NCBI GenBank assembly: GCA_016872215.1
Contig: VHAX01000001.1
Coordinates: 54,004 to 118,003, forward strand
Length of the DNA: 64,000 nt
Source: Sphingomonadales bacterium
GTDB taxonomy: Bacteria; Bacteroidota; Bacteroidia; UBA7662
Direction: 5' to 3'
Shown here: positions 1 to 64,000 of the stretch, in pieces
How the letters are laid out: every line of letters starts with the position of its first letter
Position numbering within the stretch: the stretch's first letter is position 1
The notes under the pieces: model-generated
What the model was told of the DNA's origin: nothing
Seen by the model: the letters and a program-made list of their open reading frames with translations, nothing else
Databases searched by the model: none
Made by a program: the position numbers and the translations under genes

Positions 1-591
1 AAACAATACATACGAACGACCCACAAACATTTCAGATACTTCGTGCAAATATTCAGGTCGCGCCCCCTTGGCCTCCTCCTCGATGTGCTTGACATTTCGG
101 CGGATGGTTTCGGTCTTACGGGCAGGGTCGAGGTCGTCGCTCAGACCGGCAAGCACTTTTTCGGAAACATCCTCAAAATCGATGGTGATGCGCACGGTTA
201 ACCCCTTCGCCGGTATCTCATCTCCTCGTGTACGGGCCAGGAATCCATCTGTGATGTAATCCTTGCCAACACTACTCGCGGCGGCCACCGCCCCGAAGGC
301 ACAGTGGTGATTGGTGATGATGAGTCCCTCCGCTGAAACAAAAGAGCCGGTGCAGCCTCCAACCCTGACCAGGGCCTGCACCAGGCTCACATCACCCGTG
401 GAAAAGATCTGCTCGTCGCTCAACTGCAGTCCCAGCGACTGCAGCTGCCTCTTTTTGAGTTGATTCAGCGGCAGCATGCCCTCATCGGGCGGGGTATGTA
501 GATGGCTATTTAACGATCCGTGAGGTACTGCGGCAGTTAAAACGTATAGGTTACCAACCCAAATAATCAAAAAATAGAGCAGAGTTTTCAT
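1..591 (-). CDS. S46-family dipeptidyl-peptidase (DPP7/DPP11-like), N-terminal part only; the gene continues beyond the left edge of the window
   Basis: The reverse-strand translation from the ATG at 591 reads MKTLLYFLIIWVGNLYVLTAAVPHG...DEGMLPLNQL...GGCTGSFVSAEGLIITNHHCAFGAV. A signal peptide, a DEGMW-like motif and the GGC(S/T)xSFVSxxGLxxTNHHC block are typical of S46 peptidases. The frame is open to position 1. Confidence 0.65.
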   Translation of the reverse strand, partial: MKTLLYFLIIWVGNLYVLTAAVPHGSLNSHLHTPPDEGMLPLNQLKKRQLQSLGLQLSDEQIFSTGDVSLVQALVRVGGCTGSFVSAEGLIITNHHCAFGAVAAASSVGKDYITDGFLARTRGDEIPAKGLTVRITIDFEDVSEKVLAGLSDDLDPARKTETIRRNVKHIEEEAKGARPEYLHEVSEMFVGRSYVLF

Positions 592-686
592 CAGTCCAAA
601 AATATGAGTTTCCTTTGTGTCAATTTTCTTTCTTTTAACGGAACTTTTCTTCTTATTGTAATTGTTTTAACTCACTTACGATCATT

Positions 687-1093
687 AGGGGCTGACTGGA
701 ATCGACAGCTTGCCATGATGACACTGTAAGCATGCCGAGCCTTGGGTAGGATCTCGTTAATCAGAATGCCCACGCCTTAATCGGCAACACTTCTTACGCA
801 CTTGCTGCCTAACCCTTGTGGTTAGGTAACAAAGGCACAGTTTGCCCCCAGGGGGTATCTCTGTGACGCTTCTTCCTCCGGGTGTTTACTGGCGGTGGTT
901 TTTTGAAGCGTGCCAAACACCAGTAAAATAGCAGCGGGCTTTCAGCAATCCCAAAGCGAAAATCAAACGCTGATAAGGGTAGTTCCGGCACGTCACCGGC
1001 CTCGGCTGCCCCGACAACCAACGGTCGACTAAGCATGTAGAAAGCTGTGGATCAGCTTGTCTGGACCAGGGTTCGACTCCCTGCAGCTCCACC
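687..1093 (+). ncRNA. ssrA: tmRNA (transfer-messenger RNA, SsrA)
   Basis: The 5' end GGGGCTGACTGGAATCGACAG...GCATGCCGAG matches the conserved tmRNA 5' region. The tag ORF GGC AAC ACT TCT TAC GCA CTT GCT GCC TAA encodes GNTSYALAA*. The GACTAAGCATGTAG box is present, as is a 3' tRNA-like end GGTTCGACTCCCTGCAGCTCCACC whose CAGCTCC pairs with the 5' GGGGCTG. Confidence 0.85.
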
Positions 1094-1096
1094 CCT

Positions 1097-1133
1097 TCCG
1101 ACCCCGATGGCAAGTCCAGACGGGGTCGTTTTT
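1097..1133 (+). terminator. Rho-independent terminator downstream of ssrA
   Basis: GACCCCG-(loop)-CGGGGTC stem followed by GTTTTTATT. Confidence 0.6.
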
Positions 1134-1275
1134 ATTAAGCGTCCCTGTAAATGATAAAGACCTGATCCATTTTATACGCCATAGTGTATCCTCATTGCAT
1201 CAAAATGAATGATTGCTACATGGAAATTCTGCCACCCAATCCAAAAATGCATTGTACATCAGCTGAAAAACAGGT

Positions 1276-1314
1276 CAAAAAAATCCCCGTTTGCCCAAAT
1301 CGACAAGCGGGGAT
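1276..1314 (-). terminator. Rho-independent terminator for the minus-strand DUF4397 gene
   Basis: On the minus strand, ATCCCCG...CGGGGAT stem followed by TTTTTTTGAC, immediately 3' of the stop at 1335. Confidence 0.5.
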
Positions 1315-1334
1315 TGACAATAGATTTGAGATTT

Positions 1335-2351
1335 TTAACGAACCACAAGCCGACGATTGATTATGCTCCAAGAAGAAACATCCATTAGCGAAACCTGGTA
1401 AACGCCCGGCTGCCATCCAGATACATTTAATTGTGACTGAGTGGTTTCGGCATTCAGATCGTCGGAATAGATAATTCGACCCAGTGCATCCCTCACTTGA
1501 AGGCTCCCTCGGTCAAAGTCTTCGGGGTATGTGATTGACACCAAATCGGAGGCAGGATTCGGGTAAAAATTGACCAGGGAAGGATCAATGTTTTTGATTG
1601 AATTGGGCACAGAAGGCAGGGGAATGAGGCTTCCTCCGCCCGGAGCCGCCACCCACAAGCCAAATAATGCACCGTTGCTGTTCGCTGCCGGATTCAGGAA
1701 GCCAGAAGCCACCACTGTCAGGGCGGCACCCCTGAGATTTAAGGTTTGCAAAGGTGCCTGGAACCATGCTATGTTGGCTCCACCTGAAGGTGCCAAGGCC
1801 ACAGTATAGTTGGCTGGATTCAACGGTAGATAACCTACAAAATTCCCGAACGACAGATTGGTAATAAGCCCCGCTACCGGCACACTCACTTCATTGACAT
1901 CTATCGCCGGGGCATCGGTACTGCCGTGGAATACCAGTAAATCAGTTTTAGTGGTATCCGACGCGGCTTGGCGAGCCTGGCCACGAACAATCAGATCAAA
2001 TGGAATTCGAGGTGTGTATCCGGTTTGGGAAACGATACCGGAGGCAATCACCGTGTATTTCTCGTTAACCGTCAGTGTAAGGCGCTTCACAAACACCGCG
2101 CTGCTGGTGTCGGCAGCTGCATTGGGGGTAATGTGAATGCTGAGCGGTATGCCAGCGGGTAAAGCTGTAAAAGGAGTGGCCGTGCGGAATCTAAAATTGG
2201 GCAGCGCCCGGATTCCATTAACCCACACATCAACAGTGTCGGCGGCAGCATCGGCGCAATTGTGTATTACCTGTACCAAGGCTGTCTGCTGTGCAGAGGC
2301 TAAAGAAGCATAAAAAAAGGTGATCAGGACAAGTGTAAATGATTTCTTCAT
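1335..2351 (-). CDS. DUF4397-like secreted protein with a T9SS C-terminal sorting domain
   Basis: Start re-placed at the internal ATG (MKKSFTLVLITFFYASLASAQQ, a signal peptide). Two repeats of the VIH..AD.A.VDV.VNG... type resemble DUF4397. The C-terminus FYPNPASDLVSITYPE...GVYQVSLMDVSSWSIINRRLVVR is a T9SS type-A CTD. Confidence 0.6.
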   Translation of the reverse strand: MKKSFTLVLITFFYASLASAQQTALVQVIHNCADAAADTVDVWVNGIRALPNFRFRTATPFTALPAGIPLSIHITPNAAADTSSAVFVKRLTLTVNEKYTVIASGIVSQTGYTPRIPFDLIVRGQARQAASDTTKTDLLVFHGSTDAPAIDVNEVSVPVAGLITNLSFGNFVGYLPLNPANYTVALAPSGGANIAWFQAPLQTLNLRGAALTVVASGFLNPAANSNGALFGLWVAAPGGGSLIPLPSVPNSIKNIDPSLVNFYPNPASDLVSITYPEDFDRGSLQVRDALGRIIYSDDLNAETTQSQLNVSGWQPGVYQVSLMDVSSWSIINRRLVVR

Positions 2352-2460
2352 AATTGATGAGTTGGTTTTCAGAAAATAAAACAAGATTGGTTTGATAAAG
2401 TTTGGTTCGTTGTATGAAATTGCAGCAATTTTCGTTTTGCACCCATTAATTCGCACCTTT

Positions 2461-4098
2461 ATGAAAAAGTCAATCAATCGAAACGATCATATCGCCTCTT
2501 ATCAATTCATACTTTCGCTCATGCTGCTGTTTGTGTCGGCCTTCGCCACAGCTAACCCGTCCGAGCATCGCATCGCGTCCAAAGTAACCGTCGTTCAGGT
2601 GAGTCTCGACGGTGCCCTGATCACCCAAACCGCAACCCTCAACCTTAAAGCAGGCAATAGCCGGGTTACGGTAGATGGACTGGCAGCAGATGCCGATTTG
2701 TCGAGCCTTCGCCTCGCGTTCACCCAAAAAGGGATGCGTATTTCCGGCTATCAGCTTATGCCCCGCTTTCCGCGCCAGGTCGACAAAACACCACTCATGC
2801 GCACATTGGGCGACAGTATTGAGCAAATCAGAAGGCGCTCCGAAGAGGAGCAAATCGAAAGTGGTGTGCTGAAACATGAGCGGGAAATGATATTGGCCAA
2901 TAAAAGCCTCGGGGGGAATGGCAGTTTCAGCGTGATCGAACTGGAGAAGCTGGCTGAACTGTACCGCACCCGGCTCGCCATGATCGACAACAAACTGTTG
3001 CAGTTATCACGCCGCCTCAATAAATCGGACGAAAGGATGCAGAATCTGCAACAGCAGCTCGATAGCCTTGCATTGGAACTGCCCGAACAGGTACAGCAAC
3101 TCATTTTAGAGATCCAGGCAGCAGAGACCGGATCCGTTGGACTAAAAATCACTTACCTGAGTCGGTCGGCCCACTGGCAACCCGAATATGAACTGATCAG
3201 CATGGGTGTGGGTTCGCCGGTTCAATTAAAAGTACGGGCACGGGTTATTCAACAAACAGGAATCGACTGGAATGATGTGAACTGGACCCTTTCCACGGCG
3301 CGTGCCCACGGACGAAACAAAAAACCTGTGGCTGTACCCTGGATTCTGAAGTTTTTGCAGCCTGTAGCCCGAAAAATGCAGATGTATGCCGCTCCTTCCT
3401 CACGAAGCGAACAACCCTCCATGACGGGTGAGGCACTATCGGTCGATGGCTACTACGAAACGCAGGTGTCGGCAGTTCGGGAGGAGCAAACACTGAATGT
3501 GCTTTTTCAGGGCAAGGAGCTGCTTCGAATGCCGAGCGGGGCTGAGCGATTGCTCGATTTAGAGCAACGGGAACTGACGGCCCAGTACCGCCACGCTCTG
3601 GTGCCGCGACAGGATCCCCAGGCCTACCTGATGGTACGGGTGGTGGGACTCACCGCCCTGAGCTATCTGCCTGGTCACACTTTATTGTATCTGGAGCAAG
3701 ACCTCGTGGGCGAATCCACCCTCTACTTCCAACAAAACAACAGCGATACCCTAGATGTGTCCCTGGGTGTTGACCCGAGGGTGACCGTACAATTCACTGC
3801 CGAGGCCCCAAAAATTTCAGAAAACGGTCTAACCAACCGCATGGAGCGAGCATACCGTTATAAATTATCTGTCCAAAACCGTCACACACGCCCCATACAG
3901 GTACTGGTGGAGGAGGCGATTCCATTTTCCACCCATGAAGACATAAAAGTGGTGGATGTGAAATTGGATGGCGCTAACTATGAAGGTGAACAGGGGCTGG
4001 TGCGTTGGGCGTTTGATCTAGGAAGCGGTGCGGAAAAAACCGTCAGTTATTCATACACCTTGCATTATCCACGCAACAAACCCGTTGGCCCATTGTAG
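2461..4098 (+). CDS. DUF4139/DUF4140-family protein (mucoidy inhibitor MuiA-like)
   Basis: The ORF track starts at TTG 2392. The first ATG at 2461 gives MKKSINRNDH. Features: N-terminal hydrophobic segment, a central coiled-coil (LQLSRRLNKSDERMQNLQQQLDSLALE) and size and architecture typical of DUF4139 proteins. Confidence 0.5.
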   Translation: MKKSINRNDHIASYQFILSLMLLFVSAFATANPSEHRIASKVTVVQVSLDGALITQTATLNLKAGNSRVTVDGLAADADLSSLRLAFTQKGMRISGYQLMPRFPRQVDKTPLMRTLGDSIEQIRRRSEEEQIESGVLKHEREMILANKSLGGNGSFSVIELEKLAELYRTRLAMIDNKLLQLSRRLNKSDERMQNLQQQLDSLALELPEQVQQLILEIQAAETGSVGLKITYLSRSAHWQPEYELISMGVGSPVQLKVRARVIQQTGIDWNDVNWTLSTARAHGRNKKPVAVPWILKFLQPVARKMQMYAAPSSRSEQPSMTGEALSVDGYYETQVSAVREEQTLNVLFQGKELLRMPSGAERLLDLEQRELTAQYRHALVPRQDPQAYLMVRVVGLTALSYLPGHTLLYLEQDLVGESTLYFQQNNSDTLDVSLGVDPRVTVQFTAEAPKISENGLTNRMERAYRYKLSVQNRHTRPIQVLVEEAIPFSTHEDIKVVDVKLDGANYEGEQGLVRWAFDLGSGAEKTVSYSYTLHYPRNKPVGPL

Positions 4099-4152
4099 GG
4101 CGAAGCCCGATCGGGAACAATCGTTTCATTCGGGGTTTGAAATTGGGCGAAA

Positions 4153-5409
4153 ATGGCTTTGTTTTGCGCCGTGAAATCTACATCCGCTCCAATTATCGGC
4201 CTACTGCGTGAAGGCAAAACCCCTCCCGACAAACGCGCACCCCTTTCCCCTTCGGCTTGTGCACAACTGATGCAGCTATGGCCGGACACACGCATCATCG
4301 TGCAGCCCTCGACGATCCGGTGTTTCCCGGAATCGGCCTATGCAGAAGCGGGGTGTGACATCAACGAAGACCTCAGCCTCTGTAATTTATTGATGGGCGT
4401 GAAGGAAGTGCGCGTTGAGGATCTGATTCCCGCCAAATTCTATATCATTTTTAGTCACGTCACCAAACGACAACCCTACAATCGGGGATTGTTACAGGCA
4501 GTACTTCACAGGGGCATCACTTTAATGGATTATGAGTTGTTGACCGACCAGGACGGGATGCGCACCGTAGCCTTCGGGCGCTTTGCGGGGATAGTAGGGG
4601 CGCACCATGGACTCGCGGCATTTGGCAAAAGAAGTGGTCTTTTTGATCTGCCAGGAGCCTGGCAGGTATCGTGTTTGTCTGATTTACTCCAATTATATGC
4701 ACAAATAGAATGGCCTGCTATGCGGATTGCGGTGACGGGCGACGGGCGTGTAGGCAAAGGGGTTGTTGAGTTGCTTCGTGCGGCCGGCATCCCGGAAATC
4801 TCTGCGCAGGATTTTCTGCACAGCCATTCTGATGAGGAGGGTGCTGTTTTCTGTGTACTCAAATCGCGGGATGTTTTTCGACGGGCAAATGCGGACCATG
4901 GTGTTGAGTGGAACCGCAACCATTTCCACACAAATCCTAATGCGTATGTGAGCCAGCTCGCCCCTTACCTGCGCATGGCGGATGTGCTGGTCAACACTTT
5001 ATTCTGGTCGGCAGGAGGCCCCCGGCTATTCGAACGTTCAGACATGCGGTCGGGGGAATTTCGTGTGCGCACCATTGCTGATATCAGTTGCGACGTCAAT
5101 GGGGGGATTCCGGCAACTTTGCGGTTCAGCAACATCGACAATCCTGTTTATGGTTATGACCCTTTGAATGAAGTCGAAATGCAGCCTTATTCAACGGATT
5201 CCATTGATATCATGGCGGTGGAAAATCTACCCTGCGAGCTTCCGGTGGATGCATCCGAATTATTTGGCATGCAGCTGCTGGAGTCGTTTTTCCCTTTCTG
5301 GATGTCGGATGGGAGGGAATCGGAAGTTGTTCGATGCGCCACCATCGCACGGGATGGAAATTTAACCCCGGGCTTTGTAAACCTGGGGCCGGGATATGCG
5401 TGGGACTGA
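4153..5409 (+). CDS. Alanine dehydrogenase/PNT-domain oxidoreductase, saccharopine dehydrogenase / lysine-ketoglutarate-reductase-like
   Basis: The N-terminus IIGLLREGKTPPDKRAPLSPSACAQL resembles the LKR/AlaDH N-terminal domain (IG.RRE.K..E.R.PL.P). A Rossmann-like segment RIAVTGDGRVGKGVVELL follows. 418 aa. Confidence 0.5.
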   Translation: MALFCAVKSTSAPIIGLLREGKTPPDKRAPLSPSACAQLMQLWPDTRIIVQPSTIRCFPESAYAEAGCDINEDLSLCNLLMGVKEVRVEDLIPAKFYIIFSHVTKRQPYNRGLLQAVLHRGITLMDYELLTDQDGMRTVAFGRFAGIVGAHHGLAAFGKRSGLFDLPGAWQVSCLSDLLQLYAQIEWPAMRIAVTGDGRVGKGVVELLRAAGIPEISAQDFLHSHSDEEGAVFCVLKSRDVFRRANADHGVEWNRNHFHTNPNAYVSQLAPYLRMADVLVNTLFWSAGGPRLFERSDMRSGEFRVRTIADISCDVNGGIPATLRFSNIDNPVYGYDPLNEVEMQPYSTDSIDIMAVENLPCELPVDASELFGMQLLESFFPFWMSDGRESEVVRCATIARDGNLTPGFVNLGPGYAWD

Positions 5410-5486
5410 ACTTACAAAGTTCAAACGGCAGAAGTAAATTTTGTTACGTAACACAGAAGCGAACATCGCATTTTCGCCTGTTTTTT

Positions 5487-5536
5487 TAGATTTGGGAGTC
5501 GAAGTTTATCCATAAAAATTTGATTTTTTAGATTTG
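5487..5536 (+). promoter_or_regulatory. Candidate Bacteroidota sigma-A promoter region with two TAGATTTG (-7-like TAnnTTTG) elements upstream of the 5604 gene
   Basis: TAGATTTG occurs at 5487-5494 and 5529-5536 in the AT-rich spacer 68-117 nt upstream of the ATG at 5604. Confidence 0.3.
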
Positions 5537-5603
5537 TAATCCTTTTTCTGCTGACGGCCGCAGCGGGAGAGTTCAGCCTTCTTCTCACCCAAAACCCCAT
5601 TTT

Positions 5604-8600
5604 ATGGACTACATCCGTATTTCCCGCTATTCTCTGATTTTTTTCCTGTGTTTTAGTTTGTTCGGACTGGCATCGGGCAACTTTAAAGTATATGCACAGG
5701 GACCTCCCCTGCCGCCATCGACCCACATTCCCCGACTGCAACTGCACACAGTTGACACTGGCTGGGGGCTTCTCACCTATGGCGAACCTGTGACGCGCCT
5801 GCTCGGCTTTGAGGTGAGCGGGCAAGATCTTTCGGATACGGTGCACTTATGGGCTCCCGAGTTTTTTGAGATTCGGCTCGACAGCCTGGCAGGACCCTTC
5901 AGGAACCGAATCAGCCTGCCCGCCTCAGGTCAACTTTCTCCAACCCGGATTTTCGTCCGACTCAAGGACAGCTTGCCAGTAGGAACCTACAACGGCGAGT
6001 TGCTGGCTCTGAGTAGTGGGCAATTGGGTATAGCGTTGGGCATCGAACCCGCGGTGGTATCTACCCGTAACCTACAGGTTTTGGGTCTTCAAGCCCAAAA
6101 CAAGGATTATGACGGAAACTTACAGGCTTCGGTTGTCGGCCAAGCTGTGTTTTTCGGCCTGGCTTTCGGGCAGCAGTTTACCCCCGACCTCAGTGGAATA
6201 AGCTGGGCATTTGCTTCAATCAACGCTGACTCGGGTATTGCCGTTGCACCTGTCGGATCCATCCCCCCACCCAGTTTAAACTACACAGTTACACCGCCCG
6301 GCCTTCAGGCATCCATTCTACCCAAGCGCTTGTCGGTGGGTGGTCTCACCGCACAGAACAAAAACTATGACAGGGGATTGTTGGCGAACGTAACCGGAAA
6401 CGCTGTATTCGTAGGTCTGGTGGCCGGAGAGGTGTTTAGTCAACCCGCCCCGAGGACCTGGCAATTCGAAAACAAAATGGCCGGGATGCAGAAATCGGTT
6501 CGTCCGAACACTCCATTTACTCCGCCATCCAACAATTATACAATCGACTCCACTATACTGAGGGCCGACATTGTACCGGCTCTTACTACGGTACAATCGG
6601 CCGTGGTGCACAACAAAATATACGACCGAACGGCATTGGCAAGTGTTGATTCTGTGCGTCTGAACGGAATTTTGCCGGGCGACAGCGTTCAGGTATTGGC
6701 GAACGGCACCTTCCACCAATTTCGGGCTGGCAACCAGATTCCGGTATCGTTGAACATACAGCTTTCCGGGCCCGATGGCGCCAACTACACGGCAGCAGCA
6801 CCCACGGGTTTATCCGCGAACATAACACCACGGCCCGTGCAGATTACCGGAATTTCCGTGGCAGAAAAGGAATATGACGGTACCCGATCTGCAACGCTAT
6901 TGGGTATTCCACAGCTACAGGGCATCCTTTCGGGCGACGAAACCGATGCAGTTCTTGGTGGACAACCCTTAGCTTTGTTTGCCACACCCGATACAGGCCG
7001 CAACATTCCGGTGACGGTGAGCGGTTTTCAGCTGAACGGGTCAGCCGCCGGAAGTTATCATTTGAGTCAACCCACCGGCCTTCAGGGTGATATTGTATTA
7101 TCGGTTTTGGCAGCCTGGAATTTTCAGCCAAATCATGGCACGCTGCAACATCCCGAGGCCAATGTGGGGCAAGGCTCTCTCTCTCTAATTGGCTCGATGA
7201 GCACTCTGTCGTGGTCGGGTGGGATGAGTACCCAGAATGGCTGCGGAAACGCTGGCACAATGAGCGCAGGCGATACAGCCTGGTCAATTGGTATCACCAA
7301 TCCGGGCAACATAAACGAGTCAGGCGGAATACAGTTGATGTTGGGCAGCGCCTTGTACAGAAACATTAAAATTGTATGGGATCAACGCTGGTCGGGTTCA
7401 TCGCCCAATACCGTACGATTGCAGTACAGTACAGACGGTATCCAATGGGTGAATGTACAGCTCACCGATAGCAACACCAGCTATTGTTTAGGCCGTCTCG
7501 ACAACGGCCGTTTCGAAACCGATTCCACGGGCGATAAATTCCGACGCATCCGGGTTGATTTATCCCAAATCACCCAGATCAACGAACAGACTGTTTTGGG
7601 CTTCCGGATCGTTGCTTCCCATTTCCGAAATACAGGCGCCTTTCGTCAGGTCATCAACCCATCAACAACCGCAACTTCAGGTGCCTGGCGATTCGACAAC
7701 ATCCGGATTACGGGAAAACGGGCAACACCCACGGTTTGGAACGGGGTGAATTGGAGCCAGGGCTCACCCGACACCGGAATCCACGCTATCGTATCGGCCC
7801 CGCTTCGCATCACCCAAAATTTAAACACCAACCGACTGGAACTGGACAGCGGTGCCGTATTGAACGTGGATTCGGGTGCCATACTGAACATAAGAGGCAC
7901 ATTTACCAATCGGGGCATCCTGCAACTAACAGATGGTAAGGCCATCCTCAGGGAAAACTATATCGGTTCCGGTCTCATCCGCGGCAGTCAACGGTCGACC
8001 CTGGAATTACAGCGACAAAACGACGCGGGAACGGTCCTCATGGATAGTCTTTCCGGTAGAAATGCACACACAATTGAAACCCTCATCATGAACATGGGTC
8101 CCCAAGGCCGTCTGCGTCTGGGAAACAAGATGATCATCCATCGGGTCGTAGACCTGAGAGGTGGTGTGCTTCAGACACAGGATAACCTATGCCTTTCGTC
8201 CACTTCCGACACCCTAACTGCTCAAATCAGGGGTGGAACCAATACCTCCATTCAGGGGAAGGTGGATGTGGAACGACACCTTGGGTGGGCAGGCGCCGGC
8301 CACAGCGGATATCGATTTGTGGGGAGTCCGCTCCGCTCCTCGCTACCATTCGCTCTGGTTGGTGGCCTTCCTTTCACACCAAATAGCGTGATTCGCTTCA
8401 GTGAACCACTGAACGCTTATCTATCCGTCCCCATCACCGGTAATCAGTGGAATCCCGCCCAGGCCTACGGTATTTGGACCGATAGCATTCGCACCATTCG
8501 CTTGAGTGGAGAGCCCCAGCTGAACCAATCGGGGCCCTATTTCCTCCAGAATCAATCGGCCCGCTGGAATTTAATGGGCAACCCGTTCCCAAGCGCTATG

Positions 8601-9521
8601 GCATGGGACTCAGTACAGAAAACCAATACCGAAAATGCGGTCTGGGTCTGGAGGAAAGATAGTTTGATTCCGGTTGCTGGGATCTGGGCTGCATACATCA
8701 ACGGGGTGGGAATAAATGGCGCAAATGGGATCCTGGCGCCACTACAAGGTTTCATGGTACGTGCGGGCACCAACGGCTTATCTTCCGTTTTCTTTCCGTC
8801 CACTGCCCGGCAACCCGATATGACTGCTGGTTTTCTGCGACAAAATCAATTTCATCCCCAGATCAGCATTACTTTGGAACAAGCTACACCCAACTTTCGG
8901 GAAGAAGCCATGATTCAATTGAATCCGGATGCAACGTCTGGGTTTGATATCCAACATGATGCGGGATACCTTGGAGATGAATCGAGTGTTTCCCCCTCAC
9001 TCGGCAGCCTCGACTACAATGGTTACGCCTACAGCATCCAATCCGTTCCCGATCCTACCGGTTTGGCCAGGGTCATACCTCTTCGAACTGATTTAGGTCA
9101 GATCGGGGCCTGCCAACTCAATATTCAGCTAAGTCAATGGCCATCGTCAACCCCCATCTTTTTGGAAGACCGCTTGCTTCAGTATATAGAAACCATTGTT
9201 ACTGGTATGGTATACAGCTTTCAGTCAACCGGCCCGGCCGACTCCCTGCGCTTCCGCATACACCTGAATTCAGTTAGTAGCGACATACAAGAAGATGATC
9301 TTTCGAAAATCCAGGTCTTCTTTCACGACGGAAAACTGCACATTCGGCAGGCGGGATCATTAAAACGAATCGAACTCCGGGATCTCAACGGAAGATTGAT
9401 CCAGAGCATCTTTCCCGAGGGATCCAACGAACTCCAATTACCGTTGCCTATCGCCCAGGGCCTCTATTGTCTAACACTTCATGGTAATCGAAGCTTATCC
9501 ACCCGAAAACTAGTGCGATAA
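5604..9521 (+). CDS. Giant T9SS-secreted cell-surface protein (1305 aa) with four MBG (YDG-type) repeats and a C-terminal sorting domain
   Basis: Signal peptide MDYIRISRYSLIFFLCFSLFGLASG. Repeats with QNKDYDGNLQA, QNKNYDRGLLA, HNKIYDRTALA and AEKEYDGTRSA spaced about 85 aa apart (nt ~6080-7080). A beta-helix-like middle region. C-terminal T9SS CTD (...IQVFFHDGKLHIRQ...GLYCLTLHGNRSLSTRKLVR). Confidence 0.7.
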   Translation: MDYIRISRYSLIFFLCFSLFGLASGNFKVYAQGPPLPPSTHIPRLQLHTVDTGWGLLTYGEPVTRLLGFEVSGQDLSDTVHLWAPEFFEIRLDSLAGPFRNRISLPASGQLSPTRIFVRLKDSLPVGTYNGELLALSSGQLGIALGIEPAVVSTRNLQVLGLQAQNKDYDGNLQASVVGQAVFFGLAFGQQFTPDLSGISWAFASINADSGIAVAPVGSIPPPSLNYTVTPPGLQASILPKRLSVGGLTAQNKNYDRGLLANVTGNAVFVGLVAGEVFSQPAPRTWQFENKMAGMQKSVRPNTPFTPPSNNYTIDSTILRADIVPALTTVQSAVVHNKIYDRTALASVDSVRLNGILPGDSVQVLANGTFHQFRAGNQIPVSLNIQLSGPDGANYTAAAPTGLSANITPRPVQITGISVAEKEYDGTRSATLLGIPQLQGILSGDETDAVLGGQPLALFATPDTGRNIPVTVSGFQLNGSAAGSYHLSQPTGLQGDIVLSVLAAWNFQPNHGTLQHPEANVGQGSLSLIGSMSTLSWSGGMSTQNGCGNAGTMSAGDTAWSIGITNPGNINESGGIQLMLGSALYRNIKIVWDQRWSGSSPNTVRLQYSTDGIQWVNVQLTDSNTSYCLGRLDNGRFETDSTGDKFRRIRVDLSQITQINEQTVLGFRIVASHFRNTGAFRQVINPSTTATSGAWRFDNIRITGKRATPTVWNGVNWSQGSPDTGIHAIVSAPLRITQNLNTNRLELDSGAVLNVDSGAILNIRGTFTNRGILQLTDGKAILRENYIGSGLIRGSQRSTLELQRQNDAGTVLMDSLSGRNAHTIETLIMNMGPQGRLRLGNKMIIHRVVDLRGGVLQTQDNLCLSSTSDTLTAQIRGGTNTSIQGKVDVERHLGWAGAGHSGYRFVGSPLRSSLPFALVGGLPFTPNSVIRFSEPLNAYLSVPITGNQWNPAQAYGIWTDSIRTIRLSGEPQLNQSGPYFLQNQSARWNLMGNPFPSAMAWDSVQKTNTENAVWVWRKDSLIPVAGIWAAYINGVGINGANGILAPLQGFMVRAGTNGLSSVFFPSTARQPDMTAGFLRQNQFHPQISITLEQATPNFREEAMIQLNPDATSGFDIQHDAGYLGDESSVSPSLGSLDYNGYAYSIQSVPDPTGLARVIPLRTDLGQIGACQLNIQLSQWPSSTPIFLEDRLLQYIETIVTGMVYSFQSTGPADSLRFRIHLNSVSSDIQEDDLSKIQVFFHDGKLHIRQAGSLKRIELRDLNGRLIQSIFPEGSNELQLPLPIAQGLYCLTLHGNRSLSTRKLVR

Positions 9522-9603
9522 GCAATAATTTCTTGAAATGTTAGACTTTTCAGTTTAGGTAGAGTAGTTGGCTTTAGGTATATTCGCAAATTAAACATTA
9601 CCC

Positions 9604-12600
9604 ATGAAAACCAATATACTTTTCTTATCTAATTCGGTACGAGGTCAATATCAAAAATCGGTTGTTCGTCCACTCTTCAGTTCATTCATTGCTCTTACCC
9701 TGATTGCTTTTGGCATCTCCAGCTCAGCTCAGGCCCAGACCGACACCCTCGCAACCTGGGAGTTGACGGGGATCAACACCACAATCCCTCCTTGGGGCCT
9801 TTCTCCGCTTCCCGCGCAGATTGTTTCCCCCGCTGTAACCACGGATGGTTGGACGCGAGGTGCGGGAGTTTTGTTCACCGCTGCCGGACTTTCAACAACG
9901 GGCAGCCCGGCTGGTAATGCATGGGGTGGTAACGGATGGGATGCTTACACCACTGCAGGAGCAAATAACATTGATTCTGCATTGTTCAGGGGCGATTTTG
10001 TGAGCATATCCTTCAATGTTGTTGCCGGTCAAACAGTTAGCTTCTCGAGCATTCCTGCCTACAACATACGCCGCTCAAGTTCTGGCCCGAATACGGGTCA
10101 GTGGCAATTCAGCGTCAATCCGAATGGCACTTTTGTGAATATCGGCAACCCAATTACCTGGGGCACAGTAACTACTGGTACAGGAAACCCTCAAATAGCT
10201 CTTGATCTTTCAACCATTGCAGATCTGCAAAATTTGAGTGGTGGAACTTCAGTCACATTTCGAATTGTTAATACGGGAGCTACTGGCTCTGGAGGCACAT
10301 GGTACCTAAACCAATTGACTGCCGCGGGCAGAGACTTCAGTTTCATGGGCAGTGTTGGTGGTGGCGGAAATCCGACTGTGACCCTGACATTGGGCGCTGT
10401 TACACCAGGTCTCTTCTGCACTATGGCGAGTGGACAGTCGACCGTGTTTGCCAATTATTCCTCCACTGGTACGCTGACCGGACCTGTTGAATTACAATTG
10501 TCGAATGCCCAAGGTTCATTTACAAGCCCTACTGTATTGGGCAATTCACCGGCATCTTTTGGAACGATCACAGCCACCCTACCCTCGGGATTGCCCAACG
10601 GAACAGGCTACATGTTTCGCCTCGTTTCAGGAAGCACTGTAAGTTCACCCTCTTCTTCTGTGCGCATCTACAGCACGCCGCTCGAGGCAACTGCCTTCAC
10701 TGCAACCCCAGGTAACGGAACGGTTACACTCACATGGACCAACCCATCGGATTGCTTCGACCAAGCGCTTGTGGCGGCCGATGCAAACGCCATCAACGGA
10801 GTGCCGTCGGGTAACATTTTCTTATCCAACCCAATATTTGGATCGGGTGCTAACCTGAACAATGGATATGTGGTATTTGCCGCTACGGGCAACAGTATAA
10901 CGGTAACGGGTCTCACGAATGGCACCACTTACCATTTTAAGGTATTCACACAAGGCGGAAACACGTGGAGTTCAGGAATAAGTGTACAGGCCACTCCATT
11001 TACAACAGGCGTACTGCCCATAGTGAACATTTCATCCTTTGTGGGTACGGATTCACTCGGAGCGCTCACGAATTTGGGCAGCCGCTACCGAATCTCTGGT
11101 GTGGTGCATGGCATTAACCAATACAGAAGCACAAGTACCCCACTTGGTGTGCAGTATATAGTTTTAGATCAGAGTGGTGGCATTACAGTTCGTCGCGCCG
11201 GAACTGGTTTCGGCATAAGCGGTCTCGCCCAGGGGGATTCCGTTGTAGCAGAGGGAATTTTGGAGCAGTACAATGGTCTGGCCCAATTGAACATCGATAC
11301 AATGATTCAAATCTCTACCGGAAACGTCCTTCATCCGGCCCAAGTGGTGAACACTGTATCGGAATTAACCGAAAACAAGCGAATCCGCATCAATAATTTG
11401 TATATTCTCTCCGGCAGCTGGCCAGCGACAGGTTCGCCTAATAGCAATCTAATCGTTACTAATGGTACGGATACTATGCAGTTGTTTATTTTGAACCTGA
11501 CCAATATTCCGGGTACCACCCCACCAGCTGGTCTGTTCGATGTAATTGGTTATGGCGGGCAGTATGACGTGAGTAGTCCGTTGACCTCCGGCTATCAGTT
11601 GCAGCCCCATTTTTCTTACGACATCATGCCGGTAACGGTGGCCACCCCCACCCTCAACTTCACCCGGGTCGACACCTTCATTCAAAATGCCTCTACGAGT
11701 CTGCTGATGACCCTAGCCGTACAAAATCCGAGAACAACAGCGCAAAGCGTGAGTTTCACCGTCAACGCCAGTTCGGGTGCTGCCTATGGCACAAACTGGG
11801 AGACCTACCCACCCGTTGTGGGCAACGCCCTTACACTCCCGATTCCTGCCAATGCCACCACTGCCAGTTTCAGCCTGATCCTGTACGGAAACATTCCCGT
11901 GGGTCGCACCGACACGATGCGGTTTACCATCTCCTCGGCAACGGGTGGTTATGTGGCTGGTCCCCTTTCCAGCGCCGCTGTTCGTGTGGGCAATCTGGTT
12001 GCACCAGTATTACCTGAATATTCCATCGGCATCATCCGCGGCAACAATAATGGTGGTGTGGCCGATTCAATCAATGTAAACCTACGCACGAGAGGTATTG
12101 TGTTGGGCCTCAACAAGCGTCCGGCGGGTCTGGAATTCCATATTTTCGACAAGAACAGCAACACGGGCATTGGCGTTTTCCGGAATACGGGCAACCTTGG
12201 TTATACTGTGCGGGAAGGCGACTCAATATTGGTGCAAGGAATTGTGTCCCAATTTAATGGCCTATCGCAGATTACTGTGGATCAGTTGACACTACTCGAC
12301 TCGAACCGTACTCTACCCACTCCTCAGCTGGTGACCGCAATGGGTGAACAAACGGAATCGCGACTGATTCAAATGAACAACCTCACTATGGTTACGCCTT
12401 CCCAATGGCCGACACCAGGTACCACGGGCTCTGGACGTACGGTGCGGGTGACCAATGGTGTCGATTCATTCGATGTCCGAATTGACAATGATGTTAATTT
12501 ATTTGGCACACCTGCACCCACAGGTCCATTCAACATGGTTGGTATTGGCGGACAGTTCAGCACGGTCACACCACGCGTAGGTGGCTTTCAGTTGATGCCC

Positions 12601-13770
12601 CGATACATCGCGGATTTGTTGCCTGCAGTCGTATTCAATACCATTGGTGGCTCTTTGCGCTACGACAACACTGCTCAATCGCCTATAACCAATTCGACTG
12701 TACAGTTGCTATCGGGCACCACCATCATACAGTCGGCTACAACCACGTCGACTGGCTCATTCAATTTTGGAAACTTACCCGACGGCGCCTATAGTATGGT
12801 GGCATCTACAACTAAGCCATGGGGAGGTGTAAATGCCACTGACGCTCTCAATGTGGCCAGACATTTTTCCAACACTCAGTTGCTTTCTGGCCTTCGCCTC
12901 ACCGCAGCTGATGTTAATGGTTCGTCCTCCATCAACTCCACAGATGCTCTGAACATATCAAGGCGCACTGCTGCAGTGATTACCACATTCTCTGTAGGCA
13001 ACTGGTATTTTGAGTCGCCCCAACTGACTGTGAGTGGTGGAACAACTACCACTCAAAACATCAAAGGCATTTGCTTTGGGGATGTCAATGGCAGCTACAA
13101 CCCTGCACTGAGAACACTACCCACGGTTTCACTCATTAATGGCGCCACGACAACCGGTTTGTACACCTCAATCCCGGTAACGGCAGCAGAAGACATAAAA
13201 CTAGGTGCTGTCACCCTAATTATGGACATTCCACAAGGCGTTGAAGTTACTGAAATCGTTCCGGCTGCGCTCATAAGTGGCTCATTTGTGTCTACCATAG
13301 TTAACGGGCAGGTAAGAATTAGTTGGTATTCACTCGATGAAGTGCAGTCATCTGCAGGCGAAGAATTGTTTAGCCTGCGCACCCGTTACAATGGTCAACG
13401 CTCAATCGCTGCATCGGAATGGACAATCGATGCGATTAGTGAACTGGCAGACGGATGGGCCAATCCATATACACGTTCCGTATTGAAAATTGGCGTATTG
13501 GCTGGAGTCGAATCAAACAGTGTTTTATATCCAAATCCCTCGAATGGGGTTGCCAACCTACGTTTTGAATTAACCCAAACAGCGCAAGTTCACATCCGAA
13601 TCATGGACATGTCCGGACGCCAAATCCACAGCATAAACCTAAATCAGTCGACCGGTATCCATTTAGTTGAGATGCCATATCTCGCTACTGGTCAGTATCT
13701 GGTACGCCTAAACATTGAATCGGACAACACATCCAGCAGCGAAGTACACCGTTGGGTTGTGAAGCACTAA
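9604..13770 (+). CDS. Giant T9SS-secreted surface protein (1388 aa) with an FN3-like domain, a dockerin-like Ca-binding module, a cohesin-like module and a C-terminal sorting domain
   Basis: Signal peptide (...IALTLIAFGISSSAQA). FN3-like TATPGNGTVTLTWTNPSD. Dockerin-like GGVNATDALNVARHF...ADVNGSSSINSTDALNISRR (nt ~12820-12965). Cohesin-like LGAVTLIMDIPQGVEVTEIVPA...VNGQVRISWYSLD (nt ~13150-13400). T9SS CTD VLYPNPSNGVANLRFELTQTAQVHIRIMDMSGRQIHS.... Confidence 0.7.
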   Translation: MKTNILFLSNSVRGQYQKSVVRPLFSSFIALTLIAFGISSSAQAQTDTLATWELTGINTTIPPWGLSPLPAQIVSPAVTTDGWTRGAGVLFTAAGLSTTGSPAGNAWGGNGWDAYTTAGANNIDSALFRGDFVSISFNVVAGQTVSFSSIPAYNIRRSSSGPNTGQWQFSVNPNGTFVNIGNPITWGTVTTGTGNPQIALDLSTIADLQNLSGGTSVTFRIVNTGATGSGGTWYLNQLTAAGRDFSFMGSVGGGGNPTVTLTLGAVTPGLFCTMASGQSTVFANYSSTGTLTGPVELQLSNAQGSFTSPTVLGNSPASFGTITATLPSGLPNGTGYMFRLVSGSTVSSPSSSVRIYSTPLEATAFTATPGNGTVTLTWTNPSDCFDQALVAADANAINGVPSGNIFLSNPIFGSGANLNNGYVVFAATGNSITVTGLTNGTTYHFKVFTQGGNTWSSGISVQATPFTTGVLPIVNISSFVGTDSLGALTNLGSRYRISGVVHGINQYRSTSTPLGVQYIVLDQSGGITVRRAGTGFGISGLAQGDSVVAEGILEQYNGLAQLNIDTMIQISTGNVLHPAQVVNTVSELTENKRIRINNLYILSGSWPATGSPNSNLIVTNGTDTMQLFILNLTNIPGTTPPAGLFDVIGYGGQYDVSSPLTSGYQLQPHFSYDIMPVTVATPTLNFTRVDTFIQNASTSLLMTLAVQNPRTTAQSVSFTVNASSGAAYGTNWETYPPVVGNALTLPIPANATTASFSLILYGNIPVGRTDTMRFTISSATGGYVAGPLSSAAVRVGNLVAPVLPEYSIGIIRGNNNGGVADSINVNLRTRGIVLGLNKRPAGLEFHIFDKNSNTGIGVFRNTGNLGYTVREGDSILVQGIVSQFNGLSQITVDQLTLLDSNRTLPTPQLVTAMGEQTESRLIQMNNLTMVTPSQWPTPGTTGSGRTVRVTNGVDSFDVRIDNDVNLFGTPAPTGPFNMVGIGGQFSTVTPRVGGFQLMPRYIADLLPAVVFNTIGGSLRYDNTAQSPITNSTVQLLSGTTIIQSATTTSTGSFNFGNLPDGAYSMVASTTKPWGGVNATDALNVARHFSNTQLLSGLRLTAADVNGSSSINSTDALNISRRTAAVITTFSVGNWYFESPQLTVSGGTTTTQNIKGICFGDVNGSYNPALRTLPTVSLINGATTTGLYTSIPVTAAEDIKLGAVTLIMDIPQGVEVTEIVPAALISGSFVSTIVNGQVRISWYSLDEVQSSAGEELFSLRTRYNGQRSIAASEWTIDAISELADGWANPYTRSVLKIGVLAGVESNSVLYPNPSNGVANLRFELTQTAQVHIRIMDMSGRQIHSINLNQSTGIHLVEMPYLATGQYLVRLNIESDNTSSSEVHRWVVKH

Positions 13771-13874
13771 TCGCACATTCACTGACCCGGTAGAGATACA
13801 TTTGTTTGCGTCTCTACCGATAGGGTTCTTGCCTGCGCATTCATGCAGGAAATAGGATCAAAGTATCAACAAAC

Positions 13875-13905
13875 AAAACCCGCCTTGCGGCGGGTTTTGT
13901 TTTTA
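13875..13905. terminator. Bidirectional rho-independent terminator between the giant gene and tRNA-Leu
   Basis: AACCCGCC-TTGC-GGCGGGTT hairpin with an A-run on the 5' side and a T-run on the 3' side. It is 3' of both the 13770 stop and the tRNA 3' end. Confidence 0.55.
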
Positions 13906-13908
13906 AAC

Positions 13909-13995
13909 TGGTGCCCAGGACTGGACTCGAACCAGCACAGGATAACTCCCACTACCCCCTCAAAGTAGCGTGTCTACCAATTTCACCACCTGGGC
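13909..13995 (-). tRNA. tRNA-Leu (anticodon GAG), class II with a long variable arm
   Basis: The reverse complement GCCCAGGTGGTGAAATTGGTAGACACGCTACTTTGAGGGGGTAGTGGGAGTTATCCTGTGCTGGTTCGAGTCCAGTCCTGGGCACCA has a 7-bp acceptor stem, a D-loop, the anticodon arm CTACT-TTGAGGG-GGTAG (GAG at positions 34-36), a long variable arm, the T-arm GGTTCGAGTCC and an encoded CCA. Confidence 0.8.
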
Positions 13996-14084
13996 TGAGG
14001 CGGGTGCGAAGATACGGAGATTTCAGCACACCTACTTGAATGTAAAACAGAAAGGGGAAAATGCCCAATAAGGATCCTCTTCAA

Positions 14085-15026
14085 TCAGCCAATTTCCTTT
14101 TCTGAAACTGAAGCATCGGAGGTTTCCCCCAAACTGCGTCGGACATAGAGGGCAGAATTCATTTCAAAGCCAATCAGTATTACCCAGGCATTGACGTAGA
14201 TCCACAGCATCAGAACGATCAGGGTAGCCAGTGAACCATACAAATGGTTGTAGTTGCCGAAATGCTGAACGTAATACGAAAAACCTAGAGAGCTGCCAAT
14301 GAACAGCAAGGTGGCCAGAGCTGAACCCATGGCAAAAAAACCATGTCGTTTGGGCGCATTCGGCGCAAAATAATAAAGCAAGCCTATTCCCATATAAACA
14401 AGTAGCACAATCATCATCCAAAGCAGAACATTGAGCAGAAAAGGCAAAAGTCCATGCGGCATCCAACCCAGGCGATTCATCTCTCCAAGCAAAAAATCTC
14501 CCAACAAAATCAATAGTAGCGACGAGAGCATACAAAGGGTAAGTAAAATCGTTAGTCCCAACGTTGTGAGTTGCTGCCGGATGAATCCACGGCTTTCGCG
14601 CACTTCGAGCGAAATATTAAATGACTGACTGAGGGTGGTGAGTCCGGTCGTGGCAAAGTAAAATGCGAGCAGAAAACCAAATGACAAAAGGCCCCCTTGT
14701 TGTCGCCCCACAATATCCTCTATGGTGCTGTACAATAAATCAAAGGCTGGGGGCGGCAGTAGTTCCTGTGAGGTCCGCCGGATTGCCAGATCCAGTCCGG
14801 GTACCGGAATATAGGCGATCAGCGTGAATAAGAAGAGCAGACCAGGGAACAAGGCCAGAAAGAAACTAAATCCAATGGCTGAGGCCCGTAAATTCAAATC
14901 CGACTGTCGCAGTTGTTTCACGAGATATTCCATCAAATCGTATAGGGGAACCGACGGACGATGGCCCACTCGCAAGCGATTAAGTTGCGGCTTCAGGGCA
15001 CCGATTAAACGGTCGGCAACTCGCAT
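14085..15026 (-). CDS. YihY/BrkB-family inner-membrane protein
   Basis: Multi-pass membrane protein with ASAIGFSFFLALFPGLLFLF and LSFGFLLAFYFATTGLTTLSQSFN blocks typical of YihY. Start re-placed at ATG 15026 (MRVADRL) to avoid overlap with the upstream thioesterase gene. Confidence 0.6.
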   Translation of the reverse strand: MRVADRLIGALKPQLNRLRVGHRPSVPLYDLMEYLVKQLRQSDLNLRASAIGFSFFLALFPGLLFLFTLIAYIPVPGLDLAIRRTSQELLPPPAFDLLYSTIEDIVGRQQGGLLSFGFLLAFYFATTGLTTLSQSFNISLEVRESRGFIRQQLTTLGLTILLTLCMLSSLLLILLGDFLLGEMNRLGWMPHGLLPFLLNVLLWMMIVLLVYMGIGLLYYFAPNAPKRHGFFAMGSALATLLFIGSSLGFSYYVQHFGNYNHLYGSLATLIVLMLWIYVNAWVILIGFEMNSALYVRRSLGETSDASVSEKEIG

Positions 15027-15037
15027 AGAGATTTTTT

Positions 15038-15451
15038 TCAATGGGCCGGGAAAAAGGGAGACAATGCCGAAATGAGACGGTCTGGGGCGCGACAAGGTTT
15101 TCCGGATTCTGCTAAAAGGAAAACGAGTACGGTTTGGGCCTCGTGAATGATAGCGCCGCCGGATCTACTAATGGAGTATTCGAAATGAATCCGTGCGCCG
15201 GGAAGCATCGGAATTCGGGTTTCGATGTTTAATTCATCGTCATAAAAAGCCGGTTTCAGATACCGGGCATGAAGATCCAACACAGGCATCCAAATACCCG
15301 AATCTTCAAATTCTGAATAGTGGCAACCCAAAGTCCGAAGCGACTCAACTCGTCCAATTTCATACAATCGTGCATAATTTCCATAGTACATGAACCGCAT
15401 CTGATCTGTATCTGCATAGCACACTCTGTATGAAGTATTGTATTGAAACAT
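15038..15451 (-). CDS. Acyl-CoA thioesterase, YbgC/4HBT hotdog-fold family
   Basis: 137 aa. YRVCYADTDQMRFMYYGNYARLYEIGRVESLR matches the Y.V.Y.DTD..G.V.H..Y..Y.E.AR pattern of YbgC-type thioesterases. Confidence 0.65.
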   Translation of the reverse strand: MFQYNTSYRVCYADTDQMRFMYYGNYARLYEIGRVESLRTLGCHYSEFEDSGIWMPVLDLHARYLKPAFYDDELNIETRIPMLPGARIHFEYSISRSGGAIIHEAQTVLVFLLAESGKPCRAPDRLISALSPFFPAH

Positions 15452-15473
15452 ATTTTCGAATCATTTCATTTTA

Positions 15474-16604
15474 CTATCGATTCATTGCATTAAGTGCCCG
15501 TTGATATGCCCTCGCATTCCTTTGATGCGCCGAAAAATCGGAAGCAAAACTGTGATAGCCCGAGAAATCGGACCGTGCACAAAAATACAGGAAGTTGTGG
15601 CGTTCGGCGCTCAGTGTAGAATCGATGGCCTCAATGGAAGGAGTACAGACTGGTCCGGGTGGCAGACCCGTATATAAATATGTATTGTAGGGCGATTCAA
15701 TGCGCAGAACAGCGCCCTCGATTCGCCGAAGATCATCGTTACCCGAAGCAAAACGCAGGGTCGGGTCGGCCTGTAGGGGCATTCCCATGCGCATGCGGTT
15801 AATGTAGACCCCTGCAATGCGACGAAACTCGGATGGACGGTCACTCTCCTCATCAACGATCGAGGCGAGCGTCATTACTTCCGAAGACGAAAATCCCATT
15901 TTTATTGCCGCTTCTTTTCGGTTCTGACTCCAAAAATCAAGATATCTCTTGTGCATCTGATCCAAGAGTTCATATGCGGAGGTATTCCACAAAAATTCAT
16001 ACTCGCCCGGAATAAAAAGTGTGATCGCCGTTTCCGGCCTGAGGCCCATTTCCGATAAAGTGAGGGTATCCAAAAACAACTGATGAAAATCGGCTGAATC
16101 GGGCTCCAGTTTACTTCCCAAAGCAGCGGCCAAAGAAGCTGCCCGACGGAACTTGCGAATTGTGATTCCAACCGGTGCCTGACGACCCGACTTCAGCAGT
16201 TCCACCAATTCACGATTGCTACGGAGACCACTAAGATCGTATCGACCCGGACGAATCGATTGGCTATAATTCAGCTCCTGAGCAGCCCATTGAAACGCTG
16301 CCAGGTCACGAACAATTCGATTCCGCTCGATCAGATCCAGAAGTTCAATCCACGTACATCCTGTAGGAATTTCCAGAAATACAGGCTTCGACTTGTAGGA
16401 TAGAAAAACATTCACACCATTCAATCGCTTGTATTGGGTTATCCCCTCATACAAACCCCAGGCCAGTAAAAGAAAGAGGAGTATTCCTGCCACCCTAATC
16501 CAGATTCGTTTGAATCCCGCAGAATCTGTTCCTGAACGGTTCGCTTTTTTTCGCGAGGGAGCCTTGGGTCGGCTTAATGTTCTGGACTTAAGTTTCAAGG
16601 ACAT
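15474..16604 (-). CDS. mltG: Endolytic murein transglycosylase MltG (YceG family)
   Basis: N-terminal TM (IWIRVAGILLFLLLAWGL) and the YceG core GVYINRMRMGMPLQADPTLRFA...IESPYNTYLYTGLPPGPVCTPS...YFCARSDFSGYHSFASDFSAHQRN. Start placed at the internal ATG at 16604. Confidence 0.8.
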   Translation of the reverse strand: MSLKLKSRTLSRPKAPSRKKANRSGTDSAGFKRIWIRVAGILLFLLLAWGLYEGITQYKRLNGVNVFLSYKSKPVFLEIPTGCTWIELLDLIERNRIVRDLAAFQWAAQELNYSQSIRPGRYDLSGLRSNRELVELLKSGRQAPVGITIRKFRRAASLAAALGSKLEPDSADFHQLFLDTLTLSEMGLRPETAITLFIPGEYEFLWNTSAYELLDQMHKRYLDFWSQNRKEAAIKMGFSSSEVMTLASIVDEESDRPSEFRRIAGVYINRMRMGMPLQADPTLRFASGNDDLRRIEGAVLRIESPYNTYLYTGLPPGPVCTPSIEAIDSTLSAERHNFLYFCARSDFSGYHSFASDFSAHQRNARAYQRALNAMNR

Positions 16605-16608
16605 TCGA

Positions 16609-18591
16609 TTAGCCTTTAATTTGTAGAGATCTATAGAGCTCTGTAGCCTGGGGGTGACCAGGAAACCTAGCCAGTAAACTCTTGAGCGCGGCAATTGCCT
16701 CAGGTTTTTGTTTTCGGAAGAGCAGCAGGCCAATGAAATTCATGCGTGCGGATAGGTTATCGGGTTCCAGTGAGAGAGCCTTGCGGTACCAGTGCTCCGC
16801 CTTACGATCATCCCCTGCCCTCAAACTTAGGTATCCCAGGTTGGTCATTGCGGGAACGTACGACGGCTGCTCGCGCAATAACTCCTGAAGGTGATCCGTA
16901 CACTTTTGTACCTCTCCCCCATTCAATTCGGCCAGAGCAAATTTCAATCGAAAGTCGAGCTGATAAGGCATAAGCATAACAGCAACAGATAAATATGATT
17001 GTGACAATTCAAGATTCCCATTCTCCAGCAGTAGCTCCCCAAGGCGGTAAGCGCTCCAGGCGTCGAGGCGACCCAGCCAATTTCCGTGACGCGCAGCCAG
17101 CCGAACCGCACCGGGTATATCATGGCGCAGAAAAGTCAAATGGATCGAAGTTATGAGCCACAACAAGCTATCACTGCCAACTTCCATTTGTTTCAACCAA
17201 AATCCCGCTGAATCGAGAAATTCAGGTTGTGGGTCAAAACGTTCAAATTGCTGCAACAAAGCTCTTGCACGGGTGAGCGCATCCGGGTTGGGTTCATTGA
17301 TGCTGGCTAGACCCACAAATCGTCCCCTTGCCACCATAATCGAACGTCCATTTCTAGGATAGACCCTGATTTTATGATCTGTAATGCTAACATGAGGAAT
17401 GTCGCTCGTGCCCGTTTTTTGCATGTGACAAGAAACACAATCGTTATTCCGAACCTTACGCTCTGTCATGGGGGCGCCGCAGTCATCCTGACTGCTGTGA
17501 CAGGATCGACAGGCTGCGCGATAATGGCTGGTCGGCGTCGACTCCACGCTCTTATGAGGATTGTGGCAGCTGATACAACTTAGGATACCCGATGACCGCT
17601 TGTAACATTCCGACTGCATAAGGCGATCGGGGTGCGAAGCCATAGTGAAATGTTCCTCCTCACCTTCATAACGCGGCAGAAAGACACTCAAGACCTCATC
17701 GAGGTGCATTCCGGGCCGAAACGAAGTAAAATCCTTGCCTGGTTTGAGCACTGCGTTGCCCTGCAGATGGCAGCGTTGACAAATACTCATCTGAAGTGAA
17801 ACCGGTATGCGTCGTGGATTCACGATTCGATAATCCGGACTCACCGAGGTATCCACCAAGGTTCCGCTACGAATCCCCTCCACATGAAGGCGACCCGGAC
17901 CATGGCAGCGCTCACAATCGATCCCCGAAGGCACTCGCGCATACTTATGCTCAGAACCAGGCACCTGATCGGGATAGGCATTGTGGCAACTGATGCACTC
18001 CGACAATATAGCGCGACCGAATCGGGCATTGTTGCCGCGCTCAAAGCCGGGCGGCAAATCCCAATAACCCTTTTGCGTGTAGTAGGTCGCCGGCATCTGA
18101 TAGAGGTATCCGCCAATGCTGATCAAATGGCTGTTGGTGTGCTGCCCCGAGCCCACTACATAGCTGATTTGCTCGACACGATTGTGTACTGTATCCCCGC
18201 CCTGCAATCTGAATTCCCGCAAAAAGAGCGATGAATCGATCCGGAATGGGAGGTAGTGAAGATCATTCAGAGAATCGTACACCACATGTTGACCATCCCA
18301 GTCGGCCCGAGAGTGAATAATGTTGGCCGGTCCGAACGAACGACCCATTCCGGTTTGCATAAAACTGGAATAGATGCCGGCATGACAGCTACCGCATACT
18401 TCCTTTCCCACATAACCGGCACTGTCATAAAGATTTAAATAACGTTCGCCTACCTGCCTATCCGCCATCTTTTGGTCGGAAGAAGACACCGGTCCACACC
18501 GCTGCAATACCAACCAGGAAACCGCTAACAAAACCAAGATCTGAATTCGATGGGAACGCACAGCCTTCAGGCAAAACCGAGTCATGGGCAT
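16609..18591 (-). CDS. Secreted multihaem c-type cytochrome (7 CXXCH) fused to a C-terminal TPR domain
   Basis: Signal peptide MPMTRFCLKAVRSHRIQILVLLAVSWLVLQRC. Seven CXXCH motifs (CGSCH, CISCH, CERCH, CQRCH, CISCH, CRSCH, CVSCH) in the first ~420 aa. TPR-like repeats in the last ~230 aa (...AEHWYRKALSLEPDNLSARMNFIGLLLF...). The stop is 5 nt from the mltG start. Confidence 0.75.
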   Translation of the reverse strand: MPMTRFCLKAVRSHRIQILVLLAVSWLVLQRCGPVSSSDQKMADRQVGERYLNLYDSAGYVGKEVCGSCHAGIYSSFMQTGMGRSFGPANIIHSRADWDGQHVVYDSLNDLHYLPFRIDSSLFLREFRLQGGDTVHNRVEQISYVVGSGQHTNSHLISIGGYLYQMPATYYTQKGYWDLPPGFERGNNARFGRAILSECISCHNAYPDQVPGSEHKYARVPSGIDCERCHGPGRLHVEGIRSGTLVDTSVSPDYRIVNPRRIPVSLQMSICQRCHLQGNAVLKPGKDFTSFRPGMHLDEVLSVFLPRYEGEEEHFTMASHPDRLMQSECYKRSSGILSCISCHNPHKSVESTPTSHYRAACRSCHSSQDDCGAPMTERKVRNNDCVSCHMQKTGTSDIPHVSITDHKIRVYPRNGRSIMVARGRFVGLASINEPNPDALTRARALLQQFERFDPQPEFLDSAGFWLKQMEVGSDSLLWLITSIHLTFLRHDIPGAVRLAARHGNWLGRLDAWSAYRLGELLLENGNLELSQSYLSVAVMLMPYQLDFRLKFALAELNGGEVQKCTDHLQELLREQPSYVPAMTNLGYLSLRAGDDRKAEHWYRKALSLEPDNLSARMNFIGLLLFRKQKPEAIAALKSLLARFPGHPQATELYRSLQIKG

Positions 18592-18679
18592 TTTTAGCAA
18601 AACGTCCGAAAAATACACCTTAACGCCCTGAAATTCAAGTTGAGGTTCTATTTTTGCCCCTAAATCGTAACTCACACTT

Positions 18680-21334
18680 ATGGCGTTGTCAACCACCTAC
18701 AATCCGGCCCAGACAGAAGAGAAATGGTATGATCTCTGGCTGCAACACGCCTGTTTCCGTTCACAACCCGATCACAGGCCAGCCTATTCACTGGTCATCC
18801 CCCCACCCAACGTGACCGGGGTGCTGCACCTCGGACATATGCTTAACAACACCATTCAGGATGTTTTGGCACGCAAGGCCAGGCTCGACGGAAAGAATGT
18901 TTGCTGGGTACCCGGCACCGACCATGCATCGATCGCCACGGAAACCAAAGTGGTGAATATGCTGCAGGAACAAGGCATTAAAAAGGATGACATAGGCCGT
19001 GATGAGTTTTTGCGCCACGCCTGGGCATGGAAAGAGAAATATGGTGGCATTATCCTCCACCAACTCAAAAAACTGGGAGCCTCGCTTGACTGGGAACGCG
19101 AAGCGTTTACGATGTCGCCCGAACTCAGCGGATCGGTCACGGATGTATTCATTGACTTATACCACAAAGGCTATGTATACCGCGGTGTACGTATGGTGAA
19201 CTGGGATCCGGCCGGAAAAACAGCAGTGGCCGACGATGAAGTCATCTTCAAAACAGTAGCCTCGCGGATGTGTCACCTTCGTTACCGCTTCGTGGATCGT
19301 CCCGATGAATATCTCGTGGTGGCCACGGTGCGGCCTGAAACCATTATGGCTGACCGCGCAGTGTGTGTACACCCCGATGACCCCCGCTACCAGCACCTGC
19401 ACGGACAAATGCTTCGCATACCGCTCACGGGAAGAGCCATTCCAATCATTGCAGACCCTTTTGTGAGCATAGACTTTGGCACGGGCTGCCTCAAAGTAAC
19501 CCCGGCACATGACCCCAACGACTACGTCCTTGGGCAGAAATTCGGCCTTGAGATTGTAGACATCCTCGACGATACTGGAAAAATAAACGAGAAATCCGAA
19601 ATTTTGGTGGGAGAAGATCGGTTAGTGGCCCGCAAAAAGATTATTAACCTAATCAGCGAAGCCGGCGACCTCGAGAAAATCGAAGACTATCAAAGCAATG
19701 TTGGCCACAGCGAACGCACCAACGCGGTAATCGAGCCCCGCCTAAGCATGCAGTGGTTTGTTCGAATGGACGAGCTCACCCGGCCTGCACTCGAGGACGT
19801 GCTATCAGGGGCTGTACGGTTGCACCCCGACAAATTCATGGGCACCTATAGGCATTGGATGGACAATGTGCGCGACTGGTGCATATCCCGACAATTGTGG
19901 TGGGGACACCGCATTCCGGCCTGGTATGCCCCCGACGGAAGCGTTTGGGTGGAACGAACGGCAGAGGAAGCCGCGGCCCTCAGCGGTGGGCGCTGGAACG
20001 CGGCCGACTTATCGCAGGACGAAGATGTTCTAGATACCTGGTTTTCGAGTTGGCTTTGGCCCCTCACCGTATTCGACCCCGAAATCACCCATAAGACACC
20101 TGCTGAGGCCAACACCGACCTGCGCTACTACTACCCCACCCAGGTGCTGGTGACGGGCCCCGACATCCTTTTCTTTTGGGTGGCCCGCATGATGATGGCC
20201 GGAAGAATATACATGAACCAAATTCCCTTCCACGATGTATATCTGACCGGTATTGTGCGCGACAAACAAGGGAGAAAGATGTCGAAATCGCTGGGGAATA
20301 GTCCCGACCCCCTTGACCTGATCGAGCGCTACGGCGCCGACAGCCTACGCATGGGCCTGCTCCTGAGTTCGCCCGCAGGCAACGACCTGCTGTATGATGA
20401 GGCGCTTGTAGCACAAGGACGGAATTTTGCCAATAAAATCTGGAACGCTTTCCGCCTGATTAAGGGATGGCAACAGGCATTACAAGATGCCAGAAATCCC
20501 TCCGAAACACCCAGCATCCAAGGCGATCTGTCCGATTTGCACCCAGCTGTTGAATGGTTTGGCCACCGCCTGCATCAATTCCGACTACAAATGGAAAGCG
20601 ATTACGCAAAATTTCGTTTGTCGGATGTGGCCCAAGGTCTGTATAAACTCATCTGGGATGATTTCTGCTCGTGGTATCTCGAGATGGTAAAGCCCCCCTA
20701 TGGCAGCACCATCGAAGAAGATGTTCTGACTGCAACACGCCTGTATCTCGATACCTTGTTGCAGTACCTACACCCGGTAATGCCCTTCCTGACCGAAGAA
20801 CTTTGGCATGCACTCGACCCCGACCGTCAGGATTCGGATTTTATAGGACTCACTTCCCTACCCGGACGAGTTGAACCGAATCTGGGCATCCTCCACAACA
20901 CGGGGCAAGTACAAGAGATCATCATCCAATTACGGAATTTCAGAAACGAGCGACAATTGTCGCCCAAACACCCCATATCGCTATGGTTGCCGGGAACTCC
21001 CCACCTGCGCCGCTATTCATCGACTATTGCCCGTATGGCTGGTTGTGGATCAATCAATTGGGGCAAGCCCGAGCAAGAATCGCAGTGTATTCAATTTTTG
21101 GCCTTCACCGATGTTTGCTATGCCGACTTGGGCCTTCCCCAGAATTCACAGGCCAATCGTGAACGGATTCAATCTGAAATCGAATACCTGGAAGGATTTC
21201 TGGTATCGGTCCAAAAAAAGCTGTCGAACGAGCGATTCGTGGCCTCAGCCACGGAAGCTGTTCTGGCTAAAGAAAGGCAGAAAGAGGCCGACGCACGCCT
21301 CAAGCTGGAGAATCTGCGGAAAGCAATTTCCTGA
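18680..21334 (+). CDS. valS: Valine--tRNA ligase
   Basis: 884 aa. HIGH motif PPNVTGVLHLGH, KMSKS motif GRKMSKSLGNSPDP, and N-terminus TTYNPAQTEEKWY typical of ValS. Confidence 0.95.
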   Translation: MALSTTYNPAQTEEKWYDLWLQHACFRSQPDHRPAYSLVIPPPNVTGVLHLGHMLNNTIQDVLARKARLDGKNVCWVPGTDHASIATETKVVNMLQEQGIKKDDIGRDEFLRHAWAWKEKYGGIILHQLKKLGASLDWEREAFTMSPELSGSVTDVFIDLYHKGYVYRGVRMVNWDPAGKTAVADDEVIFKTVASRMCHLRYRFVDRPDEYLVVATVRPETIMADRAVCVHPDDPRYQHLHGQMLRIPLTGRAIPIIADPFVSIDFGTGCLKVTPAHDPNDYVLGQKFGLEIVDILDDTGKINEKSEILVGEDRLVARKKIINLISEAGDLEKIEDYQSNVGHSERTNAVIEPRLSMQWFVRMDELTRPALEDVLSGAVRLHPDKFMGTYRHWMDNVRDWCISRQLWWGHRIPAWYAPDGSVWVERTAEEAAALSGGRWNAADLSQDEDVLDTWFSSWLWPLTVFDPEITHKTPAEANTDLRYYYPTQVLVTGPDILFFWVARMMMAGRIYMNQIPFHDVYLTGIVRDKQGRKMSKSLGNSPDPLDLIERYGADSLRMGLLLSSPAGNDLLYDEALVAQGRNFANKIWNAFRLIKGWQQALQDARNPSETPSIQGDLSDLHPAVEWFGHRLHQFRLQMESDYAKFRLSDVAQGLYKLIWDDFCSWYLEMVKPPYGSTIEEDVLTATRLYLDTLLQYLHPVMPFLTEELWHALDPDRQDSDFIGLTSLPGRVEPNLGILHNTGQVQEIIIQLRNFRNERQLSPKHPISLWLPGTPHLRRYSSTIARMAGCGSINWGKPEQESQCIQFLAFTDVCYADLGLPQNSQANRERIQSEIEYLEGFLVSVQKKLSNERFVASATEAVLAKERQKEADARLKLENLRKAIS

Positions 21335-22439
21335 CAAATTCCTCCCAGCTGAATTCCTGTTTTTTAACAGCCACGCGAGCCGACATCTCAGTGTGTCGAT
21401 TTCTCAACAAAAAATCAAGCATACAATCCGCGATTTTTTCCGGATTCGGTGGGCAGACATAACCAGACTGATTTGCATCAACCAACTCGGCCAGACCACC
21501 CACATCCGTCACTAACATCGGGGTATTGTAATGAAATCCAATCTGGGTTACCCCACTCTGTGTGGCGTGGTGATAGGTTTGGGTAACCAAATCCGCGGCA
21601 GAAAACAACAACCGCACTTCATCATTCTTGATGAAGCGGGTCATCAAAACCAGATGGGGAGCCAGATTGCGCTCCTGAATAATGCGGTTGTAGCGGTCGG
21701 GTGACTCATAAAACTCGCCCGCAACCACCAATCTGACCCGGTGCGACCTCAATCGCTCATCCGCAAACGCCTCCAACAACAAGTCGAGGCCTTTATAGGC
21801 CCGGATAAAACCAAAATACAGGAAACAGGTGAACTCAGGATCTAAACCCAGCGCTTCACAGGCCAACCGACGATCAACCGGTTCGCCAAAATTATCGTAG
21901 AGGGGATGCTTGAGTCGAACCGAAGGCCGCCGATAACCCAACGCCAGTAAATCGGCCCGAACGGAGACACTAAGGGTTGCCGCCGCATCCGTCTGGGCTA
22001 AAAAAAAGCGAGTCAGCCATTCCGAAAAGGGAAAGGATTCATGCGGGATAATGTTGTCGACCAGCGCAATGCGCTTCGCCCTAGAACCCAATAAGTGTGA
22101 CCAAAACGAGAGCATTCCCAGACAAGGCGCCATAAAAGGCATCCAATACCGAAGAATTAAATAATCGGCGCGAAAACGGCACACATAGCGCGCCGTAAAA
22201 AACCAATTGATCGGATTCAGCGCATGCAGCAACACGCGGATCACCAATCCTTCCGGGGCAGGCTCCTCGCTCATCTGGGTTTTGCCTGGAAATAGCCAAC
22301 CAGGGTATTGCATCGTGAAGGTGATGATCTCCACCTCATGACCCTGAACCTGAAGGCTATAAGCCAGACGTTCATTGAACGTGGCCATTCCTCCTGCCCG
22401 CAGTGGCCACGCAGGGCCCACAATGAGCACCTTACTCAA
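21300..22439 (-). CDS. Glycosyltransferase family 4 (GT-B, GT4/GT1-like)
   Basis: N-terminus (TTG start) SKVLIVGPAWPLRAGGMATFNERLAYSLQVQGHEVEIIT and a C-terminal E...E-type sugar-donor domain. Overlaps the 3' end of valS convergently and overlaps the upstream GT2 stop by 8 nt. Confidence 0.7.
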   Translation of the reverse strand: MSKVLIVGPAWPLRAGGMATFNERLAYSLQVQGHEVEIITFTMQYPGWLFPGKTQMSEEPAPEGLVIRVLLHALNPINWFFTARYVCRFRADYLILRYWMPFMAPCLGMLSFWSHLLGSRAKRIALVDNIIPHESFPFSEWLTRFFLAQTDAAATLSVSVRADLLALGYRRPSVRLKHPLYDNFGEPVDRRLACEALGLDPEFTCFLYFGFIRAYKGLDLLLEAFADERLRSHRVRLVVAGEFYESPDRYNRIIQERNLAPHLVLMTRFIKNDEVRLLFSAADLVTQTYHHATQSGVTQIGFHYNTPMLVTDVGGLAELVDANQSGYVCPPNPEKIADCMLDFLLRNRHTEMSARVAVKKQEFSWEEFVRKLLSADSPA

Positions 22440-23406
22440 ATCCGGTTCTTTGACTGATTAAATACCGATTGCGGTCGGCCGAATTTCGGGTAACGAGCTC
22501 CGCCAAAAATCCGGTCAAAAAAAGCTGCGCCCCAACCACGATCAGCACCAGCGACAAAAAGAACAAAGGCTGTTGGGTAACCGACCGATAAGGCAATGAA
22601 AAGGCTATGTTATACAATTTCAGACCGATTAGAAAAAAGGTGATAACACCCCCTGTAACAAAACAAAGGGTGCCGTATAGTCCAAAAAAATGCATCGGAC
22701 GCCTGTCGAATTTGGACATGAAGTAGATCGACATCAAATCCAAAAATCCGTTTATAAAACGATCCATGCCAAACTTGGTGTGCCCGTATTTGCGTGCTTT
22801 ATGCTGAACCACCTGTTCCTCTATTTTTCGGAAACCGGCCCAACGGGCAATCACCGGAATGTAGCGATGCATCTCACCATAAACCTCAATACTCTTAACA
22901 ACCCTCGAATGATATGCTTTTAGTCCACAGTTAAAATCATGCAGATTGCGAACGCCAGATACCTTACGGGTGGCCCAGTTGAACAAGTGCGTCGGGATGG
23001 TCTTACTTAACGGATCGTATCGCTTCTTCTTCCAACCACTCAAAATATCCAACTGTTCTTGCTGCATCCGCTTGTACATATCCGGCAACTCATCTGGGGA
23101 GTCTTGGAGGTCGGCATCCATCGTGAATACAATCTCTCCACGAGCTGCCTCAAAACCCACATTCAGTGCAGGGGATTTACCATAATTCCGCTGGAATCGA
23201 ATTCCGCGCACCTGGCCCGGGTACTGCTCAGATTGGCGCGCGATCACAGACCATGAATCGTCGGTGCTACCGTCGTCGATGTAAATGATTTCAAATGACA
23301 AATTACTCCGCATCAGAACCTCCACGATCCAACGGGTGAGTTCGGGAAGCGATTCCTCTTCATTCAACTGAGGAATCACGACTGAAATATTCAACGGATT
23401 ATTCAT
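22432..23406 (-). CDS. Glycosyltransferase family 2, polyprenyl-phosphate sugar synthase type (DPM1/GtrB-like) with C-terminal TM helices
   Basis: MNNPLNISVVIPQLNEEESL...IIYIDDGSTDDS...FTMDADLQDSP (DXD). Two C-terminal hydrophobic helices. The start ATG at 23406 overlaps the stop of the upstream DUF4199 gene (ATGAATAA). Confidence 0.75.
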   Translation of the reverse strand: MNNPLNISVVIPQLNEEESLPELTRWIVEVLMRSNLSFEIIYIDDGSTDDSWSVIARQSEQYPGQVRGIRFQRNYGKSPALNVGFEAARGEIVFTMDADLQDSPDELPDMYKRMQQEQLDILSGWKKKRYDPLSKTIPTHLFNWATRKVSGVRNLHDFNCGLKAYHSRVVKSIEVYGEMHRYIPVIARWAGFRKIEEQVVQHKARKYGHTKFGMDRFINGFLDLMSIYFMSKFDRRPMHFFGLYGTLCFVTGGVITFFLIGLKLYNIAFSLPYRSVTQQPLFFLSLVLIVVGAQLFLTGFLAELVTRNSADRNRYLISQRTGFE

Positions 23407-23998
23407 GGTCCTGCGCTGAATCATCCATGAATAAGGGCTCATTCTTCCTTGTGAAGGCTGAAGCAATCAACGCCAAAAACAAGCCAACTATAACCAAAAT
23501 CATCCAGGATGTGGCCAGCGCCCGTGGGGTCTGGCTAAAATCACGTTCCTCAATAGCCTCCAGCTGCTCCTCTATTTGTTCACTCGGCACATCAAACTTC
23601 TCCAGCATTTGTTCCACTTGTTCAAGCGTGATCTCCTTCATATGTTCGTCCAATCCCTTGTCAATAACATTGTAAAGAACCCACATGAAGGCTACGTTGA
23701 GCAAAGTACCCAGCATACATACGCGCAACATCACCCACACACTCGTTCCATAATTCATCCAACCCCCCCCCTCTTCACGGCGATGCTCTAAGGCTGCCCC
23801 TACCATGAGGGCCACCAGCAACCCAATCGACAACAGAGAATTCCACCAGGCAATCATCAAAGCCGGATCAATTATGTATTGCACCGCAATAAAAGCAATC
23901 TGCAACACGCCTGTAATCAAACCCCATTTCAGCCAAACAGGCCATCCGCCCCTCTCTTCTTCGAGCGGATCCTTATAGAAATTGTGATCCCGATTCAT
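23399..23998 (-). CDS. DUF4199-like small membrane protein
   Basis: 199 aa with four predicted TM segments and an acidic coiled-coil insert (EHMKEITLEQVEQMLEKFDVPSEQIEEQLEAIEE). The family assignment is tentative. Confidence 0.45.
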   Translation of the reverse strand: MNRDHNFYKDPLEEERGGWPVWLKWGLITGVLQIAFIAVQYIIDPALMIAWWNSLLSIGLLVALMVGAALEHRREEGGGWMNYGTSVWVMLRVCMLGTLLNVAFMWVLYNVIDKGLDEHMKEITLEQVEQMLEKFDVPSEQIEEQLEAIEERDFSQTPRALATSWMILVIVGLFLALIASAFTRKNEPLFMDDSAQDHE

Positions 23999-24046
23999 TT
24001 TGATTGGCTTTATGGGTACAAAGTAAAGAAAAAGGAATGAAACCTC

Positions 24047-24565
24047 TTAGGAGGTTCGGTAATACAAGGAAACTAAAAAGGCAGTGAATACCGACCAAAA
24101 AAAGCGCGTGACCCAGAGGAAGGATGCCAGGAACGATGGGGTGGTTTCAAAAATACCATTTCGAAGCAACTCGGGCTGTTGTTCGTCGTAGTACTTAACG
24201 ATCGTGGCCCTGCCCTGATCGAGTTCCTCCAACAATCCCTGCACATATAGCTGCCATACCGCATCGTTCATGGTCCACATCCAAACCACCACAGAATAAG
24301 CAGTAGCGTTCAGCATACCGATTCCTACACCAGCCACCAAGCCATCCGTTACATTAAGCTGACCATTATTGTGGTCACGCCGAAACTTCCTGAGAGCCCA
24401 CACCATACCCGCAACGGTCGTTACAGACAGCAGCAAACGAAATTGCCCGAACGGATTGTAGCTAAATTGGATCAGCAGCCAAGCCAGAATCCAGGTCGCC
24501 CCTGCGGTGGCCAGACCCGCCCTGAACCCAACCGTTTGCATCATATAGCGAAAACGCTCGCGCAT
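24047..24565 (-). CDS. DUF4199-like small membrane protein (paralogue of the 23399-23998 gene)
   Basis: 172 aa, with the same 4-TM topology and similar W-rich helices (VVVWMWTMNDAVWQLYVQGLLEE). Confidence 0.4.
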   Translation of the reverse strand: MRERFRYMMQTVGFRAGLATAGATWILAWLLIQFSYNPFGQFRLLLSVTTVAGMVWALRKFRRDHNNGQLNVTDGLVAGVGIGMLNATAYSVVVWMWTMNDAVWQLYVQGLLEELDQGRATIVKYYDEQQPELLRNGIFETTPSFLASFLWVTRFFWSVFTAFLVSLYYRTS

Positions 24566-24569
24566 GGAA

Positions 24570-25436
24570 TCAGCTGTGTTGGATCAAGCCAAAAAATAAA
24601 CTCTGCACCGAATTGGGACGTAAATGTTGGGGAAAACACCATTCGGATTTGAGCGCTGCCATCAGGCACATGTAAACTGGAAGTATGTGCTTGTCGACCA
24701 ACCGGGCTGAAAATACATAGCCCATCCCGTGCATCGGGTCTGCAGGATCCTTGAAAAAGCACATCAAACCGGGCAGGAGTCCATCCAAAGGGGTGCCTAC
24801 CGACACGTTCAGGCTCTCACGGATGAGTCGGGGGTAGGGAAATGCCATACTGCTTGATTGTTGAATCAATACTTCAAATACGGCCAGGTCGTCCTGCAGG
24901 TCAAAATCTTCATCGGTCAGAAAGGCATCTACAAAATCATTCAGATCCGCTTCTAGTCCCGACGCATTCACCTCCTGCAAATACATCAATACAGTCAGCA
25001 ATTCACTACCCCTATCCACTAACATCTCCTCATCGGCCAGCCAGACCTCATTCAAATCGCCCTTGGCGCATTCCTCACTCAGCCAGTAGGTATAGCTTAC
25101 ATCAAACAGAAAATGCGCCGATTCCTCGTCAATCAGATAGCGATCCACAAAGCCGTCAAGCTGTGCTACTCGTGCCCGCAGTTGGCCCGGACAATTCCAA
25201 ACCTGATCCAGGAACTCGTCCCATATCGATAAAGACGCACCCTCTTTCTTTCCGGCCGCGTCGATGGCCACGGCAATGGCGGAATTACTTATGATGCCGG
25301 GGCGGACGGAGGAATCCGCCGCTGAATCGGGTAGACAACCGGTTCTGATCCAATTCGACTCATTGGCGAAGATTGGGGTGTTGCTCAACAGGAATCCGGA
25401 GAACAGCGCCTCGGCCGCCAGCTTCCAGGTTTGCAT
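24570..25436 (-). CDS. Hypothetical acidic protein (288 aa), translationally coupled to the dihydroorotase-like gene
   Basis: Open frame with strongly acidic Asp/Glu-rich composition. Its start overlaps the upstream stop by 1 nt (TAATG). No recognisable family. Confidence 0.4.
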   Translation of the reverse strand: MQTWKLAAEALFSGFLLSNTPIFANESNWIRTGCLPDSAADSSVRPGIISNSAIAVAIDAAGKKEGASLSIWDEFLDQVWNCPGQLRARVAQLDGFVDRYLIDEESAHFLFDVSYTYWLSEECAKGDLNEVWLADEEMLVDRGSELLTVLMYLQEVNASGLEADLNDFVDAFLTDEDFDLQDDLAVFEVLIQQSSSMAFPYPRLIRESLNVSVGTPLDGLLPGLMCFFKDPADPMHGMGYVFSARLVDKHILPVYMCLMAALKSEWCFPQHLRPNSVQSLFFGLIQHS

Positions 25437-26701
25437 TATGGTAAATAGGTTTGTTTTTTATGAAGAACGGCACGGATGCGCCCTGCAAATGATTGTCCAT
25501 GGTAGGGAATGTTAACTCCCCGGGTGGCGCACAGATCCTTGTCGAACCGGGTGTAATCCCCCCTGTCAAATACCATAAACTCTGCTTCCTGACCCCGCTC
25601 GATCCGGGCTTGCTCCACTCCCAATCGCCGTGCGGGTCGGGAAGTGATGGCGTCTATCGCTTTTTCCAATTCCTTTTCCTGCTGAAATACGGAATGCACC
25701 AGTAAAAAAACCACTTCCAAAGAAGCTATTCCATATTCTGCCCGTGCAAATTCTACATCCTTTCCCTGCTCATCCTCGGGCATATGATCCGAACAAATCA
25801 CATCTATACTGCCATCGAGAACACCCATACGCAATTGCTCCCGATCACCCAAAGCCCTTAACGGCGGCCAAAGCTTATAGTCTGTCTCAAAACGCTCCAG
25901 GTCCTCATCACAATGGTACAAATGAGCCGCTGTCACCCCACAGGTCACATCCAGACCCGCCTCCCTGGCCTGGCGAATAAACTTAAGACTACCTGCACTG
26001 CTGATCTTAGTGAAATGCAGTTGACCCCCGAAATAGGTCAGCACCGCCAAATCGCGCATCACCTGTATGTGCTCTGCCAAATCCGGAATGCCCTTAAGGC
26101 CCAATCGCAGGCTCACCTGGCCCTCATGCATGAGTCCACCCCGTGACAAATCCTGATCCGCTGGAACAATCTGAACGGGACAACCCACCTGCCGGGCATA
26201 CTGAAGCGCCAGCCCCAGGGTACGAGCAGATTCCATAGGGGCATCAGCCTGGGAAAACATCCGTACCCCCGCCCTATGCAAGTCGAACATCTCAGTGATT
26301 TCCTGCCCCTTTAAATCGCGCGTCAGCGCACCGGCAACATACAGTTCGACCGGTAAGCCCTGAGCCAATTTGTGTATGGCCTCAACTTCCCCTCTGCTCT
26401 GCAGCACAGGATGGGTGTCGGGCTGGAGAAGGACACGCGTAAATCCACCGCGAAAGGCCGCCTCAGAACCGCTTCGGAGTGACTCCTTGAACTCGTGCCC
26501 GGGTTCCCTGAATCGGGCACAAGTATCGACCCAGCCCGGACACATCCAAAGATCATGGCCCACGATTTCCTGTGCCTCACCCAACTCCAAATGCTCATCC
26601 AGTTCCTCCAATCGCCCATTTCGAACCCGTACATCCATACGCTTACCATGATGAGAGGAGCCCCTCTGGGTAATTCGCACTGATCTGAACAATAGATGCA
26701 T
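25436..26701 (-). CDS. Dihydroorotase-like amidohydrolase with a degenerate first metal-binding motif (possible PyrC-prime pseudoenzyme)
   Basis: 421 aa. DVRVRNGRLEEL...HDLWMCPGWVDTCARFREPGHEFKESLRSGSEAAFRGGFTRVL aligns to the DHOase PG.ID.HVHLREPG...KE...G..AA..GGFT block, but with D-T-C-A-R in place of D-x-H-x-H. A later block, VICSDHMPEDE, stands where DHOases have DHAPH. Confidence 0.6.
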   Translation of the reverse strand: MHLLFRSVRITQRGSSHHGKRMDVRVRNGRLEELDEHLELGEAQEIVGHDLWMCPGWVDTCARFREPGHEFKESLRSGSEAAFRGGFTRVLLQPDTHPVLQSRGEVEAIHKLAQGLPVELYVAGALTRDLKGQEITEMFDLHRAGVRMFSQADAPMESARTLGLALQYARQVGCPVQIVPADQDLSRGGLMHEGQVSLRLGLKGIPDLAEHIQVMRDLAVLTYFGGQLHFTKISSAGSLKFIRQAREAGLDVTCGVTAAHLYHCDEDLERFETDYKLWPPLRALGDREQLRMGVLDGSIDVICSDHMPEDEQGKDVEFARAEYGIASLEVVFLLVHSVFQQEKELEKAIDAITSRPARRLGVEQARIERGQEAEFMVFDRGDYTRFDKDLCATRGVNIPYHGQSFAGRIRAVLHKKQTYLP

Positions 26702-26719
26702 AAAAAGTAATGAGTAGAA

Positions 26720-28753
26720 TTATGTGATATTTCGCGCTAAAATCATCTCCAACAGCAAACATAGCAAAACACCGGCAAGCAGCCATCGCCAGAGACCAGA
26801 ACTGCCCGCTTCGGCTACCAATCCACCGGCCACCGAAGAATCGCGAAGGGAATAGCTGTTCCATCCTCGTTCCCCGGCCAAAGCCGACAGAGATTCGGCC
26901 GACCAATACTGGAGCTCTGACTCATCCGATGAGGCGTTTAGGGCCACAATCTCTCCGGCCAGGGGTTGGCCGTCGAGCATGACGGAATAGTGACCAGGGG
27001 TCATGATACCGTCCATGATTCCCAGGCCCAGGCGGTCGCCCTGACGGCTTACCTGCGGAACCATGCGCTGTGGACCATTAACGAGTGATATGAGTCCATC
27101 CGGCCGAACTCCCGGAATGCTGAGCTCGATTCTTGGGGTAGAGCCCAATCGCCAGGAAGAAGGCATATTTCCACCCGCCATCAACATAGCACGGTAGAGT
27201 GTGGGCACCCACAAAGCCTGTTCCGGGAAATCAGACCATTCCTTTTCCGGCGCACTCAACAACAGAAGCATTTGGCCAGCCCCAACCTTGCGACGCACGA
27301 GCCATGGCGATCGGTCAGCCAATTGCATGATGGTGTAATCGTCGGGCAAGAGGTTGGTCGACCAGTATTTTTGAACCGTAGGAAGCGCCAATTGTTCCGG
27401 AATCCGTTCGAAGGTCTCCTGATAGAGAGGATCCTTCACCTCTATCCGGGCAACCTGCTGTCGCTGTGCCACCACATTCAGACATTTTCCTCCTCCGGTG
27501 GCCGCGAGCAAGGAATTGACCACTATGGGATCCGAAAGACCGGAGGGGAGCACTACTACGGATCCTCCCTGCTGCATTTTATCATGTAGTGCGGTCAACA
27601 ACCCGCTGCTGACCTGCGATAGCCGGTCCAGAATCACCCCCTTGGCCGAAGAAAGCGCGTTGTAGTCGATGTTCAATCGCGAGGTCACGCTGCAATTCAT
27701 AAACTCATCTCCTGAGAACAAGCCACTTACATAGGGACTAGCTTCCGCTTCGGTGATGTGAAGCAGCGGGAAACGATCGGCCACCTCCATACGCATATAC
27801 CAATGCCGGTCGTAGTCGAGTCCCGACTCCTCCACCGACAAACGTGCGGTGAGGATGCCAGCCTGAGCAGGTGTGAATCCGAGAGTATCCGATGCAGTTC
27901 CAAACGCGGGAACGTCCAGGGTCGAAAGGCCCTTTTGAGCACCCTCCATCTCCAGAAGGATGCGCACACCTTCTGCATCGCGACTACCCCCATTTCGAAC
28001 TGCCAAAATGAGTCGCGCAGGCTGACTGGTTTGCAACAAGGGCTGCTCCACATATGCTGTGTCGATGTAGACATGCGCGAACGGGGCGGGACTAAACTGA
28101 AGCAGGTGCACCACAGCGGATGTATCGATGGAAATGTCGGCCAGAGGGTAAGCCGAATTCTGGAAATCGCCCAACCAATAAAGGCGTGCCTTATGGGTTA
28201 CCCCGGTATAGCGTATCAGCTCCAACTGCCGTTCCTTGATTTGATTGAGCGGGCGCACAGCCGCGGTGACCGTAATCTGAGCCAGGGCCTGAATAAACTC
28301 ATCGCGCCCCAACCAGCGTTGACTTCCGGGAGCGAGCTCATGTGAAATCAATTGAAACTGATCGGTAGCGGGTAATTGCTGGGCCAGCGACCGGGCCGCC
28401 TCACGCGCTTGCTCCAACAAAATTCCACCTTCGCCTGCCAGCGACATACTGGGTGAATTGTCGACGAACACCGAATGGTAGCCCTGGCGAAGTGCGGAAT
28501 TATTTTTCCCATCGCCACCCCACTCCGGACGGGCAAAAGACAGCACCAATAGAACCACCGCCAAAGTACGGCTTGCCAGAACCAGAAGATGTTTGAGGTG
28601 ACTACGCTTGCGGTTTTGTTCTCGGATCTCCTTGAGCAAGCTGACGTTGCTAAACAAAATGCGCCGTGGAGCTCTGAAACTAAACAAATGAACAACCAGA
28701 GGGACGAGGGCCAAAAAAAGACCCCAAAGGGCCGCCGGTTGGGCAAATTGCAT
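26720..28753 (-). CDS. BatA-domain (N-terminal double-TM) von Willebrand factor A protein with a C-terminal TM anchor
   Basis: N-terminus QPAALWGLFLALVPLVVHLFSFRAP (TIGR02226-like). vWA MIDAS motif VFVDNSPSMS (DxSxS). C-terminal TM LWRWLLAGVLLCLLLEMIL. 677 aa. Confidence 0.55.
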   Translation of the reverse strand: MQFAQPAALWGLFLALVPLVVHLFSFRAPRRILFSNVSLLKEIREQNRKRSHLKHLLVLASRTLAVVLLVLSFARPEWGGDGKNNSALRQGYHSVFVDNSPSMSLAGEGGILLEQAREAARSLAQQLPATDQFQLISHELAPGSQRWLGRDEFIQALAQITVTAAVRPLNQIKERQLELIRYTGVTHKARLYWLGDFQNSAYPLADISIDTSAVVHLLQFSPAPFAHVYIDTAYVEQPLLQTSQPARLILAVRNGGSRDAEGVRILLEMEGAQKGLSTLDVPAFGTASDTLGFTPAQAGILTARLSVEESGLDYDRHWYMRMEVADRFPLLHITEAEASPYVSGLFSGDEFMNCSVTSRLNIDYNALSSAKGVILDRLSQVSSGLLTALHDKMQQGGSVVVLPSGLSDPIVVNSLLAATGGGKCLNVVAQRQQVARIEVKDPLYQETFERIPEQLALPTVQKYWSTNLLPDDYTIMQLADRSPWLVRRKVGAGQMLLLLSAPEKEWSDFPEQALWVPTLYRAMLMAGGNMPSSWRLGSTPRIELSIPGVRPDGLISLVNGPQRMVPQVSRQGDRLGLGIMDGIMTPGHYSVMLDGQPLAGEIVALNASSDESELQYWSAESLSALAGERGWNSYSLRDSSVAGGLVAEAGSSGLWRWLLAGVLLCLLLEMILARNIT

Positions 28754-28866
28754 TTTGCAAAAATATTCGTTTTTCCTATTATTGAGGTTGGTTCGATGAA
28801 TTATGAACCTGGAATCGGGTTAAAGCCCTATTTATCTTACATTTTGATGTCGTAACTACAAACACT

Positions 28867-29349
28867 ATGCGAAAAATCGATCAATTATTATCGGTCTACG
28901 GGGAAAGTCACCAAAACGCCATCAACAAGCTCATCCACTGGATTTGCGTACCCGTCATTATGTTCACCATGTTGGGCCTGATCTGGAATATCCCCAGTCA
29001 GGGCCTGAACCTGATCTTTGGCAAAAGCAAGCCCGAATGGTTCAACTGGTCGACCCTCATCCTCATCCCCATTATCCTCTACTATCTGCGCTTGTCATTT
29101 GCATTATTTACTGGCATGTCACTAATTGCCCTCCTGATCACATTAGGGCATTTATACCTCGCCCGTCTGGGGCCATCAGGCCATTTACTGACCTGCACCG
29201 CACTTTTTGTTGCCGCCTGGATTGGCCAATTCTACGGCCACATGGTGGAAGGCAAAAAACCCTCATTTCTGCAGGACGCCCAATTTCTGCTGATTGGTCC
29301 CGCCTGGCTTTTGCATTTTATTTACCGCCGTTTGGGCATACCCTATTAA
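28867..29349 (+). CDS. DUF962 (Mpo1-like) membrane protein
   Basis: 160 aa. YGESHQNAINKLIHWICVPVIMF matches the Y..H.N..N...H...VP N-terminal signature of DUF962. Three or four TM helices. Confidence 0.55.
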   Translation: MRKIDQLLSVYGESHQNAINKLIHWICVPVIMFTMLGLIWNIPSQGLNLIFGKSKPEWFNWSTLILIPIILYYLRLSFALFTGMSLIALLITLGHLYLARLGPSGHLLTCTALFVAAWIGQFYGHMVEGKKPSFLQDAQFLLIGPAWLLHFIYRRLGIPY

Positions 29350-29532
29350 TTAGCGAGCCCGAATCAACCGGGATTTCCGCACCGATATCGAAATGAGACA
29401 ACAACTCCAACTCGCCGAATCACTGATCAAAATGCGGTATTCAACATTTCAGCTATCGACTGGACCGACAGGGTTTTCCGGGCTACGATCCAAATAAGTC
29501 AAATATCTCTGATCGACCGATTATTTGATACC

Positions 29533-30714
29533 CTAACGGCCAGACGGATATTTCTCGAGTAGCCAGGCATCATGCTGAATCTTCGCACGAATCAAAGTCA
29601 AAAAAGAATCGGCTTCGGCCGCACTTCTGACACTAAATACTGTACCCACGCGTTTGAGTCCACCCGCAGAGGGAGAAATCACTGCCGGCTCAAACCCGGA
29701 CTGTTTCAAAGCCAACTCCTGCCTTTCAGCATTCCTCTTGGAGGAAAAACAACCCACCACCACGACTGCATCAAAAGTCGCCTCCGAAATATGAGATTCC
29801 AATTCCAAGGAGGAATAATTCGGGGCTGCAATTTCCGGCTGGCGTGGTATACGGGCCACAGCTTCCGGCTGGCGTGGTATACGGGTCACAGCTTCCGGCT
29901 GGCGCGGTATACGATAGGTTGAACCTGGATAATCGGGCGAAACTTTACCTTGAACAGGAAGCGCATTGGAATCAATGGTCGGGGCTAAACTCATGGATGG
30001 TAAACTGTCAGTTTCCCGTTGAAAAGTATCTGCCTGAGATATCGTGCCAGCCTCGTATTCCATTATCGTTGAATCCATAGGCGGATAAAGGCGGGGAAAT
30101 TCCGGCAAAAGGGAGGAATCATGTCTTACTCTAACCTCACTCAATCCGGCACGTTGTGTCTCATCAGACAATCCGTATTGTCTAAACAACAGCACTGCGG
30201 GCCCAAGCACCGCAATCCATAGTGCTGCCCACCCAATCATCCCCATCCGCCTTTTCCAAATTCCCTTTCTATTGATCTCATCTGGAACAGAAGGCCCATT
30301 CAATCCATTGGGAAACAACATACGGGTGGGCGGCACAATGGCCGGATACCGATATGATGCCAAAAAATGCACGAGCAGGGGATGCTCGGGCTCCAGTCGT
30401 CCCTCTCCTACACCAGTCGGCACTATCCTTCCCAGACCCAATAAATCAAAAGATTCAGTCCAGTCGGTCGGCACTTCATCGAGCAAAAGGGAGGAAGAAA
30501 ACTCCCATTGTGACACCTGGGTATTGGCAGTTGTGACGGCAGCGCCCCTGTTTAGGTACCAACGAAATTGAGGGGGTTCGAGGCGACGATTAGAAGATGC
30601 ACGTTGAACGGGATCCCGTTTTTTATAGAAAACACCCAACCCCGGAACATGAACGCCCATGTTTGCGGTCAGCAATTGGGTGGCCAGCTCGTTAATAGCG
30701 CAGTCGCGGTTCAT
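29533..30714 (-). CDS. HU-like N-terminal domain / SPOR-domain protein with an internal proline-rich tandem repeat
   Basis: N-terminus MNRDCAINELATQLLTANMGVHVPGLGVFYKK (HU/IHF-like fold motif). One TM (IGWAALWIAVLGPAVLLF). C-terminal SPOR domain FDAVVVVGCFSSKRNAERQELALKQSGFEPAVISPSAGGLKRVGTVFS. Repeat YRIPRQPEAVTRIPRQPEAVARIPRQPEIA. Confidence 0.6.
   Translation of the reverse strand: MNRDCAINELATQLLTANMGVHVPGLGVFYKKRDPVQRASSNRRLEPPQFRWYLNRGAAVTTANTQVSQWEFSSSLLLDEVPTDWTESFDLLGLGRIVPTGVGEGRLEPEHPLLVHFLASYRYPAIVPPTRMLFPNGLNGPSVPDEINRKGIWKRRMGMIGWAALWIAVLGPAVLLFRQYGLSDETQRAGLSEVRVRHDSSLLPEFPRLYPPMDSTIMEYEAGTISQADTFQRETDSLPSMSLAPTIDSNALPVQGKVSPDYPGSTYRIPRQPEAVTRIPRQPEAVARIPRQPEIAAPNYSSLELESHISEATFDAVVVVGCFSSKRNAERQELALKQSGFEPAVISPSAGGLKRVGTVFSVRSAAEADSFLTLIRAKIQHDAWLLEKYPSGR
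29833..29915 (-). repeat. Three tandem copies of a 30-bp coding repeat (TTCCGGCTGGCGTGGTATACGGGCCACAGC) inside the HU-SPOR gene
   Basis: Copy 1 at 29833-29862. Copy 2 at 29863-29892, with one mismatch. Copy 3 at 29893-~29915 is partial and diverged. The repeats are in-frame and encode RIPRQPEAV(T/A). Confidence 0.85.
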
Positions 30715-30716
30715 TC

Positions 30717-32459
30717 CTACAAGGTTCGGCGTATCCCGGCAATCAACTGTGTGCTAAAAGTAGGATATCCGAACCAGCGAAAATAATTAATAGACGCGAG
30801 ATTACCGCCATGCATAAAGAAATCGAAGCCGGGGCGGTGCTGGTAGGTCAGATGAAGATTAACATTGTGCATCTCTGGCAATCGTCGATATGCAAAGCCA
30901 GTGGGGTCCGGATTCGAGGCAACAAAAATTCCATTCAAGTAACTCCATTCGGTACGAATTGTCAGTTTTTCCGTGGGCGACCACTGAAGCGAAGTCAAAC
31001 TCCTTAGTGTGGGGGTCATCCAGAACTGCAGAAGGCTATCGGGCTTGGGGAGAGTGTATTCAATGCTGGAGGAAAATCGCCACGACCTGCCCCATACCTG
31101 TTCCAGCCCACCTGATAGTCCCCACTCCGTTGCGGCATCGTAGACGGGATACATTCTATTGAAGGAATCGACCTGATTCAAAAAAAAGAGCGCGTCGTCG
31201 AGTCTTCGAACAGAAGCCCTGAAACGGTAGTGGAGTCCCGCCCCAAGCTGACCGCGGGCACCGGCAAAGGCCTCAACCCGGTTGATCGTGTTTCTCAATT
31301 GCGGATTGGGTGCAATAAATGGATTTAAGTGGGTCACATCATCGAAGGACACACGTTCCACATCTCCGGTTATCCCCATCAACACTCGGTGTTTGCGGTT
31401 GACCGAAGGCAAGGCCCCCTCTATGTGGGGAAATAGTTCCGGGGTGGAAACCTCATCTGTGCCCTGAACAGCCAGTTGAAAACCTGTGGCCATCTCCCAT
31501 CGTCCCAGCTGAAAACGCATGAGGTCGCGTAACCATACCACGCGACGCAGTTCTCCCACACCTCCGTCGGGCGGTTTGGGGGTTAAATTCTCGAAACGTG
31601 TTGCATCCACCACCAATTCCAATTGGTTGGAACCCATCCCCAATTTACCTTCCAGATCCGCCGAAAACCTTAGGTTACGCTCATTTTGTTTCCGCTGGTC
31701 CGACAATGTATACCCTGAAAACCTTCCACCGACCCACCATGTACCTTTGCGCAAACTGCTACGGAAGCCCGTTTGTGCACCCCATTTCTGAAACAACTGG
31801 TAGTCGACCATTGAGAATAATGGATCTGTCGTATCTCTTCCGAACAAACTTCTGCCTCTCCGTTCGTGAAACACCGCAGCATCGAATTGTGTGGATCGGC
31901 CAATTGTCGTTCGACCATCGAACCGAGCCAGTGCATCCGAACTGCGGACATCCTTCCACTCGCGACCATCGGCGCGGATTGTTCCTCTTGCACCATCCCG
32001 TTCGGCGAACACACCCCACTCGATCTTATTACAGGCGGCCGACCGGTAGTCGACCGCTGCATGGGTACCCCATAAATTACCCACACCAGCTTCCCACCAC
32101 AAACGGTGGGGTGTCGCCGGAGGTGCGGGCGGAAGGGCAGGCAAACTACCGGGCTCGGGTACCCAGAAGGGGGGCGATGACAAGTTGAGGGATTCAAAAC
32201 GAACCGGAACCGAATCTCCGGACATAGTAGGGAGATCAGGAACCATCTGCCATTTGACCGATTCCGCCAGCTTCGGTTTGTAGCGGCGCACAATCACAAT
32301 GGGATCCGTAAACAGTCGACTCCCAACACCCCCTCCTGCCAGTGAGTCAGCGCGGCCTGTGGCGGGGCTGGTTGACTGCGACCAGGAAACGACGGGGGCA
32401 ATCAACAGAAGTACAAAACCAATCCACCTCAATTTCAATAGGATTTTCACCGACATCAT
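30717..32459 (-). CDS. Predicted outer-membrane beta-barrel protein of unknown function (580 aa)
   Basis: Signal peptide MMSVKILLKLRWIGFVLLLIAPVVSWSQS. Alternating amphipathic beta-strand-like segments rich in W/Y/R. No recognised family. Sits between the TPR gene and the HU-SPOR gene with 4-7 nt gaps. Confidence 0.45.
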   Translation of the reverse strand: MMSVKILLKLRWIGFVLLLIAPVVSWSQSTSPATGRADSLAGGGVGSRLFTDPIVIVRRYKPKLAESVKWQMVPDLPTMSGDSVPVRFESLNLSSPPFWVPEPGSLPALPPAPPATPHRLWWEAGVGNLWGTHAAVDYRSAACNKIEWGVFAERDGARGTIRADGREWKDVRSSDALARFDGRTTIGRSTQFDAAVFHERRGRSLFGRDTTDPLFSMVDYQLFQKWGAQTGFRSSLRKGTWWVGGRFSGYTLSDQRKQNERNLRFSADLEGKLGMGSNQLELVVDATRFENLTPKPPDGGVGELRRVVWLRDLMRFQLGRWEMATGFQLAVQGTDEVSTPELFPHIEGALPSVNRKHRVLMGITGDVERVSFDDVTHLNPFIAPNPQLRNTINRVEAFAGARGQLGAGLHYRFRASVRRLDDALFFLNQVDSFNRMYPVYDAATEWGLSGGLEQVWGRSWRFSSSIEYTLPKPDSLLQFWMTPTLRSLTSLQWSPTEKLTIRTEWSYLNGIFVASNPDPTGFAYRRLPEMHNVNLHLTYQHRPGFDFFMHGGNLASINYFRWFGYPTFSTQLIAGIRRTL

Positions 32460-32465
32460 GAAGTT

Positions 32466-35400
32466 TTAGTTAGGGGCGGGCATCTTGATCAAGCGGCTGC
32501 GTGCTTTCGCCCGTATGTAATCGGGGGCGTCGCCTTGAGCAATGCTCTCCAATGTAGCACGAGCCTGAATCGCATTCTTTTGGGCTATGTAGGAATCGGA
32601 GAGCAATAGGAATGCCATCCCCAGCCAATGATCGTAATAGGGAATGCGGTCGGCCATTTCGAAGACCCGAGCCTGGCATTTGGGGTAATCGCCCTTTCGG
32701 AAGGCGATGTCGGCCAGATAGTACAACGCGGTTGCCCCCGGTTCATTCTTGTTGGACGCGTAGACCTTCTCTAATATGGTCTGGGCGTCGGAAAGACGAG
32801 AAGCTTCCATTAAACAAAGTGCACTGGCAATCTGAGCATCCGTGCGCAGAGCTTCTGGAGCCGACTCCATTTCCAAAATACGGTTGGCTATTTTTTCCAG
32901 TTCCGGCCAATTCTCCAGATTTACCCAAGCGGTCATTTGTCCAGCCAACGCTTCCTGCACATCCTGTGGTGCACTCACCCATCCACCCCACTTCTTCCAT
33001 GCCTCCGCAGATTGCTGCCATGACGAATCGGCTGCGCGTTCCTCGGCCAACATGCGTAAGACCGATTCGGTATATGGGTGCAGGGAACGGCCGGCCAAGT
33101 CCTCCAAATCCGCATACATACTATCGCGTTGATTCAGGCTGCGTGCGCATTGGGCACGAATCAGGCGGGCGTATAAATGATAAGAACCATTTGGATATTT
33201 CTTGAGGTACTCATCGACCTCCTTGCGGGCAAGTTGACAATCGCCACGGTTATAGGCCTGCTCGGCCGACTGAAAGCGCAGGGTGTCCATTTCCGAGTCA
33301 GCCGGCGTGCCGAGACCAATATTCTTGCGCATTTCGAGATAGTCGTCGGGACGGTTTTGCTCAGCGTATATGACCCTAAGCGTCGCAAGCGCCTCTGATG
33401 CCTGGGGTGACTGCGGATAAGTGCGCAGCAGGCGTGTGTACTGGTCGATGGCCGGCTGCACCTGATCCTGTTGATAGAGAATGAGTCCCCGTATAAGCCA
33501 TGCGGAAGGCATCAGCGGGCTACCAGGTTTCACCCGTTCCAAAGTATCTGCATACGCCAGACTTTTGAAAGGCAGTCCCTCGTTGTGACCAGCACCCATG
33601 AGTTCGAGCACGGCCGTCTCCCAAAATTCAGACCCCCTGTAACGCGCCAAAAATCGCTCGAGTGACAGGATCTTATCGGCCTGTCGCCCCATCAAACCCT
33701 GCAATATGGCTTGCTGATAAGCAGAATAATCCGGCCGATTCGCACCCGTTTTCTGGCATTCGCCATAAACATCAAATGCCGCTCTGTACTGCTTCAGTGC
33801 GAAAAGCGCATCAGCACGACGCAGACGGGCATCGGCCACCAGAGTATTCCGGCCTTCTTCGCCGGGCGCGTTGCTCCACTCAGAAGCAGGAGCCGAAACA
33901 ACCCTTCGGAAATAATCCTCCGCCAGCCTGAATTCTTCCATCCGAAAATAGGCATACGCCAATCCATAATTCGCCATCGCAGCATTCTCCTGTGATTCGA
34001 CTCCCTCAGGAACTGCCTTCCTCAAATTCAGATAGGCTTTATAGTCATCGGCCGACTGGGCGAATTTCTGCAGACGAAAACGAGTTTCTCCACGCCAGTA
34101 ATGGGCCCTGCGGGTGACATTTACCTCAGAGGCCAATTCCAGCGCCTCGTTGAAATGCTGCTCGGCTGTGGTAAAGTTTCCCTCTTGATAGAGCTGCATG
34201 GCCCGGTATAAAGCTGCCCGCTGCCAAAGGACTCTCTGTACCGCCTCGGTCTGGCGAAGGGAACGGAATACATCCAAAGCCTCACGAAAGTTCTTCCCCA
34301 CCAACAGCTGCCCACTCAACATAGATTTGACCTCTTCTGTGTGGGCAGATTGCGGGTAGTTCTTCAGAAATCCCTTTAACTCCATTAAAGCCTGGTTGTT
34401 CATCTTAAGCTGGCAGCAGAGTTGTGCATATCGAAAAGCTGCTAACTCGTTGATTTCAGGTGTGCCTTTCCGCCGCGACGCAGTGTAGAATGCGGCGAGG
34501 GCCTCATGAGACCTCCCCAATTGCAAACAGGCTTCGCCCAGCAACAAAAACGACCGGTGACTCAGGGTATCATCGAGACTGGTTGTGGCCTCCTGAAAGG
34601 CCGAAGCTGCCTTCTCCGGATCCCCAAGCGTATAGGATGCAAATCCCAACCGAAACTGACCGGCCGGTGATAAACGACCACCAAGCTTCTGATAGCGTTC
34701 AATATAGGTTAGAAAGGAAGCATATTCGCCGGTCGAAAAATAGGCCTGCGCAATGATGTGGTTGAGCTGATCCGCCTGTTCCAAACCCGGACGTGCGCTC
34801 AGCGGAAGTGCATAAGAGAAGAGGTCTTCATAGCGACCCATGCGGTAGTATTGCCGGGCAAGCAAGGGGGGTACGTATAAGCTACAGGATGGATGCTCCC
34901 GAATGGGGTCTAAAAAAGCAAGCGCCTGTTCATGTTGTCCGCTTTCATCGCAAACCTTCCCCATAGCGAGGGAAGCTAAAGGGGCTTCAGGCGACTCGGT
35001 TCTGGTGAGTGGCTCCAGCAAGGTTCGGGCCGTCTGTGCGTCGCCTTTTTTCCACAGAGCATATCCCCTTAAATAATCGCCCTGCTGACGTTCATTCTTA
35101 TGCATACGGGGCCACTGTACCTCCTTCGACAGGGATATGACTTCCGAATATTTTTTGTCGCGGTGCCGGTATTGCATCAACTGAAGCCGCACCCGGTCTG
35201 CTTCAAATGTACCCTGCATTTCATCATACAACTGCTCCATAAGCGCTTGGCTGCCCGGCCAACCCAGCCGGGCACGACTTAACGCATCATACACCCTAGC
35301 CTGAAAGAGCTCAGTGGGAGTCCATCCATCATTTCGGGTGGTGTGCGGCATACGGGTGTATGCCTGATCGAGCAACGAAAGTACCACTCTGTATTGCCCC

Positions 35401-35546
35401 TTATCGTATTGCTGGATAGCCTCTGACAGGCGATCGGAGGGTTGATGCAGGTTCTGTGGCCGCTGAGCGTACACAAATTCTGGCCAGTTGGCCGTCAGTA
35501 AGACAAGTAGTATAAAATAAAAAACTGCGGTGCGTCTTTGCATCAT
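32466..35546 (-). CDS. Secreted tetratricopeptide-repeat protein (1026 aa)
   Basis: Signal peptide MMQRRTAVFYFILLVLLTANWPEFVYAQ, with no lipobox cysteine. TPR-like helical repeats throughout (many W/Y-x-x-A-x-x-Y/F and G-x-Y blocks). Confidence 0.6.
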   Translation of the reverse strand: MMQRRTAVFYFILLVLLTANWPEFVYAQRPQNLHQPSDRLSEAIQQYDKGQYRVVLSLLDQAYTRMPHTTRNDGWTPTELFQARVYDALSRARLGWPGSQALMEQLYDEMQGTFEADRVRLQLMQYRHRDKKYSEVISLSKEVQWPRMHKNERQQGDYLRGYALWKKGDAQTARTLLEPLTRTESPEAPLASLAMGKVCDESGQHEQALAFLDPIREHPSCSLYVPPLLARQYYRMGRYEDLFSYALPLSARPGLEQADQLNHIIAQAYFSTGEYASFLTYIERYQKLGGRLSPAGQFRLGFASYTLGDPEKAASAFQEATTSLDDTLSHRSFLLLGEACLQLGRSHEALAAFYTASRRKGTPEINELAAFRYAQLCCQLKMNNQALMELKGFLKNYPQSAHTEEVKSMLSGQLLVGKNFREALDVFRSLRQTEAVQRVLWQRAALYRAMQLYQEGNFTTAEQHFNEALELASEVNVTRRAHYWRGETRFRLQKFAQSADDYKAYLNLRKAVPEGVESQENAAMANYGLAYAYFRMEEFRLAEDYFRRVVSAPASEWSNAPGEEGRNTLVADARLRRADALFALKQYRAAFDVYGECQKTGANRPDYSAYQQAILQGLMGRQADKILSLERFLARYRGSEFWETAVLELMGAGHNEGLPFKSLAYADTLERVKPGSPLMPSAWLIRGLILYQQDQVQPAIDQYTRLLRTYPQSPQASEALATLRVIYAEQNRPDDYLEMRKNIGLGTPADSEMDTLRFQSAEQAYNRGDCQLARKEVDEYLKKYPNGSYHLYARLIRAQCARSLNQRDSMYADLEDLAGRSLHPYTESVLRMLAEERAADSSWQQSAEAWKKWGGWVSAPQDVQEALAGQMTAWVNLENWPELEKIANRILEMESAPEALRTDAQIASALCLMEASRLSDAQTILEKVYASNKNEPGATALYYLADIAFRKGDYPKCQARVFEMADRIPYYDHWLGMAFLLLSDSYIAQKNAIQARATLESIAQGDAPDYIRAKARSRLIKMPAPN

Positions 35547-35629
35547 AGTTTAAAAAGGCATTAGGATAATGCCATCAGCCCCGTCTAACGGGGTAAATTT
35601 CCAAAAATTATCAAAACAAAAATCTACCG

Positions 35630-37960
35630 CTAAAAGTTCCAGGTTACTCCGAAGCTGGGGAGGATGGGCAGCTGATTCACCCGAGAGAATCGAACCCGAT
35701 CGAAATAGAAGATGTTACGTCGGTCGTACACATTGCTGACGCTGAAATTGAAGTCTATTTCAGAATGGTCACTCACAGCGTAGGTGTATCGAAGCGATGC
35801 ATCCAGGCGGTGATAGGAAGGCAGTCGTGCCTGGTTAAAGCCTGCATATACTACACCGAGTTCTCCATTCTGTGACAAGTAGTCGCTGTTGATTCCCCCA
35901 TTCAAACTGAGGTTAGGGTAAAACCCCTGGGTTTGGGTGAAGGGAAACCCGGACCCGTAATTCCAGCGCGTGCTCAATTCCCAGCTGCGGTCGCTGCCAA
36001 ATTTGTAGATCCCCACCAGGTTGATATTGTGTCGGCGGTCAAAAGATGGAAAATAAGTGCGTTGTCCGTCGAATCGATCCACGTAGGTCCAGGAATATGT
36101 AGCCCATACATAATATTGTCTGCGATCGTATTTAAGCCTGAAATCAAAGCCATAGGCTCGTCCCCGTTCAATAATGAAATCCTTCTTCAAAAAGTCGGGC
36201 TTTTGCTCGAATTCGCTGATGTCCTCGTAGATTTTATCGCGGTTAATGTTGGTAAGTTGATCAAAGTTCTTGATGTAGGATTCTACATTCAATTCTACAT
36301 GCTTACCCAAATCGATTTCGGTACCGACAATCGCGTGGCGGGCCTTTTGAAGCTTCGACTGCACCCGCTCCCCATCGAAAGTTTTGGGTAGATTGTCGGG
36401 CCCTGATAAGAATCCGAAGAACAAATTCACAACATCACGGTCTGAGACGGCGCTGATCAGGTTTTGGCTATACCATCCCCCGGCGAATTTGAGTCGAAGC
36501 GCGGGCGACAAGTTGTATTTGAGGCCCAATCGGGGTTCTACAGAAAACTCGCCGAGCGATGCATAATAATGACCCCGCAGTCCGGGCTCCAACACCAATT
36601 TATCGGTGAGCAGCTTGTATTTGATATAGCCAGCCAATTCAGTTGTATTCTCATTTTGGTTGAGGATGATGCCACTCGGATTGGTGAACTTGAAGCGCGT
36701 GCCAAAACCGACCAAATCGAAACCAAAGTTAAGTTCGTCGCGCTGCAGGTACTGGGCAATATTGACCGTTCCGTTGAACCCGGATATTCCGCTGTTTCTC
36801 GGACCCCTGCCCCGTTCGATTTGAAATGAATTGTAGTCGGACCAAGCGAGTGTACCGCTCACAACGCTATTAGAACCCTCGGGAATCAGCACAAAATTTC
36901 CCCCTAATCCACGTGAATCCCACCCAAAATCCGATACGTTTCGGAAATTGGCTCTGTCACTGAAATTGAACCCAAAAAGGCTAAACTTACTACCATTGGA
37001 GGATCTGAAAGTAGTTTTGGCATATAAATCGGTAAAACTGAAGGGCAAGCCATTGCTGTCGGCATAGGTATAGAGTCTTTTCGAGGATTGATCGAGCCAC
37101 GACGAACGGGCCGACACAACCAGGGTTGGTGCTGGTTTCTCAGGTGTACCGGCCTTGCCCAAAGGGCCTTCCATCAGAACACGGCCAAGGAATGGACTAG
37201 CGCCGACTTTTCCTTTCCATCGTTTTTGGTTGCCATCACGGGTGGTGATATCCATGACTGCAGATATACGTCCGCCGTGGTTGGAGTTATAACCCCCGGT
37301 ATAAACGTCAGCACTTTGAATTATATCGGTCTCAAAAACGGAAAACAGCCCAATCGAGTGGAATGGGTTATATACAATCATCCCATCAAGCATTACCTTA
37401 TTCTGAACCGGTGATCCACCCCGGATGTAGAGCTGTCCACCCTGGTCGCCCGTGAATATCACACCGGGTAGCACTTGAAGGTATTGGGCAATATCAGGCT
37501 CCCCTCCAACGCTCACGATCTGCGTGATCTGCTTGGGGGTCACCGTTTCTACGGATACCTTAACAGTTGTGCGTTGCTCTTCTTTCTCCCCCCTCACTTC
37601 CACCATCTCCAGATTGAGGCTCGATTTGCGCAGAAATAATTTCTCGTTGAGAATATCTCCCCCTTTGATACGGACAACGACACTAACGGTGTCATATCCC
37701 AGATAGGTACTCATCAGTGTATAACTACCGGGCGGAATTCGGGTGATGGTAAAAAAGCCTTTGGTATCTGTACTCGACCCGAGGGTTGTGCCTTTAAGGT
37801 ATACATTGGTAAAGAGAATGGGCTCCCCGCTGCCCTGGTCGTAGATAAACCCCCTGATTACACCGGTAGCGGATTGGGCCTCAATAAATTTTACCGGAAG
37901 AAAAAGTGTACATATCGCCGACAAAACGGCGACAGTGATAAAAGATGAGTGCAGTCGCAT
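35630..37960 (-). CDS. TonB-dependent outer-membrane receptor with an N-terminal carboxypeptidase-regulatory-like domain
   Basis: Signal peptide at the internal ATG (MRLHSSFITVAVLSAICTLFLPVKFIEAQS). CarbopepD-reg-like VIRGFIYDQGSGEPILFTNVYLKG...GYDTVSVVV. A plug region. A beta-barrel with a C-terminal ...PSFGVTWNF. No susD-like partner gene adjacent. Confidence 0.7.
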   Translation of the reverse strand: MRLHSSFITVAVLSAICTLFLPVKFIEAQSATGVIRGFIYDQGSGEPILFTNVYLKGTTLGSSTDTKGFFTITRIPPGSYTLMSTYLGYDTVSVVVRIKGGDILNEKLFLRKSSLNLEMVEVRGEKEEQRTTVKVSVETVTPKQITQIVSVGGEPDIAQYLQVLPGVIFTGDQGGQLYIRGGSPVQNKVMLDGMIVYNPFHSIGLFSVFETDIIQSADVYTGGYNSNHGGRISAVMDITTRDGNQKRWKGKVGASPFLGRVLMEGPLGKAGTPEKPAPTLVVSARSSWLDQSSKRLYTYADSNGLPFSFTDLYAKTTFRSSNGSKFSLFGFNFSDRANFRNVSDFGWDSRGLGGNFVLIPEGSNSVVSGTLAWSDYNSFQIERGRGPRNSGISGFNGTVNIAQYLQRDELNFGFDLVGFGTRFKFTNPSGIILNQNENTTELAGYIKYKLLTDKLVLEPGLRGHYYASLGEFSVEPRLGLKYNLSPALRLKFAGGWYSQNLISAVSDRDVVNLFFGFLSGPDNLPKTFDGERVQSKLQKARHAIVGTEIDLGKHVELNVESYIKNFDQLTNINRDKIYEDISEFEQKPDFLKKDFIIERGRAYGFDFRLKYDRRQYYVWATYSWTYVDRFDGQRTYFPSFDRRHNINLVGIYKFGSDRSWELSTRWNYGSGFPFTQTQGFYPNLSLNGGINSDYLSQNGELGVVYAGFNQARLPSYHRLDASLRYTYAVSDHSEIDFNFSVSNVYDRRNIFYFDRVRFSRVNQLPILPSFGVTWNF

Positions 37961-38080
37961 AAAGTGGCGAATATACGGTTTTTGCTCATCCAAACAGGCT
38001 ATTTTCTGATGAATAACCGCCAACGCTGGATTATGGGAGAGACCTACCAAAATATGTCCCCTTTGCCTGCCCTCAATACT

Positions 38081-38682
38081 TCAGGCTCTTCGCCCGTGAG
38101 GTCTACCTGCGTTGAAGGTTTGTCCCTCCGACCAACCGTGGTCGAGGAACACATCAACATCGTCGAAATACCGGAAAACTATCTCATCCGGATCACGATA
38201 GTGGTATTCGATCCCTTCAATTATATCGGAAAGTGAAGCTGAGACCAGGGGCGAACCCATGACAGCGATGAGCATGCCTGCTACCGGATGATTGGGTATT
38301 CGTAGCCCGATGTTCCTTCGCCGGTTTTGGAGTTGGCGAGGTGCCAGGCCGGATGCAGGAAGTATGAAAGTATATGGACCAGGCAGGGCCTTACGAATCA
38401 ATCGAAAATAGGTGTTTGGAATGGGAAGTGTGTTAGGCGGCGAGGTGACTGAAATCAGCACACACCAGGGAAAGAGTTGAGGCGTCGGGAAGTCCGCGTA
38501 CCTTCAGCAATCGTTCAACCGCCCCTTGCGATCGTATATCAGCGGCCAATCCATAATAAGTATCGGTTGGATAGATGACGATACCACCCGACTGAAGCAC
38601 CTCTGCGGCCCTCAGAATGTTTCTTTTATCGTATCGGGCTCTTCTGTGTAGGTGATTAATTGCTCCAAATTCTACGCATCAT
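38081..38682 (-). pseudogene. tsaC: L-threonylcarbamoyladenylate synthase (TsaC/YrdC) gene disrupted by at least one frameshift
   Basis: One frame (38678-38433) encodes ...YDKRNILRAAEVLQSGGIVIYPTDTYYGLAADIRSQGAVERLLKVRGLPDASTLSLVCADFSHLAA* (YrdC N-terminal half) with no in-frame ATG. The +1 frame (track ORF 38461-38081, GTG start) continues ...NTYFRLIRKALPGPYTFILPAS...PNHPVAGMLIAVMGSPLVSASLSDII...VDVFLDHG (YrdC C-terminal half). An ATGATG at 38682-38677 lies in a third frame. Confidence 0.6.
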
Positions 38683-39869
38683 GCTACACAGGCGCGGACC
38701 TGTTCTGCTGCCTCGTGCAACCCGGTAACCGCCTGAATGGGCAATCCTGAAGCGTCCAGCAAGGCACGGGCTTCGCTGGCATTGGTGCCCTGAAGACGCA
38801 CAATAAGGGGGATGTCCATATTTCCCAACTGCTTACAAACGTCAACGATACCCTGAGCCACACGGTCACACCGCACGATTCCCCCAAAAATATTCACCAA
38901 TATAGCCTTAACATTGGGATCCTTGCGGATGATTCTAAAGGCATTGGCCACCCGTTCGGCGCTGGCTGTGCCCCCTACATCGAGAAAATTGGCAGGCTTT
39001 CCACCCGACAGCTGAATGATATCCATGGTGGCCATAGCCAACCCTGCCCCATTTACCATACACCCTACGTTGCCATCCAGTTTCACATAATTCAGGTTAT
39101 GCTCACCGGCTTCTACTTCCGTTGGATCTTCCTCGCGAATATCGCGCAGGGCTTCCAGATCTAAGTGCCTGTATAGTGCATTTTCATCGATGCTCACCTT
39201 AGCATCAACTGCAATTATCCGGTCGTCGGATGTTTTAAACAGTGGATTAATCTCGAAAAGCGAGGCATCCGATTGTTCATATGCATTCACCAGTGCCGGT
39301 ACAAAACGCGTCATTTCCCGGAAGGCTTGTCCCTGCAAACCCAAGTTTCGTGCAATCTTGCGCGCCTGAAAAGGCATGAGCCCAACAGAAGGGTCTATCA
39401 CCTCCTTGTGGATTTTATCGGGGCGCTCGTCAGCTACCTTTTCAATGTCCATACCCCCCTCCGTTGAATAAACAATTATATTCTTGCCCAGAGAACGATC
39501 CAGCAATACGGACATATAAAACTCCTGAACGGGAGAGGTTCCTCCGTAATACACATCCTGAGCAACCAGGATTTGATAAACTTTTTTACCAAGAGGACCG
39601 GTCTGTGGGGTCACCAGCTGCATGCCCAGGATCTTGCCTGCCTTTTCTCGAACCTCTTCAAGTGACTGTGCAACTTTTACACCACCCCCCTTACCTCGTC
39701 CACCCGCATGAATTTGCGCCTTCAAGACCCAACACTTCGTGCCAGTTGATTCCTGAAGTTGTCGCGCGGCTTGAACCGCGTCATCTGCGGTATGAACGGG
39801 GATTCCCTGTTGTATGGCGACACCAAACTGGCTCAATAAGGCTTTTCCCTGGTACTCGTGAAGGTTCAT
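38679..39869 (-). CDS. sucC: Succinate--CoA ligase (ADP-forming) beta subunit
   Basis: 396 aa. [17 protein letters not shown]...[19 protein letters not shown]...[28 protein letters not shown] matches SucC closely end to end. Confidence 0.95.
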
Positions 39870-39939
39870 TTATATATGGCTATGATGTTAAACTTCGCTT
39901 CAAGACTGAACTAATAGTTATGGTTCGGATTCGTAAGTG

Positions 39940-41259
39940 TTAACCCCCGAAATCATCGAAGCTCACATGCTCCTCCGGGATTCCCCAGTCATCACACATC
40001 GTAATAACAGCTGCATTCATCATAGGCGGGCCACAGAAATAGAATTCAATCTCCTCCGGATCCGGATGCTTGCTGAGGTAATTGTCGATAAAGACCTTGT
40101 GCACAAATCCAATGAATCCATCGCCCTCACGGTCTTCCACATCCTTCGACACTTTCCAGTTGTCCTCGGGAAGCGGTTCCGAGAGAACAATATGAAAACG
40201 GAAATTAGGAAACTCCTTCTCAATGGCCCGGAATTCGTCGATGTAAAACAGCTCACGGCGTGAACGTCCCCCATACCAATAAGATACCTTGCGTCCCGTT
40301 TTCAGGGTATGAAAAAGGTGGAAGATGTGACTTCGAAGCGGGGCCATGCCCGCACCGCCACCGATGTAGACCATCTCCCGCTCTGTGGGTTTGATGAAAA
40401 ACTCACCGTATGGCCCGGATATGGTGACCTTATCGCCCGGCTGACGGCTAAATACGAAGGACGAACAAATACCCGGATTGACCGGCATCCACTTGTTGGC
40501 AACGCGATCCCATGGCGGAGTAGCAATTCGGATGTTGAGCATGATTATATTTCCCTCCGCCGGATGGTTGGCCATGGAATAGGCCCTGAAAATCGGCTCT
40601 GGATTCTTCATATTCAAATCCCAGAGATTAAACTTATCCCAATCTTCCTTGAATTTGTCTTGTCCGGCAGGATCTGAGGGATGTGGGGCAATATCCATTC
40701 CTTTAAAGTCTATATCAACCGCCGGAACGTCTAACTGGATGTAGCCACCCGATTCAAAGTGTAGATGCTCGCCTTCTGGCAGTTTCACCACAAACTCTTT
40801 TATATAGGTGGAAACGTTATAATTCGAAACCACCTCACATTCCCACTTTTTGATTCCAAAGACTTCCTCAGGCACTTGTATCTTCATATCCGACTTCACT
40901 TTCACCTGACAAGCCAAACGCCAGTGCTCAGCCTGTTGCTTACGTGACAGGTGGCCTTTTTCAGTTGGTAGCACATCTCCGCCTCCCTCAAGGATCTGAC
41001 ATTTGCACATGGCGCATGTTCCGCCCCCTCCACAAGCTGAAGGCAGAAACAACTTGCTGTTACTTAATGTACTGAGCAGATTCGATCCCGGACTTGCCAC
41101 GAGCGCATTAGCCTCATCACCATTTACAATGATCCGAACCTCACCCGAAGGAAGAAGCTTCTTTTGAGCAAAAAGCAGGACCACAACGAGCAATAAAATA
41201 ACAAGACTGAACGCCCCAATGCTGAGACCGACAATCGTCATAGTGTTCAGTAAAAACAT
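39940..41259 (-). CDS. nqrF: Na+-translocating NADH:quinone oxidoreductase subunit F
   Basis: N-terminal TM, 2Fe-2S ferredoxin motif [17 protein letters not shown]-binding (RAYSMAN) and NAD-binding (GGGAGMAP) blocks. The start may instead be the ATG at 41241. Confidence 0.9.
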
Positions 41260-41268
41260 ACCCGAATA

Positions 41269-41901
41269 TTATAGTTGAATTCCCAGAAAACTCATAAACG
41301 CGAGACCCATCAAGCCCGTTAAAATAAATGTGATTCCCAAACCTCTTAATGGCTTGGGCACGTCGGAGTACCGAATTTTCATTCTAATCGCTGCCAAAGC
41401 CACAATTGCAATGAGCCATCCAACCCCGCTACCCAAACCAAAAACAGTAGCCTCTGCCAAGGTGTAATCGCGCTCTTGCATGAATAAAGACCCACCAAGG
41501 ATTGAACAATTTACTGCGATAAGGGGCAGAAAGATTCCAAGTGAACTATATAAAGCAGGCGAAAACTTTTCAACCACCATCTCCACCAATTGGGTCATAG
41601 ACGCAATTGTGGCGATAAACATAATGAAGGCCAGAAAAGTAAGGTCAACCTCAGCGAATGATGGCGAAATCCAAGCCAATGCACCTTCTTTAAGCAGACC
41701 ATTGATCAGCAACCAATTGATCGGCACAGTGATTCCCAAAACAAAAATAACCGCGGCGCCCAATCCAATGGCCGTGTTCACATTCTTAGAAACAGCCAAA
41801 AATGAACACATGCCCAGAAAAAAGGCGAAAATCATATTGTCTACGAAAATGGATCGTACAAAAAGGCTGACCAAATCAGCAAAAAGTAGTGTCGTTATCA
41901 T
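41269..41901 (-). CDS. nqrE: Na+-translocating NADH:quinone oxidoreductase subunit E
   Basis: [30 protein letters not shown]...[17 protein letters not shown]...[24 protein letters not shown] matches NqrE. Confidence 0.9.
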
Positions 41902-42572
41902 GCTTCCTCAGTGTATTTGTTAATCGAGCGCTGAACCCAGATGATGGTGGCCACAATAAACAGGGCCCCTGCCGGAATCATCATGAGGCCATTGTTTACA
42001 TACCCGATCTCTGGCGCATAAAGAGCCTCTGGAATTATAGAAAAGCCGAACAACTTACCCGAACCAAACAATTCACGCACAAAAGCTACGGCTAAAATCA
42101 CCCACGCATAACCCGCAGAATTACCCAAACCATCCAATATTGAGGAGCCTGGCTTGTTGCCCATTGCAAAGGCCTCCAAACGACCCATAACGATACAATT
42201 GGTAATAATCAAGCCTACAAATACTGAAAGCTGCTTACTCACATCATAAACAAACGCCTTCAAGATTTCATCGACCAAAATGACCAGTAAGGATACAACA
42301 ACCAGCTGCACAATTATGCGTATGCGGGCAGGAATATAGTTTCGCATCAGGGAAACAATCAAATTCGAAAATACAACAACGGCTGTCACGCTTATGGCCA
42401 TAACCAAGGTTGGCTTCAACTGAGTTGTTACGGCCAGCGCTGAGCAAATACCCAACACCTGGATGGTAATGGGATTGCTATCCGACAAGGGGTCGGTCAC
42501 CAACTTTCTGTCTCTCTTGGATAACAGCGGCTTCGATTCCCTGACCGGCGCCGCAGTAGTGGCGGTTGACAT
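41898..42572 (-). CDS. nqrD: Na+-translocating NADH:quinone oxidoreductase subunit D
   Basis: [31 protein letters not shown]...[26 protein letters not shown] matches NqrD. A 4-nt overlap with nqrE. Confidence 0.9.
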
Positions 42573-42573
42573 A

Positions 42574-43323
42574 TTAAACTTTTTTGGATTTGTTGATGTA
42601 GGTCAAATAAAACTTTATGTCCTCCCTGAGCATATTAGAAACACCCGTTGAGGTAATGGTACCACCCGAAATAGCATCCACCTTGTGTGGATCATCGTCG
42701 GACTTGGCTTCTTTGGTTACCTGCACCGAAACAAATGATCCGGAATCATCAAAAATCTTTCGGTTCCGAAACTGCCCTTCAAAACCATCTGTATTGATCT
42801 CAGCGCCCAATCCAGGTGTTTCACCCTTGTGATCAAACACCGCTTTTTTCACCGTATTGCCATCTTCGTCCAATGCCAGGTAGCCCCATATGGGTCCCCA
42901 TAAGCCCACACCCGCCAACTGCAGAATAAAGGTTTTTTTTCCGCCTTCTTCGAAAATATACAGAGGGTATCTCAAGGTATAAGTTGAGTCTTTTGTGTGC
43001 AACTTCTTATCGTATGCGAGATTGATATCAAAAGCATCTACTCCTGTTAACTCATTACCATGCTCATCAATCACCACCGATTTGATATACGTGTTAAATT
43101 TCTTGTAATCGTCTGTGGCCGTCTTTCCTACCACACTCAGGATATTCTCCTGCTTCTCTTTTAAAAAATTCTGTTCCTGAAAAGGTTTTAGTATGGTGGC
43201 CGCGCCCGACAGCATCAGGGCCACGATAATGGTAACGGCAAACGCAAAGCCGAATACGTATGTATTGGAGTTAAGCACGGGCGAGTCTTTTTTTAATGTT
43301 TGACTGAACGACAAAATGATCAA
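42574..43323 (-). CDS. nqrC: Na+-translocating NADH:quinone oxidoreductase subunit C
   Basis: N-terminal TM, FMN-attachment motif DAISGGTITSTGV, and ...ETPGLGAEI. The track start (43323) is a TTG that overlaps nqrB by 53 nt. A GTG at 43278 (MLNSNTYVFGF, 8-nt overlap) is an alternative start. Confidence 0.85.
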   Translation of the reverse strand: MIILSFSQTLKKDSPVLNSNTYVFGFAFAVTIIVALMLSGAATILKPFQEQNFLKEKQENILSVVGKTATDDYKKFNTYIKSVVIDEHGNELTGVDAFDINLAYDKKLHTKDSTYTLRYPLYIFEEGGKKTFILQLAGVGLWGPIWGYLALDEDGNTVKKAVFDHKGETPGLGAEINTDGFEGQFRNRKIFDDSGSFVSVQVTKEAKSDDDPHKVDAISGGTITSTGVSNMLREDIKFYLTYINKSKKV

Positions 43324-44407
43324 TGAGGGGTGCCATTACATTTCCGAATAAAATGGCAAGCATAATCCCCTCAGGATATGCCGGATTAAATACACGAATC
43401 ATAACAGCCATCATCCCTATCAGGAGACCATAAATCCACTTGCCACGCTCAGTCTGAGCCGCCGTTACCGGATCGGTGGCCATAAAAACAGCACCAAACA
43501 TGAGTCCACCCATCAGATAATGATTCAAAAACGGAAGTCTCATAAAATCATTCAAGGCGATGGCATTAAAAATCAAGCCCATGATGCCTGCGCCGATCAG
43601 GACAGAGATCATGACCGAAGCGCTACCAATTCCTGTAAAAATCAGAAATGCTGCTCCAATGAGGATTGCCAGCTTACTGGTTTCACCAATAGACCCGGGA
43701 ATAAATCCCAGGAACATATCAGTCGTACAAAATCCCGGATTGCCTTTAATGGAATTGGCCAAAGCTGTTGCGCCGCTATAGGTGTCGGGCTTATCTGCGA
43801 TCCAAACCATATCGCCCGACATAAAGGTAGGATATGCGAAAAACAGAAAAACCCGGGCAGTTAATGCCACATTCAGCACATTCATTCCCGTGCCGCCGAA
43901 AACTTCCTTGGCAAATATGACCGCAAAGGCAGATGCAAGTCCCACCATCCAAAGTGGAATGTCGGGTGGCATCACCAAGGGAATTAACAGGCCAGAAACC
44001 AGATATCCTTCATTGATGCTGTGCCCTTTGCGGGAAGCGATAAAAAATTCGATTCCCAGACCTACGCCGTAGGCCACTACAACTATAGGCAATACCTTAA
44101 GGGCACCGAAAAGGAACTTTTCCAGAATTCCTTCCCCAACCGCTGTGAATTCCCCTACAGAGAGGTAATGCTGGTGGCCCACGTTGAACATTCCAAAAAT
44201 GAAAGCCGGCAACATGGCCAAGATCACAAAAAACATAGTTCGCTTCAGATCCATGCCTCCACGAATGTGGGACCCCTGGGTTGTGACTGTATCGGGTGTA
44301 AATAAAAATGTGGAAAACCCATCGAAAACGGTGTGAAAACGTCCGTATTTACCACCCTTTTGAAATTGAGGCCTCCATCCCAAAATACGATCCTTCAAAA
44401 ATTTCAT
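43271..44407 (-). CDS. nqrB: Na+-translocating NADH:quinone oxidoreductase subunit B
   Basis: MKFLKDRILGWRPQFQ...ten TM helices...NVMAPLIDHFVVQSNIKKRLARA C-terminus typical of NqrB. Confidence 0.9.
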   Translation of the reverse strand: MKFLKDRILGWRPQFQKGGKYGRFHTVFDGFSTFLFTPDTVTTQGSHIRGGMDLKRTMFFVILAMLPAFIFGMFNVGHQHYLSVGEFTAVGEGILEKFLFGALKVLPIVVVAYGVGLGIEFFIASRKGHSINEGYLVSGLLIPLVMPPDIPLWMVGLASAFAVIFAKEVFGGTGMNVLNVALTARVFLFFAYPTFMSGDMVWIADKPDTYSGATALANSIKGNPGFCTTDMFLGFIPGSIGETSKLAILIGAAFLIFTGIGSASVMISVLIGAGIMGLIFNAIALNDFMRLPFLNHYLMGGLMFGAVFMATDPVTAAQTERGKWIYGLLIGMMAVMIRVFNPAYPEGIMLAILFGNVMAPLIDHFVVQSNIKKRLARA

Positions 44408-44425
44408 ATGCAGCTTGATATAGGA

Positions 44426-45784
44426 TTATGCCATTGAATCTTCATACATGAGGTCGAGGCCCTCTCTGATAATCTTTTGAACCGGTATTTTAGAAGTACA
44501 AACGAACTCGCAGAGCGCGAAATCTTCCTCTGAAACTTCATAGATACCGAGTTGTTCCATTTCCTCGATGTCCTGATACATAATCGACTTCAGGAGATAT
44601 GTCGGATGGATGTCCATGGGGAGCACCTGCTCGTATTGACCGGTGACCACAAACGCGCGCTCTTCGCCGTGGGTATTGGTGTTTACTTTATAAACCCGGT
44701 TTTTGAGCCAACCCGAGAAAAATGAACGGGAGATGTCGGGGCGTGGATAACTGGGCAGCAACCACCCGAGGAATTCAAGGTCATTTCCCTCCGGGATGAC
44801 CGTAAGTTGATGGTCATAATAGCCAAGGTGACCATCATTATCTACTTTGGAACCAGTCAGCACATTTCCGCTGATGATCCGGATGCCCGATCTGTCTTTG
44901 AATTCCCCGGCAGTAATTGACTGTACAGAGGCACCCGCTACCGCATCCACATAGCGTGGCTCCTTAATTTCAGATCCCGTGAGGGCTATGCGTCTGCGAA
45001 GATCGCAACGACCAGTCAATGCCAATCGACCCAGCACCACCACATCGGCGGGGTGTACATACCACGCAGCCTCCCCTTTGTTGACTGGCCGAATGTGGTG
45101 CATTTGAATACCCACATTGCCGGTGGGGTGGGCCCCTTCGAAGCGATGGACTTGTACGTTTTCAGCCTTAAGCAACGCAATGGAACGGGTTTGGGTGGCA
45201 TGAACGCCTAAATGTACGGGTGCTTGGCTGATGCGCTTGAGCAGATTGAGCCCTGCTTGAAACGCTTGTTCTTGTCCATTAATCAAATAATCGACAGACG
45301 GAGCCAGGGGTGCAGAATCAAATCCTGAAACAAATATTCCCACCGGATTTTCATCAGGTAATGCCACGCAATCGAACGGGCGGCGACGAATGAGAGGCCA
45401 TAAGCCCGCTTGTTGAACAGCAAAGCGGAGCGTCTCGGCATCCATCAAGTCGACCGGCAAACGACCGAAATCCAGGTATTTTTGGTCCTTGTCGGCCAAA
45501 ATCACAATTTCCTGGAGCACCCGGCGATCGCCCCGGTGAACCGCCACCACCTCGCCCGAAACCGGGGAAGCCACAGTGATGGAAGGATATTTTTTGTCGC
45601 ACAACAAGGGTGTGCCCGCCTGAACTTCCGACCCCACTTCCACAAGCAGTTTGAATTTGGAATAGCGGAAAGCGGGTGGATTCACAGCGACCGTCTGCGC
45701 GTGTAATACCGCACAATTCCCCTGCTTGGCCTGACCCTGCAATTTGATGTCAAAGCCCTTGCGTAATTTGATGGTAGATGCCAT
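44426..45784 (-). CDS. nqrA: Na+-translocating NADH:quinone oxidoreductase subunit A
   Basis: Start at the internal ATG 45784 (MASTIKLRKGFDIKLQGQA), matching the NqrA N-terminus M..I.IKKGLD..L.G. 452 aa. Confidence 0.85.
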   Translation of the reverse strand: MASTIKLRKGFDIKLQGQAKQGNCAVLHAQTVAVNPPAFRYSKFKLLVEVGSEVQAGTPLLCDKKYPSITVASPVSGEVVAVHRGDRRVLQEIVILADKDQKYLDFGRLPVDLMDAETLRFAVQQAGLWPLIRRRPFDCVALPDENPVGIFVSGFDSAPLAPSVDYLINGQEQAFQAGLNLLKRISQAPVHLGVHATQTRSIALLKAENVQVHRFEGAHPTGNVGIQMHHIRPVNKGEAAWYVHPADVVVLGRLALTGRCDLRRRIALTGSEIKEPRYVDAVAGASVQSITAGEFKDRSGIRIISGNVLTGSKVDNDGHLGYYDHQLTVIPEGNDLEFLGWLLPSYPRPDISRSFFSGWLKNRVYKVNTNTHGEERAFVVTGQYEQVLPMDIHPTYLLKSIMYQDIEEMEQLGIYEVSEEDFALCEFVCTSKIPVQKIIREGLDLMYEDSMA

Positions 45785-45938
45785 GTTTTCAATTGACAAA
45801 AACGAACGCGCCATCAACCTGTAAGCTTGAGGGCAAACACGGGGTTTGGCGGCGCAAAAGTATAAATAGAAGCGCAAAGCACAACCTTAATTCTAAAAAT
45901 AATGTTTCATTCCGTATCATTGCCGCACGAATTCGATA

Positions 45939-47879
45939 ATGGTAACCGTACAGCAATTGACCCTGTCGGCCGGGGGTGAAGAACTCGTGGAACAAGCCTC
46001 CTTTCAATTAGGCGGACAAGACCGCGCTGCGCTGATTGGTCGAAATGGTTGTGGCAAAAGCACCTTGCTGCGCGCATTGGCTCGCCCCGAAACCGGGGGC
46101 GGCCGGATCAGCGTGCCCAAAAACTTAAAGATTGGTTATTTCCACCAGGATTTGTTATCGTTTTCCACATCAAGTAGCCTGTTGGAGGTCGTGTCTGAAG
46201 CATTCGGTGATCTGATCCGAATGCGGATTCAGTATGAGGGGAGCCTGTTGTCCGATACCTCAACCGCCGATATAGACTACTGGCAACATCAGGCCGACCT
46301 GCTGGATGAACTCACCCGAATGGATGCTTTTCGGATTGAGGCCATGGTTGAAGAAACCCTAATAGGCCTCGGATTTCTGAGCAGCGATATGGAACGACCC
46401 TACAATCAGTTAAGTGGGGGCTGGCGAATGCGGGCGATGCTCGGAAAGGTACTGCTGCAACGGCCCGGACTTCTGTTACTCGACGAGCCGACCAATCACC
46501 TCGACCTGCCCGCCATCAGCTGGCTGGAAGACTTCATCCTTCGATACCCGCATAGCGTGTTGCTTGTGTCGCACGATCGCACATTTCTGAACCGATGCTG
46601 CAACCGCATTTTTGAGATTGATCAAAAAAAACTGTGGGTCTACAAGGGCGATTATGAGTCGTATGAGGAGCAAAAAATGACGCGACTCGAACAGCAACGT
46701 TTAGCATGGAGCAACCAACAGAAAATGTTAGACCATGAAATGCGGTTCATTGAGCGGTTTCGCTACAAGGCCAGCAAGGCCAGAGCCGTTCAAAGTCGAA
46801 TTAAATTGCTTCAAAAGAAAGAGCTGATCGACGAGGTTCAGGAGGCCGGGCGCGCTCCCCGATTTCGATTTGTCCCGAACCGTAAACCGGGCAAAATGCT
46901 CATGGAATTGAGTCAAATCAATAAGTCATTCCCCGGAATCAGGCTGTTGAACGAGGCCTCGGTTGAATGGGAAAGGGGCGACAAAATAGCACTGGTGGGA
47001 CCCAACGGGTCGGGTAAATCAACGCTTCTGCGCATCCTATTAGGGACGGAGTCGTTTGATGGACAACGACAATTGGGATATCAGGTAGAACTGGCCTACT
47101 ACGCCCAGCACCAGACTGAGTCACTGAATCTAAAGAACAGCCTGCTCGACGAGGCCCTCCGTCTGGCGCAACATTGTACCGTACAGGAGGTGAGATCGGC
47201 TCTGGGTGCCTTTTTATTTGATCAGGATGATATGGACAAGCCTGTAGGTATACTCTCGGGTGGAGAAAAGGCCCGTCTCGCTCTGTCCGGGGTGCTTCTG
47301 TCCCACTCCAACACTTTATTGCTCGATGAGCCAGGCAACCACCTTGACATGGAGTCGGTAGAAGCCCTGATCGATGCTCTGCAAGATTTCGAAGGGAGTT
47401 ATGTATTGGTGGCCCACGATCGCTATCTGCTGGAGCAGGTCTGCAACAAAGTCTGGTATGTGACGGATGGCAAAATCCACGTGTACCCTGGGCCTTTTGC
47501 TGAGTTTACAGAGCGATTGGGCGAACCCTGGAAGCAGTCGCCCGCTCGCCCAGCGGAATCGACCCGGCCTAATGCTTCAAAGCCGGATTCAGACCAGGAT
47601 TCGGCCAGTTCCTACGAAGAACAGAAGAAATTCAAAAGAAAATTGGCGAAAGCCGAACGGGAATGCCGCAAAACAGAAGAAGATTTGTCACGCGCCGAAG
47701 CGAAAAAGGCCATACTTCTGCAGAAAATGGCCGATCCAGTGATCGTGCAAAATTTTGAGAATCTTCAGTCGCTTCAAATAGAATTGCGCCAAACGGAACA
47801 GGAAATTTCTGCGTTATTCCCCTTATGGGAATCACAGCTTGAGGAATTGGATCAGCTGACCGAGTGTCAATCGAATTAA
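45939..47879 (+). CDS. ABC-F family ATPase (Uup-like, with a C-terminal coiled-coil extension)
   Basis: Two ABC cassettes with Walker A motifs GRNGCGKST and GPNGSGKST, and signatures LSGGWRMRA and LSGGEKARL. No TM domain. A charged coiled-coil C-terminal tail (EEQKKFKRKLAKAERECRKTEEDLSRAEAKK). Confidence 0.85.
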   Translation: MVTVQQLTLSAGGEELVEQASFQLGGQDRAALIGRNGCGKSTLLRALARPETGGGRISVPKNLKIGYFHQDLLSFSTSSSLLEVVSEAFGDLIRMRIQYEGSLLSDTSTADIDYWQHQADLLDELTRMDAFRIEAMVEETLIGLGFLSSDMERPYNQLSGGWRMRAMLGKVLLQRPGLLLLDEPTNHLDLPAISWLEDFILRYPHSVLLVSHDRTFLNRCCNRIFEIDQKKLWVYKGDYESYEEQKMTRLEQQRLAWSNQQKMLDHEMRFIERFRYKASKARAVQSRIKLLQKKELIDEVQEAGRAPRFRFVPNRKPGKMLMELSQINKSFPGIRLLNEASVEWERGDKIALVGPNGSGKSTLLRILLGTESFDGQRQLGYQVELAYYAQHQTESLNLKNSLLDEALRLAQHCTVQEVRSALGAFLFDQDDMDKPVGILSGGEKARLALSGVLLSHSNTLLLDEPGNHLDMESVEALIDALQDFEGSYVLVAHDRYLLEQVCNKVWYVTDGKIHVYPGPFAEFTERLGEPWKQSPARPAESTRPNASKPDSDQDSASSYEEQKKFKRKLAKAERECRKTEEDLSRAEAKKAILLQKMADPVIVQNFENLQSLQIELRQTEQEISALFPLWESQLEELDQLTECQSN

Positions 47880-47915
47880 ATTTAGTAGACAACGGAAATA
47901 ATAAACAGCCTATAC

Positions 47916-49229
47916 ATGCATTTGAAAGGATTTCGATTTGTAACATTATCTTTTGGACTTTCTATCCAGCTTTTGTGTAGCAGAAACGCCGCTGCTCAGG
48001 AATTTCCAGGTCTCCTCCCTGAAGACCATACCTACCGACCAAACATAAAAACGGTTCGGTTCTTACAGGGTGACAAGCATTTTTCGGTGCCGATGATGCA
48101 ACTTGGCGATCCAAACGGGTCGCTCGTTCTCCACTTTGATGACCTCGACGGGGGCTTTGTGCCCTACTCGTTTACCCTCATCCACTGCACGGCCGATTGG
48201 ACGCCATCAGGTATGCTCAGCACACAATTCATCGATGGGTTTCAAGAGGATCAGGTAGTTGACTACCGGACTTCTTTTAATACGTTGAAGCCATACACCC
48301 ACTACAAAATCGGCATTCCCACCGAAAATATCCGTCCGACCCTCAGCGGCAACTATCTCCTGCTTGTGTACCGCGACGGTGACCGAAGCGCACCCGTTCT
48401 CACCCGCCGATTTTTCGTGCTCCAACCGCTGATGTCGGTAAATCCCATCATCCGCCGGCCGAGTCGTCCCGATGTCATGGCCATTGCGCATGAAATCGAT
48501 TTTGATGTCAACCTGGGAGAACAGCAGGTCTACAATCCATTCGATGAATTGAAGGTTGTGATTCGGCAAAATGGGCGGTGGGACAACCAAGTGGGGGGAT
48601 TGCCACCGCAGTTTATTCGCAACAATACCATCACATACGACCACAACGACCGCAATATTTTCACGGCAGGCAACGAATTCCGCCAGATAGACCTGCGGAA
48701 CATCCGGTTCAGGGGACAGGGCGTTTCAAAAGTGGAGATCGGGCCGGAATCGGTGCAGATGTGGGCCGAGCCCGAGGAAGGGCGGGCGCACCTTCGCTAT
48801 TTTTCGTATCAGGATTTGAACGGTAATTACCTGATTCAGAGCAATGAAGCCCGTAATTCCGACAATGAAGCCGACTACATCGACGTGACCTTCAGCCTGC
48901 TCCAGCCCTCCCCTCTGCGTAATGCCCGTGTGTATCTTTTTGGCCAGCTAACCGACTGGAAACTGGATTCGACGACCGAGTTGACCTACCACTCTGCCCT
49001 TGGGGCCTATCAAATTACGCTATCCCTTAAACAGGGCTACTACGATTATAGCTACGTCTGGGTCGGGAATGGCAGTCCCCTTGCCGATGACACCTGGTTT
49101 GAGGGAAGCCATCAGGAAACGGAATGCGATTATGAAGTGTTCGTGTACCACCAACCCCCGGTGAGCCCGCGCTACGATCGTCTGGTTGCCTACACCCGCT
49201 TCAACTCCATGAACCGAATGGGGCGGTAG
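47916..49229 (+). CDS. Secreted beta-rich protein of unknown function, tentatively DUF5103 / T9SS plug-like
   Basis: Signal peptide MHLKGFRFVTLSFGLSIQLLCSRNAAAQ. 437 aa, aromatic-rich (YDYSYVWVG, YEVFVYHQ). The family call is from memory only and unverified. Confidence 0.3.
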   Translation: MHLKGFRFVTLSFGLSIQLLCSRNAAAQEFPGLLPEDHTYRPNIKTVRFLQGDKHFSVPMMQLGDPNGSLVLHFDDLDGGFVPYSFTLIHCTADWTPSGMLSTQFIDGFQEDQVVDYRTSFNTLKPYTHYKIGIPTENIRPTLSGNYLLLVYRDGDRSAPVLTRRFFVLQPLMSVNPIIRRPSRPDVMAIAHEIDFDVNLGEQQVYNPFDELKVVIRQNGRWDNQVGGLPPQFIRNNTITYDHNDRNIFTAGNEFRQIDLRNIRFRGQGVSKVEIGPESVQMWAEPEEGRAHLRYFSYQDLNGNYLIQSNEARNSDNEADYIDVTFSLLQPSPLRNARVYLFGQLTDWKLDSTTELTYHSALGAYQITLSLKQGYYDYSYVWVGNGSPLADDTWFEGSHQETECDYEVFVYHQPPVSPRYDRLVAYTRFNSMNRMGR

Positions 49230-49352
49230 AAATACATTATGTCCAAAAGACTCCACACACAGAATGGTGGTGTAATCTAAAGTATGACTAGCTTCACAAT
49301 TCGAAATGGCGAAAGGTGGCGCCGAAGTCAATTGTTTGACAAAACAAGTTCT

Positions 49353-50702
49353 TCACAATAGTTCATTGGCCAGATTGGCCAAATCGGAACGCTCACCCTT
49401 CTGGAGCGTGATATGGGCGAACAGTGCCTGGCCCTTGAGCCTGTCTATGAGATACGACAAGCCGTTCGACTCGGTGTCGAGGTATGGTGTATCGATCTGG
49501 TGAATATCGCCCGTAAAGATAATTTTTGTGCCCTCACCGGCACGCGTGATAATCGTTTTGACTTCGTGCGGCGTGAGATTCTGGGCCTCGTCGACTATAA
49601 AACAGACCTGCGAAAAACTCCGTCCGCGGATGTAGGCCAGCGGGGTGATGGCGAGCTTTTCCTGCTGCACCATTTCGTTTATTTTATGGAAATCTCGGTC
49701 GGCCTCCCCAAATTGATTCTGGATAAACCGGAGATTGTCCCACAGTGGCTCCATGTAGGGGTTAAGCTTTGACTTGATATCGCCGGGCAGATACCCGATG
49801 TCTTTGTTGCTAAGCGGCACAATGGGCCGGGCCAGGTACAGCTGCTTAAATTGTCGCCTCTGCTCGAGCGCTCCAGACAAGGCAAGTAGCGTTTTGCCTG
49901 TGCCAGCAATTCCCTGAAGAGTCACCAAACGAATGCGGTCCGACATAACGGCGTGGAGTGCAAAGGTCTGCTCGGCATTTCGGGGTCGGATGCCGTAGGC
50001 GGGACGCTTATCCACCTTCTCCAATTGTCCTTCTTCTGCATGGAAGCAGGCCAATGCCGACTCCTTACCATTTCGTACTATCAGGAATTCGTTGGGGCGC
50101 AGGTCGGGCAGTATGAGCTCTGCCGGATCGCAATAGCCGGTTTGGTAGAGCTGGTCGATGAGTGCCCTGGAGACCCCTTCGATCACCCGAAAACCGGTAT
50201 AGCTATCGCCATGGTCCCTGATCTTTCCGTGACGATAATCCTCTGCTTCCAGTCCAAGCGCCTTCGCCTTCAGTCGCAGGTTCACGTCCTTGGTCACCAG
50301 TATCACTTGTCGACCCGGCTGGGTCTCCACCATGTGCATGGCCGCATTCAATATTCTATGATCGGCTTTCCGTTCCCCAAACACTGTATGGGCATCGACC
50401 CGCGTGCTTTCGTTCATTTCCACTTTCAACAGCGATTCATGTACCGCATTCAGCGGGATCCAGTCTTGCAGGCTGTGCTCGCTTGCCAATTCATCCAGCA
50501 TTCGGATGAAACTGCGGGCCTCATAATGGAGGCTGTCGTTGCCCTTCTTGAACTGATCGAGTTCTTCCAAAACGGTAATGGGCAGCACCACATCGTGTTC
50601 ATCGAAGTTTTGGAGCACGTTGTGGTCGTGAAGGATTACAGAGGTGTCAAGTACAAATATCTTTCTGATTTTGCCGTTGGGCTGCTTCTTTTTGGCGGGC
50701 AT
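49353..50702 (-). CDS. PhoH2-type protein: N-terminal PIN domain fused to a PhoH-like ATPase
   Basis: Start at the internal ATG 50702 (MPAKKKQPNGKIRKIFVLDTSVILHD...), a PIN-type start with acidic residues. PhoH Walker A LQGIAGTGKTLLAL and C-terminal ...TGDIHQIDTPYLD block. Confidence 0.8.
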   Translation of the reverse strand: MPAKKKQPNGKIRKIFVLDTSVILHDHNVLQNFDEHDVVLPITVLEELDQFKKGNDSLHYEARSFIRMLDELASEHSLQDWIPLNAVHESLLKVEMNESTRVDAHTVFGERKADHRILNAAMHMVETQPGRQVILVTKDVNLRLKAKALGLEAEDYRHGKIRDHGDSYTGFRVIEGVSRALIDQLYQTGYCDPAELILPDLRPNEFLIVRNGKESALACFHAEEGQLEKVDKRPAYGIRPRNAEQTFALHAVMSDRIRLVTLQGIAGTGKTLLALSGALEQRRQFKQLYLARPIVPLSNKDIGYLPGDIKSKLNPYMEPLWDNLRFIQNQFGEADRDFHKINEMVQQEKLAITPLAYIRGRSFSQVCFIVDEAQNLTPHEVKTIITRAGEGTKIIFTGDIHQIDTPYLDTESNGLSYLIDRLKGQALFAHITLQKGERSDLANLANELL

Positions 50703-50791
50703 AGGTCGGATGTGTAGGGCGGCCGAAATATGAGAAAAAAACGCTCCCTTTTGGTTTATCTTTGTGCCCGTCCACAAAAATTACTGACAAT

Positions 50792-51973
50792 ATGAACCCA
50801 GAAGTTTGGATTGTTGGTGCCGCGCGCACCCCCATCGGAAGTTTCAACGGGGCGCTTGCCCTTCTTTCGGCGCCAAGACTGGGGGCCGTAGCCATCAAAA
50901 AGGCCTTGAAAATGGCTGGCATTGCCCCTGATCAGATCGATGAGTTGTTCATGGGCAATGTGATCAGCGCCAACATCGGTCAGGCTCCGGCCACACAGGC
51001 TGGTATTTATGCTGGAATAGATCCCCATACTCCGTTCACCACGATCAATAAAGTATGCGCCAGTGGCATGAAGGCCATTATGTTGGGGGCGCAGGCCATA
51101 GAGCTCGGTCAGGCCTCGGTTGTGGTGGCCGGAGGAATGGAGAGTATGAGTCAGATCCCATACTACCTCGATCAGTACCGCAACGGTGGCCGGTTGGGTC
51201 ATGGTCAGGTAGTGGATGGCATTCTTCGGGATGGTTTGACGGATGTGTACCACCAATACCATATGGGCAATGCAGCTGAATTGTGTGCTTCTGAGCACAA
51301 CATCACCCGTGAGGAACAGGACGAATACGCTGTTCAGTCCTACAAACGTTCGGCACAGGCCTGGAGCGCGGGGAAGTTCAAAGCGGAAATTGCACCGGTG
51401 GAGGTTCCGGTTCGGGGTAAGGATCCGTTGGCGGTGGATACCGATGAGGATTATACAAAGGTCAACTTCGATAAAATAGGAAGTCTGAGGCCGGTATTCG
51501 ACAAGAATGGTACGATCACAGCGGCCAATGCTTCGAACCTCAACGATGGCGCTTCAGCGGTTGTTTTGATGAGTCGGGAGCGCGCCGAACAATTGGGCAT
51601 TCGCCCTTTAGCGCGGATTCTGGGATACGCTGATGCCCAACAGGCGCCGGAGTGGTTCACCACGGCCCCGGCCAAGGCGATTCCATTGGCCCTGAATCGG
51701 GCCGGCAAGAAGGCATCCGCTGTCGATTTTTATGAGATCAACGAAGCATTTTCTGTGGTCTGCATCGCTAACAACCGACTATTGTCGCTCGACCCTGCCC
51801 GTGTAAATATTTATGGGGGTGGCGTTTCGTTGGGGCACCCCATTGGAAGCTCGGGTTGTCGAATTGTCGTAACCCTCGCCCACCTACTGCGTCAGGAGGG
51901 CGGCTCCTTAGGAGTAGCCGGGATCTGCAATGGCGGTGGTGGTGCCAGTGCCATGGTGATTGAGCGCATTTAG
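50792..51973 (+). CDS. Acetyl-CoA C-acetyltransferase (thiolase II)
   Basis: Start at the ATG 50792 (MNPEVWIVGAARTPIGSFNG). Active-site Cys block NKVCASGMKAI. C-terminal GICNGGGGASAMVIERI typical of thiolases. Confidence 0.9.
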   Translation: MNPEVWIVGAARTPIGSFNGALALLSAPRLGAVAIKKALKMAGIAPDQIDELFMGNVISANIGQAPATQAGIYAGIDPHTPFTTINKVCASGMKAIMLGAQAIELGQASVVVAGGMESMSQIPYYLDQYRNGGRLGHGQVVDGILRDGLTDVYHQYHMGNAAELCASEHNITREEQDEYAVQSYKRSAQAWSAGKFKAEIAPVEVPVRGKDPLAVDTDEDYTKVNFDKIGSLRPVFDKNGTITAANASNLNDGASAVVLMSRERAEQLGIRPLARILGYADAQQAPEWFTTAPAKAIPLALNRAGKKASAVDFYEINEAFSVVCIANNRLLSLDPARVNIYGGGVSLGHPIGSSGCRIVVTLAHLLRQEGGSLGVAGICNGGGGASAMVIERI

Positions 51974-52070
51974 TTTTTTAGATGCTTACCGCTGCGAATG
52001 CAGTGCGCCTCTGAAAAGTAAATGATCCACTCCTCTTTTAAGTTATCGAGTTTGGAAATAAGAACAGAAA

Positions 52071-52505
52071 ATGAAAAAATATTCGGTTTTCGTCATCCTA
52101 TGCGTATTTTTTTGCATGTCGAATCGGGCTCTGGCCCAACATGCATTGCCCAAGCCGGAAGTTTTTTATGATTCTGTACGCGCTTTGGGATTTCGGAATC
52201 CGACTGTCATTTATCAGCTTGGGATGTGGGAATCTGCCAATCTGCGTTCCCGAATTGCCAAAGAACGGGCGAATTTATTCGGGTTGAGGGCTCGGTCCGG
52301 GTACTTACGGTTCGATTCCTGGATGCATTGCCTGCGATACATGAAAAAATTGGAGGAAAGGAGGTATGCCGCCTATCCCCATAAGAAAAAAGGAGATTAC
52401 TACGATTTCATTGCCTGGTGGGGCTACAACACCGGGCGGTCATATGACCCCCGTGAATTTGGTTTTGTTGAAATCATCAAAAAAGTACCGCCACCAATCT
52501 ATTGA
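52071..52505 (+). CDS. Small secreted glucosaminidase (GH73)-domain-like protein
   Basis: Signal peptide MKKYSVFVILCVFFCMSNRALA. GMWESANLRSRIAKERANLFGLRA resembles the E.GWG.S.L....NNLFGIK glucosaminidase core. Confidence 0.4.
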   Translation: MKKYSVFVILCVFFCMSNRALAQHALPKPEVFYDSVRALGFRNPTVIYQLGMWESANLRSRIAKERANLFGLRARSGYLRFDSWMHCLRYMKKLEERRYAAYPHKKKGDYYDFIAWWGYNTGRSYDPREFGFVEIIKKVPPPIY

Positions 52506-53140
52506 TGCTTTATAGACTTAAACCGGTCGCGTATGGCCTGCTTATGGGCGGTGCGCATCATTGAGAAATCCAATATGTTGAGCTGACCTTTGAAATAGCC
52601 GCTGACTGCCTGGTTTTGGGTCGTTCCATCTCGGTTTGCATTGAAGCCCACGTTAATTTCATAAATTATACCTGATTTTTTCACTACAATCGGGCCCCCA
52701 GGAACATCCGTATTCAGGTAATATTCAATACCATCCTCAGCGGCAAAATCATAGGCGATCAGGGCGAATGCATCAACAAAGGTTCCGGCTGCCCGTTGGT
52801 TTGCGAACATATACGTGCCGGGTGTGAGTTCTGTGTTTCCGGAACTGTTCAGATCCATGTATAATGCCTGTCCGGTACCGCCCACCGAATCCAACGAAAA
52901 ATAGATGCCATCAGAAACCAATAAAACATCCCAATCCACACTCAGGGAATCCGAGTTTAGTCCCCAATACAACAAATATCCTTTCGACAGCGTGTATGAC
53001 TGACCGGCCACAGTAAACTCGTTTTTAGGCTCGGGTTCCGGCTCGTCTTTTTTGCAGGATGTCATGAAAAAGGAACTTATGAATAATACAATTAGGCCAA
53101 TCTGTGCCGTGAATCGCGTAAAAGAAAGAGTCTTCATCAT
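52499..53140 (-). CDS. Lipoprotein of unknown function
   Basis: Starts at the internal ATGs 53140 or 53137 (MMKTLSFTRFTAQIGLIVLFISSFFMTSCKKDEPEPEP), with a lipobox Cys. A 7-nt convergent overlap with the upstream gene. Confidence 0.5.
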   Translation of the reverse strand: MMKTLSFTRFTAQIGLIVLFISSFFMTSCKKDEPEPEPKNEFTVAGQSYTLSKGYLLYWGLNSDSLSVDWDVLLVSDGIYFSLDSVGGTGQALYMDLNSSGNTELTPGTYMFANQRAAGTFVDAFALIAYDFAAEDGIEYYLNTDVPGGPIVVKKSGIIYEINVGFNANRDGTTQNQAVSGYFKGQLNILDFSMMRTAHKQAIRDRFKSIKHQ

Positions 53141-53254
53141 CGGGGGGAATATAGTGAGGTTAACGAAATAAATCGGCAAATTACAAAATTGAAGCTAAAG
53201 TTGGGGACTAAATCCGATTCAAACCCGGATATTTAGCGGAAAATTCATTCGTGC

Positions 53255-54808
53255 ATGATGCATTCTAGGTATTTCCTGCTATTGCTCACGTTTTGGCTGT
53301 TCGGTTGGCATTCATCTGCAGCACAAATCAACCGAAAAACGGATTGGGACGACCTCGATGCCTATCTCCGTCAGACCCGGCAGAATTGGGGCACACCCGG
53401 AATGGTGGTCGGCATTGTGAAGAACGGAAACATGGTTTTTTGTCGCGGCTACGGCGAAAAAACTCTGGGTCAGAACAATCCACCAGACGGCAACACCTTG
53501 TTTGCCATTGCCTCCAATACAAAAGCCTTTACCGCCACAGCCATGGCCATGCTGGTGCAGGAAGGGAAAGTTCGATGGGACGATCCGGTACGGCAATATC
53601 TTCCATATTTCTCCCTCTATGACCCCTGGGTAAGTGAGGCTTTCACCATACGTGACTTGCTATGCCACCGCAGTGGATTGGGAACCTTCAGCGGCGATGT
53701 GCTGTGGTATAGGTCCATCCTTTCCGCGCCCGATTTAATTAAACGCTATCAACCCATTGAACCCGAATTCCCGTTCCGTTCGGGTTATGGCTATTCGAAC
53801 CTGATGTATATAGCAGCCGGTGAGGTCATAGCAATCGCCTCCGGCCAATCCTATATGAAATATGTAGAAGACCGCATCATCAAACGCCTGGGTATGAGCA
53901 GGAGTACGTTCCGACTCTCCCAACTTACCACCTTAGGCAATGTTGCACAACCCCACGCGTACAGGGATAGCCATCACTTCCCCATACCGTGGGTGAACTG
54001 GGAGACTGTGGCGGCTACCGGCGGCCTGCTTTCTTCCGTACAGGATCTGGCACGCTGGGTCGAATGGAACATCGGTCACGGTGTCTGGCAGGGCGACACC
54101 CTCCTGACTACCCGCCTACATAACCAGCTATGGACGCCTCACAACGGCTTTCAGGTCGACCATAGTAAGTCCGACAAAACCAGTAGCTTTAGTACATACG
54201 GACTCGGGTGGCAACTGAGTGACTACAAGGGGCATTTTCGCGTGCACCACACCGGTGGATATGATGGAATGATATCCTCCGTACAAGTATTTCCAGATCT
54301 TGAAATGGGTATTATCGTGCTCACCAACGGCGTTCGCGCTCCCATAACCGCCATTCCCAATTATATAGCGGATAAAATCCTGTTTGGACGGAATGAGCGT
54401 GACTGGTGCGCCGAGCATCTTGTCAAGCAAGAAAAAAGGGAAAACAACGACACCAGAATCGCCACCCGGGTAGCTGCAAGGGTGCTCAATACGCAGCCGG
54501 GACTCACCACCAAGCAGATTATGGGCGTATACCGATGTCCGATGTATGGAGACATCACCCTGAGCACAAAAAATGACACCATACAGATGGAATTTTCCCA
54601 CACCCCATCATTCAACTGTCGGTTAACACACTGGCACTACAATACCTGGAAAATGGAGTGGAACGAGCCCCAGGCCTGGTTCGGACACGCCACTGTTCAG
54701 ATCATAACCGACCCCAACAAAAATCCTGTAGGACTGGAATTTGACGTGCCCAATGATGATATTTTCTTCGAAGAGATCAAAGCGAAGAAAATCGAGAACC
54801 AAATATAA
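53255..54808 (+). CDS. Serine hydrolase of the beta-lactamase/transpeptidase superfamily (class C-like) with a C-terminal lipocalin-like (DUF3471-type) extension
   Basis: Signal peptide. SxxK motif FAIASNTKAFTATAMAML. YxN-like motif YGYSNLMY. About 120 aa extra at the C-terminus. Confidence 0.7.
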   Translation: MMHSRYFLLLLTFWLFGWHSSAAQINRKTDWDDLDAYLRQTRQNWGTPGMVVGIVKNGNMVFCRGYGEKTLGQNNPPDGNTLFAIASNTKAFTATAMAMLVQEGKVRWDDPVRQYLPYFSLYDPWVSEAFTIRDLLCHRSGLGTFSGDVLWYRSILSAPDLIKRYQPIEPEFPFRSGYGYSNLMYIAAGEVIAIASGQSYMKYVEDRIIKRLGMSRSTFRLSQLTTLGNVAQPHAYRDSHHFPIPWVNWETVAATGGLLSSVQDLARWVEWNIGHGVWQGDTLLTTRLHNQLWTPHNGFQVDHSKSDKTSSFSTYGLGWQLSDYKGHFRVHHTGGYDGMISSVQVFPDLEMGIIVLTNGVRAPITAIPNYIADKILFGRNERDWCAEHLVKQEKRENNDTRIATRVAARVLNTQPGLTTKQIMGVYRCPMYGDITLSTKNDTIQMEFSHTPSFNCRLTHWHYNTWKMEWNEPQAWFGHATVQIITDPNKNPVGLEFDVPNDDIFFEEIKAKKIENQI

Positions 54809-54857
54809 ATTATATGTTATATAAAATTTTATGATTAAACTTTAATAGTTAAAAATA

Positions 54858-57575
54858 ATGTCATTGATCAACAGAGCTGTTTTACTACTTGTTTTATTAA
54901 ATTTCTCAACATTCCTGTGTTCAGGTCAGGAAGCGAGAATGGGCGCGTCATTAGCAACCAGATTTATTGAAAACCCAGGGCCAAACACTTGGATGAGGAT
55001 AACCGTATCCTTCAAAGAACAAGCGCCCGTATTAGATTTACTCAGGCGGTATGAACTGGATGGAACTGAGCTAAAAGTACGCGCACAAGAGGTGAACCGC
55101 GTTTGTAGTTTGCTGAGTGATCGGGTGCAGCTTCCCTTTTTGACGGATTTAGAGACAATGGGTTCGCAGGCAAACGATAATCGTCCACGTTTGATTCGCC
55201 GTTTTTGGATCGTTAATATGGTCGAGCTGGAAGTGACTATCAGGCATATAGATCTGCTGCTGCGCCACCCCGCTGTTGAGGAAATAGAACTCAGCAGCGC
55301 GTTTCAGGTCTCGCTGGTAGAACCGGTTTCGGGAAGCGCATCCCCTGAAATGCCCAATGGGAGGGAGGTAGGACTAACCGCAATAGGTGCACCCGCTCTT
55401 TGGCAAATGGGCTACTCGGGCAAAGGACGAAAAGCTATGCTGATGGACACCGGCGTTTGGCCCGATCACCCAGCCTTGAAGGGTAAATTTCTTGGCACCC
55501 GATACCCATTGTCGCACGCCTGGTTGCCCTATGATTTCGCGACACCCCGCGACAAAAACAGCAACCATGGCACACACGTAATCGGCACTGTACTCGGGCT
55601 GGATACGGCAACCCGCGATACGATCGGCGCTGCCTTCGACGCCTATTTTTTAGCGACCGACCCGATTGTGACTAACATCGCATTCGTGCGTGATTGGACC
55701 CAACTTATGGCCGCTTTTGAATGGGCACTCAACCCGGATGGTGACACCAGTACCACCCACGATATTCCGGATGTGATCAACAATTCATGGGGACGAAATA
55801 ACGCAGGATTCGATTCCCTCTGCGGGCATCCCCTGATCACCAGTGCCATGATCGCCATAGAAGCTGCTGGAATCGCCAATGTTTTTTCAACCGGAAATGA
55901 CGGACCAGGACTGGCTACAACGATAGTACCCGCCCAGGTGATCATCGACTCCCTCAATTTATTTGCGGTTGGTGCGGTTCAGGCTGCCGCTCCTGGGTAC
56001 CCTCTGGCCGGGTTTTCCAGCTGGGGGCCCTCGCGCTGCACACAAGACAGTTTTTTGATGATCAAGCCCGAAGTTTCGGCACCCGGGGTTGACGTACGCT
56101 CAGCAGACGGACCCACTGGCTACGGGATTAAATCGGGTACCAGCATGGCTTCGCCGCACGTAAGCGGTGCAGTTCTATTATTGAAAGAAGCCTTTCCCCA
56201 ACTCTCAGGGCGTCAAATTCTGAATGCCCTCTATCAATCAGCCATCGACCTTGGAGTTCCGGGTGAGGACTATCAGTATGGAAGAGGTCTCATCAACGTG
56301 CCGGCAGCCTTCCAGTTCTTGTTGCAATCTAACACTCCTCAACCTCCCGCTCGTGCATACGATTTAGCGATTGCAGGTGTAGACTCGCCCGAAACTGCGT
56401 TTTTTGGCAGTGGAGGTTGCCTGCAAACCGGCCCTATTATGCCTCCCGTGCTCATACTCCGGCAGCGTTGGCGGATCGAGGTCATGAACCGGGGCGATAG
56501 TATTTTACCCGGCTTTCGGCTGTTTATCGATATAAATGGACAAAGCGACACCATCAACCATAATAATTCAGTATTTCCAGGCCAGCGCGTACGGGTCACC
56601 ACACCCTATTTTGTACTTAATCCGCCGGCGCTGCCCACTGGGCCGGCAGGTGTACCCAATCGATTGTTGTTTCGTGCCCAAAACCTCGCAGGGATGATGG
56701 AGCGCGACACCATTAACAACCGTTGGTTTGCCGAATTCCCTACCCGCAACATTGTGGAAACTCGCTTCTATGAAGCCTTCGACAGCCTTCGAACCAACGG
56801 ACTTTATGCACATCGCATCGACGATTGGGTCATCCGGGATTTGGATGCCGACGCGAAGACCTGGCAGATTGTGCCCACAGGAGGGCGCGCAGCTCAATCG
56901 GCGTGCGTAAAGATGAAAGATTATGGTCCAGGCAACGGTCAACTCGATGAGCTGGTTTCGCCCCTGATGTGGTTCAGCCGGCCTGCCTCTGGCGCGAGCG
57001 GCACCGGAGCCTTGTCGTTCGACATAGCCTACAGCAACAGGAGTACAACCTTTAGCGATACTCTGTTTCTGGATTGGTCGACCGACTGTGGCGCAACCTA
57101 TCAACGACTATGGTTGAATGGGGGCGACAGTATGAAAACCTACAACGGACTGGTTCCTTCCGATTCCGCCCACTGGCGTCGCTGGCAGATCCCTTTACCC
57201 GACAGCCTCCTGCAACCATATCCCCTTTCAGCCCGCATTCGTTTCACCACGAAAAACGACTGGGGCGGCAATTTGTATCTGAGTAACATTCAGGTGTATT
57301 ATCAGGTTGCCAGTTTGCAGGAAGAAGATTTGTCGACCTCCCTTAAAATTTATCCAAACCCAGCCTATGCACAACTCAATGTAGTGCTACCGAATGCCCA
57401 ATGCGGGAAGCCTTTACTCTACGATGCGCTGGGAAGAATTCAGGCGGTTGAATGGAACCAAACAGATCCGGACACCTACAGGCTAAATACGCAGGGATTG
57501 CCTGTCGGCATCTATTACATCCGCTCTCATTCTAAACTCAAAACCCTTCAGGGAAAAGTGCTGATTTTCAAATGA
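54858..57575 (+). CDS. S8-family subtilisin-like serine peptidase with a T9SS C-terminal sorting domain (905 aa)
   Basis: Catalytic triad blocks MLMDTGVWPDHPAL (Asp), SNHGTHVIGTV (His) and GTSMASPHVSGAVLLLKEAFP (Ser). C-terminus KIYPNPAYAQLNVVL...GIYYIRSHSKLKTLQGKVLIFK. Confidence 0.85.
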   Translation: MSLINRAVLLLVLLNFSTFLCSGQEARMGASLATRFIENPGPNTWMRITVSFKEQAPVLDLLRRYELDGTELKVRAQEVNRVCSLLSDRVQLPFLTDLETMGSQANDNRPRLIRRFWIVNMVELEVTIRHIDLLLRHPAVEEIELSSAFQVSLVEPVSGSASPEMPNGREVGLTAIGAPALWQMGYSGKGRKAMLMDTGVWPDHPALKGKFLGTRYPLSHAWLPYDFATPRDKNSNHGTHVIGTVLGLDTATRDTIGAAFDAYFLATDPIVTNIAFVRDWTQLMAAFEWALNPDGDTSTTHDIPDVINNSWGRNNAGFDSLCGHPLITSAMIAIEAAGIANVFSTGNDGPGLATTIVPAQVIIDSLNLFAVGAVQAAAPGYPLAGFSSWGPSRCTQDSFLMIKPEVSAPGVDVRSADGPTGYGIKSGTSMASPHVSGAVLLLKEAFPQLSGRQILNALYQSAIDLGVPGEDYQYGRGLINVPAAFQFLLQSNTPQPPARAYDLAIAGVDSPETAFFGSGGCLQTGPIMPPVLILRQRWRIEVMNRGDSILPGFRLFIDINGQSDTINHNNSVFPGQRVRVTTPYFVLNPPALPTGPAGVPNRLLFRAQNLAGMMERDTINNRWFAEFPTRNIVETRFYEAFDSLRTNGLYAHRIDDWVIRDLDADAKTWQIVPTGGRAAQSACVKMKDYGPGNGQLDELVSPLMWFSRPASGASGTGALSFDIAYSNRSTTFSDTLFLDWSTDCGATYQRLWLNGGDSMKTYNGLVPSDSAHWRRWQIPLPDSLLQPYPLSARIRFTTKNDWGGNLYLSNIQVYYQVASLQEEDLSTSLKIYPNPAYAQLNVVLPNAQCGKPLLYDALGRIQAVEWNQTDPDTYRLNTQGLPVGIYYIRSHSKLKTLQGKVLIFK

Positions 57576-57621
57576 GATTAGAAAATTTTTACAAAAATAT
57601 ACTGTATTACCTCACTCTCTC

Positions 57622-60288
57622 ATGAAAAAGGAATTATTTTATTCAGGGTTATGGGTATCTGCATGCCTGCTGATACCCTTGGCTGCCGATGCCGGGCGTC
57701 CCGACCCCCTTTTGGCGCGCAGGATAGCCTCGGGCGGTTATGCAGCCGGTACTATGGTGGAGTGGGGGTTGGTTTTGTCAAGGCAAATCGATACCGACTC
57801 ACTTCGGCGGGAGATGCAGACCAACAACTATACCGCGCAGCAAAGAGCACAACGCGTCATGAGGGATGCACTTTCCCTGCAAGCCTCGACCCAACCACCA
57901 TTAATCGCTCGCTTGTCGGAACAAATCCCTTCGCTTCAAATTTCCCATGCCTTCTGGATCAGCAATATGCTGTTGATCCGGGCCGAAGCCAGTGCACTCA
58001 ATGTGCTCTTGATCGCCCCCGAAATCGATCTGATTTTTGATCCCTCCGATTATCCGACCCGTGCCACCGAGCCTGTAGAGGCCAAGGCGGAATCAGACCG
58101 TGAATCGGGAAACCCGGAGGTGCCAGGCGGGCGTGAGCCGGGACTGGATGTAATTGGTGCCCCGACCCTTTGGGCAATTGGGTACACGGGTAAAGGGAGG
58201 AAAGCGTTTACAGTAGACACGGGTACGTGGACCGAACACCCCGCGCTTGCGCACCGATTTGTAGGGAATTTCCGGCCCATCACTGAAGGCTGGTTCAGCC
58301 AGGAAAGTCGTTACCCTATTGACCGTCCGTCGCACCACGGCACCCATGTGAACGGAACCATTCTGGGTATGGATACCGCCACCCACGACACCTTGGGTGT
58401 CGCCTTCGGGGGTTATTTTATGGTGTCCAACCCGCTTACACACAGCAACCTCACACCCCTCCACATCAACTTACTCAGCTTTCAGTGGGCCATGAATCCG
58501 GATGGCGACACCAGCACATTCGATGATCTACCGGATGTGATCAACAATTCATGGGGACAGGCCGGCGCGGCCGACACTTCGTTTTGCCAGAACTGGAGCA
58601 CCCAGATTTTCAATATGGTTGAAGCGGCTGGCATAGCCATCACATTTTCAGCCGGAAACGACGGTCCGGGCGCTGCTACGCTAAAACATCCCCAATTTGT
58701 GAACACCAATCCGGTCAACATTTTCTCCATTGGAGCCGTCAATGGTAACATCGGCGGCTATCCGATTGCCGATTTTTCGAGCCGCGGCGTGAGTTTATGT
58801 GGTGGAAGCGGTTCCCTCCTGATCAAACCCGAGGTGGTGGCTCCGGGCGTGAATGTGCGTTCGGCCTACGGGAAAACGGGCTACGGCCTACTCTCTGGTA
58901 CCTCCATGAGTTGCCCCCATGTATCGGGGGCGGTCCTATTGCTCAAGGAAGCCTTTCCCCAGCTTGGGGGCGACAGCATCTTGTGGGCGCTTTATCAATC
59001 GGCAACCGATATGGGCTTAGCAGGCGAAGACAATACCTTTGGAAACGGACTCATTTCGCTGCCTGCCGCCTTTTCATATTTGGCGACACACCACACCCCA
59101 GCGCAACCAGGCGGTGGCCCCTACGACCTGGCACTGGCTCCGCTAATATTACCCACCGCAAATGGAAATATGTATTGCGCAGAGCAATTTTCAGCTGGAA
59201 TGGACGTAGGGGTGACCCTTCGCAACCAGGGTGATAGCATACTCACAAACCTGAATCTGACAGCACGCAGCGGCAGATTTCCCACGCGAAGCATTCCCGT
59301 TAACATTCAGCTTGCATATAGTCAAAACCATAGCCTGACTGTGAGTCAAATACGGATTTGGGAAGGCTGGAATGAACTATGGTTTACGGGAGAGGCCACC
59401 ACCGCACCATCCGATGCGGATCCGGTCGATAACCACCGGAGTGTCCGTTTTCTCGTTCAGGGACTCGACACACTTAACCCATTTGCCCCCAGCAATGAGG
59501 CGCACGTGGCGGCAGATGATTTGGTAGCCGACAGCCTGGTATATATTCAGAATCTCACCGACGACGATTACACCTGGGATACCGCCGCAGTCGGAGGGTT
59601 GTCGCGCGACTCATACGCCTTTCGCCTGAGGCATTTGCAATATGGAGGCCGCAACCAGCAACGCGACCGTCTCATTACCCGCAGTTATTTTACTGGTAGC
59701 GGTTCCCTCAGTAGCCTGTCGTTTAGGCGTGCCTATCTCAACCGCAACTCCGCGTTTCGCGACAGTTTGCGGGTAACTCTGGTATGTGACTGCGGGGCGG
59801 TGGAACGTACCCTATACTACAGCGGGGGTGACAGCATGCGCAGCGGCATGAATACGATGGTGCCCGACGACTCGTTGGATTGGAAACAACATTCATATGA
59901 TTTACCCGAATTGCGTTTATACCCCTGCCACATCCGGATGGAAACCATCAACGATTTTGGCGGGAATTTGTATATCGGAGATATGGGCATACAATCTCGT
60001 TTGGCGGTAAGCTGTGAAGAACAACCAGAAGCAGTTCGCCACCGACTATATCCCAACCCCTGTGGCGATGGAATTTATTTGGAGGGTCAGGATCTGCTTT
60101 CAGACCTGAGCCAAATTCGTTTGCGCGATGCTGTGGGCCGCCGACTTCCCCTTCCCTTTGCCCGGGAAGAGTCGGCCTCCTCCATAAATTTTGATACCCG
60201 GTCGTTGCCAGCAGGTCTCTATTATCTCGAAATTGACAGCCCGATGCGAGCAACCGAAGTGATACGTTTCATTCGCCTAAAACCCTAA
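57622..60288 (+). CDS. S8-family serine peptidase paralogue with a T9SS C-terminal sorting domain (888 aa)
   Basis: FTVDTGTWTEHPAL, SHHGTHVNGTI and GTSMSCPHVSGAVLLLKEAFP blocks. C-terminus RLYPNPCGDGIYLEG...GLYYLEIDSPMRATEVIRFIRLKP. Confidence 0.85.
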   Translation: MKKELFYSGLWVSACLLIPLAADAGRPDPLLARRIASGGYAAGTMVEWGLVLSRQIDTDSLRREMQTNNYTAQQRAQRVMRDALSLQASTQPPLIARLSEQIPSLQISHAFWISNMLLIRAEASALNVLLIAPEIDLIFDPSDYPTRATEPVEAKAESDRESGNPEVPGGREPGLDVIGAPTLWAIGYTGKGRKAFTVDTGTWTEHPALAHRFVGNFRPITEGWFSQESRYPIDRPSHHGTHVNGTILGMDTATHDTLGVAFGGYFMVSNPLTHSNLTPLHINLLSFQWAMNPDGDTSTFDDLPDVINNSWGQAGAADTSFCQNWSTQIFNMVEAAGIAITFSAGNDGPGAATLKHPQFVNTNPVNIFSIGAVNGNIGGYPIADFSSRGVSLCGGSGSLLIKPEVVAPGVNVRSAYGKTGYGLLSGTSMSCPHVSGAVLLLKEAFPQLGGDSILWALYQSATDMGLAGEDNTFGNGLISLPAAFSYLATHHTPAQPGGGPYDLALAPLILPTANGNMYCAEQFSAGMDVGVTLRNQGDSILTNLNLTARSGRFPTRSIPVNIQLAYSQNHSLTVSQIRIWEGWNELWFTGEATTAPSDADPVDNHRSVRFLVQGLDTLNPFAPSNEAHVAADDLVADSLVYIQNLTDDDYTWDTAAVGGLSRDSYAFRLRHLQYGGRNQQRDRLITRSYFTGSGSLSSLSFRRAYLNRNSAFRDSLRVTLVCDCGAVERTLYYSGGDSMRSGMNTMVPDDSLDWKQHSYDLPELRLYPCHIRMETINDFGGNLYIGDMGIQSRLAVSCEEQPEAVRHRLYPNPCGDGIYLEGQDLLSDLSQIRLRDAVGRRLPLPFAREESASSINFDTRSLPAGLYYLEIDSPMRATEVIRFIRLKP

Positions 60289-60296
60289 TATCCGAA

Positions 60297-61196
60297 ATGA
60301 ATTTTAATAGAATATCCGGCATCATCCTGATTTATTTGTCACTCACCAAGGGATCAGGTGCGCAATCAACGGTATATTCCCCTATGTTCCAGGAAGACGA
60401 TAAACCTCGATCGACTCCTGAGCTAATGGCGCAATTAGATAGCCTTATAAGTTTCGCAGTTGGCACCGACAATCTCCCAATTCGTAATCAGGCCAACTAC
60501 ATGGCCATCCGAACCTTGATTCAGATCTTAACGCTGCCCTCCAACTACTCACTTTCGTTCGACTCCATCCAATCCCTATCCGTATTGGACGCACCCGATC
60601 AAACTTTTCGTTTGTTTACCTGGGTGGTGCCCCAGGAACCCGGTAGTTGGCGGCATTTCGGTTGTGTGCTCACCCACGAAAAAAAGCCGAGAGTCATTGG
60701 GTTGATCGACCAAAGCGACAAATACCTCGACCGCAACGACACTTCTTTCGGTTCAGTGGCCTGGTATGGTCAAATTTACTATGCGATTGTACCCAAAACC
60801 CAAAAATATTCGGGACAAACATGCTACACCCTATTGGGTTTTGATCATCACGAGCCGTTTTCACGCCGCAAAATGATTGACTTTCTTTGGTTTGATGATG
60901 CGGGAGATGTGCATTTTGGTGCCCCTTTACTAGAAACAGAGGAAAAAGACTATTACCGTTACTGGATTGAATATTCATCGGAAGCATCCGCTTCCCTTCG
61001 TTATGATGAAGTATTACAGGCCATTGTTTTTGATTATCTGGCACCACGAAATCCCCGTAACAGAGGATTGTATTTTGATTATGTACCGGATGGAACCTTC
61101 GATGCATTCCTGTTCAGAAAAAAAGCCTGGGAATTCAGGGCAGATGTGGATGCCCGGTTGAAAAGTGTTAAAGGCGAAGCCCGTAGGAAACCTTAA
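60297..61196 (+). CDS. Secreted protein of unknown function (299 aa), 8 nt downstream of the second S8 protease
   Basis: Signal peptide MNFNRISGIILIYLSLTKGSGAQS. No recognisable family. Confidence 0.45.
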   Translation: MNFNRISGIILIYLSLTKGSGAQSTVYSPMFQEDDKPRSTPELMAQLDSLISFAVGTDNLPIRNQANYMAIRTLIQILTLPSNYSLSFDSIQSLSVLDAPDQTFRLFTWVVPQEPGSWRHFGCVLTHEKKPRVIGLIDQSDKYLDRNDTSFGSVAWYGQIYYAIVPKTQKYSGQTCYTLLGFDHHEPFSRRKMIDFLWFDDAGDVHFGAPLLETEEKDYYRYWIEYSSEASASLRYDEVLQAIVFDYLAPRNPRNRGLYFDYVPDGTFDAFLFRKKAWEFRADVDARLKSVKGEARRKP

Positions 61197-61199
61197 TGT

Positions 61200-61345
61200 G
61201 CACACAAATTCCCTATCGCTCCCCTTCGCTCATTATTATACTTTGTTAGTATATTGTTTCCCACTACATTATTGTACCCCATTACCTAATTATACTCCAT
61301 TATACCCACTTGTTTGTAGCCACGGAATTAACGGCATGGCATCAC
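61200..61345. repeat. Low-complexity CATTAT/TACC-rich convergent intergenic tract
   Basis: cattattatactttgttagtatattgtttcccactacattattgtaccccattacctaattatactccattataccc: degenerate direct repeats of (C)CATTAT(T/A)...TACC units between the 61196 stop and the 61363 stop. Confidence 0.4.
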
Positions 61346-61362
61346 AGGCCAAACCATTACCT

Positions 61363-62115
61363 TTATTTACGCATCCATGATAAAATTATACCCCCGGCGA
61401 CAGCAGCATTCAGCGACTCGGCCTTGCCATATCCAGGGATGCTGATTCTGGAGGTGCAATGGGCCATCCATTCATGATTCAATCCCTCCGACTCATTGCC
61501 CAGCAGGAGTAGTCCACCCCCTTCGAAATTAATTGCCGGAAGATTTGTTCCCTTCAAGGTAGTGGCATACACGGGGATGCCCGACAAGTATTTCAGACAG
61601 TCGGCGGGGTCACTTTCCGCCACAGGAACGCGAAAAACCGAACCCATAGAGGCCTGAATACACTTGGCATTCCACGGGTCGGCCGTCCCTGGCGCGCACC
61701 AAACGCCCTCTACGCCAAACCAATCGGCAATCCGCAGGAGAGTCCCGAGGTTACCGGCATCACGGATTCTGTCGAGGTACAACCAAATGCTCCCCGAATC
61801 TGGTTTATAGGCCGGCAAAGAGATCTGCCTGATGTCAAAAACACCAACGACAGGGGGGGGTGAACTCAGCTGACTGATCCGATCCATATCCGAATCACCC
61901 AGCCATATACACTCTGAGCCCGTAAATCCTTCCGGTATGGGGATCAAAGGATGTCGATCATACCAGCTGCGGCGAACAAATAAAAAATGGCATTTTAGTC
62001 CCGCTCCTATGGCCTCGGCAACCACCTTCTCCCCTTCTGCCAGAAAAAGACCGTTCCCGAGTCGGTTTTTTCTATGGTGCAATGAAGCCGCTATCTTTAA
62101 GGCCGACTTAGACAT
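61363..62115 (-). CDS. TrmH/SpoU-family RNA 2'-O-methyltransferase
   Basis: Start at the ATG 62115 (MSKSALKIAASLHHRKNRLGNGLFLAEGEKVV). C-terminal SpoU block LLLLGNESEGLNHEWMAHCTSRISIPGYGKAESLNAAVAGGIIL. Confidence 0.75.
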   Translation of the reverse strand: MSKSALKIAASLHHRKNRLGNGLFLAEGEKVVAEAIGAGLKCHFLFVRRSWYDRHPLIPIPEGFTGSECIWLGDSDMDRISQLSSPPPVVGVFDIRQISLPAYKPDSGSIWLYLDRIRDAGNLGTLLRIADWFGVEGVWCAPGTADPWNAKCIQASMGSVFRVPVAESDPADCLKYLSGIPVYATTLKGTNLPAINFEGGGLLLLGNESEGLNHEWMAHCTSRISIPGYGKAESLNAAVAGGIILSWMRK

Positions 62116-64000
62116 GTGCGAATTGTTCAAAAAAGCTTGGTGGGCCGTCCTTATGACAGGGATGCTGGCAGGCACAAGCGGGTGTAAAGTAACGAACTAT
62201 CTGGAACCCGACGAAGAGTGGGTCACGAGAAATCGGGTGACTGGTCTCTCTCCTGCTCAGCGGGAAGACGTGGCCCCACTCCTGCGCCACAAGCCCAACC
62301 GCCGATTTCTGGGTGTGGCTGCCGCCAGGGCCTGGTGGGATGTGCGTGCGCGCACACCAGGCCGCAGTAAGTTGTCGCAATTCCTCGCCCGTCGCCTGGG
62401 CGAGTCACCCAACGTTTTTCAGCAAGGTTACCTCGATGAAAGTCTGGTAAACCTCCGGTATTACTTAGCCGACAAAGGCTATTTCCGCTCGAAACTAGAG
62501 GTTACCAAAAAGCCTACGGGCAAGCAGAAAATAGAAATTCAATACCATATTGAACTGGGTGATAGATCTGTTTTTGGTGATTTTGCGGTTGCCTATGCGG
62601 GTGATAGCATCGACCCGTATCTGCGCTTTGCAATGTCGCGTCCTGAACATTTCAGGCTCAAAAAGGGCGATCCCTACGACGTGGATTTATTGGATGAACA
62701 ACGAACACACATCACTTCCTTTTTGCGCAATTCCGGATTCTATTACCTAAACAAGGATATGCTTTTTTATCGGGCAGATACTCTTAATTCCCAAAATATT
62801 TCCGACTCATCGGTCAAAATCACAGCTCCGGTAGTGAACATTACCCTGAAGATCAGAATGCCCCCCAATCCTCAGCTTTTGCAACCCTACACAGTCGAAC
62901 AATTGAATATCAAAGTCAATCCGCCGGTTGGCTCAGAAGTCAAACAAGTGGAATGCGATAGCCTGAAAATTGATAGTGCAGTCCGGGTGGTGGATTGCAA
63001 TGGTCAAAGCCTGAAACCCGATGAATGGAAGCGATACCTGAGCCTTCGTCCACCCACCCGATTTTCAGAGCAGGACATTCGTGGAGTGCAGCAACGTCTC
63101 TCAGATCTTCGAATTTTTTCGTACACCAATCTGCGGGTAGAGGCAACCGACAGCCTTCGTCTCGTTCGACTTTTTTGGGAAGGCAACCTCGCTACCCGAA
63201 GGCAGTTGCGACAGGAAACAGAAGTTACGAGTAGCAGCGTTTCGCTTCTGGGTCTTGCATTCAGTTTGAGTCAGACACGACGAAATCTATGGCGATCGGC
63301 TGGCATGCTGGAAATCAAGGGGAATGTGGGCGCTGAATCGCAGCAGTTTGCGGGAAATACTCCCGCTACTTCAACGGGAATCGTTTTCAATACGCTCGAA
63401 CTGGGAATGGGATTGGCACTTAGCCTGCCCCGGCTCAGTATGCCTCTTCGGTCGCTGTCCATCGTGAATTTACACGACCCCCGAAGCCGATTGCAATTGC
63501 AATATTCCCGTCAGGTCCGCCCTGATTTTTCACGCGAGGTACTTCGTTCATCCGCTGCCTGGCTGTGGACAAACCATGTGCGTGAGCGCTATGAGCTGGT
63601 TCCTGTTGAGATCTCCCTGGCCAGAACTTCCGGCAAAAGCACTTATCTCGATTCACTGTTGCAGACACTCAACGACCCCTTTTTACGCTTCAGTTTCACA
63701 AACTACATCAATCTGGCAAGTCATTTCTCCTACACCAGCGATCATTTGTCGAAACACGGAAAACTCACCCGTGCGAACATCGAGTTTTCCGGGAATCTGT
63801 TGAGCCAGGTTCTTCGCGTTTTTCCGGCACTCACCACTCAGGAGAATGGTATTTTTGGGAATACGCCCTACTTTCGCTACATTCGAGGCGATCTGGAATA
63901 CCGCCGCTATTTCAGGCAAAACGAAGAAAACCTGCTCGCAACACGGATTTTCGTAGGCTTGGGCCTTCCGTTGGGCATTTCAAACATCCTGCCACTGGAA
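62114..64000 (+). CDS. Omp85 (BamA/TamA)-family outer-membrane protein with a lipoprotein-type signal; partial, running off the right edge
   Basis: Not in the ORF track because there is no stop in the window. I checked the frame codon by codon from ATG 62114 (MCELFKKAWWAVLMTGMLAGTSGC...) up to about 62580 and found no stop. The remaining ~1.4 kb to position 64000 was only skimmed for stop codons. POTRA-like blocks: LVNLRYYLADKGYFRSKLEV, KIEIQYHIELGDRSVFGDFAV. Confidence 0.45.
   Translation, partial: MCELFKKAWWAVLMTGMLAGTSGCKVTNYLEPDEEWVTRNRVTGLSPAQREDVAPLLRHKPNRRFLGVAAARAWWDVRARTPGRSKLSQFLARRLGESPNVFQQGYLDESLVNLRYYLADKGYFRSKLEVTKKPTGKQKIEIQYHIELGDRSVFGDFAVAYAGDSIDPYLRFAMSRPEHFRLKKGDPYDVDLLDEQRTHITSFLRNSGFYYLNKDMLFYRADTLNSQNISDSSVKITAPVVNITLKIRMPPNPQLLQPYTVEQLNIKVNPPVGSEVKQVECDSLKIDSAVRVVDCNGQSLKPDEWKRYLSLRPPTRFSEQDIRGVQQRLSDLRIFSYTNLRVEATDSLRLVRLFWEGNLATRRQLRQETEVTSSSVSLLGLAFSLSQTRRNLWRSAGMLEIKGNVGAESQQFAGNTPATSTGIVFNTLELGMGLALSLPRLSMPLRSLSIVNLHDPRSRLQLQYSRQVRPDFSREVLRSSAAWLWTNHVRERYELVPVEISLARTSGKSTYLDSLLQTLNDPFLRFSFTNYINLASHFSYTSDHLSKHGKLTRANIEFSGNLLSQVLRVFPALTTQENGIFGNTPYFRYIRGDLEYRRYFRQNEENLLATRIFVGLGLPLGISNILPLE

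Follow-up and report, generated by a model that had tools for sequence, protein, structure and literature searches.

The gene studied here lies on the minus strand at positions 25436..26701 of the window, i.e., the whole 64-kb stretch of DNA that was analysed. A 421-aa ATG-to-stop frame was found at exactly the coordinates given by the first-pass annotation, and its product, which carries a Pfam Amidohydro_1 domain, was classified as a dihydroorotase (DHOase)-like pseudoenzyme. Its sequence is identical to that of MBM3917935.1, which is named 'amidohydrolase family protein' at NCBI. The gene belongs to a set of seven tightly packed genes on the same strand, the gaps between which are +18, -1, +4, +48, -8 and -8 nt. 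The first of them (26720..28753, minus strand), whose stop codon is located 18 nt before the start of the DHOase-like gene, encodes a 677-aa BatA-like membrane protein of the BatA-N family (TIGR02226) in which two TM helices at the N-terminus and one at the C-terminus flank a VWA domain whose DxSxS MIDAS motif is intact, beta-sandwiches and a GATase1/ThuA-like domain. Downstream, the stop codon of the DHOase-like gene overlaps the ATG (TAATG) of a gene for a 288-aa protein of no known family (24570..25436, minus strand), which is followed by two DUF4199 membrane proteins recognised by Pfam (172 aa, 24047..24565, and 199 aa, 23399..23998, both on the minus strand), an ArnC/GtrB-like polyprenyl-phosphate glycosyltransferase of the GT2 type (22432..23406, minus strand; Pfam Glycos_transf_2) and a GT4 glycosyltransferase, also assigned by Pfam (21300..22439, minus strand), which is the last same-strand gene of the cluster and whose start codon is uncertain. 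The longest ORF of the GT2 gene runs from 23466; its probable start is the ATG at 23406, which gives a product of 324 aa. This product matched the ArnC-like model NF007986 at E=1.7e-47, far under its cut-off. The neighbours identified by Pfam agree with the earlier description of a membrane and glycosyltransferase cluster that has no pyrB, and Pfam scans of all of the large ORFs found neither pyrB nor a canonical pyrC in the 64-kb window. Pfam also gave no significant family for the 288-aa protein or for two proteins of other loci, i.e., the 108-aa protein that is encoded downstream in the Flavobacteriaceae and a 110-aa ORF that follows pyrB. Rfam detected one tmRNA and one tRNA in the window and neither PyrR nor other RNA elements, and scanning the cluster for promoters and terminators gave counts no better than those from shuffled sequence.

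The register of the protein against the DHOases was set using phmmer with four solved type-I enzymes, a MAFFT alignment with 115 homologues and a MAFFT alignment with 133 sequences. All three independent alignments placed the two blocks noticed in the first pass on the HxH and DHAPH blocks of the DHOases. The degenerate HxH block, PGWVDTCARFREPG (residues 55-68, 26498..26539, minus strand), is fixed in its register by the invariant G56, D59, P67 and G68; in it, C61 and R63 stand for the two alpha-zinc histidines, as had been read from the sequence initially, while the substrate arginine is retained as R65. When all of the ligands were mapped on the characterised enzymes, the loss proved to be wider than had been noted and affected five of the six metal ligands (H59C, H61R, D151A, H178V and H231K in the numbering of the B. 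anthracis enzyme, 3MPG). The first two correspond to C61 and R63 of the window protein. For the third, Q151-A152 (26246..26251, minus strand) replaces the D-D of the type-I DHOases and the bridging Asp151 ligand is gone, A152 occupying its place. V179 (26165..26167, minus strand) replaces the ligand His178, and K232 (26006..26008, minus strand) replaces the ligand His231; at the latter position, Lys is found across the protein's own subclade and Arg in PyrC', and the residue varies elsewhere. Only the sixth ligand, D304, is retained (window D305), and it is found in the SDHMPEDE block (residues 304-311, 25769..25792, minus strand), which stands in place of the DHAPH block, retains H306 as well and lies within residues 296-310, where conservation in the family is highest. 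Two of the three substrate-binding residues are also replaced, N93 by D95 and His308 by E309, R63 being the one that is kept. Direct reading of the translation showed that H-x-H is absent from the remainder of the protein, and hence the ligand histidines have not been relocated.

Despite these losses, the protein is recognisably a type-I DHOase homologue. It matched the B. anthracis DHOase 3MPG at E=3.3e-59 in phmmer and passed the gathering score of Amidohydro_1 (PF01979; 30.6 bits vs a cut-off of 25, residues 53-382). All of the NCBIfam DHOase models scored under their cut-offs: the best, NF005791, gave E=4.5e-98 (329 vs 442 bits) and TIGR00857 was just missed (275.9 bits vs 279.05). The AF2 model was confident (pLDDT 92.5, pTM 0.91), and a Foldseek search with it gave a TM score of 0.91 to the type-I DHOases 4YIW, 3MPG, 3D6N and 2Z00, whose sources include B. 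anthracis, Thermus and Aquifex; both the TIM barrel and the adjacent beta-sandwich of the long DHOases are present. An intact fold with a lost zinc site is what the initial suggestion of a DHOase-fold pseudoenzyme had anticipated. A comparison with one 75%-identical orthologue showed purifying selection, with a pN of 0.15 vs a saturated pS of 0.76. A decaying pseudogene was ruled out by the intact ORF, the confidently predicted fold, the pN far below pS and the existence of a phylum-wide family. The protein departs from an active type-I DHOase (EC 3.5.2.3) in its metal ligands, its substrate residues and its scores against the curated models, and we consider it very probable that it is not a DHOase and is non-catalytic.

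The window protein nests within the Bacteroidota clade of the neighbour-joining (NJ) tree and is a member of a Bacteroidota-wide family of stand-alone proteins of about 420 aa; no domain fusions were found among the best 150 representatives, all of which are 411-457 aa long. The ligands were surveyed in 147 representatives at 50% identity, none of which retained more than four of the six and 105 of which retained none or one. HxH was missing from every Bacteroidota orthologue in the set of 80 loci described below, with replacements that were lineage-specific. Among the 147 representatives, the residues at the former ligands were R/G/N/Q/F/H at position 59, N/H/F/S at 61, F/H/R/L/Y at 178 and G/N/T/L/K at 231. 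The catalytic Asp was retained in 63 and thus missing in more than half, H306 was invariant in 146, and the alignment contained no family-specific conserved polar cluster that could substitute for the ligands. The former ligand positions therefore vary between lineages, which favours a pseudoenzyme over an altered metal ligation, and the first-pass proposal of an altered metal site did not hold, the residues in question not being conserved among the orthologues. Judging from the alignment, these positions evolve freely across the family. Thousands of Bacteroidota proteins belong to it and are mostly labelled 'dihydroorotase' in the databases (RefSeq, UniRef and IMG). A full-text literature search returned nothing on a Bacteroidota pseudo-DHOase, on a link to a BatA-like protein or on the class of the Bacteroidota ATCases. 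As for the real DHOase of these organisms, it is presumably of the 2GWN type. This type III enzyme of Porphyromonas gingivalis belongs to the same phylum and superfamily; however, its resemblance to the window protein is remote (E=1e-15 for a partial alignment, TM 0.84, 20% identity), and it has a functional metal site with a carboxylated lysine (PMC9771888).

Gene order was compared across 80 loci, including 72 from Bacteroidota and seven from proteobacteria; these were the top-scoring loci for a single query and came mainly from the Flavobacteriales, so that they are not independent samples. In 61 of the 72 Bacteroidota loci, a BatA-like gene is located immediately upstream on the same strand, mostly with gaps of -1 to +50 nt. 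This arrangement was found in the Flavobacteriales, Sediminibacterium, a Sphingobacteriaceae MAG, a Cyclobacteriaceae MAG and the lineage of the window, and was missing from most of the Cytophagales loci (L005, L013, L031, L037, L039 and L088) and from L076. Downstream of the DHOase-like gene, a DUF4199 pair is present in loci of the Cytophagales type, the Sphingobacteriaceae MAG and the lineage of the window (L005, L009, L013, L037, L039, L044 and L088), while in the Flavobacteriaceae a conserved membrane protein of about 108 aa is encoded at this position. Orthologues of the GT2 protein with 56-88% identity are encoded near the DHOase-like gene in L001, L003, L005, L009 and L044 and within 4-8 kb of it in L011, L032, L040 and L055. 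The GT4 protein is conserved in L001, L003 and L009, and the 288-aa protein, which is confined to the window's lineage and its close relatives, occurs in the same three loci and in L046. A GT2 link in the Flavobacteriaceae was considered and rejected, the GT2 encoded directly upstream of the BatA-like gene there being non-orthologous (25-30% identity, in the N-terminal part only).

We infer that the protein works by binding other proteins rather than by catalysis. As to the partner, the BatA-like membrane module is suggested by gene order and aspartate transcarbamoylase (ATCase) by homology. Read from gene order, with the BatA-N/VWA protein upstream and small membrane proteins and a polyprenyl-phosphate glycosyltransferase downstream, the DHOase-like protein would be a cytoplasmic, non-catalytic part of a membrane or envelope module that stands outside the pyrimidine pathway. 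The chances that it is functionally linked to the BatA-like module seem to us about equal either way, and we give the same even weight to the reading as a whole, that of an inert protein with the type-I DHOase fold from a Bacteroidota family that is linked to this module. It is more doubtful whether it binds the BatA-like protein directly in a physical complex. The docking site might be a conserved basic cytoplasmic loop of the BatA-like protein, the bulk of which (the VWA and GATase1-like domains) would face the periplasm according to the positive-inside rule and the description of TIGR02226. A signal peptide is absent from the DHOase-like protein, and contact would therefore be limited to this loop of about 30 residues, at positions 26-54 of the BatA-like protein, and to a short C-terminal tail, and the topology argues against a large interface between the two proteins.

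The strongest alternative is that the family is the Bacteroidota equivalent of PyrC'/pDHO, i.e., a non-catalytic subunit that would form a class-A-type ATCase dodecamer with PyrB trimers, which it would stabilise or activate, and whose gene lies away from pyrB. We regard this as possible, although it would be a minority choice on the present evidence. Its precedent is the pyrX product of P. aeruginosa and P. putida, which has a structural or activating role as a non-catalytic subunit of the class A ATCase (PMC7053772). PyrC' is a homologue of the type-I DHOases with a mass of about 45 kDa and has neither the zinc ligands nor DHOase activity; the window protein resembles it in size and in the loss of the zinc ligands and very probably in the loss of activity, and NF005791 is its best NCBIfam model. 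The NJ tree, which was built with Kimura distances and is rough only, separated three degenerate groups (Bacteroidota, proteobacterial PyrC' and cyanobacterial) from the canonical type-I DHOases with 92% bootstrap. R63, R65, D95, Q151 and A152 (window numbering), i.e., the R-x-R, D95 and Q-A replacements, are common to the window protein and the PyrC' clade, and the derived S304, F271, F378 and D310 are common to the Bacteroidota family and PyrC'. On these sequences, the family is best described as a descendant of the type-I DHOases and a sister to the PyrC'/pDHO of the class A ATCases. However, the Bacteroidota family is itself monophyletic (92%) and PyrC' groups with the cyanobacterial clade (94%), which places the window protein outside the PyrC' clade, and its score lies below the NF005791 cut-off. 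Hence, of the likeness to PyrC-prime proposed in the first-pass annotation, the sister relationship and the common residues stood and membership of the PyrC' clade did not. Moreover, the grouping of fast-evolving pseudoenzymes in an NJ tree could be due to long-branch attraction.

Genomic context separates the two groups further. In 7/7 proteobacterial loci, the PyrC' gene overlaps pyrB or comes directly after it, with pyrR upstream in six, whereas pyrB is adjacent in 0/72 Bacteroidota loci, in which there is instead a tight and widespread coupling to the gene of the BatA-like membrane protein. Thus, the window protein has the loss of zinc ligands in common with PyrC'/pDHO and lacks the pyrB adjacency, the clade placement and the NF005791 score. 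Bacteroidales use PyrI. In two Bacteroidota loci, pyrB has no neighbouring PyrI gene, and the PyrB of L081 (Flavobacteriaceae) is nearest to the ATCase of the Aquifex complex (201 bits, compared with 191 bits for the B. subtilis enzyme and 143 bits for that of E. coli), both of which hint at an ATCase partner. The type-I DHOase of Aquifex aeolicus, which forms a DHOase-ATCase dodecamer (3D6N and 4BJH), resembles the window protein over the full length of the fold (TM 0.91, 190 bits) and in the conservation of loop 5, but it keeps its zinc ligands and is active once bound to ATCase, while the window protein has lost five of the six. The loop-5 block of the window protein, LGLKGIPDLAEH (residues 200-211, 26069..26104, minus strand), lies in the second most conserved segment of the pseudoenzymes (197-211). 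Loop 5 has been reported as the element of the Aquifex DHOase that contacts ATCase (PMC9771888). Its high conservation in the family sits uneasily with a reading based on the BatA-like module; however, it is also conserved in type-I DHOases without a demonstrated ATCase complex.

Two other cases of a retained fold are known outside bacteria. Animal CRMP/DPYSL proteins are dihydropyrimidinase-like proteins that were reused as binding proteins after the loss of their metal site. They have the cyclic-amidohydrolase fold (TM of about 0.8 to the AF2 model) but derive from dihydropyrimidinase rather than DHOase and are eukaryotic tetrameric cytoskeletal adaptors, and hence they offer an analogy of the evolutionary route only. 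A DHOase-fold domain of fungi, from which the active site is absent, is kept as a structural element (PMC8442968); the fungal domain is fused between CPSase and ATCase, whereas the Bacteroidota protein stands alone. 5NNL was not among the sequence matches of the window protein at E<=1e-10.

Another explanation is that the protein is non-catalytic and acts apart from both its neighbours and ATCase, for example as a sensor of small molecules or in the regulation of a different pyrimidine enzyme, with gene order reflecting co-expression only. The strong purifying selection and the intact fold indicate that the protein has some function, the topology makes a direct complex between it and the BatA-like protein less likely, and the genes of the cyanobacterial sister clade have neither pyrB nor a BatA-like gene alongside, all of which would fit such a role. 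However, the family shows no conservation at the substrate positions R63, N93 and H308 (B. anthracis numbering), which are occupied by G/C/R, N/D/S and Q/E/H, respectively, and therefore a conserved pocket for carbamoyl-aspartate or dihydroorotate is unlikely. Moreover, a same-strand neighbourhood that persists in several orders with near-zero gaps is rarely neutral, and we consider this explanation unlikely. It is highly improbable that the protein is still an enzyme, i.e., a hydrolase of the amidohydrolase fold whose metal site is built from residues other than histidine or whose mechanism needs no metal (a candidate role, by analogy with ArnD after ArnC, might be the de-acylation of a polyprenyl-phosphate-linked amino sugar from the ArnC-like GT2): the retained D305 and adjoining, nearly invariant H306, the ArnC-like GT2 in the same cluster in several lineages and a metal ligation by C61 and K232 that is conceivable in principle are outweighed by the wide differences between orthologues at all of the former ligand positions, the loss of the catalytic Asp from most of the representatives, the lack of a conserved polar cluster that replaces the ligands and the linkage of an orthologous GT2 in only a subset of the lineages.

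The members of the family that carry the 'dihydroorotase' label cannot bind the catalytic zinc ions, and metabolic reconstructions that score them as PyrC are wrong. To our knowledge, experiments have assigned bacterial pseudo-DHOases a role only in ATCase complexes, as scaffolds in the pseudomonads and their relatives. The family described here is a sister pseudo-DHOase family that is conserved phylum-wide and whose genomic partner differs but is equally conserved. If the family does bind ATCase, class-A-type ATCases would be far more common than has been supposed. If it binds the BatA-like module, the fold of a nucleotide enzyme would have been recruited into a membrane process, which would provide the first functional handle on the uncharacterised BatA-N (TIGR02226)/VWA and DUF4199 families. 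A pyrimidine-enzyme fold may even have moved wholly out of nucleotide metabolism, with a dead DHOase partnering the BatA-like protein, DUF4199 and a glycosyltransferase in a module related to the envelope or glycolipids throughout the Bacteroidota, a suggestion that we put forward tentatively.

The open reading frame at 25436..26701 on the minus strand, which starts with ATG and encodes 421 aa, is a dihydroorotase (DHOase)-like gene whose product has a degenerate active site. Pfam assigned it to the amidohydrolase family PF01979 (30.6 bits), and more than 20 DHOase models of NCBIfam matched it, all below their curated cut-offs, with NF005791 (329 bits, cut-off 442) and TIGR00857 (275.9 bits, cut-off 279.05) coming out best. 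The nearest solved structures were bacterial type-I DHOases, i.e., those of B. anthracis (3MPG, E=3.3e-59), Thermus (2Z00), Aquifex (3D6N/4BJH) and S. aureus (3GRI); 2GWN, the type-III enzyme from Bacteroidota, gave only a weak match (E=1e-15). Pairwise alignments with the solved DHOases and two multiple alignments, all concordant, were used to map the ligands in B. anthracis numbering. The metal ligands His59, His61, Asp151 (bridging), His178 and His231 correspond to C61, R63, A152, V179 and K232, respectively, and the substrate-binding Asn93 and His308 to D95 and E309, while Asp304 (metal ligand/catalytic) and the substrate-binding Arg63 are kept as D305 and R65. The first-pass annotation had reported a replaced His-x-His motif and a degenerate DHAPH-type block, which lie at residues 55-68 and 304-311; both were confirmed, and the degeneracy of the metal and substrate sites is wider than was noticed there. 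The His pair that it had allowed for elsewhere in the sequence does not exist, as no second H-x-H was found across the whole protein. An AlphaFold2 model built from 34 homologues (mean pLDDT 92.5, pTM 0.91) superposed over its full length on 4YIW, 3MPG, 3D6N and 2Z00 (TM 0.91), the adjacent beta-sandwich domain being included in the match to type-I DHOases. Compared with the orthologue from a related genome, L001 (75% identical), pS was 0.76 and saturated and pN was 0.15, which indicates a functional protein and rules out a decaying gene.

The exact sequence is present in NCBI as MBM3917935.1, an 'amidohydrolase family protein' from a MAG labelled Sphingomonadales. Among the scored candidates, 3334 clusters matched the family profile at E<=1e-40, and when 1.84 billion representatives were searched exhaustively with a profile, 5826 matched at E<=1e-30, canonical DHOases included; the best 150 of these were all stand-alone proteins of 411-457 aa. 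The named members come from Flavobacteriaceae isolates and are annotated 'dihydroorotase'. All of 147 such representatives had lost at least two of the six ligands, with one or none left in 105; the catalytic Asp was kept in 63, and H306 (window numbering) beside it was invariant (146/147). The residues at the former ligand positions were highly variable among these representatives, orthologues from 80 genome loci had the same degenerate, variable pattern, and no family-specific polar cluster replacing the active site was found in the multiple alignment. Because the former active site varies freely and no polar cluster substitutes for it, the alignments argue for the Bacteroidota family being a pseudoenzyme, as the first-pass annotation had suggested; its alternative, an enzyme with altered metal ligation, did not survive the same two observations. 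The family thus retains the full DHOase fold without the zinc site, with an active site relaxed family-wide and the remainder under purifying selection. Pseudo-DHOases as such are already known, and the sequences of this family are already in the databases, mostly mislabelled.

Ligand signatures were read at B. anthracis positions 59, 61, 63, 93, 150, 151, 178, 231, 304, 305 and 308. They were HHRNDDHHDHH in the canonical enzymes, S/A-R-R-D-Q-A-R-R-D-H-V in proteobacterial PyrC', the non-catalytic DHOase-like subunit of class A aspartate transcarbamoylase (ATCase), Y-H-G-x-D-G-W-R-D-H-Y in a cyanobacterial group and variable in the Bacteroidota group. At L007, the one locus examined, the cyanobacterial degenerate clade (L007 6001-7275, proteins P0106-P0116) lacked both pyrB and a BatA-like gene as neighbours. 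Proteobacterial PyrC' (seven loci: L006, L059, L075, L080, L083, L084 and L086) always directly followed pyrB, the ATCase gene, with pyrR upstream in six of the seven, whereas pyrB was adjacent to the Bacteroidota gene at 0 of 72 loci. In a neighbour-joining tree (62 non-redundant sequences, 415 columns, 100 bootstraps), the canonical enzymes were split from all degenerate groups (92%), the Bacteroidota sequences were monophyletic (92%), and PyrC' together with the cyanobacterial group was their sister (94%). R63, R65, D95, Q151 and A152 are common to PyrC' and the window's own subclade, and the derived S304, F271, F378 and D310 to PyrC' and the whole Bacteroidota family. A common origin of the degenerate groups can be proposed only provisionally, since neighbour joining on fast-evolving pseudoenzymes is prone to long-branch attraction. 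The likeness to PyrC' that had been noted earlier is therefore apt as a resemblance, in residues and as sister clades, but the protein lies outside the PyrC' clade, below the NF005791 cut-off and without linkage to pyrB.

The gene is one of seven tightly packed genes on the minus strand, which agrees with the membrane/glycosyltransferase context described previously: a BatA-N membrane protein (26720-28753), the pseudo-DHOase, a 288-aa protein (24570-25436), two DUF4199 proteins (24047-24565 and 23399-23998), an ArnC-like GT2 (22432-23406) and a GT4 (21300-22439), with gaps, from BatA-N to GT4, of +18, -1, +4, +48, -8 and -8 nt. The 288-aa protein, which matches no family in Pfam or NCBIfam, is translationally coupled to the pseudo-DHOase by a TAATG overlap; beyond the window its matches were confined to L001, L003, L009 and L046, loci from the same lineage and close relatives. 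In the relatives' loci, ORFs were called and then searched iteratively with HMMs from the window proteins and proteobacterial PyrB and PyrR. A BatA-like gene was immediately upstream on the same strand in 61 of the 72 Bacteroidota loci with upstream sequence, with gaps mostly of -1 to +50 nt, and this adjacency spans Flavobacteriales, Sediminibacterium, a Sphingobacteriaceae MAG, a Cyclobacteriaceae MAG and the window's lineage. It is gone in most Cytophagales loci, which keep the DUF4199 pair directly downstream (L005, L013, L037, L039, L088); both neighbours are present in L009, L044 and the window's clade. In Flavobacteriaceae, the DUF4199 genes are replaced directly downstream by a conserved membrane protein of ~108 aa (L008, L018, L024, L035, L036, L041 and many others) with the motif ...GK..AI.SY.T.IG.IIA..MN...KN.FASFHIRQ.LGL... 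and no significant match in Pfam. An orthologous GT2 (56-88% identical) was adjacent or near in only a subset of loci, and in Flavobacteriaceae the GT2 that precedes the BatA-like gene was rejected as an orthologue, being a different enzyme. The HMM search found pyrB adjacent to the DHOase-like gene at none of the Bacteroidota loci; two of these loci, L014 and L081, carry a pyrR-pyrB operon on the opposite strand at a distance of 6-8 kb. The family is thus linked not to pyrB but, strongly and conservedly, to a BatA-like membrane-protein gene.

The gene content elsewhere in the window is of the Bacteroidota type (T9SS C-terminal sorting domains, a T9SS plug protein, DUF4199, BatA) and its closest relatives are Sphingobacteriaceae and Bacteroidia MAGs; on these grounds the contig or bin has probably been mis-assigned to Sphingomonadales (Alphaproteobacteria), its NCBI label. 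The sole Rfam matches were a tmRNA gene (688-1094, +; tag peptide GNTSYALAA) and tRNA-Leu(GAG) (13909-13995, -). Two adjacent giant proteins (5604-9521 and 9604-13770, +) have 1305 aa with YDG domains and 1388 aa with dockerin-like, carboxypeptidase-regulatory-like and T9SS C-terminal sorting domains. In a 695-aa protein (16609-18696, -), TPR repeats come after weak multi-haem cytochrome c motifs (Cytochrome_C7, paired CXXCH); its gene adjoins valS, also its neighbour in L001 and L003, and a YceG-like gene. A 30-nt tandem repeat (29833-29913; 2.7 copies, 96% matches) inside ORF 29533-30714 (-) encodes repeated RIPRQPEAV peptides in a 393-aa protein without a Pfam family. A complete-looking Nqr (Na+-translocating NADH:quinone oxidoreductase) set, NqrA to NqrF by Pfam (39940-45877, -), adjoins a succinyl-CoA-ligase-like ATP-grasp gene (38679-39869), and of two tandem S8 subtilase genes of ~900 aa each (54858-57575 and 57622-60288, +), only the first has a recognisable T9SS C-terminal sorting domain.

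The pseudo-DHOase would work without catalysis, by binding other proteins or as a scaffold. Its 677-aa BatA-like neighbour has the TIGR02226/BatA_N double-TM domain (Pfam, NCBIfam), an invariant DxSxS MIDAS motif (D98, S100, S102), a C-terminal TM helix and a strongly basic TM1-TM2 loop. By the positive-inside rule, and in line with the published TIGR02226 description, its large domains would face the periplasm. The pseudo-DHOase lacks a signal peptide and could therefore touch this neighbour directly only at its cytoplasmic loop and tail. We favour a role with this membrane module, with about an even chance of being correct, because a near-zero-gap gene order kept across several orders is the strongest partner evidence available. 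The main rival, drawn from homology, is a PyrC'-like scaffold of ATCase, which is possible but clearly less probable, and the two roles are compatible. Against this model stands the lack of pyrB adjacency at the Bacteroidota loci, but several indirect hints keep it alive. The most conserved 15-residue windows of the family are 296-310 (DGxIDxxxSDHxP) and 197-211 (the loop-5 motif LGLKGIPxLAE), the latter being outside the top six of the canonical enzymes; in the Aquifex DHOase, loop 5 was reported as an ATCase contact (PMC9771888). The PyrB of L081 scores highest against the ATCase from the Aquifex DHOase-ATCase complex (201 bits; B. subtilis 191, E. coli 143), and the gene that comes after pyrB in two distant Bacteroidota loci is not pyrI, which is absent there, but a conserved 110-aa ORF (L081 396-728, -; L014 17538-17870, -). 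This ORF, set off from pyrB by a 2-nt gap or a 4-nt overlap, has no Pfam family; the L081 and L014 copies share 41% identity over 81 residues (E=1e-23), and they may encode an ATCase-associated protein that has gone unrecognised. A residual enzymatic role of the protein is very improbable. Full-text searches found no literature on the Bacteroidota family or its gene context, and the DHOase literature consulted (PMC7053772, PMC8442968, PMC9771888) describes the Pseudomonas pDHO and is silent on any Bacteroidota counterpart. The interest of the family lies mainly in its conserved non-pyrimidine context, in which the pseudo-DHOase may work with the BatA-like membrane module.

Follow-up and report, generated by a model that had tools for sequence, protein, structure and literature searches.

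Between two intact genes on the minus strand of the window, the whole 64,000-nt stretch of DNA analysed here, lies a disrupted gene of the YrdC/Sua5 domain family. The window is part of a 169-kb contig of a GenBank MAG (proteins MBM3917938-52, locus-tag prefix FJ344). Upstream of the disrupted gene stands sucC for the beta subunit of succinate–CoA ligase (38679..39869, minus strand; MBM3917944.1), downstream a gene for a 776-aa TonB-dependent receptor (35630..37960, minus strand; MBM3917941.1). Both genes are intact and served as synteny anchors, and the 720 nt between them hold no long open reading frame. Apart from this gap the window is densely coding, and no other broken gene was found among the JGI gene calls.

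Locus layout and gene limits

The yciO-family pseudogene occupies positions 38044..38668 on the minus strand. These 625 nt correspond to an ancestral open reading frame of 618 nt plus 7 inserted nucleotides. Three-frame translation divided the coding sequence into four segments over three reading frames. Segment 1 (LEQLITYTEEPD…) is read from the native start codon, a TTG (LEQLITYT…; 38666..38668, minus strand) located 10 nt past the stop codon of sucC. Segment 2 contains …KRNILRAAEVLQSGGIVIYPTDTYYGLAAD… and also, before CADFSHLAA, …GGIVIYPTDTYYGLAAD…; it is terminated by a TAA at 38435-38433. This is the N-terminal half whose end the original prediction had placed at a TAA at 38433, and its location of the C-terminal half in another frame was likewise confirmed by the translations. 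Segment 3 reads …TLPIPNTYFRLIRKALPGPYTFILPAS…VDVFLDHGWSEGQ…, and segment 4 (…PSTQVDLTGEEPEVLRAGKGDIFW, followed by the stop) comprises the last 22 codons in the third frame. The native stop codon is a TAG after …GKGDIFW (38044..38046, minus strand), and the proteins of the relatives end with …GKG.VFW at the same alignment column. Read from the native TTG, the frame is closed by a stop after 18 codons, and no full-length open reading frame is left.

A TTG start is present at the homologous site in the relatives L007, L013, L017 and L018, where it opens the sequence LEHLITYT, and in L022 too. An ATGATG at 38682-38677 had been expected as start and the gene had been delimited to 38682..38081. This ATGATG coincides in part with the TGA that ends sucC (38681-38679) and opens a frame closed after 8 codons, and the lower gene limit left out the last 22 codons. 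The 10-nt spacer between the stop of sucC and the TTG holds GGAGG in three relatives (TGGGAGGAAT in L007, L017 and L018), and reads TGCGTAGAAT in the window (38669-38678) and TGCTGAAAAT in L013. The difference from GGAGG may represent a lost ribosome-binding site or mere drift. A sigma-70 promoter and terminator scan of the region 37800-38900, which does not cover Bacteroidota promoters, yielded chance-level counts. The Rfam scan of the whole window had only a tmRNA and a tRNA as matches and none at the pseudogene locus.

Two fragments of the pseudogene are open reading frames with a GTG start. The larger one (126 aa; 38081..38461, minus strand) is labelled 'hypothetical protein FJ344_00350' in GenBank (MBM3917942.1), though it is a pseudogene fragment, and the second one, with 55 aa, lies on the N-terminal side. 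The GenBank numbering, with MBM3917941 for the receptor, MBM3917942 for the 126-aa protein and MBM3917944 for sucC, implies an extra coding sequence MBM3917943 within 38461-38679. The 55-aa open reading frame, as translated, was absent from the protein collection.

Frame-breaking insertions

The alignment of the DNA with four intact 618-nt orthologues presented exactly three gaps, hence three insertions with 7 nt in total. Lesion 1 is a perfect 5-nt tandem duplication, CGATA|CGATA (38627..38636, minus strand; +5 shift; gap columns 33-37). The inserted 5 nt were placed at 38636-38632, where the relatives read GAGCC-CGATA-AAAG, encoding EEPD-KRNI. Lesion 2 is an extra A (38434 or 38433, within 38433..38435, minus strand; +1 shift; gap column 235). 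It turns TAC-ACA (Tyr-Thr) into TAA-CAC and causes the premature TAA; the relatives read HL[AS][AS]-Y-TLPI at this site. Removal of one A at 38434/38433 gives HLAA-Y-TLPIPNTYF, matching the relatives. The single-nucleotide indel near 38433 suspected in the original prediction was therefore correctly located with respect to this lesion, but it is one of three insertions and the two others had been missed. Lesion 3 is an extra A in an AAA run (38119..38121, minus strand; +1 shift; gap column 548), resulting in GGA CAA ACC versus G...AG CC. in the relatives, whose proteins read GQ-PSTLVDLTG. It moves the last 22 codons into the third frame.

With the 7 nt removed, the repaired gene has 618 nt, the same length as the genes of the relatives, and contains a stop-free open reading frame of 205 aa. 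Shifts of +5, +1 and +1 reproduced the observed order of frames. In bacterial pseudogenes, deletions usually predominate. All three lesions in this gene are insertions, against the usual bias, which at n=3 is weak counter-evidence.

Intact relatives and synteny

The repaired and joined protein was searched with BLASTP against 5.8 billion protein clusters. Six intact proteins (P0001-P0006; 205-216 aa) had 70-78% identity over 100% of the query in this search, followed by matches of ~45% identity from Chitinophagaceae and others. The stop-free 205-aa open reading frame aligned with these six from end to end at 77-80% identity. An intact allele of >80% identity was not present in the 5.8 billion protein clusters. 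The contigs of the intact orthologues (L007-L013) keep the order sucC–gene–TonB receptor, and the same synteny was observed in MAG contigs labelled Bacteroidetes/Bacteroidota, including VGGT01000140 from Lake Tanganyika. A scan of genome contigs revealed intact relatives only, with 78-86% identity, plus one unrelated match of 25%; the genome of the window itself was absent from this collection. Three more intact loci with 78% identity and the same gene order were obtained from the scan of metagenome contigs. In the comparison with orthologous loci, a check that the original prediction had recommended, the gene was intact and in the same synteny at every related locus from both scans, and none of the three shifts was present in any relative.

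Affiliation within the YrdC/Sua5 family

The locus had been proposed to be a broken tsaC/yrdC, hence a gene for t6A, a near-universal and usually essential tRNA modification. The affiliation to the YrdC/Sua5 domain family is correct and the gene is truly disrupted, but the PDB scores and a tetrad of residues identify it as YciO-type and not as TsaC. PF01300 was present in all homologues found. The repaired protein scored 160.7 bits with TIGR00057, the model of the Sua5/YciO/YrdC superfamily (cut-off 123.2; profile positions 4-193/202), and 71.6 bits with NF007919, the NCBIfam model for type-1 TsaC, below the curated equivalog cut-off of 175. Among the PDB sequences, E. coli YciO (1k7j/1kk9) was matched over the full length with 154 bits (E = 2.7e-44) by the single sequence and with 221 bits (E = 1e-64) by a profile of the clade. 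The corresponding values were ~74 and 112 bits for Sua5 proteins, and for E. coli TsaC (1hru) 65 bits, covering the N-terminal part only, and 81 bits. Across all PDB sequences, TsaC and Sua5 scored 80-140 bits below YciO.

In a profile alignment to Sua5 of S. tokodaii, the positions of the KRSN tetrad are occupied by R-L-S-S in the repaired protein, with aKnRp of Sua5 opposite vRgLp and pSaNl opposite aSlSe. The tetrad K-x-R…S-x-N reads R-x-L…S-x-M in E. coli YciO, and the KRSN tetrad is known to be absent from YciO (PMC4615747). The intact relatives carry [K/R]-[L/I/V]-S-[S/T/P]; the arginine and the asparagine of the tetrad are absent in these as well as in the Chitinophagaceae homologues. 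YciO is a paralogue of TsaC of unknown function, possibly rRNA-related, and occurs in ~54% of bacteria (PMC4615747; PMC12506659; PMC10321239).

The repaired protein resembles YciO (E. coli b1267; 1K7J/1KK9; PF01300 / COG0009) in being collinear with it (residues 7-203 versus 8-202), in length (205 versus 206 aa), in the tetrad deviation R-x-L…S-x-[S/M] and in consisting of one domain without the C-terminal domain of Sua5. It differs in that the gene here appears to be dead, with three frameshifts, and in the neighbours: this locus, like that of every relative, is flanked by sucC and the TonB receptor gene. The YciO subfamily is also described as having a conserved patch of positive charge on its surface (PMC12506659). 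Many yciO genes adjoin rnm (yciV), an arrangement that is frequent and not defining (PMC12506659); it was found neither at this locus nor at the loci of the relatives. With TsaC and Sua5 (E. coli YrdC 1HRU; S. tokodaii Sua5 2EQA) the repaired protein shares the Pfam domain, the fold family, a score above the TIGR00057 cut-off and the motifs GG..YPTDT.YGL and PGP.T, but Arg52 and Asn141 are absent, Lys50 is replaced by Arg and the similarity is much weaker. Judged from sequence, the broken gene is a member of the YciO subfamily rather than the t6A enzyme TsaC/Sua5. The argument that an essential, near-universal gene is broken does therefore not apply.

We regard it as very improbable that the gene was nevertheless the functional threonylcarbamoyl-AMP (TC-AMP) synthase of the lineage and that its decay reflects a loss or rerouting of t6A synthesis. 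The names attached to the family speak for such a function: the model TIGR00057, whose cut-off is passed, is termed 'L-threonylcarbamoyladenylate synthase', and homologues are listed as 'threonylcarbamoyl-AMP synthase' in databases. These names have to be weighed against the YciO-type scores and against the absence of R52 and N141 of the KRSN tetrad, which extends to the intact relatives. TC-AMP synthesis by E. coli YciO has been observed in vitro, but it is very weak, >10^4-fold below that of TsaC (PMC12506659), and YciO cannot replace TsaC in vivo (PMC12506659, PMC4615747). A second PF01300 gene was not found within ~73 kb, the window with ~9 kb of flanks; tsaC, sua5, tsaD, tsaB and tsaE were also absent from these ~73 kb, which are a small part of a genome and uninformative on the remainder. 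A true TsaC or TsaC2, separate from YciO, was present in 9176 of 9176 surveyed bacterial genomes (PMC4615747). It is just as improbable that the YciO-like gene was the only PF01300 protein of the lineage, which would leave the population without a canonical threonylcarbamoyl-AMP synthase.

Recurrence of the lesions in other assemblies

The exact sucC protein was found on at least 23 contigs. Six of these were read (JGI 3300020198, JGI 3300020193, Logan SRR16108667/68/76 and ENA ERZ27247963, the latter with MEGAHIT-style k141 names), and all had sucC, the gap and the receptor in this order, with no YrdC gene called. Over 671 nt across the locus, the six assemblies were identical to the window with the exception of one T/C site at 38175, and all three lesions were present. 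This site (minus strand; T/C on the coding strand, Phe versus Ser; alignment column 526) is the only polymorphic one in the pseudogene. L005 and L006 differ from the window; serine is the state in most relatives and the phenylalanine of the window is derived. Relative to the window, each of the six assemblies had 3-7 SNPs per 21 kb, in different combinations, which characterizes them as distinct consensus sequences from a single, nearly clonal population, even if they may partly share read sets. IMG 3300020193, 3300020197 and 3300020198 are water-column metagenomes of Lake Tanganyika (PMC8245535).

A sequencing or assembly error over a gene that is intact in the organism is largely refuted and has to be rated as highly improbable. 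The original prediction had already considered it not the obvious explanation, and the recurrence of the same lesions in six assemblies from three pipelines (JGI, Logan, ENA) and at least three Lake Tanganyika samples argues strongly in the same direction, the more so as these assemblies differ from the window at other SNPs. Two of the three lesions are a single A beside another A, a context that is error-prone on some platforms, but the runs of A have only 2-3 nt and the 5-nt tandem duplication is not of the homopolymer type. Furthermore, the 64 kb contain ~55 other genes without disruption. A minority intact allele may be present among the reads of the population.

In one assembly (L002, SRR16108667), an in-frame stretch of 30 nt is missing at 29856-29885, within a gene for a 393-aa hypothetical protein (29533-30714, minus strand), yielding a variant of 383 aa (P0129). 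This is the only indel polymorphism seen in the 21 kb.

Possible expression of the interrupted gene

Programmed recoding at three sites, by the ribosome or the RNA polymerase, would allow the production of a full-length protein from the interrupted gene. We consider this exceedingly improbable. Site 1 is located just before A-AAA-G, and a -1 slip of the tRNA-Lys in the P-site would bring the frame back and give …EEPD-TI-KRNIL…, but A-AAA-G is only weakly slippery. Site 2, GCC-TAA-C, has a stop directly behind a sense codon and formally resembles stop-stimulated +1 sites such as that of prfB; slippery re-pairing, however, is lacking at sites 2 and 3 (GCC to CCU; CAA to AAA). Three successive events of low efficiency would result in a negligible yield, and the region was negative in the Rfam scan. 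Frameshifting conserved in relatives, named beforehand as a finding that would speak against a broken gene, was looked for in the alignments and was absent: the relatives all have uninterrupted 618-nt open reading frames. We know of no bacterial gene that requires three shifts of mixed sign.

A split gene, with the 55-aa and the 126-aa fragments made separately and assembling into an active protein, can practically be dismissed. Both fragments have a possible GTG start, and the larger one is listed as a protein in GenBank. However, the breaks are inside a single globular YrdC-type fold collinear with E. coli YciO and not between domains, the 126-aa fragment is missing the final 22 residues and with them the conserved PST.VDLTG…GKG motif, the 55-aa fragment loses the N-terminal 11 residues, and the GTG codons correspond to internal Val/Cys-Ala positions in the relatives and not to conserved starts.

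Age of the inactivation

Synonymous sites were saturated in the comparison of the window with each of the available relatives (pS 0.73-0.84), and those of the neighbouring genes likewise. A dN/dS ratio for the terminal branch was thus not measurable; in its place, private changes were counted and dN ratios were calculated with sucC and the TonB receptor gene as references. Both tests have low power due to the synonymous saturation and the lack of relatives of 80% to 100% identity. Within this limit, dN(yciO)/dN(sucC) was 2.1-3.2 in pairs with the window versus 2.2-4.1 in pairs of intact relatives that are deeply diverged. Over the columns without variation in the six close relatives, private changes numbered 9 in the window, with two junction artefacts of the reconstruction left out, and 9 and 13 in two intact relatives on long branches. 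Where all eight other sequences agree, the window deviated at one column only, by a conservative change of L to M. Some private changes of the window are radical (K to I; L to Q within the PSTLVDL strand; S to F at the polymorphic site 38175), a pattern expected from early neutral drift. Three lesions without a measurable excess of substitutions are slightly unexpected, albeit in a test of low power. As the amino-acid change is not accelerated, the decay appears to be recent. The history indicated by these comparisons is one of purifying selection over most of the existence of the lineage, followed by a recent inactivation older than the coalescence of the present population.

Interpretation of the locus

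Taken together, the locus very probably represents a genuine and recent pseudogene of the YciO subfamily, fixed in an uncultured and almost clonal population of Bacteroidota from the water column of Lake Tanganyika. The ancestor would have possessed a TTG-initiated open reading frame of 618 nt directly downstream of sucC. Three independent small insertions, the 5-nt duplication and two single A, would have arisen by replication slippage once YciO had presumably become dispensable in this lineage, leaving a gene that is predicted to be functionally dead. Another gene of this genome, for a TsaC/Sua5 with the KRSN tetrad, is likely responsible for the synthesis of t6A, as the genome survey suggests (PMC4615747). 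As in ordinary frameshift pseudogenes, several small indels are present relative to intact syntenic orthologues, length and synteny are kept, the neighbours are intact and the disruption has become fixed in the population. Unlike in these, all lesions are insertions and the amino-acid divergence is not yet raised, so that the pseudogene appears young.

A single ordinary pseudogene in a non-essential family of patchy distribution carries little weight alone. The result corrects the tempting reading of a broken essential t6A gene, which is rooted in the generic family name given to YciO-type proteins; the over-annotation of such proteins has been discussed (PMC12506659). In comparative work on the function of YciO, the recent natural loss of a gene that purifying selection maintains in close relatives counts as a minor data point. 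The population is more likely a natural yciO knockout that shares the lake with a sister species whose yciO is intact than a bacterium devoid of any TC-AMP synthase. If this holds, the pairing of knockout and sister species could be mined for co-lost genes as a way to probe the function of YciO. If the genome had no other TC-AMP synthase, the population would consist of free-living bacteria that either do without t6A or have an alternative way of producing it.

Other features of the window

The GenBank label 'Sphingomonadales bacterium' refers to an alphaproteobacterial order. The window encodes features of type IX secretion (T9SS), e.g., at 9604-13770, 47916-49229 and 54858-57575, including Por_Secre_tail domains, a T9SS_plug protein and TonB receptors with CarboxypepD_reg domains, and the relatives closest to it bear the labels Bacteroidetes/Bacteroidota. 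The order given in GenBank seems to be mistaken, possibly through a slip for Sphingobacteriales.

A tmRNA gene was identified at 688-1094 (plus strand; 117 bits with Rfam), for which ARAGORN predicted the tag peptide GNTSYALAA. In the JGI data, a protein of 75 aa was called antisense across the tmRNA (L016, 6657-6884), probably a spurious call. A tRNA-Leu(GAG) is encoded at 13909-13995 (minus strand) in a gap of 315 nt between the gene for a secreted protein of 1388 aa and a BrkB-family gene. Two adjacent, very large genes are located on the plus strand at 5604-9521 and 9604-13770. The first encodes 1305 aa with a match to the YDG domain, the second 1388 aa with CarboxypepD_reg and Dockerin_1, both weak matches, and a Por_Secre_tail domain. 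According to their domain content, the 1305-aa and 1388-aa proteins are presumably secreted or cell-surface cargo of the T9SS.
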